A program made the position numbers and the translations under genes. Positions 1-64,000 of a DNA stretch of 64,000 nt are shown here, piece by piece (positions within the stretch are counted from its first letter, which is position 1; the number at the start of each line of letters is the position of its first letter). The notes beneath the pieces were generated by a model. That model was not told the DNA's origin. It ran no database searches and worked only from the letters and a program-made list of their open reading frames with translations. The stretch covers positions 48,112,001 through 48,176,000 of the forward strand of contig OZ296654.1 in the NCBI GenBank assembly GCA_965655095.1, read 5' to 3'. Source of the stretch: Haplodiscus bocki. Lineage: Eukaryota.

Positions 1-3000
1 AAAAGTGACAAGAATGCCAATGGTGCCAGAAGTGTCGAAAGTGGAAAAATTGTCGAATTGCAAAAAGTGCCAAAAGTTTCAAAAGTGCCGAAAAAGCTAA
101 TAGTGACGAAAAGCGCCATTGGTGCCAAAAGTGCCAAAACCGCCAATAGAATCAAATTTGCCTAAAATGACACAATCCCGAAAGTGCTAAATTTGTCAAA
201 AATGCCAAATGTGTGCCAAAACTGACAAATGTGCCATTAATGCCAATAGTGCCGAAGGTGCCAATAGTGCCAAAAGTGCCAAAAGTGCCAATATACAAAA
301 ATGTCAGAACGTCCTTAGTGCGAAAATGCCAAAAAGTACCGACTTTTTCAAAAGTGCCAAACGTTCCAAAAGTGTCAAGAGTGCCAAATTTGTCAAAAAG
401 TCCAAAAAGGTCGAAATAGCCCGGAGTTGGAAAAGCTGCAAAAATTCCAAAAGTTCCAAGAAGATAAAACTTCCTAAAATTCTAGAGGTGCCAAAAGTGG
501 CTAAAGTTCTGAAATGCCGAAAGTGCCAAAACTGCGAAAAGTGGCAATAGTGCCAAAACTGCCAAAAACGCCAATAGTGCCTAAAATGTCGAAAGTGTCA
601 ATTTTGTCGAAATTGCAAAAAGTGCCAAAAGTGTCAAAAGTGCCAAAAAGGCCAATGAAATCAAGGAGCCTAGTAGTCAAAAGTGCCAAAAGTGCCAAAA
701 ATGCCAATAGTGCCAGAAGTGTCGAAAGTGGAAAAATTGCCGAATTGCAAAAAGTGCCAAAATTTTCAAAAGTGCCAAAAATTCTAATTGTGACGAAAAG
801 CGCCATTGGTGCCAAAAGTGCCAAAACCGCCAGTAGAACCAAATTTGCCTAAAGTGACACAATCCCGAAAGTGCTAAATTTGACAAAAATGACAAATGTG
901 TGCCAAAAATGACAAATGTGCCAATAATGCCAATAGTGCCAAAAGTAACAATAGTGCCAAAAGTGCCAAAAGTTCCAATAGACCCAAAAATGTCAATACG
1001 TCCAAAGTGCCAAAGTGCCACAAAGTGCAGACTTTTACAAAAGTGCCGAAAGTTCGAAAAGTGTCAATTGTGCCAAAAGTGTCAAAATGGCAAAAAATGC
1101 CAACAGTATCAAAAGTCCCAAAAACGCCAAATGTGCCAAAGGTTCCAAAAGTTCCAAAGTTGTAAAATTTGCCAGAAATGCGAAAACTGTCAAAATTGGC
1201 TAAAATGCCTGCCGTGCTAAATGCGCAAAAATGGGACAAAAGGTCAAAATTGCCAAAAACGCCAATAGTGCTTAAAATGTCGAAAGTGGCAATTTTGTCG
1301 AAAGTGCAAAACAAGCCAAAAGTGTCAAAAGTAACAAAAATGCCAATGAAATCAAAGAGCCCAGTAGTCAAAAGTGCCAAAAAAGCCAAAAATGCCAATA
1401 GAACCAAATTTGCCTAAAATGACACAATCCCCAAAGTGCTAAATTTGTCAAAAATGCCGAATGTGTGCCAAAATTGACAAATGTACCAATAATTCCAATA
1501 GTGCCAAAAGTGCCAAAAGTGCCAATAGACCCAAAAATGTCAAAACGTCCAAAGTGCCAAAGTGCCAAAAAGTGCGGACTTTTTCAAAAGTGCCAAACGT
1601 TCCAAAAGTGTCAAGAGTGCCAAAAAGGTCGAAATAGCCCGAAGTTGGAAAAGCTGCAAAAATTCCAAAAGTTCCAAGAGGATAAAATTTCCTAAATTTC
1701 TAGAGGTGCCAAAAGTGCCTAAAGTTCTACAATGCCGAAAGTGCCAAAACTGCCAAAAGTGGCAAAAGTGCCAAAAGTGCCAACATGGCCAATTGTGCCA
1801 ATATTGCCAAAAACGCCATTAAAGTCAAAAGTCCCAAAACTGCCAAAAGAGTCAAAAGTGCCAAAATGTCCAAAGTGCCAAATGCGCCAAAACTGCCAAA
1901 AACTTCAGAAGTGCCGAAAATTTGAAAAGTGCCAACAGTGTCTAGTTTGCCGAAAAGGCCGAAAATGCTAATAGTGAAGAAAAGTGCCAGTAGTGCCGGA
2001 GACGGCAATTGTTCCAATAGTACCACAAGTGACAAAAGTTCCAAAAGTGCCAACATTGCCAAAAAAGCCAATAGCATCAAAAGACCCAATAGTGACAAAA
2101 GTGCCAAAAAGATTCCGAAAGTTCCAAAGTTGTCAAAAGTGGCAAAAGTGCGAAAAACGTCAAAAAATTGCCAAAATTGGATAAATTGCCTGCAGTGCCA
2201 GATGCGCAAAAGGGCCTAAAAATCAAAAGTGCCAAAAGTGACAAGAATGCCAATAGTGCCAAAAGTGTCGAAAGTGGAAAAATTGTCGAAGTGCAAAAAG
2301 TGCCAAAAGTTTCAAAAGTGTCGAAAATGCTAATAGTGACGAAAAGCGCCATTGGTGCCAAAAGTGCTAAAACCGCCAATAGAACCAAACTTGCCTAGAA
2401 TGACACAATCCCGAAAGTGCTAAATTTGTCAAAAATGCCAAATGTGTGCCAAAAAAGACAAATGTGCCATGAATGCCAATAGTGCAAAAGGTGCCAAGAG
2501 TGCCAAAAGTGCCAAAAGTGCCAATAGACCCAAAAATGTCAATACGTCCAAAATAGTCTCATAAGTCCCAAAAACGCCAAATGTGCCAAAGGTTCCCAAA
2601 GTTCCAAAGTTGTCAAAATTGCCAAAAGCGCGAAAACTGTCAGAATTGGCTAAAATGCATGCCGTGCTAAATGCGCAAAATGGGACAGAACGTCAAAATT
2701 GCCAAAAACGCCAATAGTGCCAAAAATATCGAAAGTGGCAATTTTGTCGAAATTGCAAAATGTGCCAAAAGTGTCAAAAGTGCCAAAAAAGCCAAGGATA
2801 TCAAAGGGCCCAGTAATCAAAAGTGCCAAAAGTGCCAAAAATGCCAATAGTGCCAAAAGTGTCGAAAAAGGCAAAATTGTCGAAAATGCAAAAAGTGCCA
2901 AAAGTGTCAAAAGTGCCGGAAATGCTAATAGTGACAAAAAGCGCCAAAGAGCCAATTTTGGCTAAAATGCCACAAGCCCGAAAGTGCTAATATTGCCAAC

Positions 3001-6000
3001 AATGCCAAATGTTTGGCAAAAATGTCAAATGTGCCAAAATGCCAAACGTTCCAAAAGTATCAAGAGTGCCAAAATTGTCAAAAGTGCCAAAAAGGTCGAA
3101 ATATCCGGAAGTTCGAAAAGTGCCAAAAGTTCCAATAGTTCCAAGAAGTTAAAATTTCTTAAAATTCCAGAAGTGCCAAAAATGCCTAAAGTGCTAAAAT
3201 GCCGAAAGTGCCAAAACTGCCAAAAATGGCAAAAGTGCCAAAAGTGCCAATATAGCCAATTGTGCCAACAGTGCCAAAAGCGCCATTAAAGTCAAAAGTG
3301 CCAAAACTGCCAAAAGAGCCAAAAATGCCACAATGTCCACAGTGCCAAATGCGCAAAAACTGCCAAAAACGTCAAAAGTGCCGAAAATTTGAAAAGTGCC
3401 AACAGTGTCAAATTTGCCGAAAGTGCCAAAAATGCTAATAGTGAAGAAAAGTGCCAATAGTGCCGAAGGTGTCAAAAGTGCCAGTAGAGCCAAAAGTGCC
3501 AAAATGTCCAAAGTGCCAAATGTGCCAAATATGGCAAAAGTGCTAAACTTGCCGAAAATTCCGAAAGTGCCAAGTTTGCCGATAAAGACAATAGTGGCAA
3601 AAGCGCCAAAGAAGGCAATTGTTCCAAAAGTACCACAAGTGACAAAGTTCCAAAAGTGCCAACACTGCCAAAAAAGCCAATAGCATCAAAAGTCCCAATA
3701 TTGACAAAAGTGCCAAAAAGATTCCTAATGTTCCAAAGTTGTCAAAACTGGCAAAAGTGCGAAAAATGTCAAAATTGCCAAAATTGGCCAAAATGCATGC
3801 AGTGCCAAATGCGCAAAAAGGGCCAAAATGTCAAAAGCGCCAAAAGTGCCAAAATTGCCAATTGTGCCAAAAGTGTCAAAAGTGCCGGAAATGTTAATAT
3901 TGAAGAAAGGCGCCAATAGGGCCAAAATTGGCTAAAGTGCCACAAGTCCGAAAGTGCTAAATTTGTCAACAATGCCAAATGTTTGTCAAAATGTCACATG
4001 TGCCAAAATGCCAAACGTTCCTAAAGTGTCAAGAGTGCCAAAATGTCAAAAGTGCCAAAAGGTCGAAAAAGCCGGAATTTCGAAAAATACCAAAAAAGCC
4101 AATAAAGCCAATTGTGCCATTAGTGCAAAAAGCGCCATTCAAGTCGAAAGTGCCAAAACTGCCAAAAGAGCCAAAAGTGCCAAAATGTCCAAAGTGCCAA
4201 ATGCGCCAAAATGACCAAAATGTCAAAAGTGCTGAAAGTTTGAAAACTGCCAACTGTGTCAAAATTGCCGAAAGTGCCAAAAATGCTAATAGTGAAGAAA
4301 AGTGCCAATAAAGCCGAAGGTGTCAAAAGTGCCAGTAGAGCCAAAAGTGCCAAAATGTCCAAAGTGCCAAATGTGCCAAATATGGCAAAAGTGCTAAACT
4401 TGCCGAAAATTCCGCAAGCGCCAAAGAAGGCAATTGTTCCAAAAAGTACCACAAGTGACAAAAGTTCCAAAAGTGCCAACACTGCCAAAAAAGCCAATAG
4501 CATCAAAAGTCCCAATATTGACAAAAGTGCCAAAAAGGTTCCTAATGTTCCAAAGTTGTCAAAACTGGCAAAAGTGCGAAAAATGTCAAAATTGCCAAAA
4601 TTGGCCAAAATGCATGCAGTGCCAAATGCGCAAAAAGGGCCAAAATGTCAAAAGCGCCAAAAGTGCCAAAATTGCCAATTGTGCCAAACAAGTCGAAAGT
4701 GGCAAAAGTGTCGAAATTGCAAAAAGTGCCAAAAGTGTCAAAAGTGCCGGAAATGTTAATATTGAAGAAAGGCGCCAATAGGGCCAAAATTGGCTAAAGT
4801 GCCATAAGTCCGAAAGTGCTAAATTTGTCAACAATGCCAAATGTTTGTCAAAATGTCACATGTGCCAAAATGCCAAACGTTCCTAAAGTGTCAATTGTGC
4901 CAAAATGTCAAAAGTGCCAAAAGGTCGAAAAAGCCGGAATTTCGAAAAATACCAAAAAAGCCAATAAAGCCAATTGTGCCATTAGTGCAAAAAGCGCCAT
5001 TAAAGTCGAAAGTGCCAAAACTGCCAAAAGAGCCAAAAGTGCCAAAATGTCCAAAGTGCCAAATGCGCCAAAAGTGACCAAAATGTCAAAAGTGCTGAAA
5101 GTTTGAAAACTGCCAACTGTGTCAAAATTGCCGAAAGTGCCAAAAATGCTAATAGTGAAGAAAAGTGCCAATAAAGCCGAAGGTGTCAAAAGTGCCAGTA
5201 GAGCCAAAAGTGCCAAAATGTCCAAAGTGCCAAATGTGCCAAATATGGCAAAAGTGCTAAACTTGCCGAAAATTCCGCAAAAACCAAAGACGGCAATTGT
5301 TCCAATAGTACCACAAGTGACAAAATTTCCAAAAGTGCCAACATTGCCAAAAAAGCCAATAGCATCAAAAGTCCCAATATTGACAAAAGTGCCAAAAAGT
5401 TTCCGAATGTTCCAAATTTGTCAAAAATGGCAAAAGTGCGAAAATTGTCAAAATTGCCAAAATTGGCCAAATTGCCTGCAGTGCCAAATGCGCAAAAAAG
5501 GTCAAAACGTCAAAACCGCCAAAAGGGCCAAAATTGCCAATTGTGCCGAAAAAGTCGAAAGTGGCAAAATTGTCGAAATTGCCAAGAGTGCCAAAAAAGC
5601 CAATAGTGCCGAAAGTGTCGAAAGTGGCAAAATTGTTGAAATTGCAAAAAGTGCCAAAAGTGTCAAAAGTGCCGGAAATATTAATATTGAAGAAAGGCGC
5701 CAATAGAGCCAAATTGGCTAAAGTGCCACAAGTCCGAAAGTGCTAAATTTGTCAACAATGCCAAATGTTTGTCAAAAATGTCAGATGTGCCAAAATGCCA
5801 AACAATCCAAAAGTGTCATGAGTGCCGACATTGTCAAAAGTGCCAAATGTGACAAAGTTGCCAATAGTTCCAAAAAATGCCGAAACTGGCAAAATCGTCG
5901 AAATTGCCAAAAGTGCCTAAAATGTCAAAAGTGCCAAAAATGCCAAAAGTATCAAAAGTCCCAATAGTGCCAAAAACTGCCAAAGGTTCCAATTTCTATA

Positions 6001-9000
6001 GTTGTCAAAAGTACAAATAGAGCCAAGTTTGGCTGAAGTGCCACAATGCCTAATGTGCTAAGTTTGTCAACAATGCCAAATGTTTGTCAAAATTACAAAT
6101 GTGCCAAAGTCCCAAACGTTCCTAAAGTGTCAAGTGTGCCAAAATTTCAAAATTGCCAAAAAGGTCGAAATAGCCGGAATTTCAAAAAGTACCAAAAGAG
6201 CCAATCTAGCCAATTGTGCCATTGGTGCAAAAAGCGCCATTAAAGTCGAAAGTGTCAAAACTGCCAAAAGAGCCAAAAGTGCCAAAAGGTCCAAAGTGCC
6301 AAATGCGCCAAATATGGCAAACGTGCTAAACTTGCCGAAATTTCCGAAAGTGCCAAATTTGTCGATAAAGACAAAAGTGGCAAAAGCGCCAAAGAAGGCA
6401 ATTGTTCCAAAAGTACCACAAGTGACAAAAATTCCAAAAGTGCCAACATTGCCAAAAAAGCCAATATCATCAAAAGTCCCAATATTGACAAAAGTGCCAA
6501 AAAGTTTCCGAATGTTCCAAATTTGTCAAAAATGGCAAAAGTGCGAAAATTGTCAAAATTGCCAAAATTGGCCAAATTGCCTGCAGTGCCAAATGCGCAA
6601 AAAAGGCCAAAACGTCAAAACCGCCAAAAGGGCCAAAATTGCCAATTTTGCCGAAAAAGTCGAAAGTGGCAAAATTGTCGAAAATGCCAAGAGTGCCAAA
6701 AAAGCCAATAGTGCCATAAGTGTCGAAAGTGGCAAAATTGTTGAAATTGCAAAAAGTGCCAAAAGTGTCAAAAGTGCCGGAAATATAAATATTGAAGAAA
6801 GGCGCCAATAGAGCCAAATTGGCTAAAGTGCCACAAGTCCGAAAGTGCTAAATTTGTCAACAATGCCAAATGTTTGTCAAAAATGTCAGATGTGCCAAAA
6901 TGCCAAACAATCCAAAAGTGTCATGAGTGCCGACATTGTCAAAAGTGCCAAATGTGACAAAGTGGCCAATAGTTCCAAAAAATGCCGAAACTGGCAAAAT
7001 CGTCGAAATTGCCAAAAGTGCCTAAAATGTCAAAAGTGCCAAAAATGCCAATAGTATCAAAAGTCCCAATAGTGCCAAAAGTGCCAAAGGTTCCAATTTC
7101 TATAGTTGTCAAAAGTACAAATAGAGCCAAATTTGGATGAAGTGCCACAATGCCTAATGTGCTAAGTTTGTCAACAATGCCAAATATTTGTCAAAATTAC
7201 AAATGTGCCAAAGTCCCAAACATTCCTAAAGTGTCAAGTAAGCCAAAATTTCAAAAGTGCCAAAAAGGTCGAAATAGCGGAATTTCAGAAAGTACCAAAA
7301 GAGCCAATCTAGCCAATTGTGCCATTGGTGCAAAAAGCTCCCTTAAAGTCGAAAGTGCCAAAACTGCCAAAAGAGCCAAAAGTGCCAAAAGGTCCAAAGT
7401 GCCAAATGCGCCATAACTGACCAAAATGTCAAAAGTGCCCAAAAATTGAAAACTGCCAACTGTGTCAAATTTGCCGAAAGTGTCAAAAATGCTAATAGTG
7501 AAGAAAAGTGCCAATAGTGCCGAAGGTGTCAAAATTGCCAGTAGAGCCGAAAGTGCCAAATGTCCAAAGTGCCAAATGTGTCAAATATGGCAAAAGTGCT
7601 AAACTTGCCGAAAATTCCGCAAGTGCCAAAGACGGCAAATGTTCCATTAGTACCACAAGTGACAAAATTTCCAAAAGTGCCAACATTGCCAAAAAAGCCA
7701 ATAGCATCGGAAGTCCCAATAGTGACAAAAGTGCCAAAGGTTCCGAAAGTTCCAAAGTTGTCAAAAGTGGCAAAGGTGCGAAAAATGTCAAAATTGCCAA
7801 GAGAGCCAAAAATGTCGAAAGTGGCAAAATTGTCGAAAGTGGCAAATTGTTGAAATTGCAAAAAGTGCCAAAAGTGTCAAAAGTGCCGGAAATGCTAAAA
7901 TTGAAGAAAAGCGCCAATAGAGTCAAAATTGGCTAAAATGCCACAAGGCCGAAAGTGCTAAATTTGTCAACAATGCCAAATGTTTGTCAAAAATGTCAGA
8001 TTTGCCAAAATGCCAAACAATCCAAAAGTGTCAAGAGTGCCAAAATTGTCAAAAGTGCCAAATGTGACAAAATTGCCAATAGTGCCAAAAATGTCGAAAG
8101 TGGCAAAAATGTCGAAAAGGCCAAAAGTGCCAAAAATATCGAAAGTGCCAAAAATGCCAATAGCATCAAAAGTCCCAATAGTGCAAAAAGTGCCATAGGT
8201 TCCAAAAGTTCTATAGTTGTCAAAAAAACAAAAAGAGCCAAATTTGGCGGAAGTGCCACAATGCCTAATGTGCTAAAATGCCGAAAGTGCCAAAACTGCC
8301 AAAAGTGGCAATAGTGCCAAAAGTGCCGATATAGCCAATTGTGCCAATACTGCCGAAAGCGCCATTAAAGTCAAAAGTGCCAAAACTGCGAAAAGTGCGA
8401 ACAGTGTCAGATTTGCCGAAAGTGCCAAAAATGCTAATAGTGAAGAAAAGTGCCAATAGTGCCAAAGACGGCAATAGTTACAATAGTACCATAAGTGACA
8501 AAAGTTCCAAAAGTGCCAACATTGCCAAAAAAGCCAATAGCATCGAAAGTCCCAAAAGTGACAAAAGCGCCAAAGGTTCCGAAAAATCCAAAGTTGTCAA
8601 AAGTGGCAAAAGTGCGGAAAATGTCAAAAATGCCAAAATTGGCCAAATTGCCTGCAGTGCCAATTGCGCAAAAAGGGCCAAAAAATCAAAAGTGATAAAA
8701 GTGCCAAAAATGCCAATAGAGCCAAAAGTGCCAGAAATGCCAAAATTGCCAAGAGTGCCAAAAATGTCGAAAGTGGCAAAATTATCGAAAGTGGCAAAAT
8801 TGTTGAAATTGAAGAAAGTGCCAAAAGTGTCAAAAGTGCCGGAAATGCTAAAATTGAAGAAAAGCGCCAATAGAGTCAAAATTGGCCAAAGTGCCACAAG
8901 GCCGAAAGTGCTAAATTTGTCAACAATGCCAAATGTTTGTCAAAAATGTCAGATGTGCCAAAATGCCAAACAATCCAAAAGTGTCAAGAGTGCCAAAATT

Positions 9001-12000
9001 GTCAAAAGTGCCAAATGTGACAAAATTGCCAATAGTGCCAAAAATGTCGAAAGTGGCAAAATTGTCGAAAATGCCAAAATTGCCAAAAATGTCAAAAGTG
9101 CCAAAAATGCCAATAGTATCAAAAGTCCCAATAGTGCCAAAACTGCCAAAGGTTCCAATTTCTATAGTTGTCAAAAGTACAAATAGAGCCAAATTTGGAT
9201 GAAGTGCCACAATGCCTAATGTGCTAAGTTTGTCAACAATGCCAAATGTTTGTCAAAATTACAAATGTGCCAAAGTCCCAAACGTTCCTAAAGTGTCAAG
9301 TAAGCCAAAATTTCAAAATTGCCAAAAAGGTCGAAATAGCCGGAATTTCAAAAAGTACCAAAAGAGCCAATCTAGCCAATTGTGCCATTGGTGCAAAAAG
9401 CGCCATTAAAGTCAAAAGTGCCAAAACTGCGAAAAGAGCCAAAAGTGTCAAAATTTCCAAAGTGCTAAATGCGCCAAAACTGCCAAAAATGTCAGAAGTG
9501 CCGAAACTTCGAAAAGTGCGAACAGTGTCAGATTTGCCGAAAGTGCCAAAAATGCTAATAGTGAAGAAAAGTGCCAATGGTGCCGAAGACGGCAATTGTT
9601 GCAATAGTACCATACGTGACAAAAGTTCCAAAAGTGCCAACATTGCCAAAAAAACCAATAGCTTCGAAAGTCCCAATAGTGACAAAAGCGCCAAAGGTTC
9701 CGAAAAATCCAAAGTTGTCAAAAGTGGCAAAAGTGCGGAAAATGTCAAAAGTGCCAAAATTGGCCAAATTGCCGGCAGTGCAAAATGCGCAAAAAGGGCC
9801 GAAAAATCAAAAGTGACAAAAGTGCCAAAAATGCCAATAGTGCCAAAAGTGTCCAAAGTGGAAAAATTGTCGAAAATGCAAAAAATGCCAAAAGTGTCAA
9901 AAGTGCCAAAAATGCCAATGATATCAAAGGGCCCAGTGGTCAAAAGTGCCAAAAGTGCCAAAAATGCCAATAGTGCCAAAAGTGTCGAAAAAGGCAAAAT
10001 TGTCGAAATTGCATAAAGTGCCAAAAGTGTCAAAAGTGACGGAAATGCTAATAGTGACAAAAAGGCCCAATAGAGCCAAATTTGGCTAAATTGCCACAAG
10101 GTCGAAAGTGCTAATGTTTGCAAAAATACCAAATGTTTGGCAAACAAGTCAAATGTGCCGAAATGCCAAACGTTCCAAAAGTATCAAGAGTGCCAAAATT
10201 GTCAAAAGTGCCAAAAAGGTCGAAATATCCGGAAGTTCGAAAAGTGCCAAAAGTTCCAAAAGTTCCAAGAAGTTAAAATTTCTTAAAATTCCAGAAGTGC
10301 CAAAAGTGCCTAAAGTGTTAAAATGCCGAAAGTGCCAAAACTGCCAAAAGTGGCAAAGTGCCAAAAGTGCCAATACAGCCAATTATGCCAACAAAGCCAA
10401 AGGCACCATTAAAGTCAAAAGTGCCAAAACTGACAAAAGAGCCAAAAGTGCCAAAATGTCCAAAGTGACAAATGCGCCAAAGGTGCCAAAAACGTCAGAA
10501 TTGCCGAAAATTTGAAAAGTGCCAACAGTGTCAATATTTGCCGAAAGTGCCAAAAATGGTAATAGTGAAGAAAAGTGCCAATAGTGCCGAAGGCGTCATA
10601 AGTGACAGTAGAGCCAAAAGTGCCAAAAGGTCCAAAGTGCCAAATGTGCCAAATATGGCAAAAGTGCTAAACTTGCCGAAATTTCCGAAAGTGCCAAATT
10701 TGTCGATAAAGACAAAAGTGGCAAAAGCGCCAAAGAAGGCATTTGTTCCAAAAGTACCACAAGTGACAAAAGTTCCAAAAGTGCCAACATTGCCAAAGAA
10801 GCCAATAGCATCGAAAGTCCCAATATTGACAGTAGTGCCAAAAAGGTTCCGAATGTTCCAAAGTTGTCAAAAGTGGCAAAAGTGCGAAAAATGTCAAAAT
10901 TGCCAAAATTGGCCAAAATGCATGCAGTGCCAAATGCGCAAAAAGGGCCAAAATGTCAAAAGCACCAAAAGTGCCAAAATTGCCAATTGTGCGAAAAAAG
11001 TCGGAAGTGGCAAAATTGTCGAAATTGACAAAAGTGCCAAAAATGCCAATAGTGCCAAAAGTGTCGAAAGTGGCAAAATTGTTGAAATTGCAAAAAGTGC
11101 CAATGGTGTCAAAAGTGCCGGAAATGTTAATATTGAAGAAAGGCGCCAATAGAGCCAAAATTGGCTAAAGTGCCACGAGGCCGAAAGTGCAAAATTTCTC
11201 AACAATGCCAAATGTTTGTCAAAATTACAAATGTGCCAAAATGGCAAGTGTTCCTAAAGTGTCAAGTGTACCAAAATGTCAAAAGTGCCAAAAGGTCGAA
11301 ATAGCCGGAATTTCGAAAAGTACCAAAAAAGCCAATATAGCCAATTGTGCCATTAGTGCAAAAAGCGCCATTAAAGTCGAAAGTGCCGAACCTGCCAAAA
11401 GAGCCAAAAGTACCAAATGCGCCAAAACTGACCAAAATGTCAAAAGTGCCGAAAATTTGAAAACTGCCAACTGTGTCAAATTTGCCGAAAGTGCCAAAAA
11501 TGCTAATAGTGAAGAAAAGTGCCAATAGTGCCGAAAATGTCAAAAGTGCTAGTAGTGCCAAAAGTGCCAAAATGTCCAAAGTGCCAAATGTGCCAAAAAT
11601 GGTAAAAGTGCTAAACTTGCAGAAAATTCCGCAAGCGCCAAAGAAGGCAATTGTTCCAAAAAGTACCACAAGTGACAAAAGTTCCAAAAGTGCCAACATT
11701 GCCAAAAAATCCAATATAATCAAAAGCCCCAATATTGACAAAAGTGCCAAAAAGGTTCCGAATGTTCCAAAGTTGTCAAAAGTGGCAAAAGTGCGAAAAA
11801 TGTCAAAATTGCCAAAATTGGCCAAATTGCCTGCAGTACCAAATGCGCAAAAATGGCGATAATGTCAAAAGCGCCAAAAGGGCCAAAAGTGCCGATTGTG
11901 CCAAAAAAGTCGAAAGTGGCAAAATTGTCGAAATTGCCAAAAGTGCCGAAAATGCCAATAGTGCCAAAAGTGTCGAAAGTGGCAAAATTGTTGAAATTGC

Positions 12001-15000
12001 AAAAATTCCCAAAAGTTTCAAAAGTGCCGGAATTGTTAATATTGAAGAAAGGCGCCAATAGAGCCAAATTAGCTAAAGTGCCACAAATCCAAAAGTGCTA
12101 AATTTGTCAACAATGCCAAATGTTGGTCAAAAATGTCAGTTTTGCCAAAATGCCAAACAATCCAAAATTGTCAAGAGTGCCAAAATTGTCAAAAGTGCCA
12201 AATGTGACAAAATTGCCAATAGTGCCAAAAATCTCGAAAGTGGCAAAATTGTCGAAATTGCCAAAAGTGCCAAAAATGTCAAAAGTGCCAAAAATGCCAA
12301 TAGTATCAATAGTCCTAATAGTGTCAAAAGTGCCAAAGCTTCCAAAAGTTCTACAGTTGTCAAATGTACAAATACAGCCAAATTTGGCTGAAGTGCCACA
12401 AGGCCTAGGGTGCTAAATTTGTCAACAATGCCAAATGTTTGTCAAAATTACAAATGTGCCAAAATGTCAAACGTTCCTAAAGTGTCAAGTGTGCCAAAAT
12501 TTCAAAAGTGCCAAAAGGGTCGATATAGCCGCAACTTCGAAAAGTACCAAAAAAGCCAATATAGCCAATTGTGCCATTAGTGCAAAAAGCGCCATTAAAG
12601 TCGAAAGTGCCGAACCTGCCAAAAGAGCCAAAAGTACCAAATGCGCCAAAACTGACCAAAATGTCAAAAGTGCCGAAAATTTGAAAACTGCCAACTGTGT
12701 CAAATTTGCCGAAAGTGCCAAAAGTGCTAATAGTGAAGAAAAGTGCCAATAGTGCCGAAAATGTCAAAAGTGCTAGTAGTGCCAAAAGTGCCAAAATGTC
12801 CAAAGTGCCAAATGTGCCAAATATGGTAAAAGTGCTAAACTTGCCGAAAATTCCGCAAGCGCCAAAGAAGGCAATTGTTCCGAAAAGTACCACAAGTGAC
12901 AAAAGTTCCAAAAGTGCCAACATTGCCAAAAAAGCCAATAGCATCAAAAGCCCCAATATTGACAAAAGTGCCAAAAAGGTTCCGAATGTTCCAAAGTTGT
13001 CAAAAGTGGCAAAAGTGCGAAAAATGTCAAAATTGCCAAAATTGGCTAAAATGCCTGCAGTGCCAAATGCGCAAAAAGGGCCTAAAAATCAAAATTGCCA
13101 AAAGTGACAAAAATGCCAATAGTGCCAAAAGTGTCGAAAGTGGAAAAACTGTCGAAATTGCCAAAAGTGCCGAAAATGCCAATAGTGCCAAAAGTGTCGA
13201 AAGTGGCAAAATTGTTGAAATTGCAAAAATTCCCAAAAGTTTCAAAAGTGCCGGAATTGTTAATATTGAAGAAAGGCGCCAATAGAGCCAAATTAGCTAA
13301 AGTGCCACGAATCCAAAAGTGCTAAATTTGTCAACAATGCCAAATGTTGGTCAAAAATGTCAGTTTTGCCAAAATGCCAAACAATCCAAAATTGTCAAGA
13401 GTGCCAAAATTGTCGAAAGTGCCAAATGTGACAAAATTGCCAATAGTGCCAAAAATCTCGAAAGTGGCAAAATTGTCGAAATTGCCAAAAGTGCCAAAAA
13501 TGTCAAAAGTGCCAAAAAGGCCAATAGTATCAATAGTCCTAATAGTGTCAAAAGTGCCAAAGCTTCCAAAAGTTCTACAGTTGTCAAATGTACAAATACA
13601 GCCAAATTTGGCTGAAGTGCCACAAGGCCTAGGGTGCTAAATTTGTCAACAATGCCAAATGTTTGTCAAAATTACAAATGTGCCAAAATGTCAAACGTTC
13701 CTAAAGTGTCAAGTGTGCCAAAATTTCAAAAGTGCCAAAAGGGTCGATATAGCCGCAACTTCGAAAAGTACCAAAAAAGCCAATATAGCCAATTGTGCCA
13801 TTAGTGCAAAAAGCGCCATTAAAGTCGAAAGTGCCGAACCTGCCAAAAGAGCCAAAAGTACCAAATGCGCCAAAACTGACCAAAATGTCAAAAGTGCCGA
13901 AAATTTGAAAACTGCCAACTGTGTCAAATTTGCCGAAAGTGCCAAAAATGCTAATAGTGAAGAAAAGTGCCAATAGTGCCAAAAATGTCAAAAGTGCTAG
14001 TAGTGCCAAAAGTGCCAAAATGTCCAAAGTGCCAAATGTGCCAAATATGGTAAAAGTGCTAAACTTGCCGAAAATTCCGCAAGCGCCAAAGAAGGCAATT
14101 GTTCCGAAAAGTACCACAAGTGACAAAAGTTCCAAAAGTGCCAACATTGCCAAAAAAGCCATTAGCATCAAAAGCCCCAATATTGACAAAAGTGCCAAAA
14201 AGGTTCCGAATGTTCCAAAGTTGTCAAAAGTGGCAAAAGTGCGAAAAATGTCAAAATTGCCAAAATTGGCCAAATTGCCTGCAGTGCCAAATGTGCAAAA
14301 AGTGCGATAATGTCAGAAGCGCCAAAAGGGCCAAAAGTGCCGATTGTGCCAAAAAAGTCGAAAGTGGCAAAATTGTCGAAATTGCCAAAAGTGCCAAAAA
14401 TGCCAATAGTGCCAAAAGTGTCGAAAGTGGCAAAATTGTTGAAATTGCAAAAATTCCCAAAAGTTTCAAATGTGCCGGAATTGTTAATATTGAAGAAAGG
14501 CGCCAGTAGAGCCAAATTAGCTAAAGTGCCACAAGTCCAAAAGTGCTAAAATTGTCAACAATGCCAAATGTTGGTCAAAAATGTCAGTTTTGCCAAAATG
14601 CCACACAATCCAAAATTGTCAAGAGTGCCAAAATTGTCAAAAGTGCCAAATGTGACAAATATGCCAATAGTGCCAAAAATGTCGAAAGTGGCAAAATTGT
14701 CGAAATTGCCAAAAGTGCCAAAAATGTCAAAAGTGCCAAAAATGTCAAAAGTGCCAAAAATGCCAATAGTATCAATAGTCCTAATAGTGTCAAAAGTGCC
14801 AAAACTGCCAAAAGAGCCAAAATATCCAAAGTTCAAAATGCGCCAAAACTGATCAAAATGTCAAAAGTGCCGAAACTTTGAAAACTGCCAACTGTGTCAA
14901 ATTTGCCGAAAGTGCCAAAAATGCTAATAGTGAAGAAAAGTGCCAATAGTGCCGAAGGTGTCAAAAGTGCCAGTAGAGCCAAAAGTGCCAAAATGTCCAA

Positions 15001-18000
15001 CGTGCCAAATGTGCCAAATATGGCAAAAGTGCTAAACTTGCCGAAAAGTTCGCAAGTGCCAAAGACGGCAATTGTTCCATTAGAACCACAAGTGACAAAA
15101 GTTCCAAAAGTGCCAACATTGCCAAAAAAGCCACTAGCATCAAAAGTCCCAAAAGTGACAAAAGGGCCAAAGGTTCCAAAGTTGTCAAAAGTGGCAAAAG
15201 TTCGAAAAATGTCAAAATTGCCAAAATTGGCTAAAATGCCTGCAGTGCCAAATGCGCAAAAAGGGCCTAAAAATCAAAATTGCCAAAAGTGACAAAAATG
15301 CCAATAGTGCCAAAAGTGTCGAAAGTGGAAAAACTGTCGAAATTGCCAAAAGTGCCGAAAATGCCAATAGTGCCAAAAGTGTCGAAAGTGGCAAAATTGT
15401 TGAAATTGCAAAAATTCCCAAAAGTTTCAAAAGTGCCGGAATTGTTAATATTGAAGAAAGGCGCCAATAGAGCCAAATTAGCTAAAGTGCCACAAATCCA
15501 AAAGTGCTAAATTTGTCAACAATGCCAAATGTTGGTCAAAAATGTCAGTTTTGCCAAAATGCCAAACAATCCAAAATTGTCAAGAGTGCCAAAATTGTCA
15601 AAAGTGCCAAATGTGACAAAATTGCCAATAGTGCCAAAAATCTCGAAAGTGGCAAAATTGTCGAAATTGCCAAAAGTGCCAAAAATGTCAAAAGTGCCAA
15701 AAATGCCAATAGTATCAATAGTCCTAATAGTGTCAAAAGTGCCAAAGCTTCCAAAAGTTCTACAGTTGTCAAATGTACAAATACAGCCAAATTTGGCTGA
15801 AGTGCCACAAGGCCTAGGGTGCTAAATTTGTCAACAATGCCAAATGTTTGTCAAAATTACAAATGTGCCAAAATGTCAAACGTTCCTAAAGTGTCAAGTG
15901 TGCCAAAATTTCAAAAGTGCCAAAAGGGTTGATATAGCCGCAACTTCGAAAAGTACCAAAAAAGCCAATATAGCCAATTGTGCCATTAGTGCAAAAAGCG
16001 CCATTAAAGTCGAAAGTGCCGAACCTGCCAAAAGAGCCAAAAGTACCAAATGCGCCAAAACTGACCAAAATGTCAAAAGTGCCGAAAATTTGAAAACTGC
16101 CAACTGTGTCAAATTTGCCGAAAGTGCCAAAAGTGCTAATAGTGAAGAAAAGTGCCAATAGTGCCGAAAATGTCAAAAGTGCTAGTAGTGCCAAAAGTGC
16201 CAAAATGTCCAAAGTGCCAAATGTGCCAAATATGGTAAAAGTGCTAAACTTGCCGAAAATTCCGCAAGCGCCAAAGAAGGCAATTGTTCCGAAAAGTACC
16301 ACAAGTGACAAAAGTTCCAAAAGTGCCAACATTGCCAAAAAAGCCATTAGCATCAAAAGCCCCAATATTGACAAAAGTGCCAAAAAGGTTCCGAATGTTC
16401 CAAAGTTGTCAAAAGTGGCAAAAGTGCGAAAAATGTCAAAATTGCCAAAATTGGCCAAATTGCCTGCAGTGCCAAATGTGCAAAAAGTGCGATAATGTCA
16501 AAAGCGCCAAAAGGGCCAAAAGTGCCGATTGTGCCAAAAAAGTCGAAAGTGGCAAAATTGTCGAAATTGCCAAAAGTGCCAAAAATGCCAATAGTGCCAA
16601 AAGTGTCGAAAGTGGCAAAATTGTTGAAATTGCAAAAATTCCCAAAAGTTTCAAATGTGCCGGAATTGTTAATATTGAAGAAAGGCGCCAGTAGAGCCAA
16701 ATTAGCTAAAGTGCCACAAGTCCAAAAGTGCTAAAATTGTCAACAATGCCAAATGTTGGTCAAAAATGTCAGTTTTGCCAAAATGCCACACAATCCAAAA
16801 TTGTCAAGAGTGCCAAAATTGTCAAAAGTGCCAAATGTGACAAATATGCCAATAGTGCCAAAAATGTCGAAAGTGGCAAAATTGTCGAAATTGCCAAAAG
16901 TGCCAAAAATGTCAAAAGTGCCAAAAATGTCAAAAGTGCCAAAAATGCCAATAGTATCAATAGTCCTAATAGTGTCAAAAGTGCCAAAACTGCCAAAAGA
17001 GCCAAAATATCCAAAGTTCAAAATGCGCCAAAACTGACCAAAATGTCAAAAGTGCCGAAACTTTGAAAACTGCCAACTGTGTCAAATTTGCCGAAAGTGC
17101 CAAAAATGCTAATAGTGAAGAAAAGTGCCAATAGTGCCGAAGGTGTCAAAAGTGCCAGTAGAGCCAAAAGTGCCAAAATGTCCAACGTGCCAAATGTGCC
17201 AAATATGGCAAAAGTGCTAAACTTGCCGAAAAGTTCGCAAGTGCCAAAGACGGCAATTGTTCCATTAGAACCACAAGTGACAAAAGTTCCAAAAGTGCCA
17301 ACATTGCCAAAAAAGCCACTAGCATCAAAAGTCCCAAAAGTGACAAAAGGGCCAAAGGTTCCAAAGTTGTCAAAAGTGGCAAAAGTTCCAAAAATGTCAA
17401 AATTGCCAAAATTGGCTAAAATGCCTGCAGTGCCAAATGCGCAAAAAGGGCCTAAAAATCAAAATTGCCAAAAGTGACAAAAATGCCAACAGTGCCAAAA
17501 GTGTCGAAAGTGGAAAAACTGTCGAATTGCAAAAAGTGCCAAAAGTGTCAAAAGTGCCGAAAATGCTAATAGTGACGAAAAGCGCCATTGGTGCCAAAAT
17601 TGCCAAAACCGCCAATAGAACCAAAATTGCCCAAAGTGACACAATCGCGAAATTGCTAAAGTTGTCAAAAAGGCCAAATGTGTGCCAAAAATGATAAATG
17701 TGCCAAAAATGCCAATAGTGCCAAAAGTGCCAAAAATGCCAAAATTGCCAAGAGTGCCACAAATGTCGAAAGTGGCAAAGTTGTCGAAATTGCCAAAAGT
17801 GCCAAAAATGTCAAAAGTGCCAAATGTGACAAATATGCCAATAGTGCCAAAAATCTCGAAAGTGGCAAAATTGTCGAAATTGCCAAAAGTGCCAAAAATG
17901 TCAAAAGTGCCAAAAATGCCAATAGTATCAATAGTCCTAATAGTGTCAAAAGTGCCAAAGCTTCCAAAAGTTCTACAGTTGTCAAATGTACAAATACAGC

Positions 18001-21000
18001 CAAATTTGGCTGAAGTGCCACAAGGCCTAGGGTGCTAAATTTGTCAACAATGCCAAATGTTTGTCAAAATTACAAATGTGCCAAAATGTCAAACGTTCCT
18101 AAAGTGTCAAGTGTGCCAAAATTTCAAAAGTGCCAAAAGGGTCGATATAGCCGCAACTTCGAAAAGTACCAAAAAAGCCAATATAGCCAATTGTGCCATT
18201 AGTGCAAAAAGCGCCATTAAAGTCGAAAGTGCCGAACCTGCCAAAAGAGCCAAAAGTACCAAATGCGCCAAAACTGACCAAAATGTCAAAAGTGCCGAAA
18301 ATTTGAAAACTGCCAACTGTGTCAAATTTGCCGAAAGTGCCAAAAGTGCTAATAGTGAAGAAAAGTGCCAATAGTGCCGAAAATGTCAAAAGTGCTAGTA
18401 GTGCCAAAAGTGCCAAAATGTCCAAAGTGCCAAATGTGCCAAATATGGTAAAAGTGCTAAACTTGCCGAAAAGTTCGCAAGTGCCAAAGACGGCAATTGT
18501 TCCATTAGAACCACAAGTGACAAAAGTTCCAAAAGTGCCAACATTGCCAAAAAAGCCACTAGCATCAAAAGTCCCAAAAGTGACAAAAGGGCCAAAGGTT
18601 CCAAAGTTGTCAAAAGTGGCAAAAGTTCGAAAAATGTCAAAATTGCCAAAATTGGCTAAAATGCCTGCAGTGCCAAATGCGCAAAAAGGGCCTAAAAATC
18701 AAAATTGCCAAAAGTGACAAAAATGCCAATAGTGCCAAAAGTGTCGAAAGTGGAAAAACTGTCGAATTGCAAAAAGTGCCAAAAGTGTCAAAAGTGCCGA
18801 AAATGCTAATAGTGACGAAAAGCGCCATTGGTGCCAAAATTGCCAAAACCGCCAATAGAACCAAAATTGCCCAAAGTGACACAATCGCGAAATTGCTAAA
18901 GTTGTCAAAAAGGCCAAATGTGTGCCAAAAATGATAAATGTGCCAAAAATGCCAATAGTGCCAAAAGTGCCAAAAATGCCAAAATTGCCAAGAGTGCCAC
19001 AAATGTCGAAAGTGGCAAAGTTGTCGAAATTGCCAAAAGTGCCAAAAATGTCAAAAGTGCCAAATGTGACAAATATGCCAATAGTGCCAAAAATCTCGAA
19101 AGTGGCAAAATTGTCGAAATTGCCAAAAGTGCCAAAAATGTCAAAAGTGCCAAAAATGCCAATAGTATCAATAGTCCTAATAGTGTCAAAAGTGCCAAAG
19201 CTTCCAAAAGTTCTACAGTTGTCAAATGTACAAATACAGCCAAATTTGGCTGAAGTGCCACAAGGCCTAGGGTGCTAAATTTGTCAACAATGCCAAATGT
19301 TTGTCAAAATTACAAATGTGCCAAAATGTCAAACGTTCCTAAAGTGTCAAGTGTGCCAAAATTTCAAAAGTGCCAAAAGGGTCGATATAGCCGCAACTTC
19401 GAAAAGTACCAAAAAAGCCAATATAGCCAATTGTGCCATTAGTGCAAAAAGCGCCATTAAAGTCGAAAGTGCCGAACCTGCCAAAAGAGCCAAAAGTACC
19501 AAATGCGCCAAAACTGACCAAAATGTCAAAAGTGCCGAAAATTTGAAAACTGCCAACTGTGTCAAATTTGCCGAAAGTGCCAAAAGTGCTAATAGTGAAG
19601 AAAAGTGCCAATAGTGCCGAAAATGTCAAAAGTGCTAGTAGTGCCAAAAGTGCCAAAATGTCCAAAGTGCCAAATGTGCCAAATATGGTAAAAGTGCTAA
19701 ACTTGCCGAAAATTCCGCAAGCGCCAAAGAAGGCAATTGTTCCGAAAAGTACCACAAGTGACAAAAGTTCCAAAAGTGCCAACATTGCCAAAAAAGCCAA
19801 TAGCATCAAAAGCCCCAATATTGACAAAAGTGCCAAAAAGGTTCCGAATGTTCCAAAGTTGTCAAAAGTGGCAAAAGTGCGAAAAATGTCAAAATTGCCA
19901 AAATTGGCCAAATTGCCTGCAGTGCCAAATGTGCAAAAAGTGCGATAATGTCAAAAGCGCCAAAAGGGCCAAAAGTGCCGATTGTGCCAAAAAAGTCGAA
20001 AGTGGCAAAATTGTCGAAATTGCCAAAAGTGCCAAAAATGCCAATAGTGCCAAAAGTGTCGAAAGTGGCAAAATTGTTGAAATTGCAAAAATTCCCAAAA
20101 GTTTCAAATGTGCCGGAATTGTTAATATTGAAGAAAGGCGCCAGTAGAGCCAAATTAGCTAAAGTGCCACAAGTCCAAAAGTGCTAAAATTGTCAACAAT
20201 GCCAAATGTTGGTCAAAAATGTCAGTTTTGCCAAAATGCCACACAATCCAAAATTGTCAAGAGTGCCAAAATTGTCAAAAGTGCCAAATGTGACAAATAT
20301 GCCAATAGTGCCAAAAATGTCGAAAGTGGCAAAATTGTCGAAATTGCCAAAAGTGCCAAAAATGTCAAAAGTGCCAAAAATGTCAAAAGTGCCAAAAATG
20401 CCAATAGTATCAATAGTCCTAATAGTGTCAAAAGTGCCAAAACTGCCAAAAGAGCCAAAATATCCAAAGTTCAAAATGCGCCAAAACTGACCAAAATGTC
20501 AAAAGTGCCGAAACTTTGAAAACTGCCAACTGTGTCAAATTTGCCGAAAGTGCCAAAAATGCTAATAGTGAAGAAAAGTGCCAATAGTGCCGAAGGTGTC
20601 AAAAGTGCCAGTAGAGCCAAAAGTGCCAAAATGTCCAACGTGCCAAATGTGCCAAATATGGCAAAAGTGCTAAACTTGCCGAAAAGTTCGCAAGTGCCAA
20701 AGACGGCAATTGTTCCATTAGAACCACAAGTGACAAAAGTTCCAAAAGTGCCAACATTGCCAAAAAAGCCACTAGCATCAAAAGTCCCAAAAGTGACAAA
20801 AGGGCCAAAGGTTCCAAAGTTGTCAAAAGTGGCAAAAGTTCGAAAAATGTCAAAATTGCCAAAATTGGCTAAAATGCCAGCAGTGCCAAATGCGCAAAAA
20901 GGGCCTAAAAATCAAAATTGCCAAAAGTGACAAAAATGCCGATAGTGCCAAAAGTGTCGAAAGTGGAAAAACTGTCGAATTGCAAAAAGTGCCAAAAGTG

Positions 21001-24000
21001 TCAAAAGTGCCGAAAATGCTAATAGTGACGAAAAGCGCCATTGGTGCCAAAATTGCCAAAACCGCCAATAGAACCAAAATTGCCCAAAGTGACACAATCG
21101 CGAAATTGCTAAAGTTGTCAAAAAGGCCAAATGTGTGCCAAAAATGATAAATGTGCCAAAAATGCCAATAGTGCCAAAAGTGCCAAAAATGCCAAAATTG
21201 CCAAGAGTGCCACAAATGTCGAAAGTGGCAAACTTGTCGAAAGTGGCAAAATTGTTGAAATTGCAAAAAGTGCCAAAAGTGTCAAAAGTGCCGGAAATGC
21301 TAAAACTGAAGAAAAGCGCCAATAGAGTCAAAATTGGCTAAAGTGTCACAAGGCCGAAATTGCTAAATTTGTCAACAATGCCAAATGTTTCTCAAAGTGT
21401 CAAATGTGCCAAAATGCCAAACGTTCCAAAAGTGTCAAGTGTGCCAAAATTGTCAAAGTTGCCGAAAAGGTCGAAATAGCCGGGAGTTCGAAAAGTGCCA
21501 GAAGTTCCAAAAGAGATAAAATGCCGAAAGTTCCAAAACTGCCAAAAGTGGCAATAGTGCCAAAAGTGCCAATATAGCCAATTGTGCCAATAGTGCCAAA
21601 AGCGCCATTAAAGTCAAAAGTGCCAAAACTGCCAAAAGCGTCAAAAGTGCCAAAATGTCCAAAGTGCCGAATGCGCCAAAACTTCCAAAAACGTCAGAAG
21701 TGCCGAAAATTTGAAAAGTGCCAACAGTGCCAAAACTGCCAAAAGAGCCAAAATATCCAAAGTTCAAAATGCGCCAAAACTGACCAAAATGTCAAAAGTG
21801 CCGAAACTTTGAAAACTGCCAACTGTGTCAAATTTGCCGAAAGTGCCAAAAATGCTAATAGTGAAGAAAAGTGCCAATAGTGCCGAAGGTGTCAAAAGTG
21901 CCAGTAGAGCCAAAAGTGCCAATATGTCCAACGTGCCAAATGTGCCAAATATGGCAAAAGTGCTAAACTTGCCGAAAAGTTCGCAAGTGCCAAAGACGGC
22001 AATTGTTCCATTAGAACCACAGGTGACAAAAGTTCCAAAAGTGCCAACATTGCCAAAAAAGCCACTAGCATCAAAAGTCCCAAAAGTGACAAAAGGGCCA
22101 AAGGTTCCAAAGTTGTCAAAAGTGGCAAAAGTTCGAAAAATGTCAAAATTGCCGAAATTCGCTAAAATGCCTGCAGTGCCAAATGCGCAAAAAGGGCCTA
22201 AAAATCAAAATTGCCAAAAGTGACAAAAATGCCAATAGTGCCAAAAGTGTCGAAAGTGGAAAAACTGTCGAATTGCAAAAAGTGCCAAAAGTGTCAAAAG
22301 TGCCGAAAATGCTAATAGTGACGAAAAGCGCCATTGGTGCCAAAATTGCCAAAACCGCCAATAGAACCAAAATTGCCTAAAGTGACACAATCGCGAAAGT
22401 GCTAAAGTTGTCAAAAAGGCCAAATATGTGCCAAAAATGATAAATGTGCCAAAAATGCCAATAGTGCCAAAAGTGCCAAAAATGCCAAAATTGCCAAGAG
22501 TGCCAAAAATGTCGAAAGTGGCAAACTTGTCGAAAGTGGCAAAATTGTTGAAATTGCAAAAAGTGCCAAAAGTGTCAAAAGTGCCGGAAATGCTAAAATT
22601 GAAGAAAAGCGCCAATAGAGTCAAAATTGGCTAAAGTGCCACAAGGCCGAAATTGCTAAATTTGTCAACAATGCCAAATGTTTGTCAAGGTGTCAAATGT
22701 GCCAAAATGCCAATTGTTCCAAAAGTGTCAAGTGTGCCAACATTGTCAAAGTTGCCGAAAAGGTCGAAATAGCCGGGAGTTCGAAAAGTGCCAGAAGTTC
22801 CAAAAGAGCTAAAATGCCGAAAGTTCCAAAACTGCCAAAAGTGGCAATAGTGCCAAAAGTGCCAATATAGCCAATTGTGCCAATAGTGCCAAAAGCGCCA
22901 TTAACTTCAAAAGTGCCAAAACTGCCAAAAGAGCCAAAAATGCCACAATGTCCAAAGTGCCAAATGCGCAAAAACGGCCAAAAACGTCAAAAGTGCCGAA
23001 AATTTGAAAAGTGCCAACAGTGTCAAATTTGCCGAAAACCAAAAATGCTATTAGTGAAGAAAAGTGCCAATAGAGCCGAAGGTGTCAAAAGTGCCAGTAG
23101 AGTCAAAAGTGCCAATATCTCAAAAGTGCCAAACGTGCCAAATATGGCAAAAGTGCTAAACTTGCCGGAAATTTCGAAAGCGCCAAATTTGCCAATAAGG
23201 ACGAAAGTGCCAAAAGCGCCAAAGACGTCAATTGTTCCAATAGTACCTCAAGTGACAAAAGTTGCAAAAGTGCCAACCTTGCCAAAAAAGTCAATAACAT
23301 CAAAAGTCCCAATAGTGACAAAAGTGCCAAAGGTTCCGAAAGTTCCAAAGTTGTCAAAAGTGGCAAAAGTGCGAAAAACTCAGAATTGCCAAAATTGGCC
23401 AAAATGCCTGCAGTACCAAATGAGCAAAAAGGGCCAAAATGTAAAAAGTAACAAAAGTGCCAAAATTGCCAATAGTGCCAAAAATGTCGAAAAGTGGCAA
23501 AATTGTCGATATTGCAAAAAGTGCCAAAAACTTCAAAAGTGCCAAAATTGCCAATAGTATCAAAGGTCCCAATAGTGCCAAAATTGTCAAATTTGCCGAA
23601 AAGGTCGAAATAGCCGGGAGTTCGAAAAGTGCCAGAAGTTCCAAAAGAGCTAAAATGCCGAAAGTTCCAAAACTGCCAAAAGTGGCAATAGTGCCAAAAG
23701 TGCCAATATAGCCAATTGTGCCAATAGTGCCAAAAGCGCCATTAACTTCAAAAGTGCCAAAACTGCCAAAAGAGCCAAAAATGCCACAATGTCCAAAGTG
23801 CCATTTGCGCAAAAACTGCCAAAAATGTCAAAAGTGCCGAAACTTTGAAAACTGCCAACTGTGTCAAATTTGCCGAAAGTGCCAAAAATGCTAATAGTGA
23901 AGAAAAGTGCCAATAGTGCCGAAGGTGTCAAAAAGTGCCAGTAGAGCCAAGAGTGCCAAAATGTCCAACGTGCCAAATGTGCCAAATATGGCAAAAGTGC

Positions 24001-27000
24001 TAAACTTGCCGAAAAGTTCGCAAGTGCCGAAGACGGCAATTGTTCCATTAGAACCACAAGTGACAAAAGTTCCAAAAGTGCCAACATTGCCAAAAAAGCC
24101 ACTAGCATCAAAAGTCCCAAAAGTGACAAAAGGGCCAAAGGTTCCAAAGTTGTCAAAAGTGGCAAAAGTTCGAAAAATGTCTAAATTGCCGAAATTGGCT
24201 GAAATGCCTGCAGTGCCAAATGCGCAAAAAGGGCCTAAAAATCAAAATTGCCAAAAGTGACAAAAATGCCAATAGTGCCAAAAGTGTCGAAAGTGGAAAA
24301 ACTGTCGAATTGCAAAAAGTGCCAAAAGTGTCGAAAGTGCCGAAAATGCTAATAGTGACGAAAAGCGCCATTGGTGCCATAATTGCCAAAACCGCCAATA
24401 GAACCAAAATTGCCTAAAGTGACACAATCGCGAAAGTGCTAAAGTTGTCAAAAAGGCCAAATGTGTGCCAAAAATGATAAATGTGCCAAAAATGCCAATA
24501 GTGCCAAAAGTGCCAAAAATGCCAAAATTGCCAAGAGTGCCAAAAATGTCGAAAGTGGCAAACTTGTCGAAAGTGGCAAAATTGTTGAAATTGCAAAAAG
24601 TGCCAAAAGTGTCAAAAGTGCCGGAAAAGCTAAAATTGAAGAAAAGCGCCAATAGAGTCAAAATTGGCTAAAGTGCCACAAGGCCGAAATTGCTAAATTT
24701 TTCAACAATGCCAAATGTTTGTCAAAGTGTCAAATGTGCCAAAATGCCAAACGTTCCAAAAGTGTCAAGTGTGCCAACATTGTCAAAGTTGCGGAAAAGG
24801 TCGAAATAGCCGGGGGTTCGAAAAGTGCCAAAAGTTCCAAAAGAGCTAAAATGCCGAAAGTTCCAAAACTGCCAAAAGTGGCAATAGTGCCAAAAGTGCC
24901 AATATAGCCAATTGTGCCAATAGTGCCAAAAGCGCCATTAACTTCAAAAGTGCCAAAACTGCCAAAAGAGCCAAAAATGCCACAATGTCCAAAGTGCCAA
25001 ATGCGCAAAAACTGCCAAAAACGTCAAAAGTGCCGAAAATTTGAAAAGTGCCAACAGTGTCAAATTTGCCGAAAGTGCCAAAAATGCTAATAGTGAAGAA
25101 AAGTGCCAATAGTGCCGAAGGTGTCAAAAGTGCCAGTAGAGTCAAAAGTGCCAAAATCTCAAAAGTGCCAAACGTGCCAAATATGGCAAAAGTGCTAAAC
25201 TTGCCGGAAATTTCGAAAGCGCCAAATTTGCCAATAAGGACGAAAGTGCCAAAAGCGCCAAAGACGTCAATTGTTCCAATAGTACCTCAAGTGACAAAAG
25301 TTGCAAAAGTGCCAACCTTGCCAAAAAAGTCAATAACATCAAAAGTCCCAATGGTGACAAAAGTGCCAAAGGTTCCGAAAGTTCCAAAGTTGTCAAAAGT
25401 GGCAAAAGTGCGAAAAACTCAGAATTGCCAAAATTGGCCAAAATGCCTGCAGTACCAAATGAGCAAAAAGGGCCAAAATGTAAAAAGTAACAAAAGTGCC
25501 AAAATTGCCAATAGTGCCAAAAATGTCGAAAAGTGGCAAAATTGTCGATATTGCAAAAAGTGCCAAAAACTTCAAAAGTGCCAAAATTGCCAATAGTATC
25601 AAAGGTCCCAATAGTGCCAAAATTGCCAAATTTGCCGAAAAGGTCGAAATAGCCGGGAGTTCGAAAAGTGCCAGAAGTTCCAAAAGAGCTAAAATGCCGA
25701 AAGTTCCAAAACTGCCAAAAGTGGCAATAGTGCCAAAAGTGCCAATATAGCCAATTGTGCCAATAGTGCCAAAAGCGCCATTAACTTCAAAAAAGCCAAA
25801 ACTGCCAAAAGAGCCAAAAATGCCACAATGTCCAAAGTGCCATTTGCGCAAAAACTGCCAAAAATGTCAAAAGTGCCGAAACTTTGAAAACTGCCAACTG
25901 TGTCAAATTTGCCGAAAGTGCCAAAAATGCTAATAGTGAAGAAAAGTGCCAATAGTGCCGAAGGTGTCAAAAAGTGCCAGTAGAGCCAAGAGTGCCAAAA
26001 TGTCCAACGTGCCAAATGTGCCAAATATGGCAAAAGTGCTAAACTTGCCGAAAAGTTCGCAAGTGCCGAAGACGGCAATTGTTCCATTAGAACCACAAGT
26101 GACAAAAGTTCCAAAAGTGCCAACATTGCCAAAAAAGCCACTAGCATCAAAAGTCCCAAAAGTGACAAAAGGGCCAAAGGTTCCAAAGTTGTCAAAAGTG
26201 GCAAAAGTTCGAAAAATGTCAAAATTGCCAAAAGTGACAAAAATGCCAATAGTGCCAAAAGTGTCGAAAGTGGAAAAACTGTCGAATTGCAAAAAGTGCC
26301 AAAAGTGTCAAAAGTGCCGAAAATGCTAATAGTGACGAAAAGCGCCATTGGTGCCAAAATTGCCAAAACCGCCAATAGAACCAAAATTGCCTAAAGTGAC
26401 ACAATCGCGAAAGTGCTAAAGTTGTCAAAAAGGCCAAATGTGTGCCAAAAATGATAAATGTGCCAAAAATGCCAATAGTGCCAAAAGTGCCAAAAATGCC
26501 AAAATTGCCAAGAGTGCCAAAAATGTCGAAAGTGGCAAACTTGTCGAAAGTGGCAAAATTGTTGAAATTGCAAAAAGTGCCAAAAGTGTCAAAAGTGCCG
26601 GAAATGCTAAAATTGAAGAAAAGCGCCAATATAGTCAAAATTGGCTAAAGTGCCACAAGGCCGAAATTGCTAAAATTGTCAACAATGCCAAATGTTTGTC
26701 AAAGTGTCAAATGTGCCAAAATGCCAAACGTTCCAAAAGTGCCAAGTGTGCCAACATTGTCAAAGTTGCCGAAAAGGTCGAAATAGCCGGGAGTTCGAAA
26801 AGTGCCAGAAGTTCCAAAAGAGCTAAAATGCCGAAAGTTCCAAAACTGCCAAAAGTGGCAATAGTGCCAAAAGTGCCAATATAGCCAATTGTGCCAATAG
26901 TGCCAAAAGCGCCATTAACTTCAAAAGAGCCAAAACTGCCAAAAGAGCCAAAAATGCCACAATGTCCAAAGTGCCAAATGCGCAAAAACTGCCAAAAACG

Positions 27001-30000
27001 TCAAAAGTGCCGAAAATTTGAAAAGTGCCAACAGTGTCAAATTTGCCGAAAGTGCCAAAAATGCTAATAGTGAAGAAAAGTGCCAATAGTGCCGAAGGTG
27101 TCAAAAGTGCCAGTAGAGCCAAAAGTGCCAAAATCTCAAAAGTGCCAAACGTGCCGAATATGGCAAAAGTGCTAAACTTGCCGGAAATTTCGAAAGCGCC
27201 AAACTTGCCAATAAGGACGAAAGTGCCAAAAGCGCCAAAGACGGCAATTGTTCCAATAGTACCACAAGTGACAAAATTTCCAAAAGTGCCAACATTGCCA
27301 AAAAAGCCAATAGCATCAAAGGTCCCAATAGTGACAAAATTGCCAAAGTTTCCGAAAGTTCCAAAGTTGTCAAAAGTGGCAAAAGTGCGAAAAAGTCAGA
27401 ATTGCCAAAATTGGCCACAATGCCTGCAGTACCAAATGAGCAAAAAGGGCCAAAATGTAAAAAGTAACAAAAGTGCCAAAATTGCCAATAGTGCCAAAAA
27501 TGTCGAAAAGTGGCAAAATTGTCGATATTGCAAAAAGTGCCAAAATTTTCAAAAGTGCCAAAATTGCCAATAGTATCAAAAGTCCCAATAGTGCCAAAAG
27601 TGCCGAAGTTTTCGGATGTTCTATAGTTGTCAAAAGTGCCAGTAGAGCCAAATTTGGCTAACGTGCCACAATGCCGAAAGTGGTAAATTTGTCAACAATG
27701 CCAAATGTTTGTCAAAAAATACAACTGTGCCAAAATGCCAAACGTTTCTAAAGTGTCAAAAGTGCCAAAAGTGTCAAAAGTGCCAAAAAGTTCGAAATAG
27801 CCGGGAGTTCGAAAAGTGCCAGAAGTTCCAAAAGTGCTAAAATGCCGAAAATTCCAAAACTGCCAAAAGTGGCAATAGTGCCAAAAGTGCCAATATAGCC
27901 AATTGTGCCAAAAGTGCCAAAAGCGCCATTAACTTCAAAAGTGCCAAAACTGCCAAAAGAGCCAAAATTGCCAAAATGTCCAAAGTGCCAAATGTGTGAA
28001 ATATGGCAAAAGTGCTAAACTTGCCGAAAATTCCGAAAGTGCCAGATTTGCCGATAAAGACAAATTGCCAAAAGCGCCAAAGACGGAAATTGTTCCAATA
28101 GTACCTCAAGTGACAAAAGTTGCAAAAGTGCCAACCTTGCCAAAAAAGTCAATAACATCAGAAGTCCCAATAGTGACAAAAGTGCCAAGCGTTCCGAAAG
28201 TTCCAAAAATGTCAAAAGTGACAAAAGTGCGGAAAATGTCAAATTGCCAAAATTGGCTAAAATGCCTGCAGTGCCAAATGCGCAAAAAGAACCAAAATGC
28301 CAAAAGCGCCAAAAGTGCCAAAATGGCCATTAGTGCCAAAAGTGTCGAAAGTGGCAAAATTATTGAAATTTCAAAAAGTTCCAAAACTGCCAAAAGTGGC
28401 AATAGTGACAAAATGCCAATATAGCCAATTGTGCCAATAGTGCCAAAACCGCCAATAACGTCAAAAGTGCCAAAACTTCCAAAACAACCAAAAATGCCAC
28501 AATGTCCAAAGTGTCAAATGCGCAAAAACTGCCAAAAACGTCAAAAGTGCCAAAAATTTGAAAAGTGCCAACAGTGTCAAATTTGCCGAAAGTGCCAAAA
28601 ATGCTAATAGTGAAGAAAAGTGCCAATAGTGCCGAAGGTGTCAAAAGTGCCAGTAGAGCCAAAAGTGCCAAAATCTCAAAAGTGCCAAACGTGCCAAAAA
28701 TGGCAAAAGTGCTAAACTTGCCGGAAATTTCGAAAGTGCCAAATTTGCTGATAAAGACCAAAGTGCCAAAAGCGCCAAAGACGACAATTGTTCCAATAGT
28801 ACCTCAAGTGACAAAAGTTTCAAAAGTGCCAACCTTGCCAAAAAAGTCAATAACATCAGAAGTCCCAATAGTGACAAAAGTGCCGAACGTTCCGAAAGTT
28901 CCAAAAACTTCAAAAGTGACAAAAAGTGCGGAAAATGTCAAGTTGCCAAAATTGGCTAAAATGTCTGCAGTGCCAAATGCGCAAAAAGAACCAAAATGCC
29001 AAAAGCGCCAAAAGTGCCAAAATGGCCATTAATGCCAAAAGTGTCGAAAGTGGCAAAATTGTTGAAATTGCAAAAAGTGCCAAAACTGCCAAAATTGGCA
29101 ATAGTGCCAAAGTGCCAATATAGCCAATTGTGCCAATAGTGCCAAAACCGCCAATAACGTCAAAAGTGCCAAAACTTCCAAAAGAACCGAAAACGCCACA
29201 ATGTCCAAAGTGCCAAATGCGCAAAAACTGCCAAAAACGTCAAAAGTGCCGAAAATTTGAAAAGTGCCAACAGTGTCAAATTTGCTGAAAGTGCCAAAAA
29301 TGCTAATAGTGAAGAAAAGTGCCAATAGCGCCGAAAGTGTCAAAAGTGCCAGTAGAGCCAAAAGTGCCAAAATCTCAAAAGTGCCAAACGTGCCAAATAT
29401 GGCAAAAGTGCTAAACTTGCCGAAAATTCCGAAAATGCCAAATTTGCCGACAAAGACAAATTGCCAAAGGCGCCAGAGGCGGAAATTATTCCAATAGTAC
29501 CTCAAGTGACTAAAGTTGCAAAAGTGCCAACTTTGCCAAAAAAGTCAATAACATCAGAAGTCCCAATAGTGACAAAAGTGCCAAACGTTCCGAATGTTCC
29601 AAATCGTCAGAAGTGACAAAAGTGCGAAAAATGTCAAATTGCCAAAATTGGCTAAAATGCCTGCAGTACCAAATGCGCAAAAAGTGCCAAATTGTCAAAA
29701 GCGCCAAAAGTGCCAAAATGGCCTTAATGCCAAAAATGTCGAAAGTGGGAAAGTTGTCGAAATGGCCAAAGGTGTCAAATATGTCAAAAGTGCCAAAAAT
29801 GCCAATAGTATCAAAAATCCTAATAGTGCCGAAAGTGCCCAGGGTTCCGAAGTTCAAAAATTGGCAAAAGAGCCAAAAGTGCGAAATTGTCAAAATTGCC
29901 AAAAATGGCTAAAATGCCTGCAGTGGTAAATTTGAAAAAAAACGGCCAAAATGACAAAAGTGCCAAAAGTGCCAAAAAGGTCAGAAAAGTTGAATTTTTC

Positions 30001-31290
30001 GAAATTGCAAAAAATGCCAAAAGTGTCACAAGTGCCAAAATTGCTAATAGTGACTAAAAGCGCCAATGTTGCCAAATTGCCATAAGCGCCAACAGAACCA
30101 AATTTGCCTAAATTGCCACAATGCCGAAAATCCTAAATTTGCCGAAAACAACAAATAATTGCCAAAAATGACAATTGTGCCAGAACTGCCAATAGTGCCA
30201 AAAGTGCCAATAGTGCCAAAAGTGCCAATAGTGCCAAAAATGCCAAAACGTTCAAAGTGGCAAAGTGCCAAAATTTCTGAAATTTTCAAAAGTGCCAAAA
30301 GTGCCAAAATCGCCAAAAGAGCCAAAAGTGCCAAATTATCCAAAGTGCCAATTGTGCCAAAAATGCCTAAAAAGTCAAAAATGCCGAAATAATCACAAAT
30401 GCCAAAATTTTCGAAAAAACTAAAAGTGCTAAAAGTTCCAAAGACGCCAATTGTCCAATAGTGCCAAATTTCCAGAAGTTCCAACATTGCCAAAAATTTC
30501 GAAAGTGCCAAATTTTCCGAATTTGCCAAAAGTGCCAAAAATGCTAATAGTAACGAAAAACGGAATGATGGCAAACTGTCAAAAGTGCCAATTGAGCCAA
30601 AAGTGCCAAAAGTGCCAAAAGAGCCGAAAGTGCCGAAATTGCCGGATATTCCAAAAAAGCCAAACGAGCCAAAAGTGCCAAAGACGCCAAATATTCCAAT
30701 AGTGTCACATGTGCCAAAACTCCAAAAGTGCCAACATTGCCAGAATTTTCGAAAGTGCCAAAATCGTCGAATTGGCCAAAAGTGCCAAAAGTGGCAAAAG
30801 TGCCAAAAATGAAAATAGTGTCAAAAGTCTTAATAGTGCTAAAAGTGCCAAAGGTCCAGAAGGTCCGAAGTTGTCAAAGGTGCCGATAGTGCCAAAATTG
30901 TCAAAATTGCCAAAAAGGGCAAGATGTCAAAAGTGCCAACTTGCCAAAAACGCCAAAAATGCTAGACGTGCCGAAAGTGCAAAAAAATGCCAATGGTACC
31001 AATATTGTGAAAACGTCGAAAATCCCAAAAGTGCAAGGAGTGCAAAGAGTGCAAAGAATGCAAAAGATGCAAAAAAAGCAAAGATTGCAAAAATGCAATG
31101 AACTCAAGGAATGCAAAGAAATCAAAGATTGCGAAAAAAGGCAGTGATAACCAAGATTGCCAACATACCAGGATTGCCAACAATGCCAAGAACGCCAAGA
31201 ATGCCAATATTGCCATGATTGCCATAAATTTTAAAATTGCCTAGATTGCCAAGATAACCCAGACTGCTGACACCGCTGACACTGCCGATA
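1..31290. repeat. Large satellite array of a degenerate 9-bp monomer (consensus GTGCCAAAA) with higher-order repeats; runs off the left window edge
   Basis: Continuous GTGCCAAAA/GTGTCAAAA/ATGCCAATA/TTGCCAAAA variants in one orientation, with strong A-over-T strand skew. Near-identical translated blocks recur at fixed offsets (e.g. 12095/13319/15504; 14543/16728/20181). Confidence 0.98.
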
Positions 31291-31626
31291 TTAAAATCCT
31301 GAGGTTTGTCAAAACGTTCAATTGTGGAGATTTTTTTGGGAAAACTAGATAGATAGATAGATAGATAGATAAAATAATTCAAAGTCGTTAAGGTGGCAGG
31401 TTTGCTGTAGGAAGCGTATCAATTGGTTTTAATTCCCAAAAATGTCATCCGCTTTTTTCATCCTGCTTTTTAGCATGAAAGGAGAATTTTTTGAGCGTTG
31501 GAAAATTCAGAAAACATGATGAGGAAATAGTGTTTTTTTGAGAAAAAGATGTTTCATCTTTTCAGAAAACTTTCAATACAAAAATGGAAGGCGCAAAACA
31601 TGCTGGTGGTAGCCAGCCGTCTTGTT
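31291..31626 (+). mobile_element. Terminal module of a putative non-autonomous Helentron/HINE-like element carrying the satellite (copy 1)
   Basis: Order is tandem array, tetranucleotide microsatellite, conserved block, hairpin GCTGG-tggtag-CCAGC (31602-31617), CTTGTT (31621-31626). This resembles DINE-1/HINE 3' ends. No Rep/helicase and no 5' end identified. Confidence 0.45.
31346..31371. repeat. (TAGA/GATA)n microsatellite, ~6.5 units
   Basis: tagatagatagatagatagatagata read directly; a shorter decayed version is at 37252-37261. Confidence 0.95.
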
Positions 31627-32569
31627 TGAAATACTGCAAAATTAATTGTCTTCCGAGAAACCCAAGCGTTTCAATTTACATTCATTTACTTGACAAAAAT
31701 CTAGAACACTGAACCGCGCAAAAAATAAAAATGACCGAATTGTATAAATTTTGAAACAGGTTAAAATCTAACCTTAGCATGTTTAGATCTCCCCCTGTGA
31801 TATTCTTTGGTCTTTCAAATTGCCAAACTTATTTGAAATCAACTCAAATCAATATTGTTGAAGTATGCACAGGAAAAATCAAAATGAACAAGCTTCAGAA
31901 TTCCCCTTTTTTCCAACAAACCATAAAGGTCTCTTACAACTTTATCTGTTTCAGGCACCAGATCATGGGCCCAACGAGCTTCCACTTCCTCCACTGCCAC
32001 GTTTTTCACTAACTTGACCGCCTATTTGCGATTTCAACTTCAATTCCGTCTCAATTCTGTTCAATTGACTCAATACTCTGTTACTCTAAATCCTCCATGT
32101 TTCAAAACTGTTTTTCCCTCTGTTCCCCCTACTTCAAGTTCATTGTCAGTAAATCCCCAATAATCCTCTTTTCTTTGAAGCTGCCTCTACTTATTCTTCT
32201 AATCCAGACTGATTTCCCTCTTTTCATGCAATATCGAGTATTAGCAATTCATCATTCCAAGAATAGCTCGCTCTATCAATGAGTGCATCTCTCTCTCTCC
32301 ATCACAACGACTTTTTGCATTTCAGATCATATACCAGGCCGTTTTCCAAGAAAATTATCTGGATGACGATTTCATTTTTCCATTGAATTTTGAAGAAGAC
32401 GACATGAGCAACATTCCTCTTCAGCCACGCTTCTTTCAGTTTGTCACCTATGTACCTCCGCCTCTCCTGTTAGTCATCCTCAACACATCGATGACACCTC
32501 TTCACAGCTCTTCAGTTCACTTCGCCGTATTGTTGGTAACACCTTTCATAAAAACCAAATTTTCAAACT

Positions 32570-33480
32570 ACTTTTAATAAAAACAATCTTGTATCCGCAA
32601 CTTTTTGCTCAAAGTTTTCAATTGCTCTTTTTCATACTTGTCTCAGTGTCTTTATATTGAAAAAAAATTCTGAAATTTCAATATCACCCAGTCTACAGAA
32701 AATTGTCTCCAAGTGTCCTTTTGTTCTCCATAAAAAGATTATTCGAATCAAATTTCAGAATTTACTTAAAATCTCTCAACTCTCCATCATGTAATTAACA
32801 ACAGTTCCACTATTTTGAATTTGTCTCCCACCTTTTCCAATTTTTCAATGACATCGGAAAGCATAGTAACTTTCGAACAGGCTATGAACTTCGAGTTCCA
32901 AGTTTTCGTCATGTTCGAACTACCAAAAAAAAATCGAAAAAGTTAAATCGAATCAAGGTCAAAAACAAAAAATATAACTAGTGATGCTAAGCAGTGTGGT
33001 TTTGTGCTATCGTGTTTCAACTCTCCCTTACGTAATGAATTGTACTACATTCAAAAAACTCATACTTAGTCCAGAAAGTTGGTTGCTGTGAAAGTCAATC
33101 TCGTACTTCTGGGGAGATTTTGCGGCCTCCGAATTAATGTTCAATCTCACGGCAGCCAAGAAATCTAAACTCAAGCATAACTTGCGCTAACCCAATATTG
33201 AATTTGAAAAACAATTATCAGAAAGATTCTCCACTGCAAGTGACACGTCAATTCCTTCACTTCCGGTTGAATGTGGTACAGTCCTCAAATAATAGTTTTT
33301 CGGAGGTGTTCAACACTTTTACTGTAGTGTTAATATGCTCACAAATATCCGTCAAGTGAAATAATCCTAATTGATGCATAGTTAGTCGCTCTTTTCCGTA
33401 GAACCAAGATAACGTCTTTTGATGTCCGTCTTTCTGAGCTCTCTCTAGTCTAAGTTCTCAGTCAGAAAGTTTCCTCAGCT
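32570..33480 (-). pseudogene. Decayed leucine-rich-repeat (ribonuclease-inhibitor/NLR-type LRR) coding remnant, copy 1
   Basis: Manual minus-strand translation gives LRR-like pieces SEKLLFEDCTTF, EIDFHSNQLSGL (~33066-33101), LETIFCRLGD (~32684-32713) and LKTLSKKLRIQDC, interrupted by stops and frameshifts. Confidence 0.45.
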
Positions 33481-34484
33481 CTAGAAAAAAATAGCCTTCC
33501 TTTTTAGACTGTTTGAATCACACTTTAGAAGCAAATCGGTCAGCGTACACTCAGATGATCGTGTCTCAGTGAAGGCAACTTTTCTGTTCGAAATGTCCTT
33601 TCTTTTAGATATCTAATAAAGCGGATACATGTTATCAACTCCTGTTTTCAAAACGGCAACATCTGTCTGTTACGTGGAGCTAAATTTTTTGGCATGATAT
33701 CAATAATTTAAAGAATTAGGTTAATTGTATATATCATTAATGTGCCACTATACTAACAACTATTTACCAAACATCTTTCAGCTTATGCGTCCGTGGTAGT
33801 TGTAACCCGGTATTTTGTCAAGTTACTTTGAGCCTCCAAAATATACTTCTACACTTGTATCTGGAATTTATTTCGACTGTTTGTGTGATCGAGAAGAATT
33901 GATTGAAAAACCAAAGCTTTCGTTTAAAATTTTGACAGTTTTGCGTGGTTGACTCAGAATTTTTTAGAACATGATTAACAGCAAGGAAAATATCATCATG
34001 GCCTGAGGCTGACGAAAATTTCCAAAATAGAGTGAGCTGAAAGTTAGCGAAAACTGAGAGTTGTGGTCGATAAAAACGTAAACATTACTTCGTTTAAGTT
34101 TCACTATCGGGCTACTTCGAACTGGGATTAAGCGTTGTTTTTCATTTCCAGAACGCAGAAACCCTAAGTTTTAGCATCATTTTGTAACTGGCAAATTCTT
34201 ACAAGTTGTGTTCGGATTAACCTAAGGCACTGGTTTTTAGCGCTAATAAACAGTGGATTCCTCAGGCTTGCAGATATCTACTCACGCGGAAACTTGAGGT
34301 TTAAAACGGACGAAGCATGAAGGACGTAGGGGTTCTTTATGGTCCGTATTTCGTGCTTGTTTTTCTGGCCACATTCAAATTGGATTCACCTGGAGCTTTC
34401 CTTTACATTATCAGATCCACTTCAGTCAAAATATTCAACCTAATTCAGATTGTTTTGAAGATTTTAAGCAATTTTCCACTAACG

Positions 34485-37200
34485 AAAAATGCCAAAAGTG
34501 CCAAAAATGCCACAATGTCGAAACTGCTAAAAATGCAAAAATATTTAAACATGCCAAAAACGACAAAAGTGCCACAAGTGCCGATAATTCCAAAAGTGCC
34601 ATTAGTGCCAAAAGTGCCAACAGTGCCAAAAGTGCCAGAAAAGCCAATAGAGCTAAATCTACCAAAACGTCCAATGTACCAAGGGTGCCAAAAATGCCGA
34701 AATTGTCAAAAGTGGCAAAAGTTCCAAAAGTGCCAAGGATGCAAAAAATTGCCACAAGTGATAAAAGTGCCAAAAGTGCCAAAAACACCAATTGTGCCGA
34801 AAGCTCCGAACGTGCTAAAAGTGCCAAAATGTCAACAGTGCCAGAAGTGCCGAAAGCGCGAAAAATGACCAAAGTGCGAAAAATTCCAGAAAAATCAAAT
34901 GTGCCAAAAGTGTAGAAAGTGCCAACATTGTCAAAAAAGCTAAAACTGCCAAAAGTGCCAAACGTTCCAAAGGTGTCAAATTTGCCAAAGTGTCAGAAGT
35001 GCCAAAAGTGCCAAAAACGCCAAAAGTGCCTAAAGTTCCGAGAAGGTAAAAATTATAAATTTGCCAAAAGTGCCTAAAGTGCCTAAAGTGCTAAACTGCC
35101 GAAAGTGGCAATAGTACCAAAAGTGCCAAAATTGCACAAACTGTCAAAATGGCGGATTAGCCAATTTTGCCAAAACTGGCAAAGGTACTAAAATTGCAAA
35201 AGTGTCAAAAGTGCCAGTAACGGCAAACTTCTGATCGTGCCACGAGTTCCAAAAGTATCAAAAGTCCCAAAAGTGCCAAATTTGTCAAAAGTGCAAAAAG
35301 TGCCAAAAAAATGCCAAAAGTGCCAAATTTGCCTCAAGTGCCACATTGCCCAAAAGTGCTAATTTTGCCAAAAATGCCAAACATGCCAAAAATGGCAAAT
35401 GTGCCAAAAGTTATTAGTGCCAAAAGTCCCAATAATACCAAAAGTGCCAAAAAGTCCAATGTCCCAGAAGTGCCAAAAGGCCAAATCTTTTAAAAAGGGT
35501 CAAAAGTTCCAAAAATGCCAAATGTTCCAAAAGTGCCAGAAATGTCAAAAGTGCCAAAATTGCAGAAACTGCCAAATATGCCAAAAGTTCCAAAAAGTTA
35601 AAAATTCCAACTGCATAACGTGCTAAAATGCCGAAAGTGCCAAGTGTCCCAAGTGCCAAAGTTGCCAAAAACGCCAAAAGTGCAAAAAATGCAAAAAATT
35701 GAAACTTCTAAAAGTGCCAAGAATGCCTCAAGTGCCTAAAGTGTCTAAAGCTCTAAATTGCCGAAAGTGCTGAAATTGCAAAAGTGTCAAAAGTGCCAGT
35801 AACGGCAAACTTCTAATCGTGCCACAAATTCCAAAAGTGCTAAAAGTCTCAATACTGCCACGATTGTCGAAATTGTCAAAAGTGCAAAAAGTGCCAAAAA
35901 ATGACAAAACTGCCAAAATTGCCTAAAGTGCCACAATGGCGAAGGTTCTAAGTTTGCCGAAAATGCCCAATATGCCAAAAATGGCAAATGTGCCAAACGT
36001 TAATAGTGCCAAAAGTTCCAATAGCACCAAAATTTCCAAAAGTGCCAATAGAGCCAAAAGTGCCAAAACGTCCATTATGCCAAAGGTGCCAAAAGGCGCC
36101 GAAACTGTCAAAAGTGCCAAAAGTTCCAAAATTGCCGAAATCCCGAAAGAGCCAAACGTGCCAAAAGTGCCAAAATGGCCAAAAATCTTTAAAAGTGTCA
36201 GAAGTTCCAGAAATGTCAAAAATGCCAAAAATGCAGAAATTGCCAAACATGCCATAAGTGCCAAAAGTGTCAAATGTTCCAGAAGTGCCAAAATTGCCTA
36301 AAGTGGCAAAATGGCAGAAGAGCCAATTATGCCAAAATTGGCAAAAGTGCAATAAATGCCAAAGAGTGTCAAAAGTGCCAAAAACGGCAAACTTCTAACA
36401 GTGCCAAAAAATCCAAAAGTGCCAAAAGTCCCAATAGTGTCACAAATTGCTAAAAGTGCCGAAAGTGTCAAAATTGTCAAGCGTGCAAAAAGTGCCAAAA
36501 TTGTCAAAAATGTCAGAAATGCCAATAGTGTCAAAGTCCCAATAGTGCCAAAATTGCCAAAGGTTCCAAAGGTTCCAAAGTTGTCAAAAGTGCCAAATTT
36601 TCAAAAATGTCAAAATTGCCAAAAGTGGCTGAAATGCTTGAAATGCCAAGTGCACAAAATGGCATGAAATGCCAAAAGTGCCCAATGTGCGAAAGATTCT
36701 AAAAATTCCATTATTGCCAAAACGCCAAAAGTGCCAAAAGGGCAAATAATGCGAAGAATACAAAAAATGCAAAGAATACAAAGAATGCAAAGAATGCAAG
36801 AAATGCAAAAAAAGATAGCAATGCATGCGATGAATCCAGTGAATGCAAAGAATGCAAAGATTGCGAAAAATTCAATGAATGCAAAGAATGCAAGAAGTCA
36901 AGGAATCCAATGGTTGCAAAGGATGCATAGAGTGCAAAAAATGCAACGAAGTCAAGGATTGCAAAGAATTCAAAGAATGCAATAAATGCAACAAAGCAAA
37001 TAATGCATAGTTGGCAGAAAAAACAAAGAACGCAAAGATTGCAAAAAAAGCAAAGATAACCAAGAATGCCTACAATACCAGGCTTGCCAACAATGCCAAG
37101 AACGCCAAGAATGCCAATATTGCCATGATTGCCATATGTTTTAAAATTGCCTAGATTGCCAAGATTGTCCAGATTGCCAAGAGTGCCGAGATTGCCGATA
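34485..37200. repeat. Second, shorter (~2.7 kb) and more degenerate array of the same 9-bp satellite
   Basis: GTGCCAAAA-type monomers to ~36745, ATGCAAAGA-type to ~37055, GATTGCCAA-type to ~37200; same orientation and order as the end of array 1. Confidence 0.96.
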
Positions 37201-37526
37201 CTGAAATAGTGAGGTTTCTCAAAACTTTCGAAAGTTGGGTTTTTGGAAAACTAGATAGATAAATAGTTAAAATTTTTGAAGGTCGTTAAGATGACAGGTT
37301 TGCTGTAGAACGCGTATCGAGTGATTTTGTTTCCCAAAAACGTCCTCCGTCCTATTTGTCCGGTTTTTTGGCATTAAATGAGAATTTTTTTTTGCGTTGG
37401 AAAAATCAGAAACTATGATGAAGAAATAGTGTTTTTTCGAGAAAAAAGGTGTTTCATCTTTTCAAAAAACTATTTTAACAGATATGGAAGGCGCAAACTA
37501 TGCTGGTGGTAGCCAGTCGTCTTGTT
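37201..37526 (+). mobile_element. Terminal module of the putative Helentron/HINE-like element (copy 2)
   Basis: Homologous to 31291-31626: TAGA remnant, conserved block, GCTGG-tggtag-CCAGT hairpin (37502-37517), CTTGTT (37521-37526). Confidence 0.45.
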
Positions 37527-38469
37527 TGAAATACTGCAATATTAGTTGTCTTCCCAAGAATCCCAAGAGTTTCAATTTACATCCATTTACTTGAAAATAA
37601 TGTAGAACATTAAAATGCGAAAATTTTAAATTTGACCGAAGTCTATAGTTTTTGAAACAGGTTAAAATCCAGCCTTAGCATGTTCAGAACTCCCCCTATG
37701 TTATTCTTTGGTCTGTCAAATTGCCAAAACTTATTCGAAATCAACTCAAATCAAATATGTTAAAGTATGCACAGGAAAAGCCAAAATGAACAAGCTTCAG
37801 ACTTCGCCCTTTTTTCCAACAAACCAAAAAGGTTTCTTACAATTGTATCTGTTTCAGGCACCAGATCATTGGCCCAGTGAGCTTCCACTTCCTGCACTGC
37901 CACGTTTTTCACTAACTTGACCGCCTATTTGCGATTTCAACTTCAATTCCGTCTCAATTCTGGTCAATTGACTCAAAAATCTGTTACTCTAATACCTCTG
38001 GGTTTCAAAACTGTTTTTTCCCTCTCTTCCCTCTACTTCAAGTTCATTGTCAATAAATCCCAATAATCCTCTTTTCTTTGAAACTGCATCTACTTATTCT
38101 TCTAATCCAGACTGCTTTCCCTCTTTTCAAGCAATATCGACTATTAGCAACTCACCATTCCAAGAATAGCTCGCTCTATCAATGAGTGCATCACTCTGCC
38201 ACCATCACAACGACTTTTTGCATTTCAGATCACATACCAGGCCGTTTTCCAAGAAGTTTATCTGGATGACGATTTCATTTTTCCGTTGAATTTTGAACAA
38301 GACGACATGAGCAACATTCCTCCTCATCCACGCTTCTTTCAGTTTGTCATCTATGTACCTCCGCCTCTCCTGTTAGTCATCCTGAACACATCGATGACAC
38401 CTCTTCACAGCTCTTCAGTTCACTTCCCCGTATTGTTGGTAACACCTTTCTTGAAAACCAAACTTTCAA

Positions 38470-39386
38470 ACTTCTTTTAATGAAAGCAATCTTGCATCCG
38501 CACATTTTTTTGCTGGAAGTTTTCAATTGTTCTTCTTCATACTTGTCCCGGTGTCTTTATTTTTTAAAATTTTTCTGAATTTTCAATATCACCCAGTTTA
38601 CACAAACTTGTCTCCAACTTTCATTTTGTTCTTCATGAAATGATTTTTCAAATGAAATTTCAGAACTTTCTCAAATTCTCTCAACTCTCCATCATGTAAT
38701 TAACAACAGTTCCACTAATTTGAATTTGTCTCCCACCTTTTCCCATTTTTCAATGACCTCGGAAAGCATAGTAACTTTCGAATAAGCTATGAACTTTGAG
38801 TTCCAAGTTTTCTTCATATTGGAACTACCTAAAGAAAAATTGAAAAAGTTAAATCGAATCAAGGTCAAAAACAAAAATTATAAATAGTGATGCTAAGCAG
38901 TGTGGTTTTGTGCTATCGTGTTTCAACTCTCACTAACGTAATGAATCGTACTACTTTCAAAAAACTCATACTTAGTCCAGAAAGTTGGTTGCTGTGAAAG
39001 TCAAACTCGCGCTTCTGGGGAGATTTTGCGGCCTCCGAATTAATGTTCAATCTCACGGCAGCCAAGAAATCTAAACTCAAGCATAACTTGCGCTAACCCA
39101 ATATTTAATTTGAAAAAAAATTATCAGAAAGATTCTCCACTGCAAGTGACACGCCAATTCCTTCAATTCCGGTCGGATGTGGTACAGTCCTCAAATAATA
39201 GTTTTTCGGAGGTTTTCAACACTTTTACTGTAGTGTTAATATGCTCACAAATATCCGTCAAGTGAAATAATCCTAATTGATGCATAGTTAGTCGCTCTTT
39301 TCCGTAGAACCAAGATAACGTCTTTTGAAGTCCGTCTTTCTGAGCTCTCTCTAGTCTAAATTCTAAATCAAAAAGTTTCCTCAGGT
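38470..39386 (-). pseudogene. Decayed RI/NLR-type LRR coding remnant, copy 2
   Basis: A T-rich acceptor-like TTTTTTGTTCTAG precedes an open frame 39386-39163 (LRKLFDLEF...SEKLLFEDCTTSDRN*). Frameshifted LRR-like pieces follow: LKELACHL, VENLSDN, EFDFHSNQLSGL, KLVELLL/LHDGELREFEKVL, LETSLCKLGD. Confidence 0.5.
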
Positions 39387-40379
39387 CTAGAACAAAAAAA
39401 AAGCCTTCCTTTTCAGACCGTTCGAATCACACTTTAGAAGCAAATCGGTCGGCGTACACTCAGATGATCGTGTCTCAGTGAAGGCAACCTTTCTGTTCGA
39501 AATGTCCTTTCTTCTAGATATCTAATATAGCGGATACATGTTATCAACTCCTGTTTACAAAACGGCAACATCTGTCTGTTACATGGAGCTAACTTTTTAG
39601 GCATGATATCAATAATTTAAAGAATTAGGTTAATTGTATATATCATTAATGTGCCACTATACTAACAACTATTTACCAAACATCTTTCAGCTTATGCGTC
39701 CGTGGTAGTTGTAACCCGGTATTTTGTCAAGTTACTTTGAGCCTCGAAAATATACTTCTACACTTGTATCTGGATTTTATTTCGACTGTTTGTGTGATCG
39801 AGAAGAATTGATTGAAAAACCAAAGCTTTCGTTTAAAATTTTGACAGTTTTGCGTGGTTGACTCAGAATTTCTCAGAGCATGATTAGCAGCAAAAAAACA
39901 TCATCCTGGCTTGAGGCGGTCAAAAGTAACCATAATAGAGTGAGACGAAAAATCGCGAAAAACTGAGACGTGAATTCATTGAAAACGTAAACATTACTCC
40001 GTTTACAATTGACAATCGGGTTATCTTGAGCTGGGAATGTTGCATTGTGCTTTGTTTGTTATTTCCAGGATGCAGAAGCTTTGAGTTTTAGCATCACTTA
40101 GTAACTGGCAAGTTTTTACAAGGTGTGTTCGGGTCAGCCTGAGGCACTGGTTTTTAACCCTTTTTAACAGTGGATTCCTCATGCTTGCACATCTCTACTG
40201 TTGAAAAAATTATTTTGCTTCTTTAAGTTAGACAAGAATTGATTGTGACCTCCCTCAAGATTCGATGCTCTCTGGAGACACATGCAGCATTTCATTGAAC
40301 AGATACGAAATACGTGAAACAGTATCGGCCATAGTAATGCAAAAGTTCGACCTCAGAAGTTCAAAAATGATTCCCATTT

Positions 40380-40448
40380 TTATTCGGTAATGTTCTTTTC
40401 AAAAACAACAACATGCCCTCCTACAAATGGGTGAGGGAAGTCTGCAGG
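40380..40448 (-). CDS. Kelch-repeat protein, probable terminal exon (PADFPHPFVGGHVVVFEKNITE*)
   Basis: Completes a kelch repeat in exact 19-residue register with the two preceding repeats, but needs an AA acceptor at 40450-40449. The nearest AG (40443-40442) gives TSLTHL*. Confidence 0.6.
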   Translation of the reverse strand, partial: PADFPHPFVGGHVVVFEKNITE

Positions 40449-40483
40449 TTGAAAAAAAAACGAATTGAACTGATTGAACTCAC

Positions 40484-40658
40484 CTCTGACCATGAATTGC
40501 TTCCTGGGTCATAAATTTCAACACTTGTTTCATCACTAGGACTGTTACAATCACCACCAACTAAGTGGATTCTCCCATTAAATAAAGCTACACCACAGCC
40601 ACGCCGTGCTATTCTCATGCTGGCCACTCTCTTCCACGTCTTGTTCACAGGACAGTAT
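40484..40658 (-). CDS. Kelch-repeat protein, penultimate exon (YCPVNKTWKRVASMRIARRGCGVALFNGRIHLVGGDCNSPSDETSVEIYDPGSNSWSE)
   Basis: Classic kelch repeat (VGG...VEIYDP...W); acceptor TTTTTTACAG, donor GTGAGT at 40483; phases are consistent with the upstream exon. Confidence 0.9.
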
Positions 40659-41288
40659 CTGTAAAAAAATAATTCACAAATTATATTCAAATGTTATGCA
40701 TTGTAGAATTTTTTGAATGTCGTCTGTTTGAAAGAACACAGTTTTGATTTTCCATCACTCTTCCTTCTATGCAAGTAATAAAAAAAAACAAAAATTCTAT
40801 CCATAGTATCCATTTTTACACCTCCTTCAAATTCAGAGTTTATCCTTGTGATACTACATCATTCAAATTACTAGATCTGGTATTACATTTCATTTCTCAT
40901 TTTGTTTGTATGCTGATATCGGAATTCACCCATCAACAATTGAGACCTGAAATGAATTATCCGAACGCTCATATAGTCTCGCAGATCAACTGAAAGTCAG
41001 AATGTTTGTTTTTTTACCATTTTTTTTTCTAGAAACTCAACTACATCAAGGCGACAAAATTGTTTTAGAGACATCATGAGAAAAATAACTTTTCATTTTC
41101 ACTTTTTGACCACTTCATAAACTGCTTAAAGTTGGGCTTAGTTTTGGCGCAACTTTTGTTTCAATTTTTTCCAGAAATCGAACACCCAATTTTCGCATGA
41201 CCTGAACGTTCGTATAACAGTAAAGTCACTATATTTGGATACACTGATGTTTGCCTGATGTAATTGCATGATTAGATCCCTAGCTCAC

Positions 41289-41486
41289 TTCTCAGCGGAG
41301 GATAATTTGATATTGTCATTCACCCCTCCGAACACAAATATTTCATCATTAAAGGTAATCATCGCATGTCCAGATCGTTCGTCATTCATAGGTCTACACT
41401 TGCTCCATTGTCTTGTTGGCAAGTGTAGACATTCCACTGACGCTACTATTCTATCTTCTTCCGTGCGGCCTCCCGACACAAACAAT
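41289..41486 (-). CDS. Kelch-repeat protein, internal exon (LFVSGGRTEEDRIVASVECLHLPTRQWSKCRPMNDERSGHAMITFNDEIFVFGGVNDNIKLSSAEK)
   Basis: Two kelch GG motifs with W and M..R spacing; acceptor TCATTTAG (AG at 41488-41487), donor GTGAGC at 41288; the phase-2 end joins the next exon as K-Y-C-P. Confidence 0.9.
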
Positions 41487-41638
41487 CTAAATGACAACAA
41501 CAGTTGATTTAATAAGATTTACATTTGATTCATTGCATTTTGTGGAGTGGCCTTACGTGGAATAATTGATACTTTTGAATTGATTCAGCTGAATAAAAGC
41601 TGATTCCAGTTTTGCCAGAGAAAAGTTATGATAGACAT

Positions 41639-41836
41639 CCCAACGTTTGACTTTCTGCAAAACCTTGAAATTCCTGCCAGGAATCCGGGAAAAGCTTGGA
41701 TGGTATGCTGGCAGGAAACCTTGGATGGAGAAACTTGCTGGTAGGATTCTTGGATTTCAGAATTTCGTGGCAGAAATCCTGAATTTGCTGGATAATTTTC
41801 CATGATCTTAATGCATTCAGAAAGTCAAACGTTCGG
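41639..41836. mobile_element. ~200-bp MITE-like element with 19-bp terminal inverted repeats
   Basis: CCCAACGTTTGACTTTCTG (41639-41657) matches the reverse complement of CAGAAAGTCAAACGTTCGG (41818-41836) at 18/19. Internal short degenerate repeats (tgctggcaggaa-like). TSD unclear. Confidence 0.75.
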
Positions 41837-44199
41837 TTCGCATGTTAATAGCCTCAACAACTCTTTGTACACTACTGTTTTCTCGAATTAAACTACCTAC
41901 AAAAATTATCTGCTTGTCATCAAATGGATTTTAGTGCTTTTCAGCAACACACACAAAGAAATTTCGAAATGTTTACTCTCCAAGAGACTGTCGGTTACGG
42001 AAACTGGACATACAACAAGAACTAAAACAAAAAAAATAGAACATATCTTCTGCGAATGTCCTATTGCTGAATGATTTGATGGTTATTATATATATTGAAG
42101 CCATTGGATTGATCAAAGCCTAAAACGCGGAAATGCTGTAAATCTTGTAATTTTGTTATTGTAACCGTTTTGTTGTAAATTAGTTACAACTAGGACATCA
42201 GTACCGTAATGCCACCAGAGATTTTATATTTGGCATAAACTGTTCGATCATAGCTCTACTGACCAGTCAGCTTTCGACCAAAACAATGTTTCACAAAGAT
42301 GAAAAAAATACAAAGCAAATCGTATTATCAAATAGTTATGTTTTTTTAATACAATACTCAATTTCAGAATGTTAAAGATTTCTGAGAGCTTAACAAAAAT
42401 TGGTTTAGTTCAATCGAAGGAAGCATACCAAAAAAACTATTGTTTTGTGATATTTGCATTATAACAAACTCATTATAACCAGCGGTGCTAAGAAATTGTC
42501 AATATCTACCTGAGAATGTTGGAAATGTGTCAATTCTAGGAACCACAGCATCTCTACACCTTACGTTTGGAACAAAAGTTATACTATTCCTCAGTTAAAT
42601 TGAACAAAAAAATCTTTATAGTAGGATTATTACAACAAAAACGCATTATTTAAAACATGTGTAAAGCGATAAAGAATTTTGGCAACCAAAAATTTTGCTT
42701 CAGCCTCTGGTCCAAAATGTTTCTCCACTCTTAACAAAATAGATGCCAAAGTACTGATGTCTTACAATTTGGATTTCATACACTATCTGAAAAATTCTTA
42801 AAGTGCAAGCTATCCATGTCATGCTGTTTTAGTCTACTCGTATCACCCTTGTATCTTTCTGTGATTGTTTCGCAAATTGACGTGGTATATCTGGTAAAAT
42901 CTGCAAAGAGGAAATACTGAATTTATAAATTATCGATTTGACTTTCCTGAGAAGAGACTAGCTCCCTTCAGATACGCTTAGTCAGAAAATAGTTTGTTAC
43001 ACTAGATCCTTTTCGCAGTAACAAAACAAGCCACCACTCTTTTTTTCACTTCAACTGGTGATACCTTAAAATTTTTTTCTCGTCTTCCCTTCTTTTTTCC
43101 CAGATGCATTTTACTAATTTTTCTAATATTGCCATTTTACTGGCATTTTGTCAAATGAAGAATTTCATCAATTTTGGTCTCGTGTTTTAATTGCAAAGCT
43201 CTCTGATCTTACTCTTCAACTAACAGAAAAATCATTAAGCGATGATTTCATTCGTTCAAATCTTCCAGATCAATCACCATCATGGCGAGCGTTTTTTCGC
43301 CCTCCAAATCCATGTAATATTTAACGTATAGGGTTACAAGGTCATATTTTAGACTTAACTCTTTTCTTTAGTCCATCCTGGTTTTCTATTGCTTTTATTC
43401 AAACTTTCTGATGCACTGTCTATTTATTAACACAGTGTGGATTTTAATTCTTCACTACTTTGTTTTTTTCAGTTTGTATTATTGAAGAAGGTTTCGCCTG
43501 CAATTTTTTTTGCGTAATTAAACAATATGCTAAAGCAAAATATTGCATTTCTCAGCGTTTGCAATCATTGCTTTCTATTCTGCTTTTTCGCTATTTTCAC
43601 CTTACATTGTTCATAAATGCATATGGATCATGAGCAAAAAACTCAAACCATGACCTCAACATATGGAGCAAGAAAAGTCCAAAAATTCAAAAAAAACGAC
43701 CTTTGTCCTAATAGTATTGAAAGTTACTATCACACTCCCCTGTAACATCTCAATAAAGGGGTCGTTTTGGAAAAGCATCAGCAGAAAATACATTCTTGGA
43801 CTAGAAGTTTATCTCAATAAGAAAAAAGCCACCACTCTTTTTTTGCAATTCACTTTCAACACTTGAAAAAGCATTAACCAAAAACTGAGAGTACTAATGT
43901 TTAAAAATTCACTGGTTGCATACTGTGCCAGAAATTTATTCATTGAACTGTATCTGTAATTCTGTAGCTTGATATGCGTTCGAATTTATGGACGAAAATT
44001 GAAAGCATCAGGTTTTCCGACAAAGTTGAGAATTTGTGTTGTTTGGTGAAAATTTTTGGGACCGGAACGTATGAGTCGGGTTTTTGTTGCAAGTTTTTTC
44101 GGCAAAAATGGTAATCGACACGAATTTCCTCGAAATTCCTATGGAATGCTTTCCGTCGATAGAGAAATAAGCTTGGTGTGCTGAGTGTGTGATTTCCGA

Positions 44200-45551
44200 T
44201 CCAAATATATTACTGGGACCGACAATTCACTTACCTCCTCTGGAATGCTTCTTCGAGTCTCATCATTCATACTGAACTCATGGAGAGTGTTGCTACTTTC
44301 GGATACGTTTTCAAAAGGGGCAGTAATCCCCATATGTTCCCCACGTTCCGAAGTCGCTGTAACTCTGGTAGCGTGTCGCCCAGAGGACGCATTCATTGAC
44401 TGCCAGCTTGATTCTAGGGCTAATGATTTTATCAGTTGAGGTCAAAATTGCATTTGGATCCCATCCCCTACCGTGTCAACATTAATATCCATTTTACTGT
44501 CAATCTTTTCATTGGAACATCTTTTCAAAATTTGAACTTTCACCGAGCTCCCAATGGCTGACATATTACTACTATTATTCTCAAAACCCGTGAACTCCTG
44601 ATCAACAAGATCTTCGTTTACAGCAACACTTTGCTGCCTGTCACTCGCAGCGCTACCAAAAATAACTTATGGATCATGGTCATCTAACTGTCTAAGGAGC
44701 TCTCTTTTGACTGTCTTTTCCTTGGAGTTGAAACCATTTTTGTTTTAACAAATGACTTGTACTTGCAAGAACAATAGGCGAAACAACTAAAAAAAAATTG
44801 GAAATAAATGGCTGCCAAAACGCTTTTGAGACAATTTTTTGATGATTTCGCAGTTTGATCAGAAGTTTAGGCAACTAGTTTCCAATATTATTTTCGGAGT
44901 CCTGAAATCAGCTTCAGGCAAGTTCGGGCAAGGATTCCAGCTTTCGACCTTTTATTCCTCAGCCAATCAGAGTGTCCAGGTTGTTGACGTCACACTTGTA
45001 ACTAGACTCCATTTGAAACATCAAAAAGGTTAGGCCGCGCTTAACATAACATCATTGTGATATCGTCCTAAAAATAGCACATCGTTTGTAGATGAAAGTG
45101 AATGGCACCGGAAAATGATGAAAATTTATATTTGGTTGTAGCAAGCTAAGGTCAAGTTAGAAACGTCATAACCCGAAACATGATTTAATACATGATTTAA
45201 TCCATGAGAAAAGTTAGGTTCGAAAAATCTGGTGAATCCAGAAGCCTCAATGGGATGGTTAGAAAGCATCTCATATCGTCTAGCATGGTTACAGTATCAG
45301 AAGGAAATTACATGTCCTTAAGAACTGTATATTTCCAAACACGTACTAGAAAGTCGTTAGATGAGTAAATTATTGCAATATTTTGTGGCATAAATGAATA
45401 AATAGAATGTGTTCATGGGATTGATTATCATTCATTTTGGCGTGGTCATTAGCACCGTCTTGCAACCAATAAGCCTTTTCTGGAGAGTTAAAAAAATAAT
45501 CAGTGGTTGATTAGATAAAAAGATTTTTTTAGATGAAAAAACATGTAAAAC
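44200..45551 (-). mobile_element. 5' fragment (leader + gag N-terminus) of a Ty3/gypsy-type element related to the one at 45752-57709
   Basis: Colinear similarity (visually ~70%) to ~56365-57705; ATG at 44737 (MVST...) corresponds to 56871; SMNDETRRSIPE vs SMNDEAPRSIPD; similarity is lost below ~44200. Confidence 0.8.
44960..44970. promoter_or_regulatory. CCAAT box (CAGCCAATCAG) in the element leader, ~220 nt upstream of the gag ATG
   Basis: NF-Y-type consensus, identical in both diverged leaders (also 57089-57099). Confidence 0.45.
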
Positions 45552-45751
45552 NNNNNNNNNNNNNNNNNNNNNNNNNNNNNNNNNNNNNNNNNNNNNNNNN
45601 NNNNNNNNNNNNNNNNNNNNNNNNNNNNNNNNNNNNNNNNNNNNNNNNNNNNNNNNNNNNNNNNNNNNNNNNNNNNNNNNNNNNNNNNNNNNNNNNNNNN
45701 NNNNNNNNNNNNNNNNNNNNNNNNNNNNNNNNNNNNNNNNNNNNNNNNNNN
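45552..45751. other. Assembly gap (200 N)
   Basis: Exactly 200 N; the round number suggests a scaffolding placeholder of unknown true size. Confidence 0.99.
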
Positions 45752-45846
45752 GTATGGCCATAACCTTTACATTTTTTAACGAGAATACGTTAAATCATTG
45801 TGATTGATTAATCAATTGTTTCCGGTTTAGGACGTCCATTTCGAAA

Positions 45847-47175
45847 ATGAGAGCGTCCGGTGGTGTTTTTTCACATAGGTTCACTAGCCTTCGTCATTTA
45901 GATCCCAAATCCGAGGCACACAAATTACCCGATGAACGAGAAACTGAGAATTGCCAGAGAGTTTCGCAATTCGGTAATGTGGATATTGTTGTGGTGAGCG
46001 AGACAACAACTTCCCCACGAAAAATTTATGTTGGTTTTTCAGAGTTCACCAAATATAGCCAGAAACAAATCGTCAATGTTGGAGAAAAAGGATTGTGATT
46101 TGATTGTGGATGAAAGGCATTGTGTTGTGACAAGTAATGAGGAAGATGTATAGGATTTGGGTACATTTGTGAATGAGAAGTTGCAGTTTCTGATTGAGAG
46201 TGGTCTGGAGCAACTTGCTGAAGGTGAGAACTTGAATTTGGACGATATACTTTGTGGAAGTGTGGATGTTGAAGAAGGCGGTAATGGCGAAGTGAGATCT
46301 GTGTGCGCAGAGGTGACACGTGGAAGTAACATTGAGGCAACTGGAAATAGGATATCAGGTGGTGATGACATCAACCGAACTTTGCGGGAAAATTTGGGTA
46401 GTTCTAATGTCACTTCAACTCGAGTGCGCGCTGCGTGGCCTAATTACAGAAAAGGTGGAGTAATGATTTCGAAGAGGATGACGTGCTTTTTTGCAAATCT
46501 TTAGAGTTCGATGTGTTGAGTATATTTTGGAAAAGTTGGAGGCGGAGATTTGTCGAGGGGTTTTGTGACGGACGCGATTGAAAGAGTGCCAGAGAGTTTT
46601 ATTATAAGTGGTGCGTTTTCGACTCTGGAGAGTATTACACAACGGCAAGCTAATGAAAGAGTTCTGGGTCCTCGCAGAAGCGCAGAAGATGACATCTTGG
46701 TTGGCATTCCACCAGCAGGAGAGTTGTTGGGGAAAGAGAACGTGCACAACGAGAGAGCAAGGCATTATCCCAGTAAGTCTGCCAAATGTTTCATGAGGGA
46801 TTTTTTTGAACTGAATTCCCCATTCATCTAGATCCTAGTCATCCGACCACCAAATTTATTGTGGATCAAATGATCAAATTTGCTCATGCCGTAGGATTGG
46901 TGATGTCATTGGCGTGTTACGGCATTCTTGAGGATTTGTTGATGAAGGCAAGAGTGGGTAGTGGAAGCCAGCGTGTGACGTTGCGCTACCCTGCTTTGAG
47001 GTCGCCTTTCCCAAGTGTTGCGGGATCCAAAATGGGCGATAGTGTCGCTTCACGGTCGGCCTACTCATTGCCGTCTATAACTGAGACAGAAAGTAGTAAT
47101 TTTCTTGCTAACGAGAATGTGTTGCAACAGCCGTGTTCCAGTAGACAAGCTGATGTTTGTTTGGTTTTGGGGTAA
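45847..47175 (+). pseudogene. Decayed spliced gene 1 of unknown function, antisense to gag-pol
   Basis: Removing a 49-nt GTGAGC...TTTTTCAG intron (45994-46042) puts ORF 45847 in frame with ORF 46157, with one internal TAG. A second ~50-nt intron candidate is at ~46455-46504. It continues through ORFs 46550 and 46861. Confidence 0.55.
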
Positions 47176-47199
47176 GCTGGAAGTAAGAAGCCTGGGACT

Positions 47200-47889
47200 G
47201 ACAGTCTCAAAACTTTTCCAGCAAGTGAAGTTGAATGAGAAGAAGAAGAAGTCGCGTATGTGGAAGTGGTCAAGAGAAGGTCGGTTGAATCGGTTGTTTC
47301 CCAGTGGTGACGATAAAGGTGATTATGTGTTCACGGACCAAATATTGGAGCTTGCTCTTTTGCCAAAGTGTTTGCTGCGGGACGTGATGACCCTCTGGAG
47401 AAAAAAGAGTGCTTCTAATATATGTTGTGCAGTAGAAGCATTTCCATGAGGGCAGGAGCGTTTCATCAAAAAAACCCAATTATTAGCGAAATTATCCTTT
47501 TCGATCATATCAGAGGTTCAAGGAGAAGGTATTGTCCACAGAAAGTTCGTCGTTGGGGTAGAAGTGTACTAAATGGATTAAAACTGGAGGCTGAGCGTGA
47601 ATTCTACATGGAGTTGTACGTGCAGGATTGGGATTACAAAACGCCCTTGTATTGTGATGTTCTGGAAGGGAAACCATTTATGTTTACATCAGAAGAGTCT
47701 CGTGTCCGAGTCCAAATTTTTTCGTTCATAACGTTCTTGAAAAGTGGAGGACAGCTTTGGGCTCTGGAAAATTACAGGGCGCAGGTGGAAGTTGCAACCG
47801 GCCACTCAGCATCAATTGCTGATTTCGCTTGTGGTCCAGCTCACATCTCAGTTAGTGTTATTGGGTTTGATTTGTTATTTTTCAAGTAA
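47200..47889 (+). pseudogene. Decayed ORF 2 of unknown function, antisense to gag-pol (may continue gene 1)
   Basis: ORF 47422-47889 (155 aa, normal globular composition) and an upstream frameshifted piece. Confidence 0.4.
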
Positions 47890-48059
47890 TTTGTCATAGT
47901 AGGGTCAGCTTGTGGGTATTGAGACTAAATTTTGCTCGTTATGTTAAGGGGCCGTCATTTGGGGGAAAGAGAACGGTTTTTCTACCATTGTTTCACGATC
48001 CTGCTTGTTGCGGACCACTACGACTAATTGTCGGCATCTGAGTATCAGTTTTTTTGAAG

Positions 48060-49908
48060 GCAGATGATTGGTGACTATGTTGATTACTCATTGTGGTCGT
48101 GATGTTGCTGTTGTGAAAAGTACTGTTTTGCTGAGTTCACAATCGTCGAGTGCCGTTTCAATTAAAACCGACTGTTATTTTTTGTGGGGTGGAGTATATT
48201 AGGTTGCTGGACAAAATCCCAAGTCAGACGGCCGGGATACAATATCCATTTAATTTAGTGCCAGTTCAAGTGGAGAAACTCATGAATAAACTGAGTTTCG
48301 GTGTAAAGGGCAAAAGTGATATGTGTCCGTGGCTTGGTCTTTGCTAGTGCGGTTGTCAGGTTTATTGGAAGAAAAATGGACACAGTTGACACAGTAGTTC
48401 CTTAAATTGAGCTAGTTGTATAAACATGATGTGGTCAGGGCAACGGATTAGGTCCTTTGTTTTGTACAGTGAAGTTGTTGTTGTTTAGGCGTTGGAGGAA
48501 TCGAAATTGGATTTGTTCACCGGGATTTTAGTAGTGCAGGATATGTCAAGTCACTGACCATAGATTTTGTCCCTTATTAGCAGTAATTGGCAGCAACAAG
48601 AGTTTTATTTAGTCTTTAATGATGTGGTTTGAAAACGGGTGAGTTTTGCTTTCTTTGCTTTTGCTTGAATTGTTTTTATGTTAAGCTTTCGGTGCCCAAT
48701 TTATTAGAGTTGAGCTGTTTGAATACCTATTGGATTTGTTTTATCAAAGATTATTTTGAGGCTTTCAAACGATCCTCAACCGTTAAAAAGGGCCAATGTT
48801 TTTTCTTGTCCGGGAAATTCTTGGACTTTCTCCACCGTTTTTAGCGTCGGATTATTTCGAGAGACTGATTGCCGATGCTCTGTTGGGATTCAATTTTACA
48901 AACGTTCAGCTGCTAACAGTTTAGCAAATTGAGGAGAGGACGGACTTCCGGACGAAGGGAATGAGGGCTGCAAAAGGACAATTTGTTGTCGAGAGGGAGA
49001 AGAATGACACAGCGGCGACTGATGCCATTGCCAGCGCTGTTATGGGGAAATGTATAATCCACACGTTGGCAAAGGGAAGGCGTACATTGGATATGTATGC
49101 AAGGAGCTGCTCAAGCACCCAACAGTTAAGTCCGATTTAATGGTGGGTTTGGCTTCTTTTGACTATTGCGTTCTTTTCACCCTGCCAAAAAGTCAAGATG
49201 CACTTTCTTTCCCGACTGTTCCAAAGCTTCTTTGCTCGCGGCTGGTTGTCGAAGGAGTTTAACAATGTTCTTTTGGACAATTATCTTGAGTTTGTTGATG
49301 ATCTGCGGTTTATATAATTAGACAAGATGCATTTCGGCCCAAAAAATGAAGATACGGTCACATTTTTGTCATCAAATCCAGAATTGGCCAGACCAGAAAA
49401 TAACTCGTACGTTTTTTTTTGCATTTGTGGCACGTGGTTCAAGAGTTTCCAAAGGTGTCATTGGGTTCAACTGACAGAAGTTCCGTGGTTGTGCACTTGT
49501 CAGACATCATTGAGGCTCTACAAAGTTTTTATCGAGCAGCAGTTCAGAGTTGAATATTTTTATAAGTGCTGAGTCTGTTCTTCATGTGCCGACGTGTTGG
49601 CTGGTTTCGGAGATAAGGCGCTGCGACCGGGATACGAACTTCGGATGAGCGATGACTTTCATGATCGGGCTGAAATCCATGCTGATTTCACTAATGCCTA
49701 TATGAATGTTAGGCTTGCTGCAAATGTGGAAGCGGGTACTGAAGCTACTAAATCCCCTGAAACTCGAGAGAAGCTTCATCCACAGCGATGTCAGCCTGCA
49801 CAAAAGCCTCGTATTGATTGGGGCAAAACTTCTAAGGCTACTTCTGCCAAAGTTTTGGGTGCACAACTCCGTTCTCCTCGTTCAGGCCCCAGTGGTGGTT
49901 CCTTTTAA
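48060..49908 (+). pseudogene. Decayed spliced gene 3 of unknown function, antisense to gag-pol
   Basis: 47-nt GTGAGT...TTAAG intron candidate (48639-48685). After it one frame runs, with a few stops, FGAQFIRVELFEYLLDLFY...MRAAKGQFVVE, then by frameshifts through ORFs 49050, 49327 and 49594 to a stop at ~49906-49908. Confidence 0.55.
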
Positions 49909-50094
49909 TTTGTTTGTATGTATACTCCTGAATTTTGCAGTTTTGTTATTTTTTTGGGTTGATATTGTTGATGTTTAGTATTTTTATGCCACCGAACTCG
50001 AAACAAATGCAATGTGTGCAGAGACAAAAGTATTGTGAAAAGAAAAAAAGAACACAATATAGGTGCTAGAACAGATTCTTGCACGCCTCCTTAT

Positions 50095-51720
50095 CTCTAT
50101 AGTCTAAGTAGTTAGGGTTAGGATTAGGGTGCAAGTTATAATTACCACCTCCAGAGTGACTAAATTTGTCTTGCGGAGCGTCTTCTGTATTAGGATCATT
50201 TATTTTGGTCGATGGAGAGGGGAGACTTCGCGCTGATGATGGATTTCGTATAGACTCGTATGCAGGTTCGGTGCCTGTCTTGGATTCGGGTGATCGATTT
50301 GAGAAAATTGAACGGAGCATTTCTGGAATTGCCAAAAATTCCAACATTTGACCTCGCGTTTCAATATTGGGAGGATTTACTGTGCACGGTTCAGAAACGG
50401 GGCGTGTCTGCCGATTTTAACCGTTGCTTGTGTCATGAAAGTAGGAACGCAGTATAATCGAATAATCACAGTATCTGGTCACTGAGTGTGACTTTTAACA
50501 AAAATACGGGCGTTGGGATCAGTGTATATGATAGCAATATCAAACAAGTGTGCTCCAAAGTGTGTACAGATTATCTTGCGGTACTATAATGTTATCGTCA
50601 ATCTGCCTTTGGGCTTCCTAAAAATTGTCTTCAGTGGGATTTTTGTGATACTCTTTCTGGAGACGAATCATGTGTATGATTTAAGTAGTATTAGTAATAG
50701 TTTTTTGCGCAATGTAATTGCTGTTCGGTAGAATTTATTCTACTACAAAAAGTCCAATCCATATTAAGTCACAAGAAAAGTAGTTTTGACCCTTGATGGT
50801 ATGCTTTTGACTGAAGCTTAAAACAGTAGTAATTTTTTTCTCCAGCGAGGAAGATTTGGCTTTCTTGGGATAATAATTTTTCTACCTTTTGTAGGATTGA
50901 TTGACATTTTTCTTGGTTTTCTCTTACAAAGTTTTAGTTCTGCTAAGAAGTTGATCCGGAAAGTCTGTCGTGATCGCTATTGGGGTTGAATCGCCGTCCT
51001 AGTTTGTGATCTAGGTTTTTGTCCCGTGAATAGCTCGGCTTGGTTCACAATCAAAACTGGAATGGTAAGTTGCATTGTATATCTAGATTGCAATCGTTTA
51101 TTATTTGTGCCATTGTTTCCTATATTCGCCTTATGCCAACTTAAACGAGGTCTTAGATGTGGCATCGGCCCGTTCTAGGACTCCGATTGTTTGTGCACGT
51201 TTAGTTGATGCATGCTTTAAGTTGTTACCAAGTATTTCTGGTACTCCGTGTTCGGCTTGGGAGATAAAAACGCTTCCCTTGCCTGTGAAAATGAGTGTAG
51301 GCACGGCCGCTTGTCTTGTCATGATGTCTTCAATAACTTTGGTTGTGTCTGCTGCTGTGGGGTAAGACACTGGGTAAGCAAATGCGTACCTTCAAATTAC
51401 GTCTATACCTGTGATAATGTTATCATATCCTCCACTTGGCAGTAGTTCTGGTAATAGATCGATTTGCATGAGATCCTCGTAACCGAGATCCCTTTCTGGG
51501 CTGTGGATTAGTTTTGGTTTCATCCGTGAATTCTTTATGCGTTTGACTTGTATGCATACTGCACACTCTCGGACCCAGTTTTTGACATAAGTTGCAATTG
51601 AAGGGAATTAATTTTTTGTCGGAGTTCTTGCAAAATATTGGAAAGGCCTGGGTGTTTGCAGCTGATCCATGTAAGGATCCTAGTAACACTTCCAGTAATT
51701 CTCCGGGCCAGAGGACTTCC
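50095..51720 (-). pseudogene. pol: pol remnant: integrase (Zn-binding region, DDE core) and C-terminal tail
   Basis: MQIDLLPELLPSGGY (D at 51460-51458), IFTGKGSVF (TDxG decayed), QTIGVLER; tail with IDDNIIVPQDNLY and GNYNLHPNPNPNY. Confidence 0.9.
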
Positions 51721-52189
51721 AAATGACAAACTTCACCAAAGTCGGTCTAGTTTTGTCAGCACAATATTTCGTCCCTGATGATGATGCATTTTTGTTTCCG
51801 GAGTAATCCATGAAGCGAGCATCATTGATCAGAATTTGTTCATCGAAGGGTAGTCCCAACATTTCACGTTTGATGTTGAGTAAGTTGTGATCCGAATCTT
51901 GTTCGATAAGTTTGCGTGATGGTTTGGTTAACTACGCTATGTTAACAGTTGCTGTACCTTTGTGAAGGTCACTGGTGCTGTAAAACGACACTGTTATGAC
52001 CGGAAGTTCGGTTGGTATAGTGTGGCATGTTTTTTTAAGCTGCCAGAGTTGTCCTCAGTAGTTTCCTGTGAGTCTGTGGTATCGAGAGAGACCAGTTCCT
52101 CCTGCGCGATGCCTGTGGATTCAAATTTCATTTCAATTGGTTTAATAGGAATGTCTTTAGGATTTTTAGGATTCTTTTTGTCGTTAGGA

Positions 52190-52590
52190 TCAAGTTTCAG
52201 TCAGTATAGGAATTCAGCTGCAGTGTTCGTCTTTCCTGGTATATGTGCTATAGTGAAAACAATTGCAATACAAAATCACGGGCGTTCCATATTGGACGAG
52301 GAATCATTTTTTTCCCGAAAAATCGGGTGACTGATTTGCTGTCTGTCATGATATTCACAGGCTATGTTGTCCTCCTAAATATCTATCCCACTCCTTTGAA
52401 GGCTATTCAAAGGGGTGGGATTTTTTTGCTTGATAGGACATTTTGATTTGGGATGGACTAAATGTTTTAGATCCATTTGCTATAGGGGCATAGGTTTTGT
52501 GTGTTGACATATTTTTCTTATTTGGGTCGTCTTTGATTAGTACGGCGTATCCAGTTGCTTCAAACTATGCGTCTTTCATAAGGTCCAGTT
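52190..52590 (-). pseudogene. pol: pol remnant: RNase H
   Basis: LMKDA..FEATGYAVLI, YAPIANGSKTFSPSQIKMS, IMTDSKSVTRFF, IAHIPGKTNTAA. Confidence 0.88.
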
Positions 52591-52849
52591 GTTTAAAGGG
52601 TAGCGTTTGGCGCAGTGTCAGTTGGCAACATCGGTCCAAGGCTTCGTTGATTTCCTGAAGTCTTTCAATGTTTCTGGAGTGACCGGTATTTTGGCTTTAG
52701 CAATTGTCGCTTTGAGAATTTGGAATTACGGGGATGGTCGCTCTGCTAAGCTAGGTATATAGTTTCGATTATATGTCAAAAATACTTTATAGCGTTCACG
52801 TGCTTTTTTGGATGGTGGGAGTTTGATTTTTCTAGGATTTTAGCAATTT

Positions 52850-53580
52850 TTGGTTCTGTGGGCCACTCCTTGCTCTGTTATCGAACGTCCTAGAAAGTCT
52901 ATTTCTTGTACCCCAAGATGGTGTTTAGGCAAGCTGAGTTTCCGTTCTGCCTTTCTGTGACATTGAAAGACTGCTCGTAAGTTTTTGATCAACTGTTGAG
53001 GGATATATGCGGCAATACCAATATCATCAATATAATGTGCACATTGATCTGCTGTGATAACTGGATCAAGATATTCACGAATAAAACTTGAGAAGAACGT
53101 TAGGGAACGAATTGGTCCGTGTGCTAATCTACGGTTTGCAAATGTTCTGCTAGCAAAGTTAAATGCAAGCAGTTCAATTTATTGTTGGTCAGCTTTTTAA
53201 AGACAATGGTAGGCTTGGGAACAATCAAGTTTGCAAAACAAGTTTTCCAATGCCATGTGCTGAGCTGCGTCGATTAATGTACTGACTGGATGGTTATTAT
53301 TGATGTAGTCATTTTGTGTCAGGGTATTGACTTTAGGTAGGTCAACTAAGATACGTAGTTTCCCATTCAGTTTTCACTGTGCAAAAATTGCACTTGAATT
53401 TTTGGTGCAGGGTAGAGCTATGATGACGCGATACTTGTGTAGTAGGCCTACTTCTACCAAAATGTCATCTTTGAGTTTGATTGGGGCGAGAAGGCGTTGG
53501 CTGTTAGCGCTAGCATCCAGTGGTGTAAGTTGGACTTTAAACTTTCTTATTGACGATGTCAAACCGATGTCGTGCATAAA
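52850..53580 (-). pseudogene. pol: pol remnant: reverse transcriptase
   Basis: KLRILVDL, FCKLDCSQAYHCL, FNFASRTFANRRLAHG, YIDD at 53034-53023, IDFLGRSIT. Confidence 0.95.
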
Positions 53581-54289
53581 AGTCGTGAAAAATGGCAAGC
53601 AATGCTTCAGGGGCAAGCTTGGCCTCAAGTACTATTGTTCAGTCTATCTAATCGAAGTTGGTTGAAATTTGTGCCAGGGATTCATTATCGTTCTCTAATT
53701 TTTTCCAAATCGCGTAACTCGCGGAGAATACGCGTTTGTATGGGCATATGTTCCTTTTCTTTGCTTGATTTTTAGGTTTTGGGAACCAATAGGTTCCATT
53801 AAGTTCATCAGTTTTGGACGTTTTAAGAAGGTTGTTTTAATGGTGAATGGCGTCATCATAGATGTTATTTTAAAAATGTTTCACCGAAGTTGGGTTGACA
53901 GTTCTAAACTTTTTCGTTTGTTCAGGAATTAGTATCAAATAATTCGCTACGTGCAACTTTTTTTTTGAGTGTACACGGGTGATCAAGAAAATTTCTGATT
54001 TTCACCATCTGTTTCTTTTTCTTGTGTTGTTGAGCACCGGGCAATTAAGGAGGTCTTCAACATTTTTTAAGAGTTTAAGAGCAGCGAGGTTTGTATCATG
54101 CCTGTCGCTCGCTTTAATTTAGGTATAAAATAGTGATTGAACCGAAATTTTGGTTCGTTTAACCAGATGAATTATAGTTTCCAGTGGGTTTAATATCGGC
54201 TCCATAACTTTGGAAGATGTTCGATTTTCATTTTTCAGCTGCATTGAAAAGAAGGGAAATTTTAGCAACCCTTGACGGATATCGAGTTT

Positions 54290-54600
54290 TGTACTGTTGC
54301 GCTGAATGAAAAGCCGATCAAAGGGCTTTTGAGATTTGTCATGACTAGGTATTTCTTCTCAAAAGTAAAATGACCAATTTCGATTTGCAATTTTGTTGTT
54401 GCGATAGATGATTCTAATTGTCCATTGGCAACCATGATTTGGTACTCTGGTGGGGGGCCTTCGTCTAACATTGTATGTGGAGCTAATAATGGAACTTTGC
54501 ATAAGTCGGTTTCCGGAATGGCATCTGTCAAAGCGCCTGTGCCCATAAAGCCGTCGATGTTTAGCTCCCGTAAATTCATTGGAAAATGTAGCATAATGCG
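54290..54600 (-). pseudogene. pol: pol remnant: aspartic protease (catalytic D lost)
   Basis: IDGFMGTGALTDAIPE (DTG decayed to GTG), IMVANGQ, LIG, within ORF 54262-54780. Confidence 0.8.
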
Positions 54601-55259
54601 TTTGTTTTTCAAAGGTAGATTGGTTGATATTAGGCGGAACTTCGTGAATCCACGTGGAGATTCCTGGAGCTGCGGAAAGTCTTGGTCAACAATGACTGGG
54701 AGTTGCCCAATGTGGTTTGTGGTCCTGGAAGAAAACGAGGTATTGGTGATGTATCGGGTAAAAGTGGGTTTACTGTTCACAAATAAAATAATGCATACAG
54801 AAGTACATCCGATACATGCGACTCGGTGATTAGATCATATCTCTCAATTTGGTCATTCAGTTTGTTGTGGTTGTATGTACACTGTAGTTTCTCTTGATCA
54901 TATAGATTTGCATCCTAATAGGGGACGCAACCGTTTTGAGGGTCAACCAATTGTGGGTCGTGAGCAACGACTTCTGGAAAGGGTCTGAATTGATTATTGA
55001 AGTCTTCTGTGTAAACGTTTTTGTATGATGGAAGTGTTTTATGGATCATGTGGATGTTATTATCTCTGTCTTTGAATATGAACTTTTTCCATTTCTTGCT
55101 GCCAGACAACTGCTAGAGTTGCAGTTTTGTGAGTTCTTTGTGAATTGTTTACTACATTGGGCGGATCAGTAAAGACCTAATGTCTCACTGAAGTGTAATC
55201 CGACCCTTGGAGTTGTTGCTTCTTTAGCTCAAAAGATTTTTAAGAATGGACATAGGTCC

Positions 55260-56871
55260 CGTTTGGGTTGAATTTTTTTAATTCTGCCCTTCCATTGAGT
55301 TTTCCATTGGCTGGTCTTCGTTGAACCTTTCGGACCTATTTGCGGAATTAGGGAAGTCACAGCATTTTTCGGGAGGGTGATTCGTTCATTGACAATGTGG
55401 ACAAGGGGAAATTGGTTGGGATGTCGTGGGTTTCACGTCTTGAAGTGAAGGGTCAATTCTCTGTTTTTGTTCTTTCCTGATTCCTTGACGACAAACTCTA
55501 ATAAAGTGGCCTGATTTTTTTAATACAGGCATACAATCTTAGACTGTTTTTTTGTAGTTTATCATGTTAAGGTGTAGCTCTTTTTGTCGGTATATATATT
55601 TCGCCAACATTATCCAAGCCAATGAGTTCTAATTCTCTTTCAATATGTGTCACAATTTGGTCATTAGTATCATTTTCGAGATAGGCAAATTTAATTGATC
55701 GTTTTATGTGGGTTGGTAGTTCCCGGTGATGAGGCTGTCTATAATATGCTGTGCGTCGTTACCAATTGTTGAGTTCCTCCGAAAATTCGGATAGAAATCT
55801 CACATTGGGATCAAACGTGAGTTTGTGACATTTGTGGTTGGCAGTGCCTTGTGACTCTGGTTTATCGTTTTTTTCGTCGAAAAACATTTTAGATGTCCTC
55901 AAGAGTCTTTCTGTTTGGTGCACTGGTGTTTTTGAATGTCTCAATTTTTTCTTTCCGTAAGTGGGCGTAGAAGTGGTCGATTTTCATTGCCTCCGTCCTT
56001 GTTGGCTGAACTTGAAGCATTGTGTGGATTATATCTTCTAGGATTTCAAATTTTTCATTTTTTTCCATCGAAAACCAATGTGTTTGTGGATACTGGTTTC
56101 AAAATCATAGTTGCTTGTGGTAGTTGCTGGGATGTAAATCCCGCATTGGCCTCAGATAGACAGCTAATTGAATTGATCGAGACAGAGTTTTGATGTTTTT
56201 GTGTATGTTGAACTAATGGTAAGTTATTATTTTGTGATGCTTGTGTTGACAAAGTTTGATACTTGTGTGATGGGGTGTCGAGTTGTGTTAGAATTTGTGC
56301 GGTGGGAAACTCAGGGATTTGACTTGCTTGAGCTGTTTTTCCTGTCACCATGTGATGATAGTCGGTTCCTGGGACCAGAAATTCATCTAACTTGTCCGGA
56401 ATGCTTCTTGGAGCCTCATCATTCATACTCAATACACTGAGAGTGCTGTTCCTGTCAAATATTTATCGAAAAGGTCAGTATTTCCAAAATGTTCCCCACG
56501 TTCCGAATTCAGTGTAACACTCGTAGCGTCTCACCTAGAGGACTGCCAACTCCATTTTAATGGTAACGACAATATCAATGGCGGTCAAGAAAACGTTTTG
56601 ACTCCCATCCTCTACCGTGTCAACAATATTACCCATTTCCCTTTCAATCCATTCACTGGAAAAATGTTCCAATTTTAAACATTCATCGAGTTCTCATTAG
56701 TGGACATATTACTACTTTTGTTTTCAGAACCCGCAAAATTTTGGTCAAAATTACCTTCGTTGCAGGCAACAATTTGTTTAGTGCCACTGGCAGCGCTACC
56801 AACAAAAAACATCTTGATCATAGTCATCTAATTGGCTAAGGAGATTGTCCTATCAATCGAGTTGAAACCAT
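55260..56871 (-). pseudogene. gag: gag remnant with two CX2CX4HX4C zinc knuckles
   Basis: ATG at 56871; FDGKNEKFE, HKLTFDP, YLENDTNDQIVTHIERELEL; knuckles CLY*KKSGHFIRVC (~55490-55530) and CPHCQ*TNHPPEKC (~55360-55402). Confidence 0.85.
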
Positions 56872-57088
56872 AATTCCTATAACAATTGATTTGTACGTGT
56901 GAAAACATGAGGTGAATCAAGCAATAAAGTTCAAATTAAATAGCAACAATAATAAGTTTTAGGCAATTTTTGAAGATTTCTCAGTTTATTCAGCAGTTTG
57001 TGCAACTGTTTTCCAAATGTTTTTGGAGTTTTGAAATCATAATCAGGCAATTCCGGGTGAAGATTCCTCCTTTTGAATTTTTGTTGGT

Positions 57089-57099
57089 CAGCCAATCAG
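57089..57099. promoter_or_regulatory. CCAAT box (CAGCCAATCAG) in the element leader
   Basis: Identical to 44960-44970, at a similar distance from the gag ATG. Confidence 0.45.
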
Positions 57100-57707
57100 G
57101 GATTCCTCGTTGCTGTTGTCATGCCTGTAACTATATCTAAACATGATACATCAAAGAGATTATGCCGCTTTTAACATCACATCATTGTGAACTGTTTCTG
57201 AAAACAGCACCTCTTTTGTATATCAAAGTGGGTGACACCGAAAAAAAGAAGAAACATGCGATTTGGTTATTGCAAGCAAATAAGAAGTTAGAAACGTCAT
57301 GATAGAACCGAAGAAGGTAGAAGAAGGAGAAGGTAGAAACGTCAAGGTAGAATGGAAACATGATTTCTTGCATGAGAAAAAATGGAGGCGATATACTTGG
57401 TGAATCCAGAAGCCTCAATGGGATGGTTAAAAAGCATACCATATCATCTAGCATGGTTGAAATAACAGGTAAATTACTTGTCCTTAAGTCTCGTGTTTTT
57501 CCACAAATGTACATGAAAGTCGTTAAATGAAAAAATTAGTGCATTTTTTCGAGGCACAAATGAAATTATAGATTGTTCCCATGGGACTGATCAACATTCA
57601 ATTTGGGTGGTCATAGCGCAGTGATTAGTAACGTCTTTTGACCGACAAGTCTTTTTCAGGAGAGTTTTTATTGAAAATAGTCGCTGGTGGATTCGATTAA
57701 GATACTT

Positions 57708-57709
<2 letters not shown>

Positions 57710-57780
<71 letters not shown>
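57710..57780. repeat. (TA)~35 microsatellite
   Basis: Perfect TA run read directly. Confidence 0.99.
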
Positions 57781-57783
<3 letters not shown>

Positions 57784-58139
57784 TTACATATAAATAGCAT
57801 CTATAGCGTCGTTAGAATGGTTGTGGCCAAATCTGTCTCTTCATTGTCTCTTTTTCCTCCGTTCCGCTTTCACATAGAGGCGACCGCTTGCGGTGAACAA
57901 ACTGAGCAAAAGTAGGTCCTAGTGACCGAGTTTTGACCACTCGCTTGAAGGGCTGCTCGCTGGCGAGAAAATTGGTGGAGTTAATTATTTCGATCAATCA
58001 GGATTAGATAAGATACTGCGCGTCAATTGAACATTGTAAACTTTTGTTTGGACAGATTTCCAATTGATATCTAGCGCATTCATTGATAGTTTGGATTTTA
58101 TTACATTCATGTCAAAATTAATTTTTCATATGTATATAA

Positions 58140-61100
58140 ATGCAATTGGGAGAAAAACCCAACAATAGAAACAAAACTGTTAAACGCAAATAGAGTCCTT
58201 GAAATCTCCATTATCTCCAATCTCGCTAACATATAATTTAGAGAAGGCGAAACAAAAAGACATAATCTAAATCCTGTGAATCATATCATCCGCGACAACA
58301 TAATTTCCTTTAGCCCGACTTTCAAAATCATCATTCAAAAATTTTCAGATTTCACAGTATGGAACGAAGAAAAATTTTTTTAAATAAATAAGTTGACAAT
58401 CAAACAATTTCCATCCACAACCGCAAAAAGGAACAATATTAACTACAATGAAACGCAAAGTAAAACGTGTAAATAAACCTGCGGTGCTAAAGAGGCTAGT
58501 GGTGAAGGTTATGCAAAAGTTAACAAAAAAACCCAAATTTATTTTTGAAGAGTAAACAAGAAAACCTCAGTTCAGAAACAACTATAAGTGTCTTTGCAAA
58601 TGCTGAAACAGAAATTACTTAAAACCATGAACACTTACAGAAACACTTTCAATGTCACACGCGATTTTGGACATCTAATCGAAAAACCAGAGTATTTATT
58701 TATCTGTTAGAAAAATTGGAGTTTAGATTTCAAGGAGACAACAATCATGATCCGAGAACAACCTTGAAAAAAATTGAAAGGAAATTCCAAAAGCTGTTGG
58801 TCTTATATAGCAAATTTCGAAGATAATTTATTAGAATCTAAGCTGTACAAAAAATTTATTCAGTTCGCACTAAGCCTTGGAATAAAATCGCAAACTAGAA
58901 AGCATGCATCAGAGTACATAACTAAACCCAATAACATTTAACAGGAAACAAACAAGAACAGAATTGAAAGGTGAATGTGAGGATTAAAAAGACTCTTTTT
59001 CTGATACAAACAGAGGAAGTATTGACGGAAGAACATTTTACAGAAACATTAGTTGTCCTAAGAACCTAATTCCATCCAATCCTATTGATAAAAATTCAAT
59101 TTCTGAACAACATTTTGTTTTAATAGACAAAATGCCATAATATTTGGGAAAAAAATACTCATGTGAATATTTCTCACAGAATCTTTCTCCAAAAAACTTA
59201 ACCGGGTAAAGCAAAAGGATTCTTTACCAAAAAAAAGGCGAGTCACAATTAGAAAAAACCAAAACCACCTGGAGACCATCTTTCTGTAACTGACACCAAA
59301 AGGATTAGCTTCTGAAAGTAGAGATAAAAGTCACAATAATTCCTATCCCTCAAATGTTGCACGATCTACCTTATCTAAAGGAAAAAAATAGGAAAACTTG
59401 CCCTTGGGACCATTTATATGCATAATTGGATGTATACAATTCCGGAGAAGAATGAATAGAACGATTACAAAAATAGAGAAAAAAACGTGATCTAATGAAT
59501 GAACAAAACCAAATAACAGAAGAACGAGAGCAAGCTGAAAAATTGTTATGCAATTAAAAGAAGAAAGAAAACAAGTTAAACAAGGAAGAGAAGATCATCT
59601 AGCAAAAGTAAACAATGAATTTGAAAAACCGAAACAGAAAACACCTTATCACTTTCAGGAGCATCCGTAGTTCTAAAGAAATGCAAAAAGTTGATGATAA
59701 ACAGTGGAAAAAAAACCAAATATTGTTAAAGGCTACTGAAAGTTACGAAAAAATTTATTATTTAAGAAACTAACTATTACCTTTGAGTGAAAACCTTAGC
59801 TTCTACCACAATCTTTCCTTCAAAGAAACATTATTGGAAAACGTAGGTAGAAAAAAATCTTTTGTAATATTTGCGGGACCTTATATAACAAAAAACAAAG
59901 AAAAACAAAGTAAAGAAACTTCATTTGAATAACATAGAAGCATCCAACATCTTTTTGTTCAAAAAAAATCGGGGATTAAAAAAAAGTGTTTCAAATTTTG
60001 TTCTTCTCCATTTAATTGCAAAAAAATAATTAGTCCTTTGAACAAAACAAAACCTTCTATTACTACTTTATCTTTATTTTCCTTTTACTTCTTTGATTTT
60101 TCATACTTTTAGACAATCTAGAGCACCTATCTTGTTTGTTCATTATAAATATACCAACATTTGCTACAAAAAAACTAGCCCATTTTCCACTAACATTTTA
60201 AATTGCCATCTTTTTGAACAATTTTTTGTTTTATCACTTGTTTTTACATTTTGAGGAAAGTTTCACTTATCAACTTCAAATTTAAAGATATCATCCGTTT
60301 TTTGGGAGCAACAGTGGAGCAAAAGCAAAAACAATGCAGGTTAGTCAAGTTAACGCTAAGAATAACATTAACACATATACCAAAAAAGTTCTACGGATAA
60401 TGACAATGCTTATATGAATAATGAGACTATTTATCAGAATAATGGAAACACTATTCGGAATTACGGAAATCTTTCTGGAAAAAAAGAAGAAACTACTCGG
60501 AGTATTGATTAGTTTTCTCGTAATATTGAAATGTATATCTCGGAAAAAAAACGAAAATACTTCTCGGAATATTGGACAATATTTTAGGAAAAAATTCACT
60601 GGGAACAACGATTTTGCTTTTACCGGAAAAAAGTTTCATCAGAAGTACATTTTTGTTTTTCATATTCTACAAATTTAGAAATTGAGATACTTCTAAAGCA
60701 GATGGTCTTACAATGTGTAGATCTCTATTAGTAAATGTTTCTGTTAATTTTTTGGTATTTTTGTCTTTTAAATGTTTACTTTGTGTGTTATCTTCCACTA
60801 TGTTTTCTTTAATTCTAGATCTTTTTTGTTTCTTCCGCTTGTTTCTGTACCGATTCTTCTTACCGCTTCTGTTCTTTGTTGTTTTAGGTTTTGGTTTCAG
60901 GTTTTAACTTGTTATAGTTGAAGTTCTTCTTCTCTGTCTCTGACTCCATTCGTTTTGCCAATAAAACTGTTTTTTGTCAACTATTCTTTTCTCTTTACCA
61001 CGTTTGTTTCTTAAAAGCATTCTTGAAAATTTTGTTGGAGGTAATTCTAATTACCTAAGTTATTTGTTGGTTTTTTTAACCATTGCTAGGATTTTCTGGG

Positions 61101-64000
61101 AGGATAAGGTTGAAAAGTTTTTGTGAGCACCTACAACTTCTGGTGACATACATATTGTTTTTGCAAAGTGTCCCGGAGCTTAGCTTGAACTATAGCTGGT
61201 TGAAATGATTCCTTTTCTTCGATAAGAACATTGCTGTATGATAACTTTTGATAAATCGACTTCAATTTCCATGTTACTAATTATTTTGAGTTTGTTGGAA
61301 CAGAAGTTTTTTTTATTGCACTGCCATTTTTACTTCTAATTGCTTTTTTACCAAGACAAAACAAACAGATTGTTAATTTTTTGTGCTAAAAAAGTTTTCA
61401 ATAAACTTACTAATTCTCTTGCCTCGTTGGTATTTTGAAGACGTACAATGTTGTCAATTTTATTTTACACTAATCTTTAAACTGGATTGTTGAGAATTAG
61501 ATTCAATGAAATAAGATTCAAGGATAACAAAGATTTTCGTTCAAATTTTTTTTTGTTAAAATTTGTTTCTGTATTGTATCTTTAGCAAGCTCTTTCTTAC
61601 AGTAGATTTCCTGATTCTTCGGATTTACTATTAGCTTTTTTCAGTTAGGATCGGGATTGGACATGAAATCTGCAATGTGGTTCCCAACTTGGGATCTTAC
61701 TGCTGAGATTTCTACGGATTGGACAATTTTGGAAAGTTTAAATCGGACACTTCCGTTATACATGTTTGTAACAAACGTAGGACAATTACAAGATACAAGA
61801 GTATCATTAACTAAAATTGTAGTTATTGAAATACTGAAAGAACCTTGGTTTCAAAAAAGTACGTTGTTTGTTAAAAATTTTACTAATTTTTCAAGAAATA
61901 TATACCCCCACAACAAAGTCTTTGGTAAATTCAATAACGTTTGAAAAAAAGTCTTTTTTGAAATGTTCTTTTTGATATCCATTGGAAACAGTTTCTGGAT
62001 TTTTTTCAATTATTTCGAATCTATCTAAATCTACATTTAATAATTGGATTTATATACGAAGTGTATCTTCAAAATTCAGATACTATTCCTTTTTAGCTTT
62101 TTGAATTAGCTAGTTTTATCAAATTTTCGAAAAATCTAGATTTGAGCTTCCTTTAACAATTTTTGTTTGTGTTGCGTTTGGAAGTGTTTTTTCAGCTATA
62201 ATTTCAATTTTGTTTCTCTCCTATCTTTTTTTCTTTATTTTTAAATCGTCCTGTATATAACTATTAGGAAAGAGAATTTAAAAAATAATATTTTTTGAAA
62301 AACTTTTATTCAGTTAAAAGAGATAATGGTTGTTTGTTCATCCTTCTGTTTAGATCATGCAAGCCATGTCGGATATTTTCGAACATTCATTTAAGAGTAA
62401 AAGTATCATTTCTGAACTTTCGATCTAGTTTTGAACTTTCGTTTCATAAATGCTGCTAAGGCCTATATGCGAATATCTCCGGTTTATATTGTAGATATAT
62501 TGGTGGGGCTTTTGTTATTGAGTGCCCAATATATATAAAAAAAGAGAGATGTTTTTTTGTCATGGATATTGTTTTCTCGTTTTTACTTTTCGCTTCAATT
62601 TTTCAAATGTTCCTGCTATAAGACTAAATTGTTTGGCGATATATATTTCATCTAATGTTATTTCTTTCGAAAAAGGAGTTGCTTTCGTACGGTAAAAATC
62701 TTTACTGTTGCCTAATATTGCTTTTGAAATTTTATGTTCACTAAATTTTCCGTAACCAAAAGGTTTTAAAATGTCTTCTTTCACAAGACTGTGTTATTTA
62801 CCTTTGTTCGAACTTAGAGTAAATGTTTCTGAATAATTCTGACAATTTGGTGTCATGTTTCTCTTCTGTTTTCAAACCCTTGTCCCAAAAGTTTATGTGG
62901 GTAATATTTTTTTCTAAGTGAGCTTTTGTATTGTCGCAAGAGGATGTGTAATTTTCTTTTACTGTTAGAACGAAATATTTTGTTTCTGTGGCATATGTTG
63001 ATTTATTTTCAATTTTAATTATACTATTGTAGATCTAATTCAGTTTTAACATATTTATTAGATTAGATTTGGAGAAGATTGGTGTTAATATTCCATAATT
63101 TTCCAAGATCCTGTGGATAGATATTTTTCTCAATGTGTTATCTTAGATTTTTTATTGGCCAATTGTGTATTAAGGTTAAAATTACTTGTGGTTCTACCTC
63201 TATTGCAGTTAAATTTCTATTAGTTGAACTCAAATGTAATTTGATATTCCCAATGTCCATTTCCTTTTCAGTACATATTAGTTGTTCAATTTTCTTTTCT
63301 GTTTTTTTTCACCTATACCTGAATGTTTCTCTTCTTTGTTCCTTTGTCTCAAAGACGATGTTGAGTTTCTATTAACTTGAGATTTAAACCTAAAAACTTT
63401 TTGTTTCCTCTGAAGGTCCTAGAGATGCTGTTGTTTTTGTGGCACGAAAATCAAAAGTCTTGTTCTCATTTTTACCTACATTTTCTGATGAATCATATTT
63501 GATCGTAGCAAATTGTCTAGATTTGTTTCGGTAAATGTAAAATTTCTCCTGTTCCTGCGTAAAAGTTTTGTTGTATGTTTCCTCACTTACTTTTTTAACC
63601 TGTCGCTGTGTTGAAAACAAAAATTGTTTATCAGAAGAAAACCAATTAATTGCGTTGAAGATTTTGATTGTATCTGCATTTTTAACAAAGAATTCAATTG
63701 CTTCACCTGTTAAAGTATATTGAAAAAAAGATAATGGACATAATTTTTGTTAGTATTGTATATACAAAAAACGAGATTTCTTTTTACATAAATGATTAAG
63801 TTTTTTATTAATTAGATTGTTTTTAAAGAGGTTGGATGGTGTTAGGTTTTTAAGGCGATCTCTTTTTTTCTGTAATGAGTTCGTATGCTATTATTTCTTC
63901 TGTTTTGTAGCGGTGAAAGTTTTTTTCTAATTCTGATTTTCCTGTTTCTCTTGCGTTTTTATTTGCTTCGTTCAAACTTTTAGTCGGATTAGACTTGGAT
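58140..64000. other. AT-rich, heavily decayed coding-like region; possibly an endogenous virus-like (e.g. Polinton-like) relic
   Basis: An A-rich plus-strand block (to ~59.95 kb) meets a mostly T-rich block. Short K/E/N-rich frames, including a basic KPKPKTTKNRSGKKNRYRNKRKKQKRSR stretch on the minus strand (~60815-60900). No diagnostic motif found. Confidence 0.25.

Follow-up and report, generated by a model that had tools for sequence, protein, structure and literature searches.

Antisense accessory genes are found in LTR retroelements outside plants: HTLV-1 carries HBZ, a spliced antisense gene driven from the 3' LTR whose bZIP protein regulates transcription, and the Boty element of Botrytis reportedly carries an antisense gene, brtn. 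The closest precedent for the locus described here is provided by the plant Retand/Tat elements in which a conserved antisense ORF (TRP28, PF04195; gene23 of maize Grande) lies between pol and the 3' LTR, bears a Pfam name suggestive of a transposase, is predicted to bind DNA and, in Grande, possesses its own internal promoter, its function being unknown (PMC11963269, PMC7264820). These plant ORFs are described as lacking similarity to other transposons (PMC7264820), the word 'intron' is absent from PMC11963269, and where the antisense ORFs of LTR retrotransposons come from and what they do are treated in this plant literature as open questions (PMC7264820, PMC11963269). VANC (VANDAL) and TnpA (Spm) are described as element-encoded sequence-specific activators, TnpA being reported as transposase-derived, and DDE loss is presented as a recurrent route to regulators, which provides a precedent for dead transposases in a regulatory role (bioRxiv 10.64898/2026.08.24.746577, PMC13547354).

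The window analysed here, a 64,000-nt stretch of the Haplodiscus bocki genome, contains an LTR retrotransposon that, like Retand/Tat, carries between pol and the 3' LTR a conserved ORF running opposite to gag-pol. It differs from the plant elements in that the ORF belongs to a single gene, which encodes about 1,295 aa and has at least three predicted GT-AG introns; its product combines a putative BED-type finger with an RNase H fold, and PF04195 gave no match to this protein at E up to 1. As in HTLV-1 and, reportedly, Boty, an antisense accessory gene resides in a non-plant LTR retroelement, but HBZ differs in being a bZIP protein driven from the 3' LTR. Regulators of the VANC and TnpA type belong to DNA transposons or to host genomes, whereas the present element, of class I, appears to keep a class II protein. 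The literature searched (Repbase, Dfam and subscription papers lay outside this search) held no account of an LTR element bearing a spliced antisense gene of hAT origin. Our overall reading, to which we assign a probability of roughly 0.55, is that of a Ty3/gypsy clade with one antisense, predicted-spliced gene, likely hAT-derived, whose product would bind DNA and regulate the element in trans.

The Window Copy and Its Relatives

The window element is an old, decayed copy of a Ty3/gypsy LTR retrotransposon (Table 1). Its LTRs share 73.4% identity over 1306 aligned bases (K2P 0.33), and the 3' LTR starts on the plus strand with TG, where the LTRs of relatives start. A target-site duplication was not identified for this copy, and the 328-aa sense ORF that full-length relatives carry between the cassette and the 3' LTR was not seen in the window. 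Much of an earlier sequence-only reading is borne out: the minus-strand pol stops near 50095, with relatives ending in a matching NPNPNY motif; the plus-strand coding remnants run from an ATG at 45847 to a stop at 49908 and converge on pol; stops and frame breaks occur in both blocks, which share a G/T-rich plus-strand skew; and no LTR separates the two. That reading had also placed cargo where the 3' LTR should be; the cargo is real, but the LTR is not missing, since it lies at 44177-45551.

Table 1. Features of the retroelement copy, in window coordinates.
Feature	Position	Strand	Remarks
3' LTR	44177..45551	-	Runs into N gap; includes copy of gag 5' end, as in relatives
Assembly gap, 200 N	45552..45751		In relatives, LTR remainder, 328-aa sense ORF and upstream region of the antisense gene
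Antisense gene, coding exon 1	45847..47850	+	Broken in window copy; GT donor at 47851
Predicted intron 1	47851..47976	+	Right end approximate in window; 149-226 nt in relatives
Coding exon 2	47977..48406	+	Start approximate; partly deleted in window copy
Predicted intron 2	48407..48488	+	77-82 nt
Coding exon 3	48489..48603	+	3' end deleted in window copy; 45 codons in relatives
Predicted intron 3	48604..48678	+	Donor missing in window copy; 73-80 nt in relatives
Coding exon 4	48679..49908	+	Broken in window copy
pol (protease, RT, RNase H, integrase)	50095..55240	-	Broken; Pfam domains in open relatives, tblastn pieces in window
gag	55227..56845	-	Broken; starts inside 5' LTR; Retrotrans_gag and zf-CCHC matches in relatives
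Primer binding site TGGTGACAGGA	56340..56350	-	Complementary to tRNA-Leu(CAG); identical site in relatives
5' LTR	56351..57900	-	Outer end approximate; matched up to 57708, TA run beyond

Among 245 candidates, 39 other copies were scored at 67-71% identity, so the observation is more than chance. The antisense gene is convergent with pol, tail to tail, in 56 of 59 related loci; of the remaining three, one is a rearranged fragment and two are interrupted by the insertion of an element that bears a DNA polymerase. Counted from the pol side at 20 loci, the cassette is full in 16, truncated in one, internally deleted in two and absent from one. Full-length relatives have the gene inside LTRs of 1.8-2.0 kb (pairs 94-100% identical where at least 1.4 kb aligned), and a scripted check detected 5-bp target-site duplications in 14 of 16 relatives. 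This linkage and the position of the gene within the LTRs uphold the earlier proposal of a single ambisense LTR element; the plus-strand block is neither single-copy nor unlinked, has no inverted repeats or target-site duplication of its own, and its frames are open in relatives and under selection.

The paired LTRs end in TG...CA, as a Ty3/gypsy element requires, and the tRNA-Leu(CAG) that would prime from TGGTGACAGGA was called in two of three scanned loci of the genome. The pol order is protease-RT-RNase H-integrase (Pfam on the ORFs of L029 and L030), and the best PDB sequence matches are foamy virus and Ty3 RTs. A typical polypurine tract is absent beside the 3' LTR in both families of the element: the element strand of family 1 has a C run followed by GGGAG, and that of family 2 a G run then AG, just a short purine run. 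This atypical primer leaves the other four Ty3/gypsy features standing. In the window copy the site of the tract falls in the N gap. An integrase tree (21 of 23 rows, two short rows being dropped) splits the two families at 100/100; the second has an integrase 47-55% identical to the first and an antisense gene about 30% identical, with equal orientation and GT-AG introns.

A Single Antisense Gene with Predicted Introns

The plus-strand block is one gene with four phase-0 coding exons of 2001, 486, 135 and 1266 nt, each a multiple of 3. Exon 1, open in L025, encodes a long fast-evolving N-terminal part followed by a BED-type CxxC..H..H finger and a helical domain (dN/dS 0.23 overall, 0.11 in the finger region); exon 2, open in L029, encodes the first strands of the RNase H-like fold (dN/dS 0.13); exon 3 has a dN/dS of 0.14; and exon 4 (421 aa, dN/dS 0.15) is open in L030 and others. 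Across copies, dN/dS is 0.11-0.34 in the gene frame vs. 0.8-1.6 in shifted frames, and stops make up 0.3-0.8% vs. 2-8%, indicating purifying selection. Coding on the pol strand was rejected: the antisense frame sharing third positions gave a dN/dS of 0.21-0.48, but contains 2-7% stops. An env-like cargo was also discarded, the strand being wrong and no env-like Pfam or fold match being found.

GT-AG splice sites are intact at 149 of 161 positions across copies: intron 1 has its donor GT in 25 and its acceptor AG in 24 of 27 copies, intron 2 in 23/27 and 25/27, and intron 3 in 26/26 and 26/27. Intron lengths are mostly not multiples of 3 (intron 1 is in 9/27). At aligned columns of the window copy two of six sites read GT/AG and one donor is deleted. 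Distant proteins of about 30% identity end at the matching donor position, and three proteins (P0041, P0091 and P0096) read through the donor junction without an insert. The identities of the distant homologues span 28-40%. Together, the exon phases, splice sites and read-through relatives identify a single gene, so that the two or three accessory genes first supposed are not upheld; the splicing supposed with them is, judged from the DNA, very probable. Searches for longer or fused homologues of the protein found none, which is weak evidence, and two metagenome scans found no relative.

Fold and Probable Origin of the Antisense Protein

In Hermes, a hAT transposase, a finger is followed by a helical domain, RNase H strands and a long helical region. 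The cargo, which the sequence-only reading had not recognised, has a putative BED-type finger, a helical domain and a predicted RNase H-like core, as in Hermes and other hAT transposases (PDB 4d1q, 2bw3, 8sjd), by which the models are best matched. The finger ligands are conserved (C 30/31, C 29/34, H 31/38, H 32/39), and the finger aligns to those of genuine hATs, the Pfam zf-BED match remaining below cut-off (E 0.5-0.8). In the model of P0096 (pLDDT 73) the RNase H fold occupies residues 205-291 with the helical domain before it. Ranks 1-10 of the Foldseek search against the PDB were all Hermes (E 1.1e-3 to 9.1e-3), rank 1 against BFVD was a hAT protein (362 columns, E 5.7e-3), no Foldseek match reaching E 1e-3 and TM-scores being about 0.2, and the Atlas lead was DUF659 (0.76). 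VIA-align returned a generic RNase H fold only (Z under 8); Argonaute, actin-like and integrase chains ranked highest, and Hermes was absent from the top 50 in both runs. Profile comparison with the hAT transposases of the genome itself matched the finger alone (24.2 vs. a shuffled maximum of 22.6) and nothing in exons 2-4, and a PDB sequence search with alignment A1 gave no match.

Unlike hAT transposases, the protein conserves no acidic residue (D or E) where strand 4 ends, the second catalytic position, and has no detected CxxH motif after strand 5, and it has about 480 extra N-terminal residues; in strand 1 an E is kept in 14 of 19 rows, the register being uncertain, and the third catalytic residue was not located. 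The model of exons 2-4 (pLDDT 54) gave no clear fold match. For exon 4, a low-confidence model predicts an all-helical region with a basic C-terminal tail, Atlas gave no usable match, and the hAT C-terminal dimerisation domain PF05699 gave no Pfam match. Also unlike hATs, the gene moves by retrotransposition inside LTRs, and none of the 59 loci is a free-standing hAT-type copy flanked by inverted repeats and an 8-bp duplication of its own. Our data argue with good confidence for an origin from a DDE transposase and make a hAT source in particular probable; catalysis has likely been lost.

Proposed Role and Competing Explanations

We propose that the antisense gene inside the LTRs stems from a dead DNA transposase that the retrotransposon has domesticated, and that its protein may act in trans, binding DNA and keeping the element's own copies expressed. 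Expression would start from an internal promoter between the antisense gene and the head-to-head 328-aa ORF. The packaged genomic RNA would carry the introns in antisense, where splicing before reverse transcription could not remove them; given how LTR elements replicate, this orientation would explain why the introns persist. Two copies without most of the cassette have LTRs 97-98% identical and intact duplications, which fits action in trans. No 7-mer in the LTRs or the intergenic region rose above shuffles, so an array of binding sites was not found there. A regulator or anti-silencing role is put forward tentatively and by analogy, at somewhat under even odds. The fuller scenario may be held just as cautiously: an ancient LTR clade would have domesticated a whole intron-bearing hAT transposase, kept several long-lived exchangeable variants of it, and put the dead enzyme to use in sequence-specific regulation or against silencing.

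With the same gene and origin, the dead transposase might instead steer integration by binding chromatin or target DNA and tethering the integrase complex, a task performed in other gypsy clades by chromodomains. A DNA-binding finger on a transposase-type scaffold under strong constraint would suit such a task, and the deletion copies could receive help in trans, but no consensus is visible among the 16 target-site duplications and only one of 16 flanks is family-like, with six short cross-matches (a small sample, right flanks only), and we regard this as rather unlikely. Quite unlikely, too, is a factor for counter-defence or competition that, instead of activating its own LTR, would decoy host silencing proteins or pair with active hAT transposases in a dominant-negative way. 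At least three deeply diverged cargo types (synonymous sites saturated, dN up to 0.4) accompany a near-uniform integrase (dS about 0.5), as would fit variants long kept under conflict, and the genome has multi-copy hAT families with open ORFs; against this, the protein has no sequence closeness to those hATs and no exon shows excess amino-acid change.

A spliced, selected gene of non-hAT origin, with a zinc finger and an RNase H-fold domain that go back to a host gene or to another DDE superfamily, would account for the failure of VIA-align and the profile tests to single out hAT and for the undetected CxxH motif and C-terminal Pfam domain, but hAT came first in three libraries and the order of finger, helical domain, RNase H strands and long helical region is that of hATs, making such an origin very unlikely. 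A chance nested insertion or neutral passenger beside pol, which the decay of the window copy and the adjoining assembly gap might suggest, is refuted by the linkage, the position inside the LTRs, the dN/dS of 0.11-0.34 and the presence of the gene in two distant families.

If a domesticated hAT-derived regulator is the correct reading, an enzyme of one transposon class has been domesticated by another, an event for which host genomes are the usual setting, and retroelements would join the places where dead transposases turn into regulators. The element would also offer a natural case in which antisense orientation preserves introns through reverse transcription. Because the donor type is traceable, the exon structure intact and young copies exist, the expression of the antisense gene and DNA binding by its product are directly testable, and the clade would represent a class I element that relies on a domesticated class II protein.

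Organization and mobility of the element

A single minus-strand LTR retrotransposon occupies positions 44177 to ~57900 of the window (see the table). Its LTRs share 73.4% identity over 1306 aligned bases (K2P 0.33), gag and pol are in broken pieces, and the copy is an old relic, so the biology must be read from its relatives. The sequence-only reading rightly placed the end of pol near 50095, with a plus-strand coding block (45847-49908, hereafter the cargo) alongside; the block is likewise broken.

Features of the window, of related loci (L-numbers) and of the genome (G000)
Feature	Sequence	Position	Strand	Remark
3' LTR	window	44177-45551	minus	runs into 200-N gap; sequence comparison with other LTR
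5' LTR	window	56351 to ~57900	minus	sequence comparison with other LTR
Primer site	window	56340-56350		matches tRNA-Leu(CAG)
gag start codon and ~200 codons inside LTR	window; L047	44148-44761 and 56351-56845; 334-969		each LTR thus carries a gag fragment
328-aa sense ORF	L047	2055-3041	minus	also in L044, L052, L058, L041
Long A-rich satellite	window	1-31000 and 34480-36750		9-base period
2.3-kb direct duplication	window	32001-34282 and 37904-40199		91% identity
Frame resembling, we presume, a kelch repeat	window	40421-40693		beside the 2.3-kb duplication
Inserted element near end of exon 4	L007, L008	4450-7423		ORFs resemble protein-primed DNA polymerase, presumably Polinton-like
Tandem array of tRNA-Leu 3' pattern	G000	C1:161072333-161173261		fits element primer site; spacing ~424 bases or multiples

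A genome search with window 48900-49950 gave 245 candidates, and the 39 copies other than the window among the best 40, which were scored, are 67-71% identical to the query; the block is thus not single-copy. Together with 20 loci hand-picked from searches with two distant proteins, favouring divergent copies, these formed a set of 59, in 56 of which the cargo is followed downstream by pol, encoded on the other strand. The exceptions are L007 and L008 (the same match), where an inserted element interrupts the cargo, and L038, a rearranged fragment. From the pol side, the best 40 of 1111 integrase candidates were scored and 20 of the 39 non-window loci were fetched: exons 1, 2 and 4 of the cargo were present in 16, exon 4 was truncated in one, the cargo was absent in one, and two retained just the start of exon 1 (plus the end of exon 4 in the one inspected). 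LTRs of these relatives measure 1.8-2.0 kb, end in TG...CA and are 94-100% identical within pairs where at least 1.4 kb aligned, and a scripted check matched 5-bp target duplications in 14/16, one miss being a boundary offset. Because of the tail-to-tail linkage seen from both sides, the LTR pairs and the target duplications, we conclude that the LTRs enclose the cargo, which travels with them, as expected of the single ambisense element first proposed, and that the family was recently active. The tRNA-Leu 3' pattern has 572 matches genome-wide. Before the 3' LTR, a long purine tract is absent from L040-L059, L081 and L085; the window element's family (family 1) has a C run then GGGAG at this site, and family 2 a short run of G.

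Half of the 20 hand-picked loci constitute this second, distant gypsy family, with integrases 47-55% identical and in their own clade (100/100). The cargo is present in all ten, at 28-34% identity and convergent with pol; two extended loci have 1.8-kb LTRs and the primer site of family 1. Family 2 cargo shows about five predicted GT-AG introns of ~70 nt, one of them at the intron 1 position, and third codon positions two to three times as variable as the others.

A single gene, predicted to be spliced, under purifying selection

Where two to three accessory genes had been proposed, we infer one, spliced from four coding exons. The coding segments of natural copies (2001, 486, 135 and 1266 nt; ~1,295 residues) are all multiples of three. 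In 27 copies (28 were aligned, one being left out as non-homologous at its 5' end), donor GT occurs in 25/27, 23/27 and 26/26 and acceptor AG in 24/27, 25/27 and 26/27 at introns 1, 2 and 3, or 149/161 positions overall. Intron length is a multiple of three in only 9/27, 4/27 and 4/27 copies, so the frame needs splicing, and conservation is slightly lower in introns (0.68-0.73) than in exons (0.77-0.82). Pairwise median dN/dS (unsaturated pairs, dS >0.15) is 0.23, 0.13, 0.14 and 0.15 for exons 1-4, and 0.34 in the first 330 codons versus 0.11 in the finger region, whereas shifted frames give 0.8-1.6; the cargo thus evolves under purifying selection. Stops make up 0.3-0.8% of codons in the cargo frame versus 2-8% in other frames, and a second set (22 loci) gave dN/dS of 0.12 for integrase and 0.07-0.36 for the cargo. 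Among 1.84 billion representatives, 1093 homologues matched at E <=0.001, and all ten clusters looked up were unnamed. Several homologues of ~30% identity terminate just past the same donor position, and the distant proteins P0041, P0091 and P0096 continue across that junction without an insert. The antisense cassette is a real, conserved feature.

A 328-aa sense ORF (dN/dS 0.25), which was not seen in the window and gave no match in a Pfam search, overlaps the 3' LTR head-to-head with the antisense gene, 700-800 nt away. Within family 1 (L040-L059, L091-L099) there are at least three cargo types with saturated synonymous sites and integrase dS near 0.5, and elements that differ in cargo type can share a near-identical 328-aa ORF (dS 0.10). 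Diverged cargo types on a near-uniform pol, and a separately assorting sense ORF, indicate that modules are exchanged among elements, and the cargo variants seem to predate the pol that accompanies them.

Probable origin from a hAT transposase

We put the probability that the antisense protein is of hAT origin at roughly three in four. Pfam recovered zf-BED only, under its cut-off, and the finger ligands are conserved (C in 30/31, C in 29/34, H in 31/38 and H in 32/39 aligned sequences). An AlphaFold2 model of P0096, a natural relative that reads through the junction (pLDDT 73), contains the finger, a helical domain and an RNase H-like sheet. In Foldseek searches, Hermes chains took ranks 1-10 in the PDB (E 1.1e-3 to 9.1e-3, 180-320 columns) and the top BFVD match was a hAT protein (362 columns, E 5.7e-3); the lead Atlas match was DUF659 (0.76), which we take to be linked to hAT. 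Several results count against hAT. TM-scores of the fold matches are ~0.2 and VIA-align found a generic RNase H fold only (Z <8). Set against eight hAT ORFs from the same genome in a profile comparison, the protein matched at the finger alone, barely over 30 shuffles, and the model of exons 2-4 was poor and uninformative, its input protein retaining two introns in frame. Several genuine hAT families are present in the genome (L112-L117; open ORFs of 591-641 aa), one with many equal-scoring copies. In the alignment, neither a conserved acidic residue at the end of strand 4, the second-aspartate position of DDE enzymes, nor CxxH after strand 5 was found, so catalysis has likely been lost; the protein has the architecture of a hAT transposase, yet it does not qualify as an active one.

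Possible role and relation to known elements

In LTR retrotransposition, transcription from the 5' LTR yields the genomic RNA. The cargo would be antisense in this RNA, with introns that the spliceosome would not recognize and that would be copied intact, and the cargo mRNA would come from the other strand, likely starting in the region facing the 328-aa ORF. A finger-bearing, probably inactive transposase that has basic stretches and an extended, rapidly evolving N-terminal region would fit a nuclear DNA-binding factor. It may act in trans, which fits two copies (L042:7363-7900 and L043) in which most of the cassette is deleted, yet the LTRs are 97-98% identical and target duplications intact. 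VANC, TnpA and factors derived from transposases offer an analogy, from which we tentatively suggest a regulatory or anti-silencing role; a protein that steers integration, or a counter-defence factor, seems less probable. Word counts against shuffles found no binding-site array in the LTRs or intergenic region; TGGTCAA or GGTCAAA occurs 4-5 times per LTR in L047, L054, L058, L042 and L040, above shuffles in no single LTR.

Antisense ORFs after pol are known in Retand, Grande, RIRE2 and the fungal Boty, with origin and function described as unknown in the accessible portions of the sources (PMC7264820; PMC11963269). The Retand ORF has a Pfam domain named transposase 28, a loose parallel to the hAT-like cargo here. 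The accessible portions of PMC8365987, PMC6431247, PMC13524379, PMC5408684 and PMC12477816 yielded no comparable cassette, and searches of the openly accessible literature brought up no LTR element with an antisense gene that has introns and a hAT origin.

Follow-up and report, generated by a model that had tools for sequence, protein, structure and literature searches.

The window analyzed here, a 64,000-nucleotide stretch of the Haplodiscus bocki genome, contains an interval in which protein-like frames on the plus strand run antisense to a retroelement and are broken by short GT...AG segments. The question this locus raises is whether the interval derives from a spliced gene and, if so, what that gene encodes. 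The interval holds a dead copy of a cargo gene that, in a Ty3/gypsy LTR retrotransposon family with young intact copies, lies antisense and downstream of pol. In intact copies this gene has four exons separated by three gaps that are likely spliced out; its predicted product, of ~1,290 residues, is probably a hAT transposase that has been disarmed. Taken alone, the window copy, being dead, holds little interest. Its features are listed below; A, B, and C denote the gaps between exons, and stretches 1–3 are the introns of the original prediction.

44178..45527, minus strand: repeat, 70% similar to 56366-57708, including a gag N-terminus
45789..45849, plus strand: conserved block up to and including the start codon, a candidate promoter/5' leader (84% to a young copy)
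45847..47850, plus strand: exon 1, 639–668 codons when intact, here with stops and frameshifts (tblastn 43–55% to exon 1 of locus L036, in three pieces)
45994..46042, plus strand: stretch 1, exon 1 coding sequence with one extra base in the window copy (sister alignment)
46455..46504, plus strand: stretch 2, exon 1 coding sequence (sister alignment)
47851..~48003, plus strand: remnant of likely intron A; donor GTTAGT kept, acceptor and start of exon 2 gone with a deletion of ~80 nt
48004..48406, plus strand: exon 2 remnant, 162 codons when intact (tblastn 43–56%; alignment)
48407..48488, plus strand: likely intron B; donor mutated in the window copy, acceptor TTTAG kept
48489..48605, plus strand: exon 3 remnant, 45 codons when intact (tblastn 57%)
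~48606..48678, plus strand: remnant of likely intron C; donor deleted, acceptor mutated; holds most of stretch 3
48679..49908, plus strand: exon 4 remnant, 420–422 codons when intact (tblastn 41%)
50108..56843, minus strand: decayed gag-pol of the carrier Ty3/gypsy element in PR-RT-RNaseH-IN order (tblastn 33–74%, many frames; Pfam on young copies)

The location within a retroelement, antisense to gag-pol, had been correctly predicted, and is confirmed by tblastn and by the orientation of cargo and pol in sister loci. Among 40 loci chosen by cargo similarity, all 38 that hold both genes have the cargo downstream of pol and on the opposite strand. Pfam matches in the young copies L051 and L036 reveal gag followed by pol (PR-RT-RNaseH-IN), and decayed homologs of both are present in the window. 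LTR pairs were found in 13 of 20 sister copies and are at least 98.9% identical in eight of the 20; in L056, a TGG-initiated stretch, a candidate tRNA-Val primer-binding site, follows the 5' LTR. For the window copy itself no 3' LTR can be seen, an N gap (45552-45751) following the repeat at 44178..45527. This repeat and its 70% similar partner at 56366-57708 were rejected as the LTRs of the element, and the window copy was left undated from them, because the pair includes a gag N-terminus. The repeat at 44178..45527 is probably the 5' part of a neighboring related element rather than a plain 3' LTR. In a check for the terminal inverted repeats of a hAT transposon, no inverted repeat of at least 40 nt was present in the window region. 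Assignment of the cargo as an env-type ORF3 (sense, with envelope domains) was rejected, since the cargo is antisense. The family also has a separate sense ORF, P0002, for which no Pfam match was found.

Five intact copies have stop-free phase-0 exons totaling 1,268–1,297 codons, with a predicted product of 1,268–1,297 residues. Exon 1 begins with an acidic, low-complexity N-terminal half, followed by a CxxC...H...H finger; this C2H2-like motif, of CxxC-x16-H-x5-H type, is conserved in seven of seven aligned copies. Exon 2 is predicted to form a three-strand/helix run (low-confidence model), and exon 4 an all-helical domain with a basic tail (model of an intact homolog, pLDDT 81). Immediately 5' of the ATG, a CACGTG-containing block is present in 5/5 intact copies compared and may act as a promoter.

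The cargo gene occurs as three subfamilies (A–C). Between them, exons 2–4 and the end of exon 1 share 56–72% amino-acid identity, with synonymous sites saturated, and the N-terminal half of exon 1 shares ~42%. Within subfamilies, dN/dS is 0.03–0.24; the cargo exons are under purifying selection. Two distant homologs tested against G000 gave no close match (best 33% for one, none at E 1e-60 for the other).

Three lines of evidence, each weak, suggest that the cargo protein is probably a hAT transposase lacking a recognizable catalytic triad. In a VIA search of 48,161 chains, Hermes transposase (8edg_A) ranked fifth, tied with the top (rmsd 5.3, 188 aligned), at a Z score of 6.1 that is under the bar of 8 and commonplace for helical models. 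The alignment places model residues 1-315 on Hermes 338-609, and it alone among the top 20 rows passes residue ~166. HHalign to a hAT profile returned two collinear matches of 183 and 141 columns, with a pair score of 48.4, where none of 14 controls exceeded 36.3; E-values for the hAT matches, 0.008–0.13, do not reach the tool's bar. The cargo finger, which has no Pfam match, aligns to the hAT finger at an E-value of 0.008. Exon 2 alone and exon 4 alone gave wrong-place matches or none against hAT, and neither global HHalign nor HHalign against an Ac/Hermes-type alignment from the same genome returned anything. In the Atlas, two hAT-family rows score 0.83, under a 0.9 bar, and the search with exon 2 contained no hAT row. 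For P0080, a read-through protein, the model (pLDDT 37) proved unusable and was left out of structure searches.

The predicted parts of the cargo follow the order of those in hAT transposases (Hermes, PDB 8edg, and the DUF4371/PF14291-type hAT of this genome): a finger, a strand–helix core, a helical region, and C-terminal helices. The cargo differs in having ~450 extra acidic N-terminal residues and in being embedded in a retrotransposon. With positions judged by eye, strand 1 contains no Asp of a DDE triad in 10/10 rows, and exon 4 contains neither an invariant or near-invariant Glu in a 28-row alignment nor an ERxFS motif.

Alternatively, the spliced antisense gene may be real and its protein not hAT-derived, being instead a captured host gene or a lineage-specific zinc-finger/helical-bundle protein. 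Searches of Pfam, PDB sequences, Foldseek PDB, and BFVD without a match to the cargo protein favor this reading, as do HMMER profiles that find nothing in 40 hAT loci of the same genome beyond a nested cargo fragment, and the frequency of comparable Z scores noted above. However, hAT is indicated by three methods, two of which place their matches where expected, and the hAT reading was set out before the profile and fold results; a non-hAT origin is considered fairly unlikely.

The preferred hAT derivation probably began when a hAT DNA transposon with introns inserted, in reverse orientation, into an ancestor of the element; the ends of the transposon and its recognizable catalytic triad would then have been lost. 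The protein may, at somewhat less than an even chance, act in trans as an activator or anti-silencing factor, binding DNA of its own element through its zinc finger and an oligomeric scaffold and keeping the family expressed. Such self-regulation would explain how three deeply diverged cargo versions persist on interchangeable backbones, which are 84–94% identical. It is unlikely that the hAT derivative, rather than regulating transcription, partners the element's integrase in targeting integration or in tethering to chromatin. The finger, transposase-like scaffold, and basic tail (all predicted) would suit that role, as would nuclear roles proposed for plant antisense ORFs in the available text of a review (PMC7264820), but a tight partnership fits poorly because the cargo versions (62–69% identical) are far more diverged than the pol regions carrying them (87–92%). 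More tentatively than for regulation in trans, it can be speculated that this retrotransposon domesticated a DNA transposon, turning a spliced, catalytically dead hAT transposase in antisense into its own accessory DNA-binding factor, with ancient swappable versions on one recombining backbone that are shared with repeat families in other genomes. Several such versions and their sharing with other genomes would suggest an arms race over specificity or anti-silencing.

The antisense layout is already known from plant antisense ORFs and fungal brtn. As described in the available text of three sources (PMC7264820, PMC11963269, PMC4093653), plant Ty3/gypsy elements carry antisense ORFs between pol and the 3' LTR (aORF-3R), including maize Grande gene23, rice RIRE2, Silene Retand, and bean pvRetro13, and the Retand ORFs carry a 'transposase 28' domain. 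The accessible portions of the 2020 review give their function as unknown with a proposed nuclear regulatory role, describe the origin of antisense extra genes as unknown and similarity to other transposons as lacking, and merely call for a search for antisense spliced transcripts (PMC7264820). The word 'intron' is absent from the text of PMC11963269 and PMC4093653. As far as these partial descriptions go, the cargo matches aORF-3R in position, orientation, and family-wide conservation, and is larger (~1,290 residues, against 436–868 for the bean ORFs); unlike aORF-3R, it has no PF04195 match. The brtn gene of fungal Boty/BcGypsy1 has the same antisense position between pol and the 3' LTR, according to the available text of papers citing it (Zhao et al. 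2011, cited in PMC7264820, PMC8365987). The cargo is distinguished from brtn by its large size, CxxC...H...H finger, and hAT-like features.

HBZ of HTLV-1 is a small bZIP protein, expressed from a spliced transcript driven from the 3' LTR. Like the cargo, HBZ is an antisense accessory gene, characterized in the available text as a retroviral nuclear regulator (PMC11963269); the conserved block upstream of the cargo differs in lying ~1.6 kb inside the element. LTR retrotransposons of bdelloid rotifers likewise are animal elements with captured genes downstream of pol, with ORF3 captures in the env position (env, DEDDy, GDSL) expressed via spliced messages; in the accessible part of that description, 'intron' occurs zero times and no antisense gene is mentioned (PMC5408684). 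A large spliced, probably transposase-derived antisense cargo was not found in the literature searched. The family offers a testable case: young intact copies, among them L036, L074, and L085, are numerous, the predicted junctions are exact (in L036, 4681/4906, 5391/5470, and 5604/5678, opposite to the pol strand), purifying selection is strong, and a DNA transposase is a candidate origin.

In intact copies the coding sequence is interrupted by three likely introns, phase 0 and GT-AG, at positions identical in the three subfamilies. Sister copies retain the splice sites of intron A (GT 40/44, AG 38/44), intron B (GT 40/44, AG 38/44), and intron C (GT 38/44, AG 42/44), and the intron C donor GT is present in 54 of 59 exon-motif matches genome-wide. 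When exon ends were predicted by protein homology alone in the two other subfamilies (19/20 loci usable), GT was found at 54/57 and AG at 54/57 junctions. Lengths across the three subfamilies are 224, 169–181, and 180–195 nt for intron A (139–226 nt overall), 78, 75, and 72 nt for intron B, and 73–80, 69, and 63 nt for intron C. Intron interiors are 45–58% identical between subfamilies, no more alike than shuffles (means 46–53%); within subfamily A, conservation at the level of the splice sites (≥0.85) is reached by 51 of 336 interior dinucleotides. Intron C is retained in 59 matches with a 60–90 nt gap, against 0 copies with a gap of 0–30 nt. With conserved GT/AG at homologous exon ends and free interiors, A, B, and C are likely U2-type introns, and their removal is predicted. 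A trans-splicing or operon arrangement, considered for an acceptor-like TTAG before the ATG and a TGA before acceptor C, was rejected because subfamilies B and C lack this TTAG and every acceptor has a conserved donor upstream of it. Four sequencing runs show even, DNA-like cover, and none of the joints listed falls at A, B, or C, which is not evidence either way.

It is very improbable that the gaps are left unspliced, with the gene translated as several separate ORFs or with the gaps serving as coding inserts. Introns B and C of subfamily B have lengths divisible by three and lack stops in some copies; frames of 696–699 residues cross both gaps without a stop in 3/10 loci, and the same read-through is seen in P0080, P0088, P0091, and P0099. 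Against this, the length of gap A is free and that of gap C variable in subfamily A, stops lie inside the gaps in subfamilies A and C, and homology ends exactly at the GT and restarts after the AG.

It is highly likely that the gene has a promoter of its own, close to the conserved block 5' of the ATG, and that its transcript is spliced. The cargo sits backwards between pol and the 3' LTR. On the strand of the genomic RNA the introns read CT...AC, and so would not be removed from packaged RNA; they would be kept and copied by reverse transcriptase into each new insertion. The earlier proposal that antisense introns survive reverse transcription is supported in principle by the family, a natural demonstration that backward-facing introns persist in a retroelement, and fails for stretches 1 and 2. 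Repeat annotation that relies on ORF length would fragment such genes or overlook them.

The original prediction recognized neither intron A nor intron B. Its three GT...AG stretches exist as described (49, 50, and 47 nt), shorter than the family introns (62–226 nt). Stretches 1 and 2 both belong to the coding sequence of a single exon of ~2 kb, and sister copies read through them in stop-free frames of up to 711 residues. Their splice dinucleotides are not conserved in the family alignment: among 41 aligned sisters, stretch 1 is 48 nt (16 codons) long in 40, with a donor GT in 20 and an acceptor AG in none, and stretch 2 has a donor GT in none and an acceptor AG in one. Stretch 3 (48639-48685) does overlap intron C, with both ends misplaced. 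Its GT is interior to the intron and present in 14/44 sisters (an alignment-dependent count), and its AG falls within the exon, 7 nt beyond the family acceptor, and is present in 40/44. That all three are genuine introns newly arisen in the window copy is scarcely credible: the dinucleotides are present and excision of stretch 1 is in frame (phase 0 with the ATG at 45847), but they are not conserved, their number matches chance expectation, and they lie in a copy in which every exon contains stops and gag-pol is broken. A relaxed scan of 45800-50000 for GT..AG segments of 45–55 nt finds 10 on the plus strand and 0 on the minus strand; Markov resamples of the same scan average 3.8 and yield at least three in 225/300, so three such stretches are not above chance.

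Three short introns had been proposed on the plus strand of the window. The GT...AG stretches are present at the predicted lengths (stretch 1, 45994-46042; stretch 2, 46455-46504; stretch 3, 48639-48685), the first in frame with an ATG at 45847. Three such stretches are expected by chance in this region: resampled sequence yielded a mean of 3.8, with 225 of 300 trials giving at least three, and a relaxed GT...AG rule applied to the real sequence returned 10 on the plus strand and none on the minus strand. A DNA search of the Haplodiscus bocki genome listed 68 matches, other copies being mostly 64-77% identical, and sister copies were aligned (n = 41; 46 tried, five without an anchor, three duplicate loci left out). 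Stretch 1 is 48 nt long in 40 of 41 sisters, the window copy having one extra base, and carries GT in 20 and AG in none; at stretch 2, GT occurs in 0/41 and AG in 1/41. The splice dinucleotides of these two stretches are thus not conserved across copies. In several copies a single stop-free frame of 500-711 codons spans both. From the sister alignment and the open frames, stretches 1 and 2 are rejected as introns and assigned to the coding sequence of a long exon 1. Stretch 3 starts within a real intron and has a misplaced end, 7 nt into the following exon.

A search with a better-kept copy led to a young group of elements at 96-99% identity. An LTR pair is present in 13 of 20 fetched copies, with LTRs at least 98.9% identical in eight, and the domain order in young relatives (zinc knuckle, protease, RT, RNase H, integrase; Pfam) is that of Ty3/gypsy elements. 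The features at sister locus L036 and in the window are as follows.

L036:~2535-2612, upstream conserved block, in the same place in sister loci L073, L074, L082, and L085
L036:2678-6946, plus strand, cargo gene from ATG to stop, exons of 668, 162, 45, and 422 codons
L036, plus strand, gaps A, B, and C between these exons, 224, 78, and 73 nt, each in phase 0 with GT...AG ends
L036:909-1895, minus strand, second extra (sense) ORF, in 39/40 loci and absent from the window
Window ~56843 down to 50108, minus strand, decayed gag-pol, by homology to young relatives

L036 belongs to subfamily A of three diverged cargo versions. Across 44 copies of this subfamily, donors read GT in 40 (A), 40 (B), and 38 (C), acceptors read AG in 38, 38, and 42, and lengths are 139-226, 62-87, and 73-80 nt. 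This conservation is not unique to splice sites, because 51 of 336 interior dinucleotides also reach 0.85; the decisive test is the comparison between subfamilies. Protein searches identified two further subfamilies at ~57% identity, the third subfamily with no fewer than 100 listed matches. Junctions extrapolated from tblastn alone at 19 of 20 loci of these two read GT in 54/57 and AG in 54/57, with gaps of 169-195 (A), 72-75 (B), and 63-69 nt (C). Comparison across subfamilies gives 45-58% identity for intron interiors, versus means of 46-53% (maxima 50-65%) for shuffled sequence, and 56-72% amino-acid identity for exons (41-42% in the N-terminal half of exon 1), with synonymous sites saturated or nearly so; dN/dS within subfamilies is 0.03-0.24. 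A genome-wide pattern built from exon motifs only found 59 copies whose gap at intron C measures 60-90 nt, 54 starting GT, and no copy with a gap of 0-30 nt. Against splicing, gaps B and C in subfamily B are multiples of three and stop-free in some copies. From these sequence comparisons, we infer that introns A, B, and C are spliced out. Part of subfamily A has a tandem duplication of ~70 nt in intron A (L036:~4730-4850).

LTR elements are copied from sense genomic RNA, on which these introns read CT...AC. The splice sites and poly(A) signal of the antisense gene would face away from that RNA, and would therefore be neither spliced nor used, but copied intact. Such copying is expected from what is established about retroelements, and fits the CT...AC reading, the orientation of the cargo opposite to pol in 38/38 loci with both, and the lack of intron-C losses among the copies found. 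The principle of the original prediction, that antisense introns survive reverse transcription, is upheld; its details are not, and its observation is borne out in part. Transcription of the antisense gene would most likely start at a promoter of its own, close to the conserved block that precedes the ATG, and be followed by splicing and translation. A non-coding block ~70-140 nt before the ATG hardly differs among the three subfamilies; it has short inverted repeats and may act as an RNA element or an enhancer. Parts of L036 2000-2700 show much higher read depth.

The window (C7:48112001-48176000 of the 1.5-Gb genome) holds a dead cargo copy, downstream of a fragmented pol and on the opposite strand. 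Every exon contains stops; intron C has lost both splice sites, intron A its acceptor, and intron B its donor. Neither the genuine 3' LTR nor the sense ORF known from intact copies was seen for the window copy, and both may lie in an assembly N gap. Near this gap, a 70% repeat (window 44210-45527) contains a gag N-terminus; the stretch 44178-45527, with gag start and leader, is probably the 5' part of a second, neighbouring related element. Bases 1-~37000 consist of satellite DNA whose period is 9 bp, with higher-order repeats of ~1.2 and 2 kb. A host Kelch-repeat exon lies at 40484-40657 on the minus strand (PF01344, E 6e-12), followed by a GTGAGT donor; further exons of this gene probably lie at 38000-43000.

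The predicted protein is 1,268-1,297 residues long in all five intact copies checked. It has an acidic, poorly conserved N-terminal half, a CxxC...H...H finger (second Cys replaced by Ser in protein entry P0001), three strands followed by a helix in exon 2 (predicted by a low-confidence model), and in exon 4 a helical domain (model pLDDT 81) followed by a basic tail. Pfam, PDB sequences, Foldseek PDB, and BFVD gave no family name. Three weak lines make a hAT transposase origin probable. The Atlas search gave two hAT-related rows at 0.83, under the tool's bar, and showed no hAT row with exon 2. With HHalign, a DUF4371-type hAT alignment of 35 sequences matched collinearly from the finger through the first strands (183 columns) and over exons 3-4 (141 columns), at E ~0.08-0.1 each; the pair score was 48.4, whereas 14 reversed-and-shuffled controls reached no more than 36.3, and exon 2 or exon 4 alone gave no sensible match. 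Hermes transposase stood fifth of 48,161 solved chains, sharing the top value of Z 6.1, which the tool itself treats as inconclusive (Z < 8); 188 residues aligned (model 1-315 on Hermes 338-609), and the remaining top-20 rows are helical bundles ending by residue ~166. Judged by eye, the alignments contain no recognizable catalytic triad: strand 1 lacks an Asp, and no Glu is conserved across exon 4. A young hAT family at L113 and ~20 further places has identical scores and 624-codon open frames, and several other hAT families have frames of 591-652 codons.

As a putative nuclear DNA-binding protein, the product would act in trans for the element family. A role in integration targeting seems unlikely; action as a self-activator or anti-silencing factor is tentatively preferred. 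The antisense-gene layout is not new: earlier reports describe extra antisense ORFs in plants and the fungal Boty element that likewise sit downstream of pol and ahead of the 3' LTR, and call their origin and function unknown (PMC7264820, PMC11963269, PMC4093653, PMC8365987). Full-text searches of largely open-access literature, including passages of PMC5408684, PMC8220671, and PMC7175516, found no description of a hAT-like cargo that is both spliced and antisense.

A profile search gave 992 cluster representatives at E ≤ 0.001, and the 150 listed include full-length relatives at 25-30% identity. Four of 10 distant relatives checked form clusters of 20-84 members, and two tested had no close match in the H. 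bocki genome. Two of the relatives have an extra read-through insert near the exon 4 start, a hint of a possible further intron. L036 and L085 are 94% identical over LTR and sense ORF and 92% over pol versus 62-69% over the cargo; other cross-subfamily pairs, including L036 and L073, give 84-88% versus 65-68%. Backbone and cargo do not travel as a unit: either recombination has occurred around old cargo versions or the cargo changes much faster, and versions appear to have been swapped between near-identical elements. The sense ORF (~328 codons) occupies the interval from the antisense gene to the 3' LTR and overlaps the LTR by ~100 nt; its predicted product is rich in Pro and Ser, has a conserved C-terminus with a CxxC, and had no Pfam match. 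At L074, a second piece of cargo exon 4 inside the pol region (9205-9870, oriented) is probably a nested insertion.
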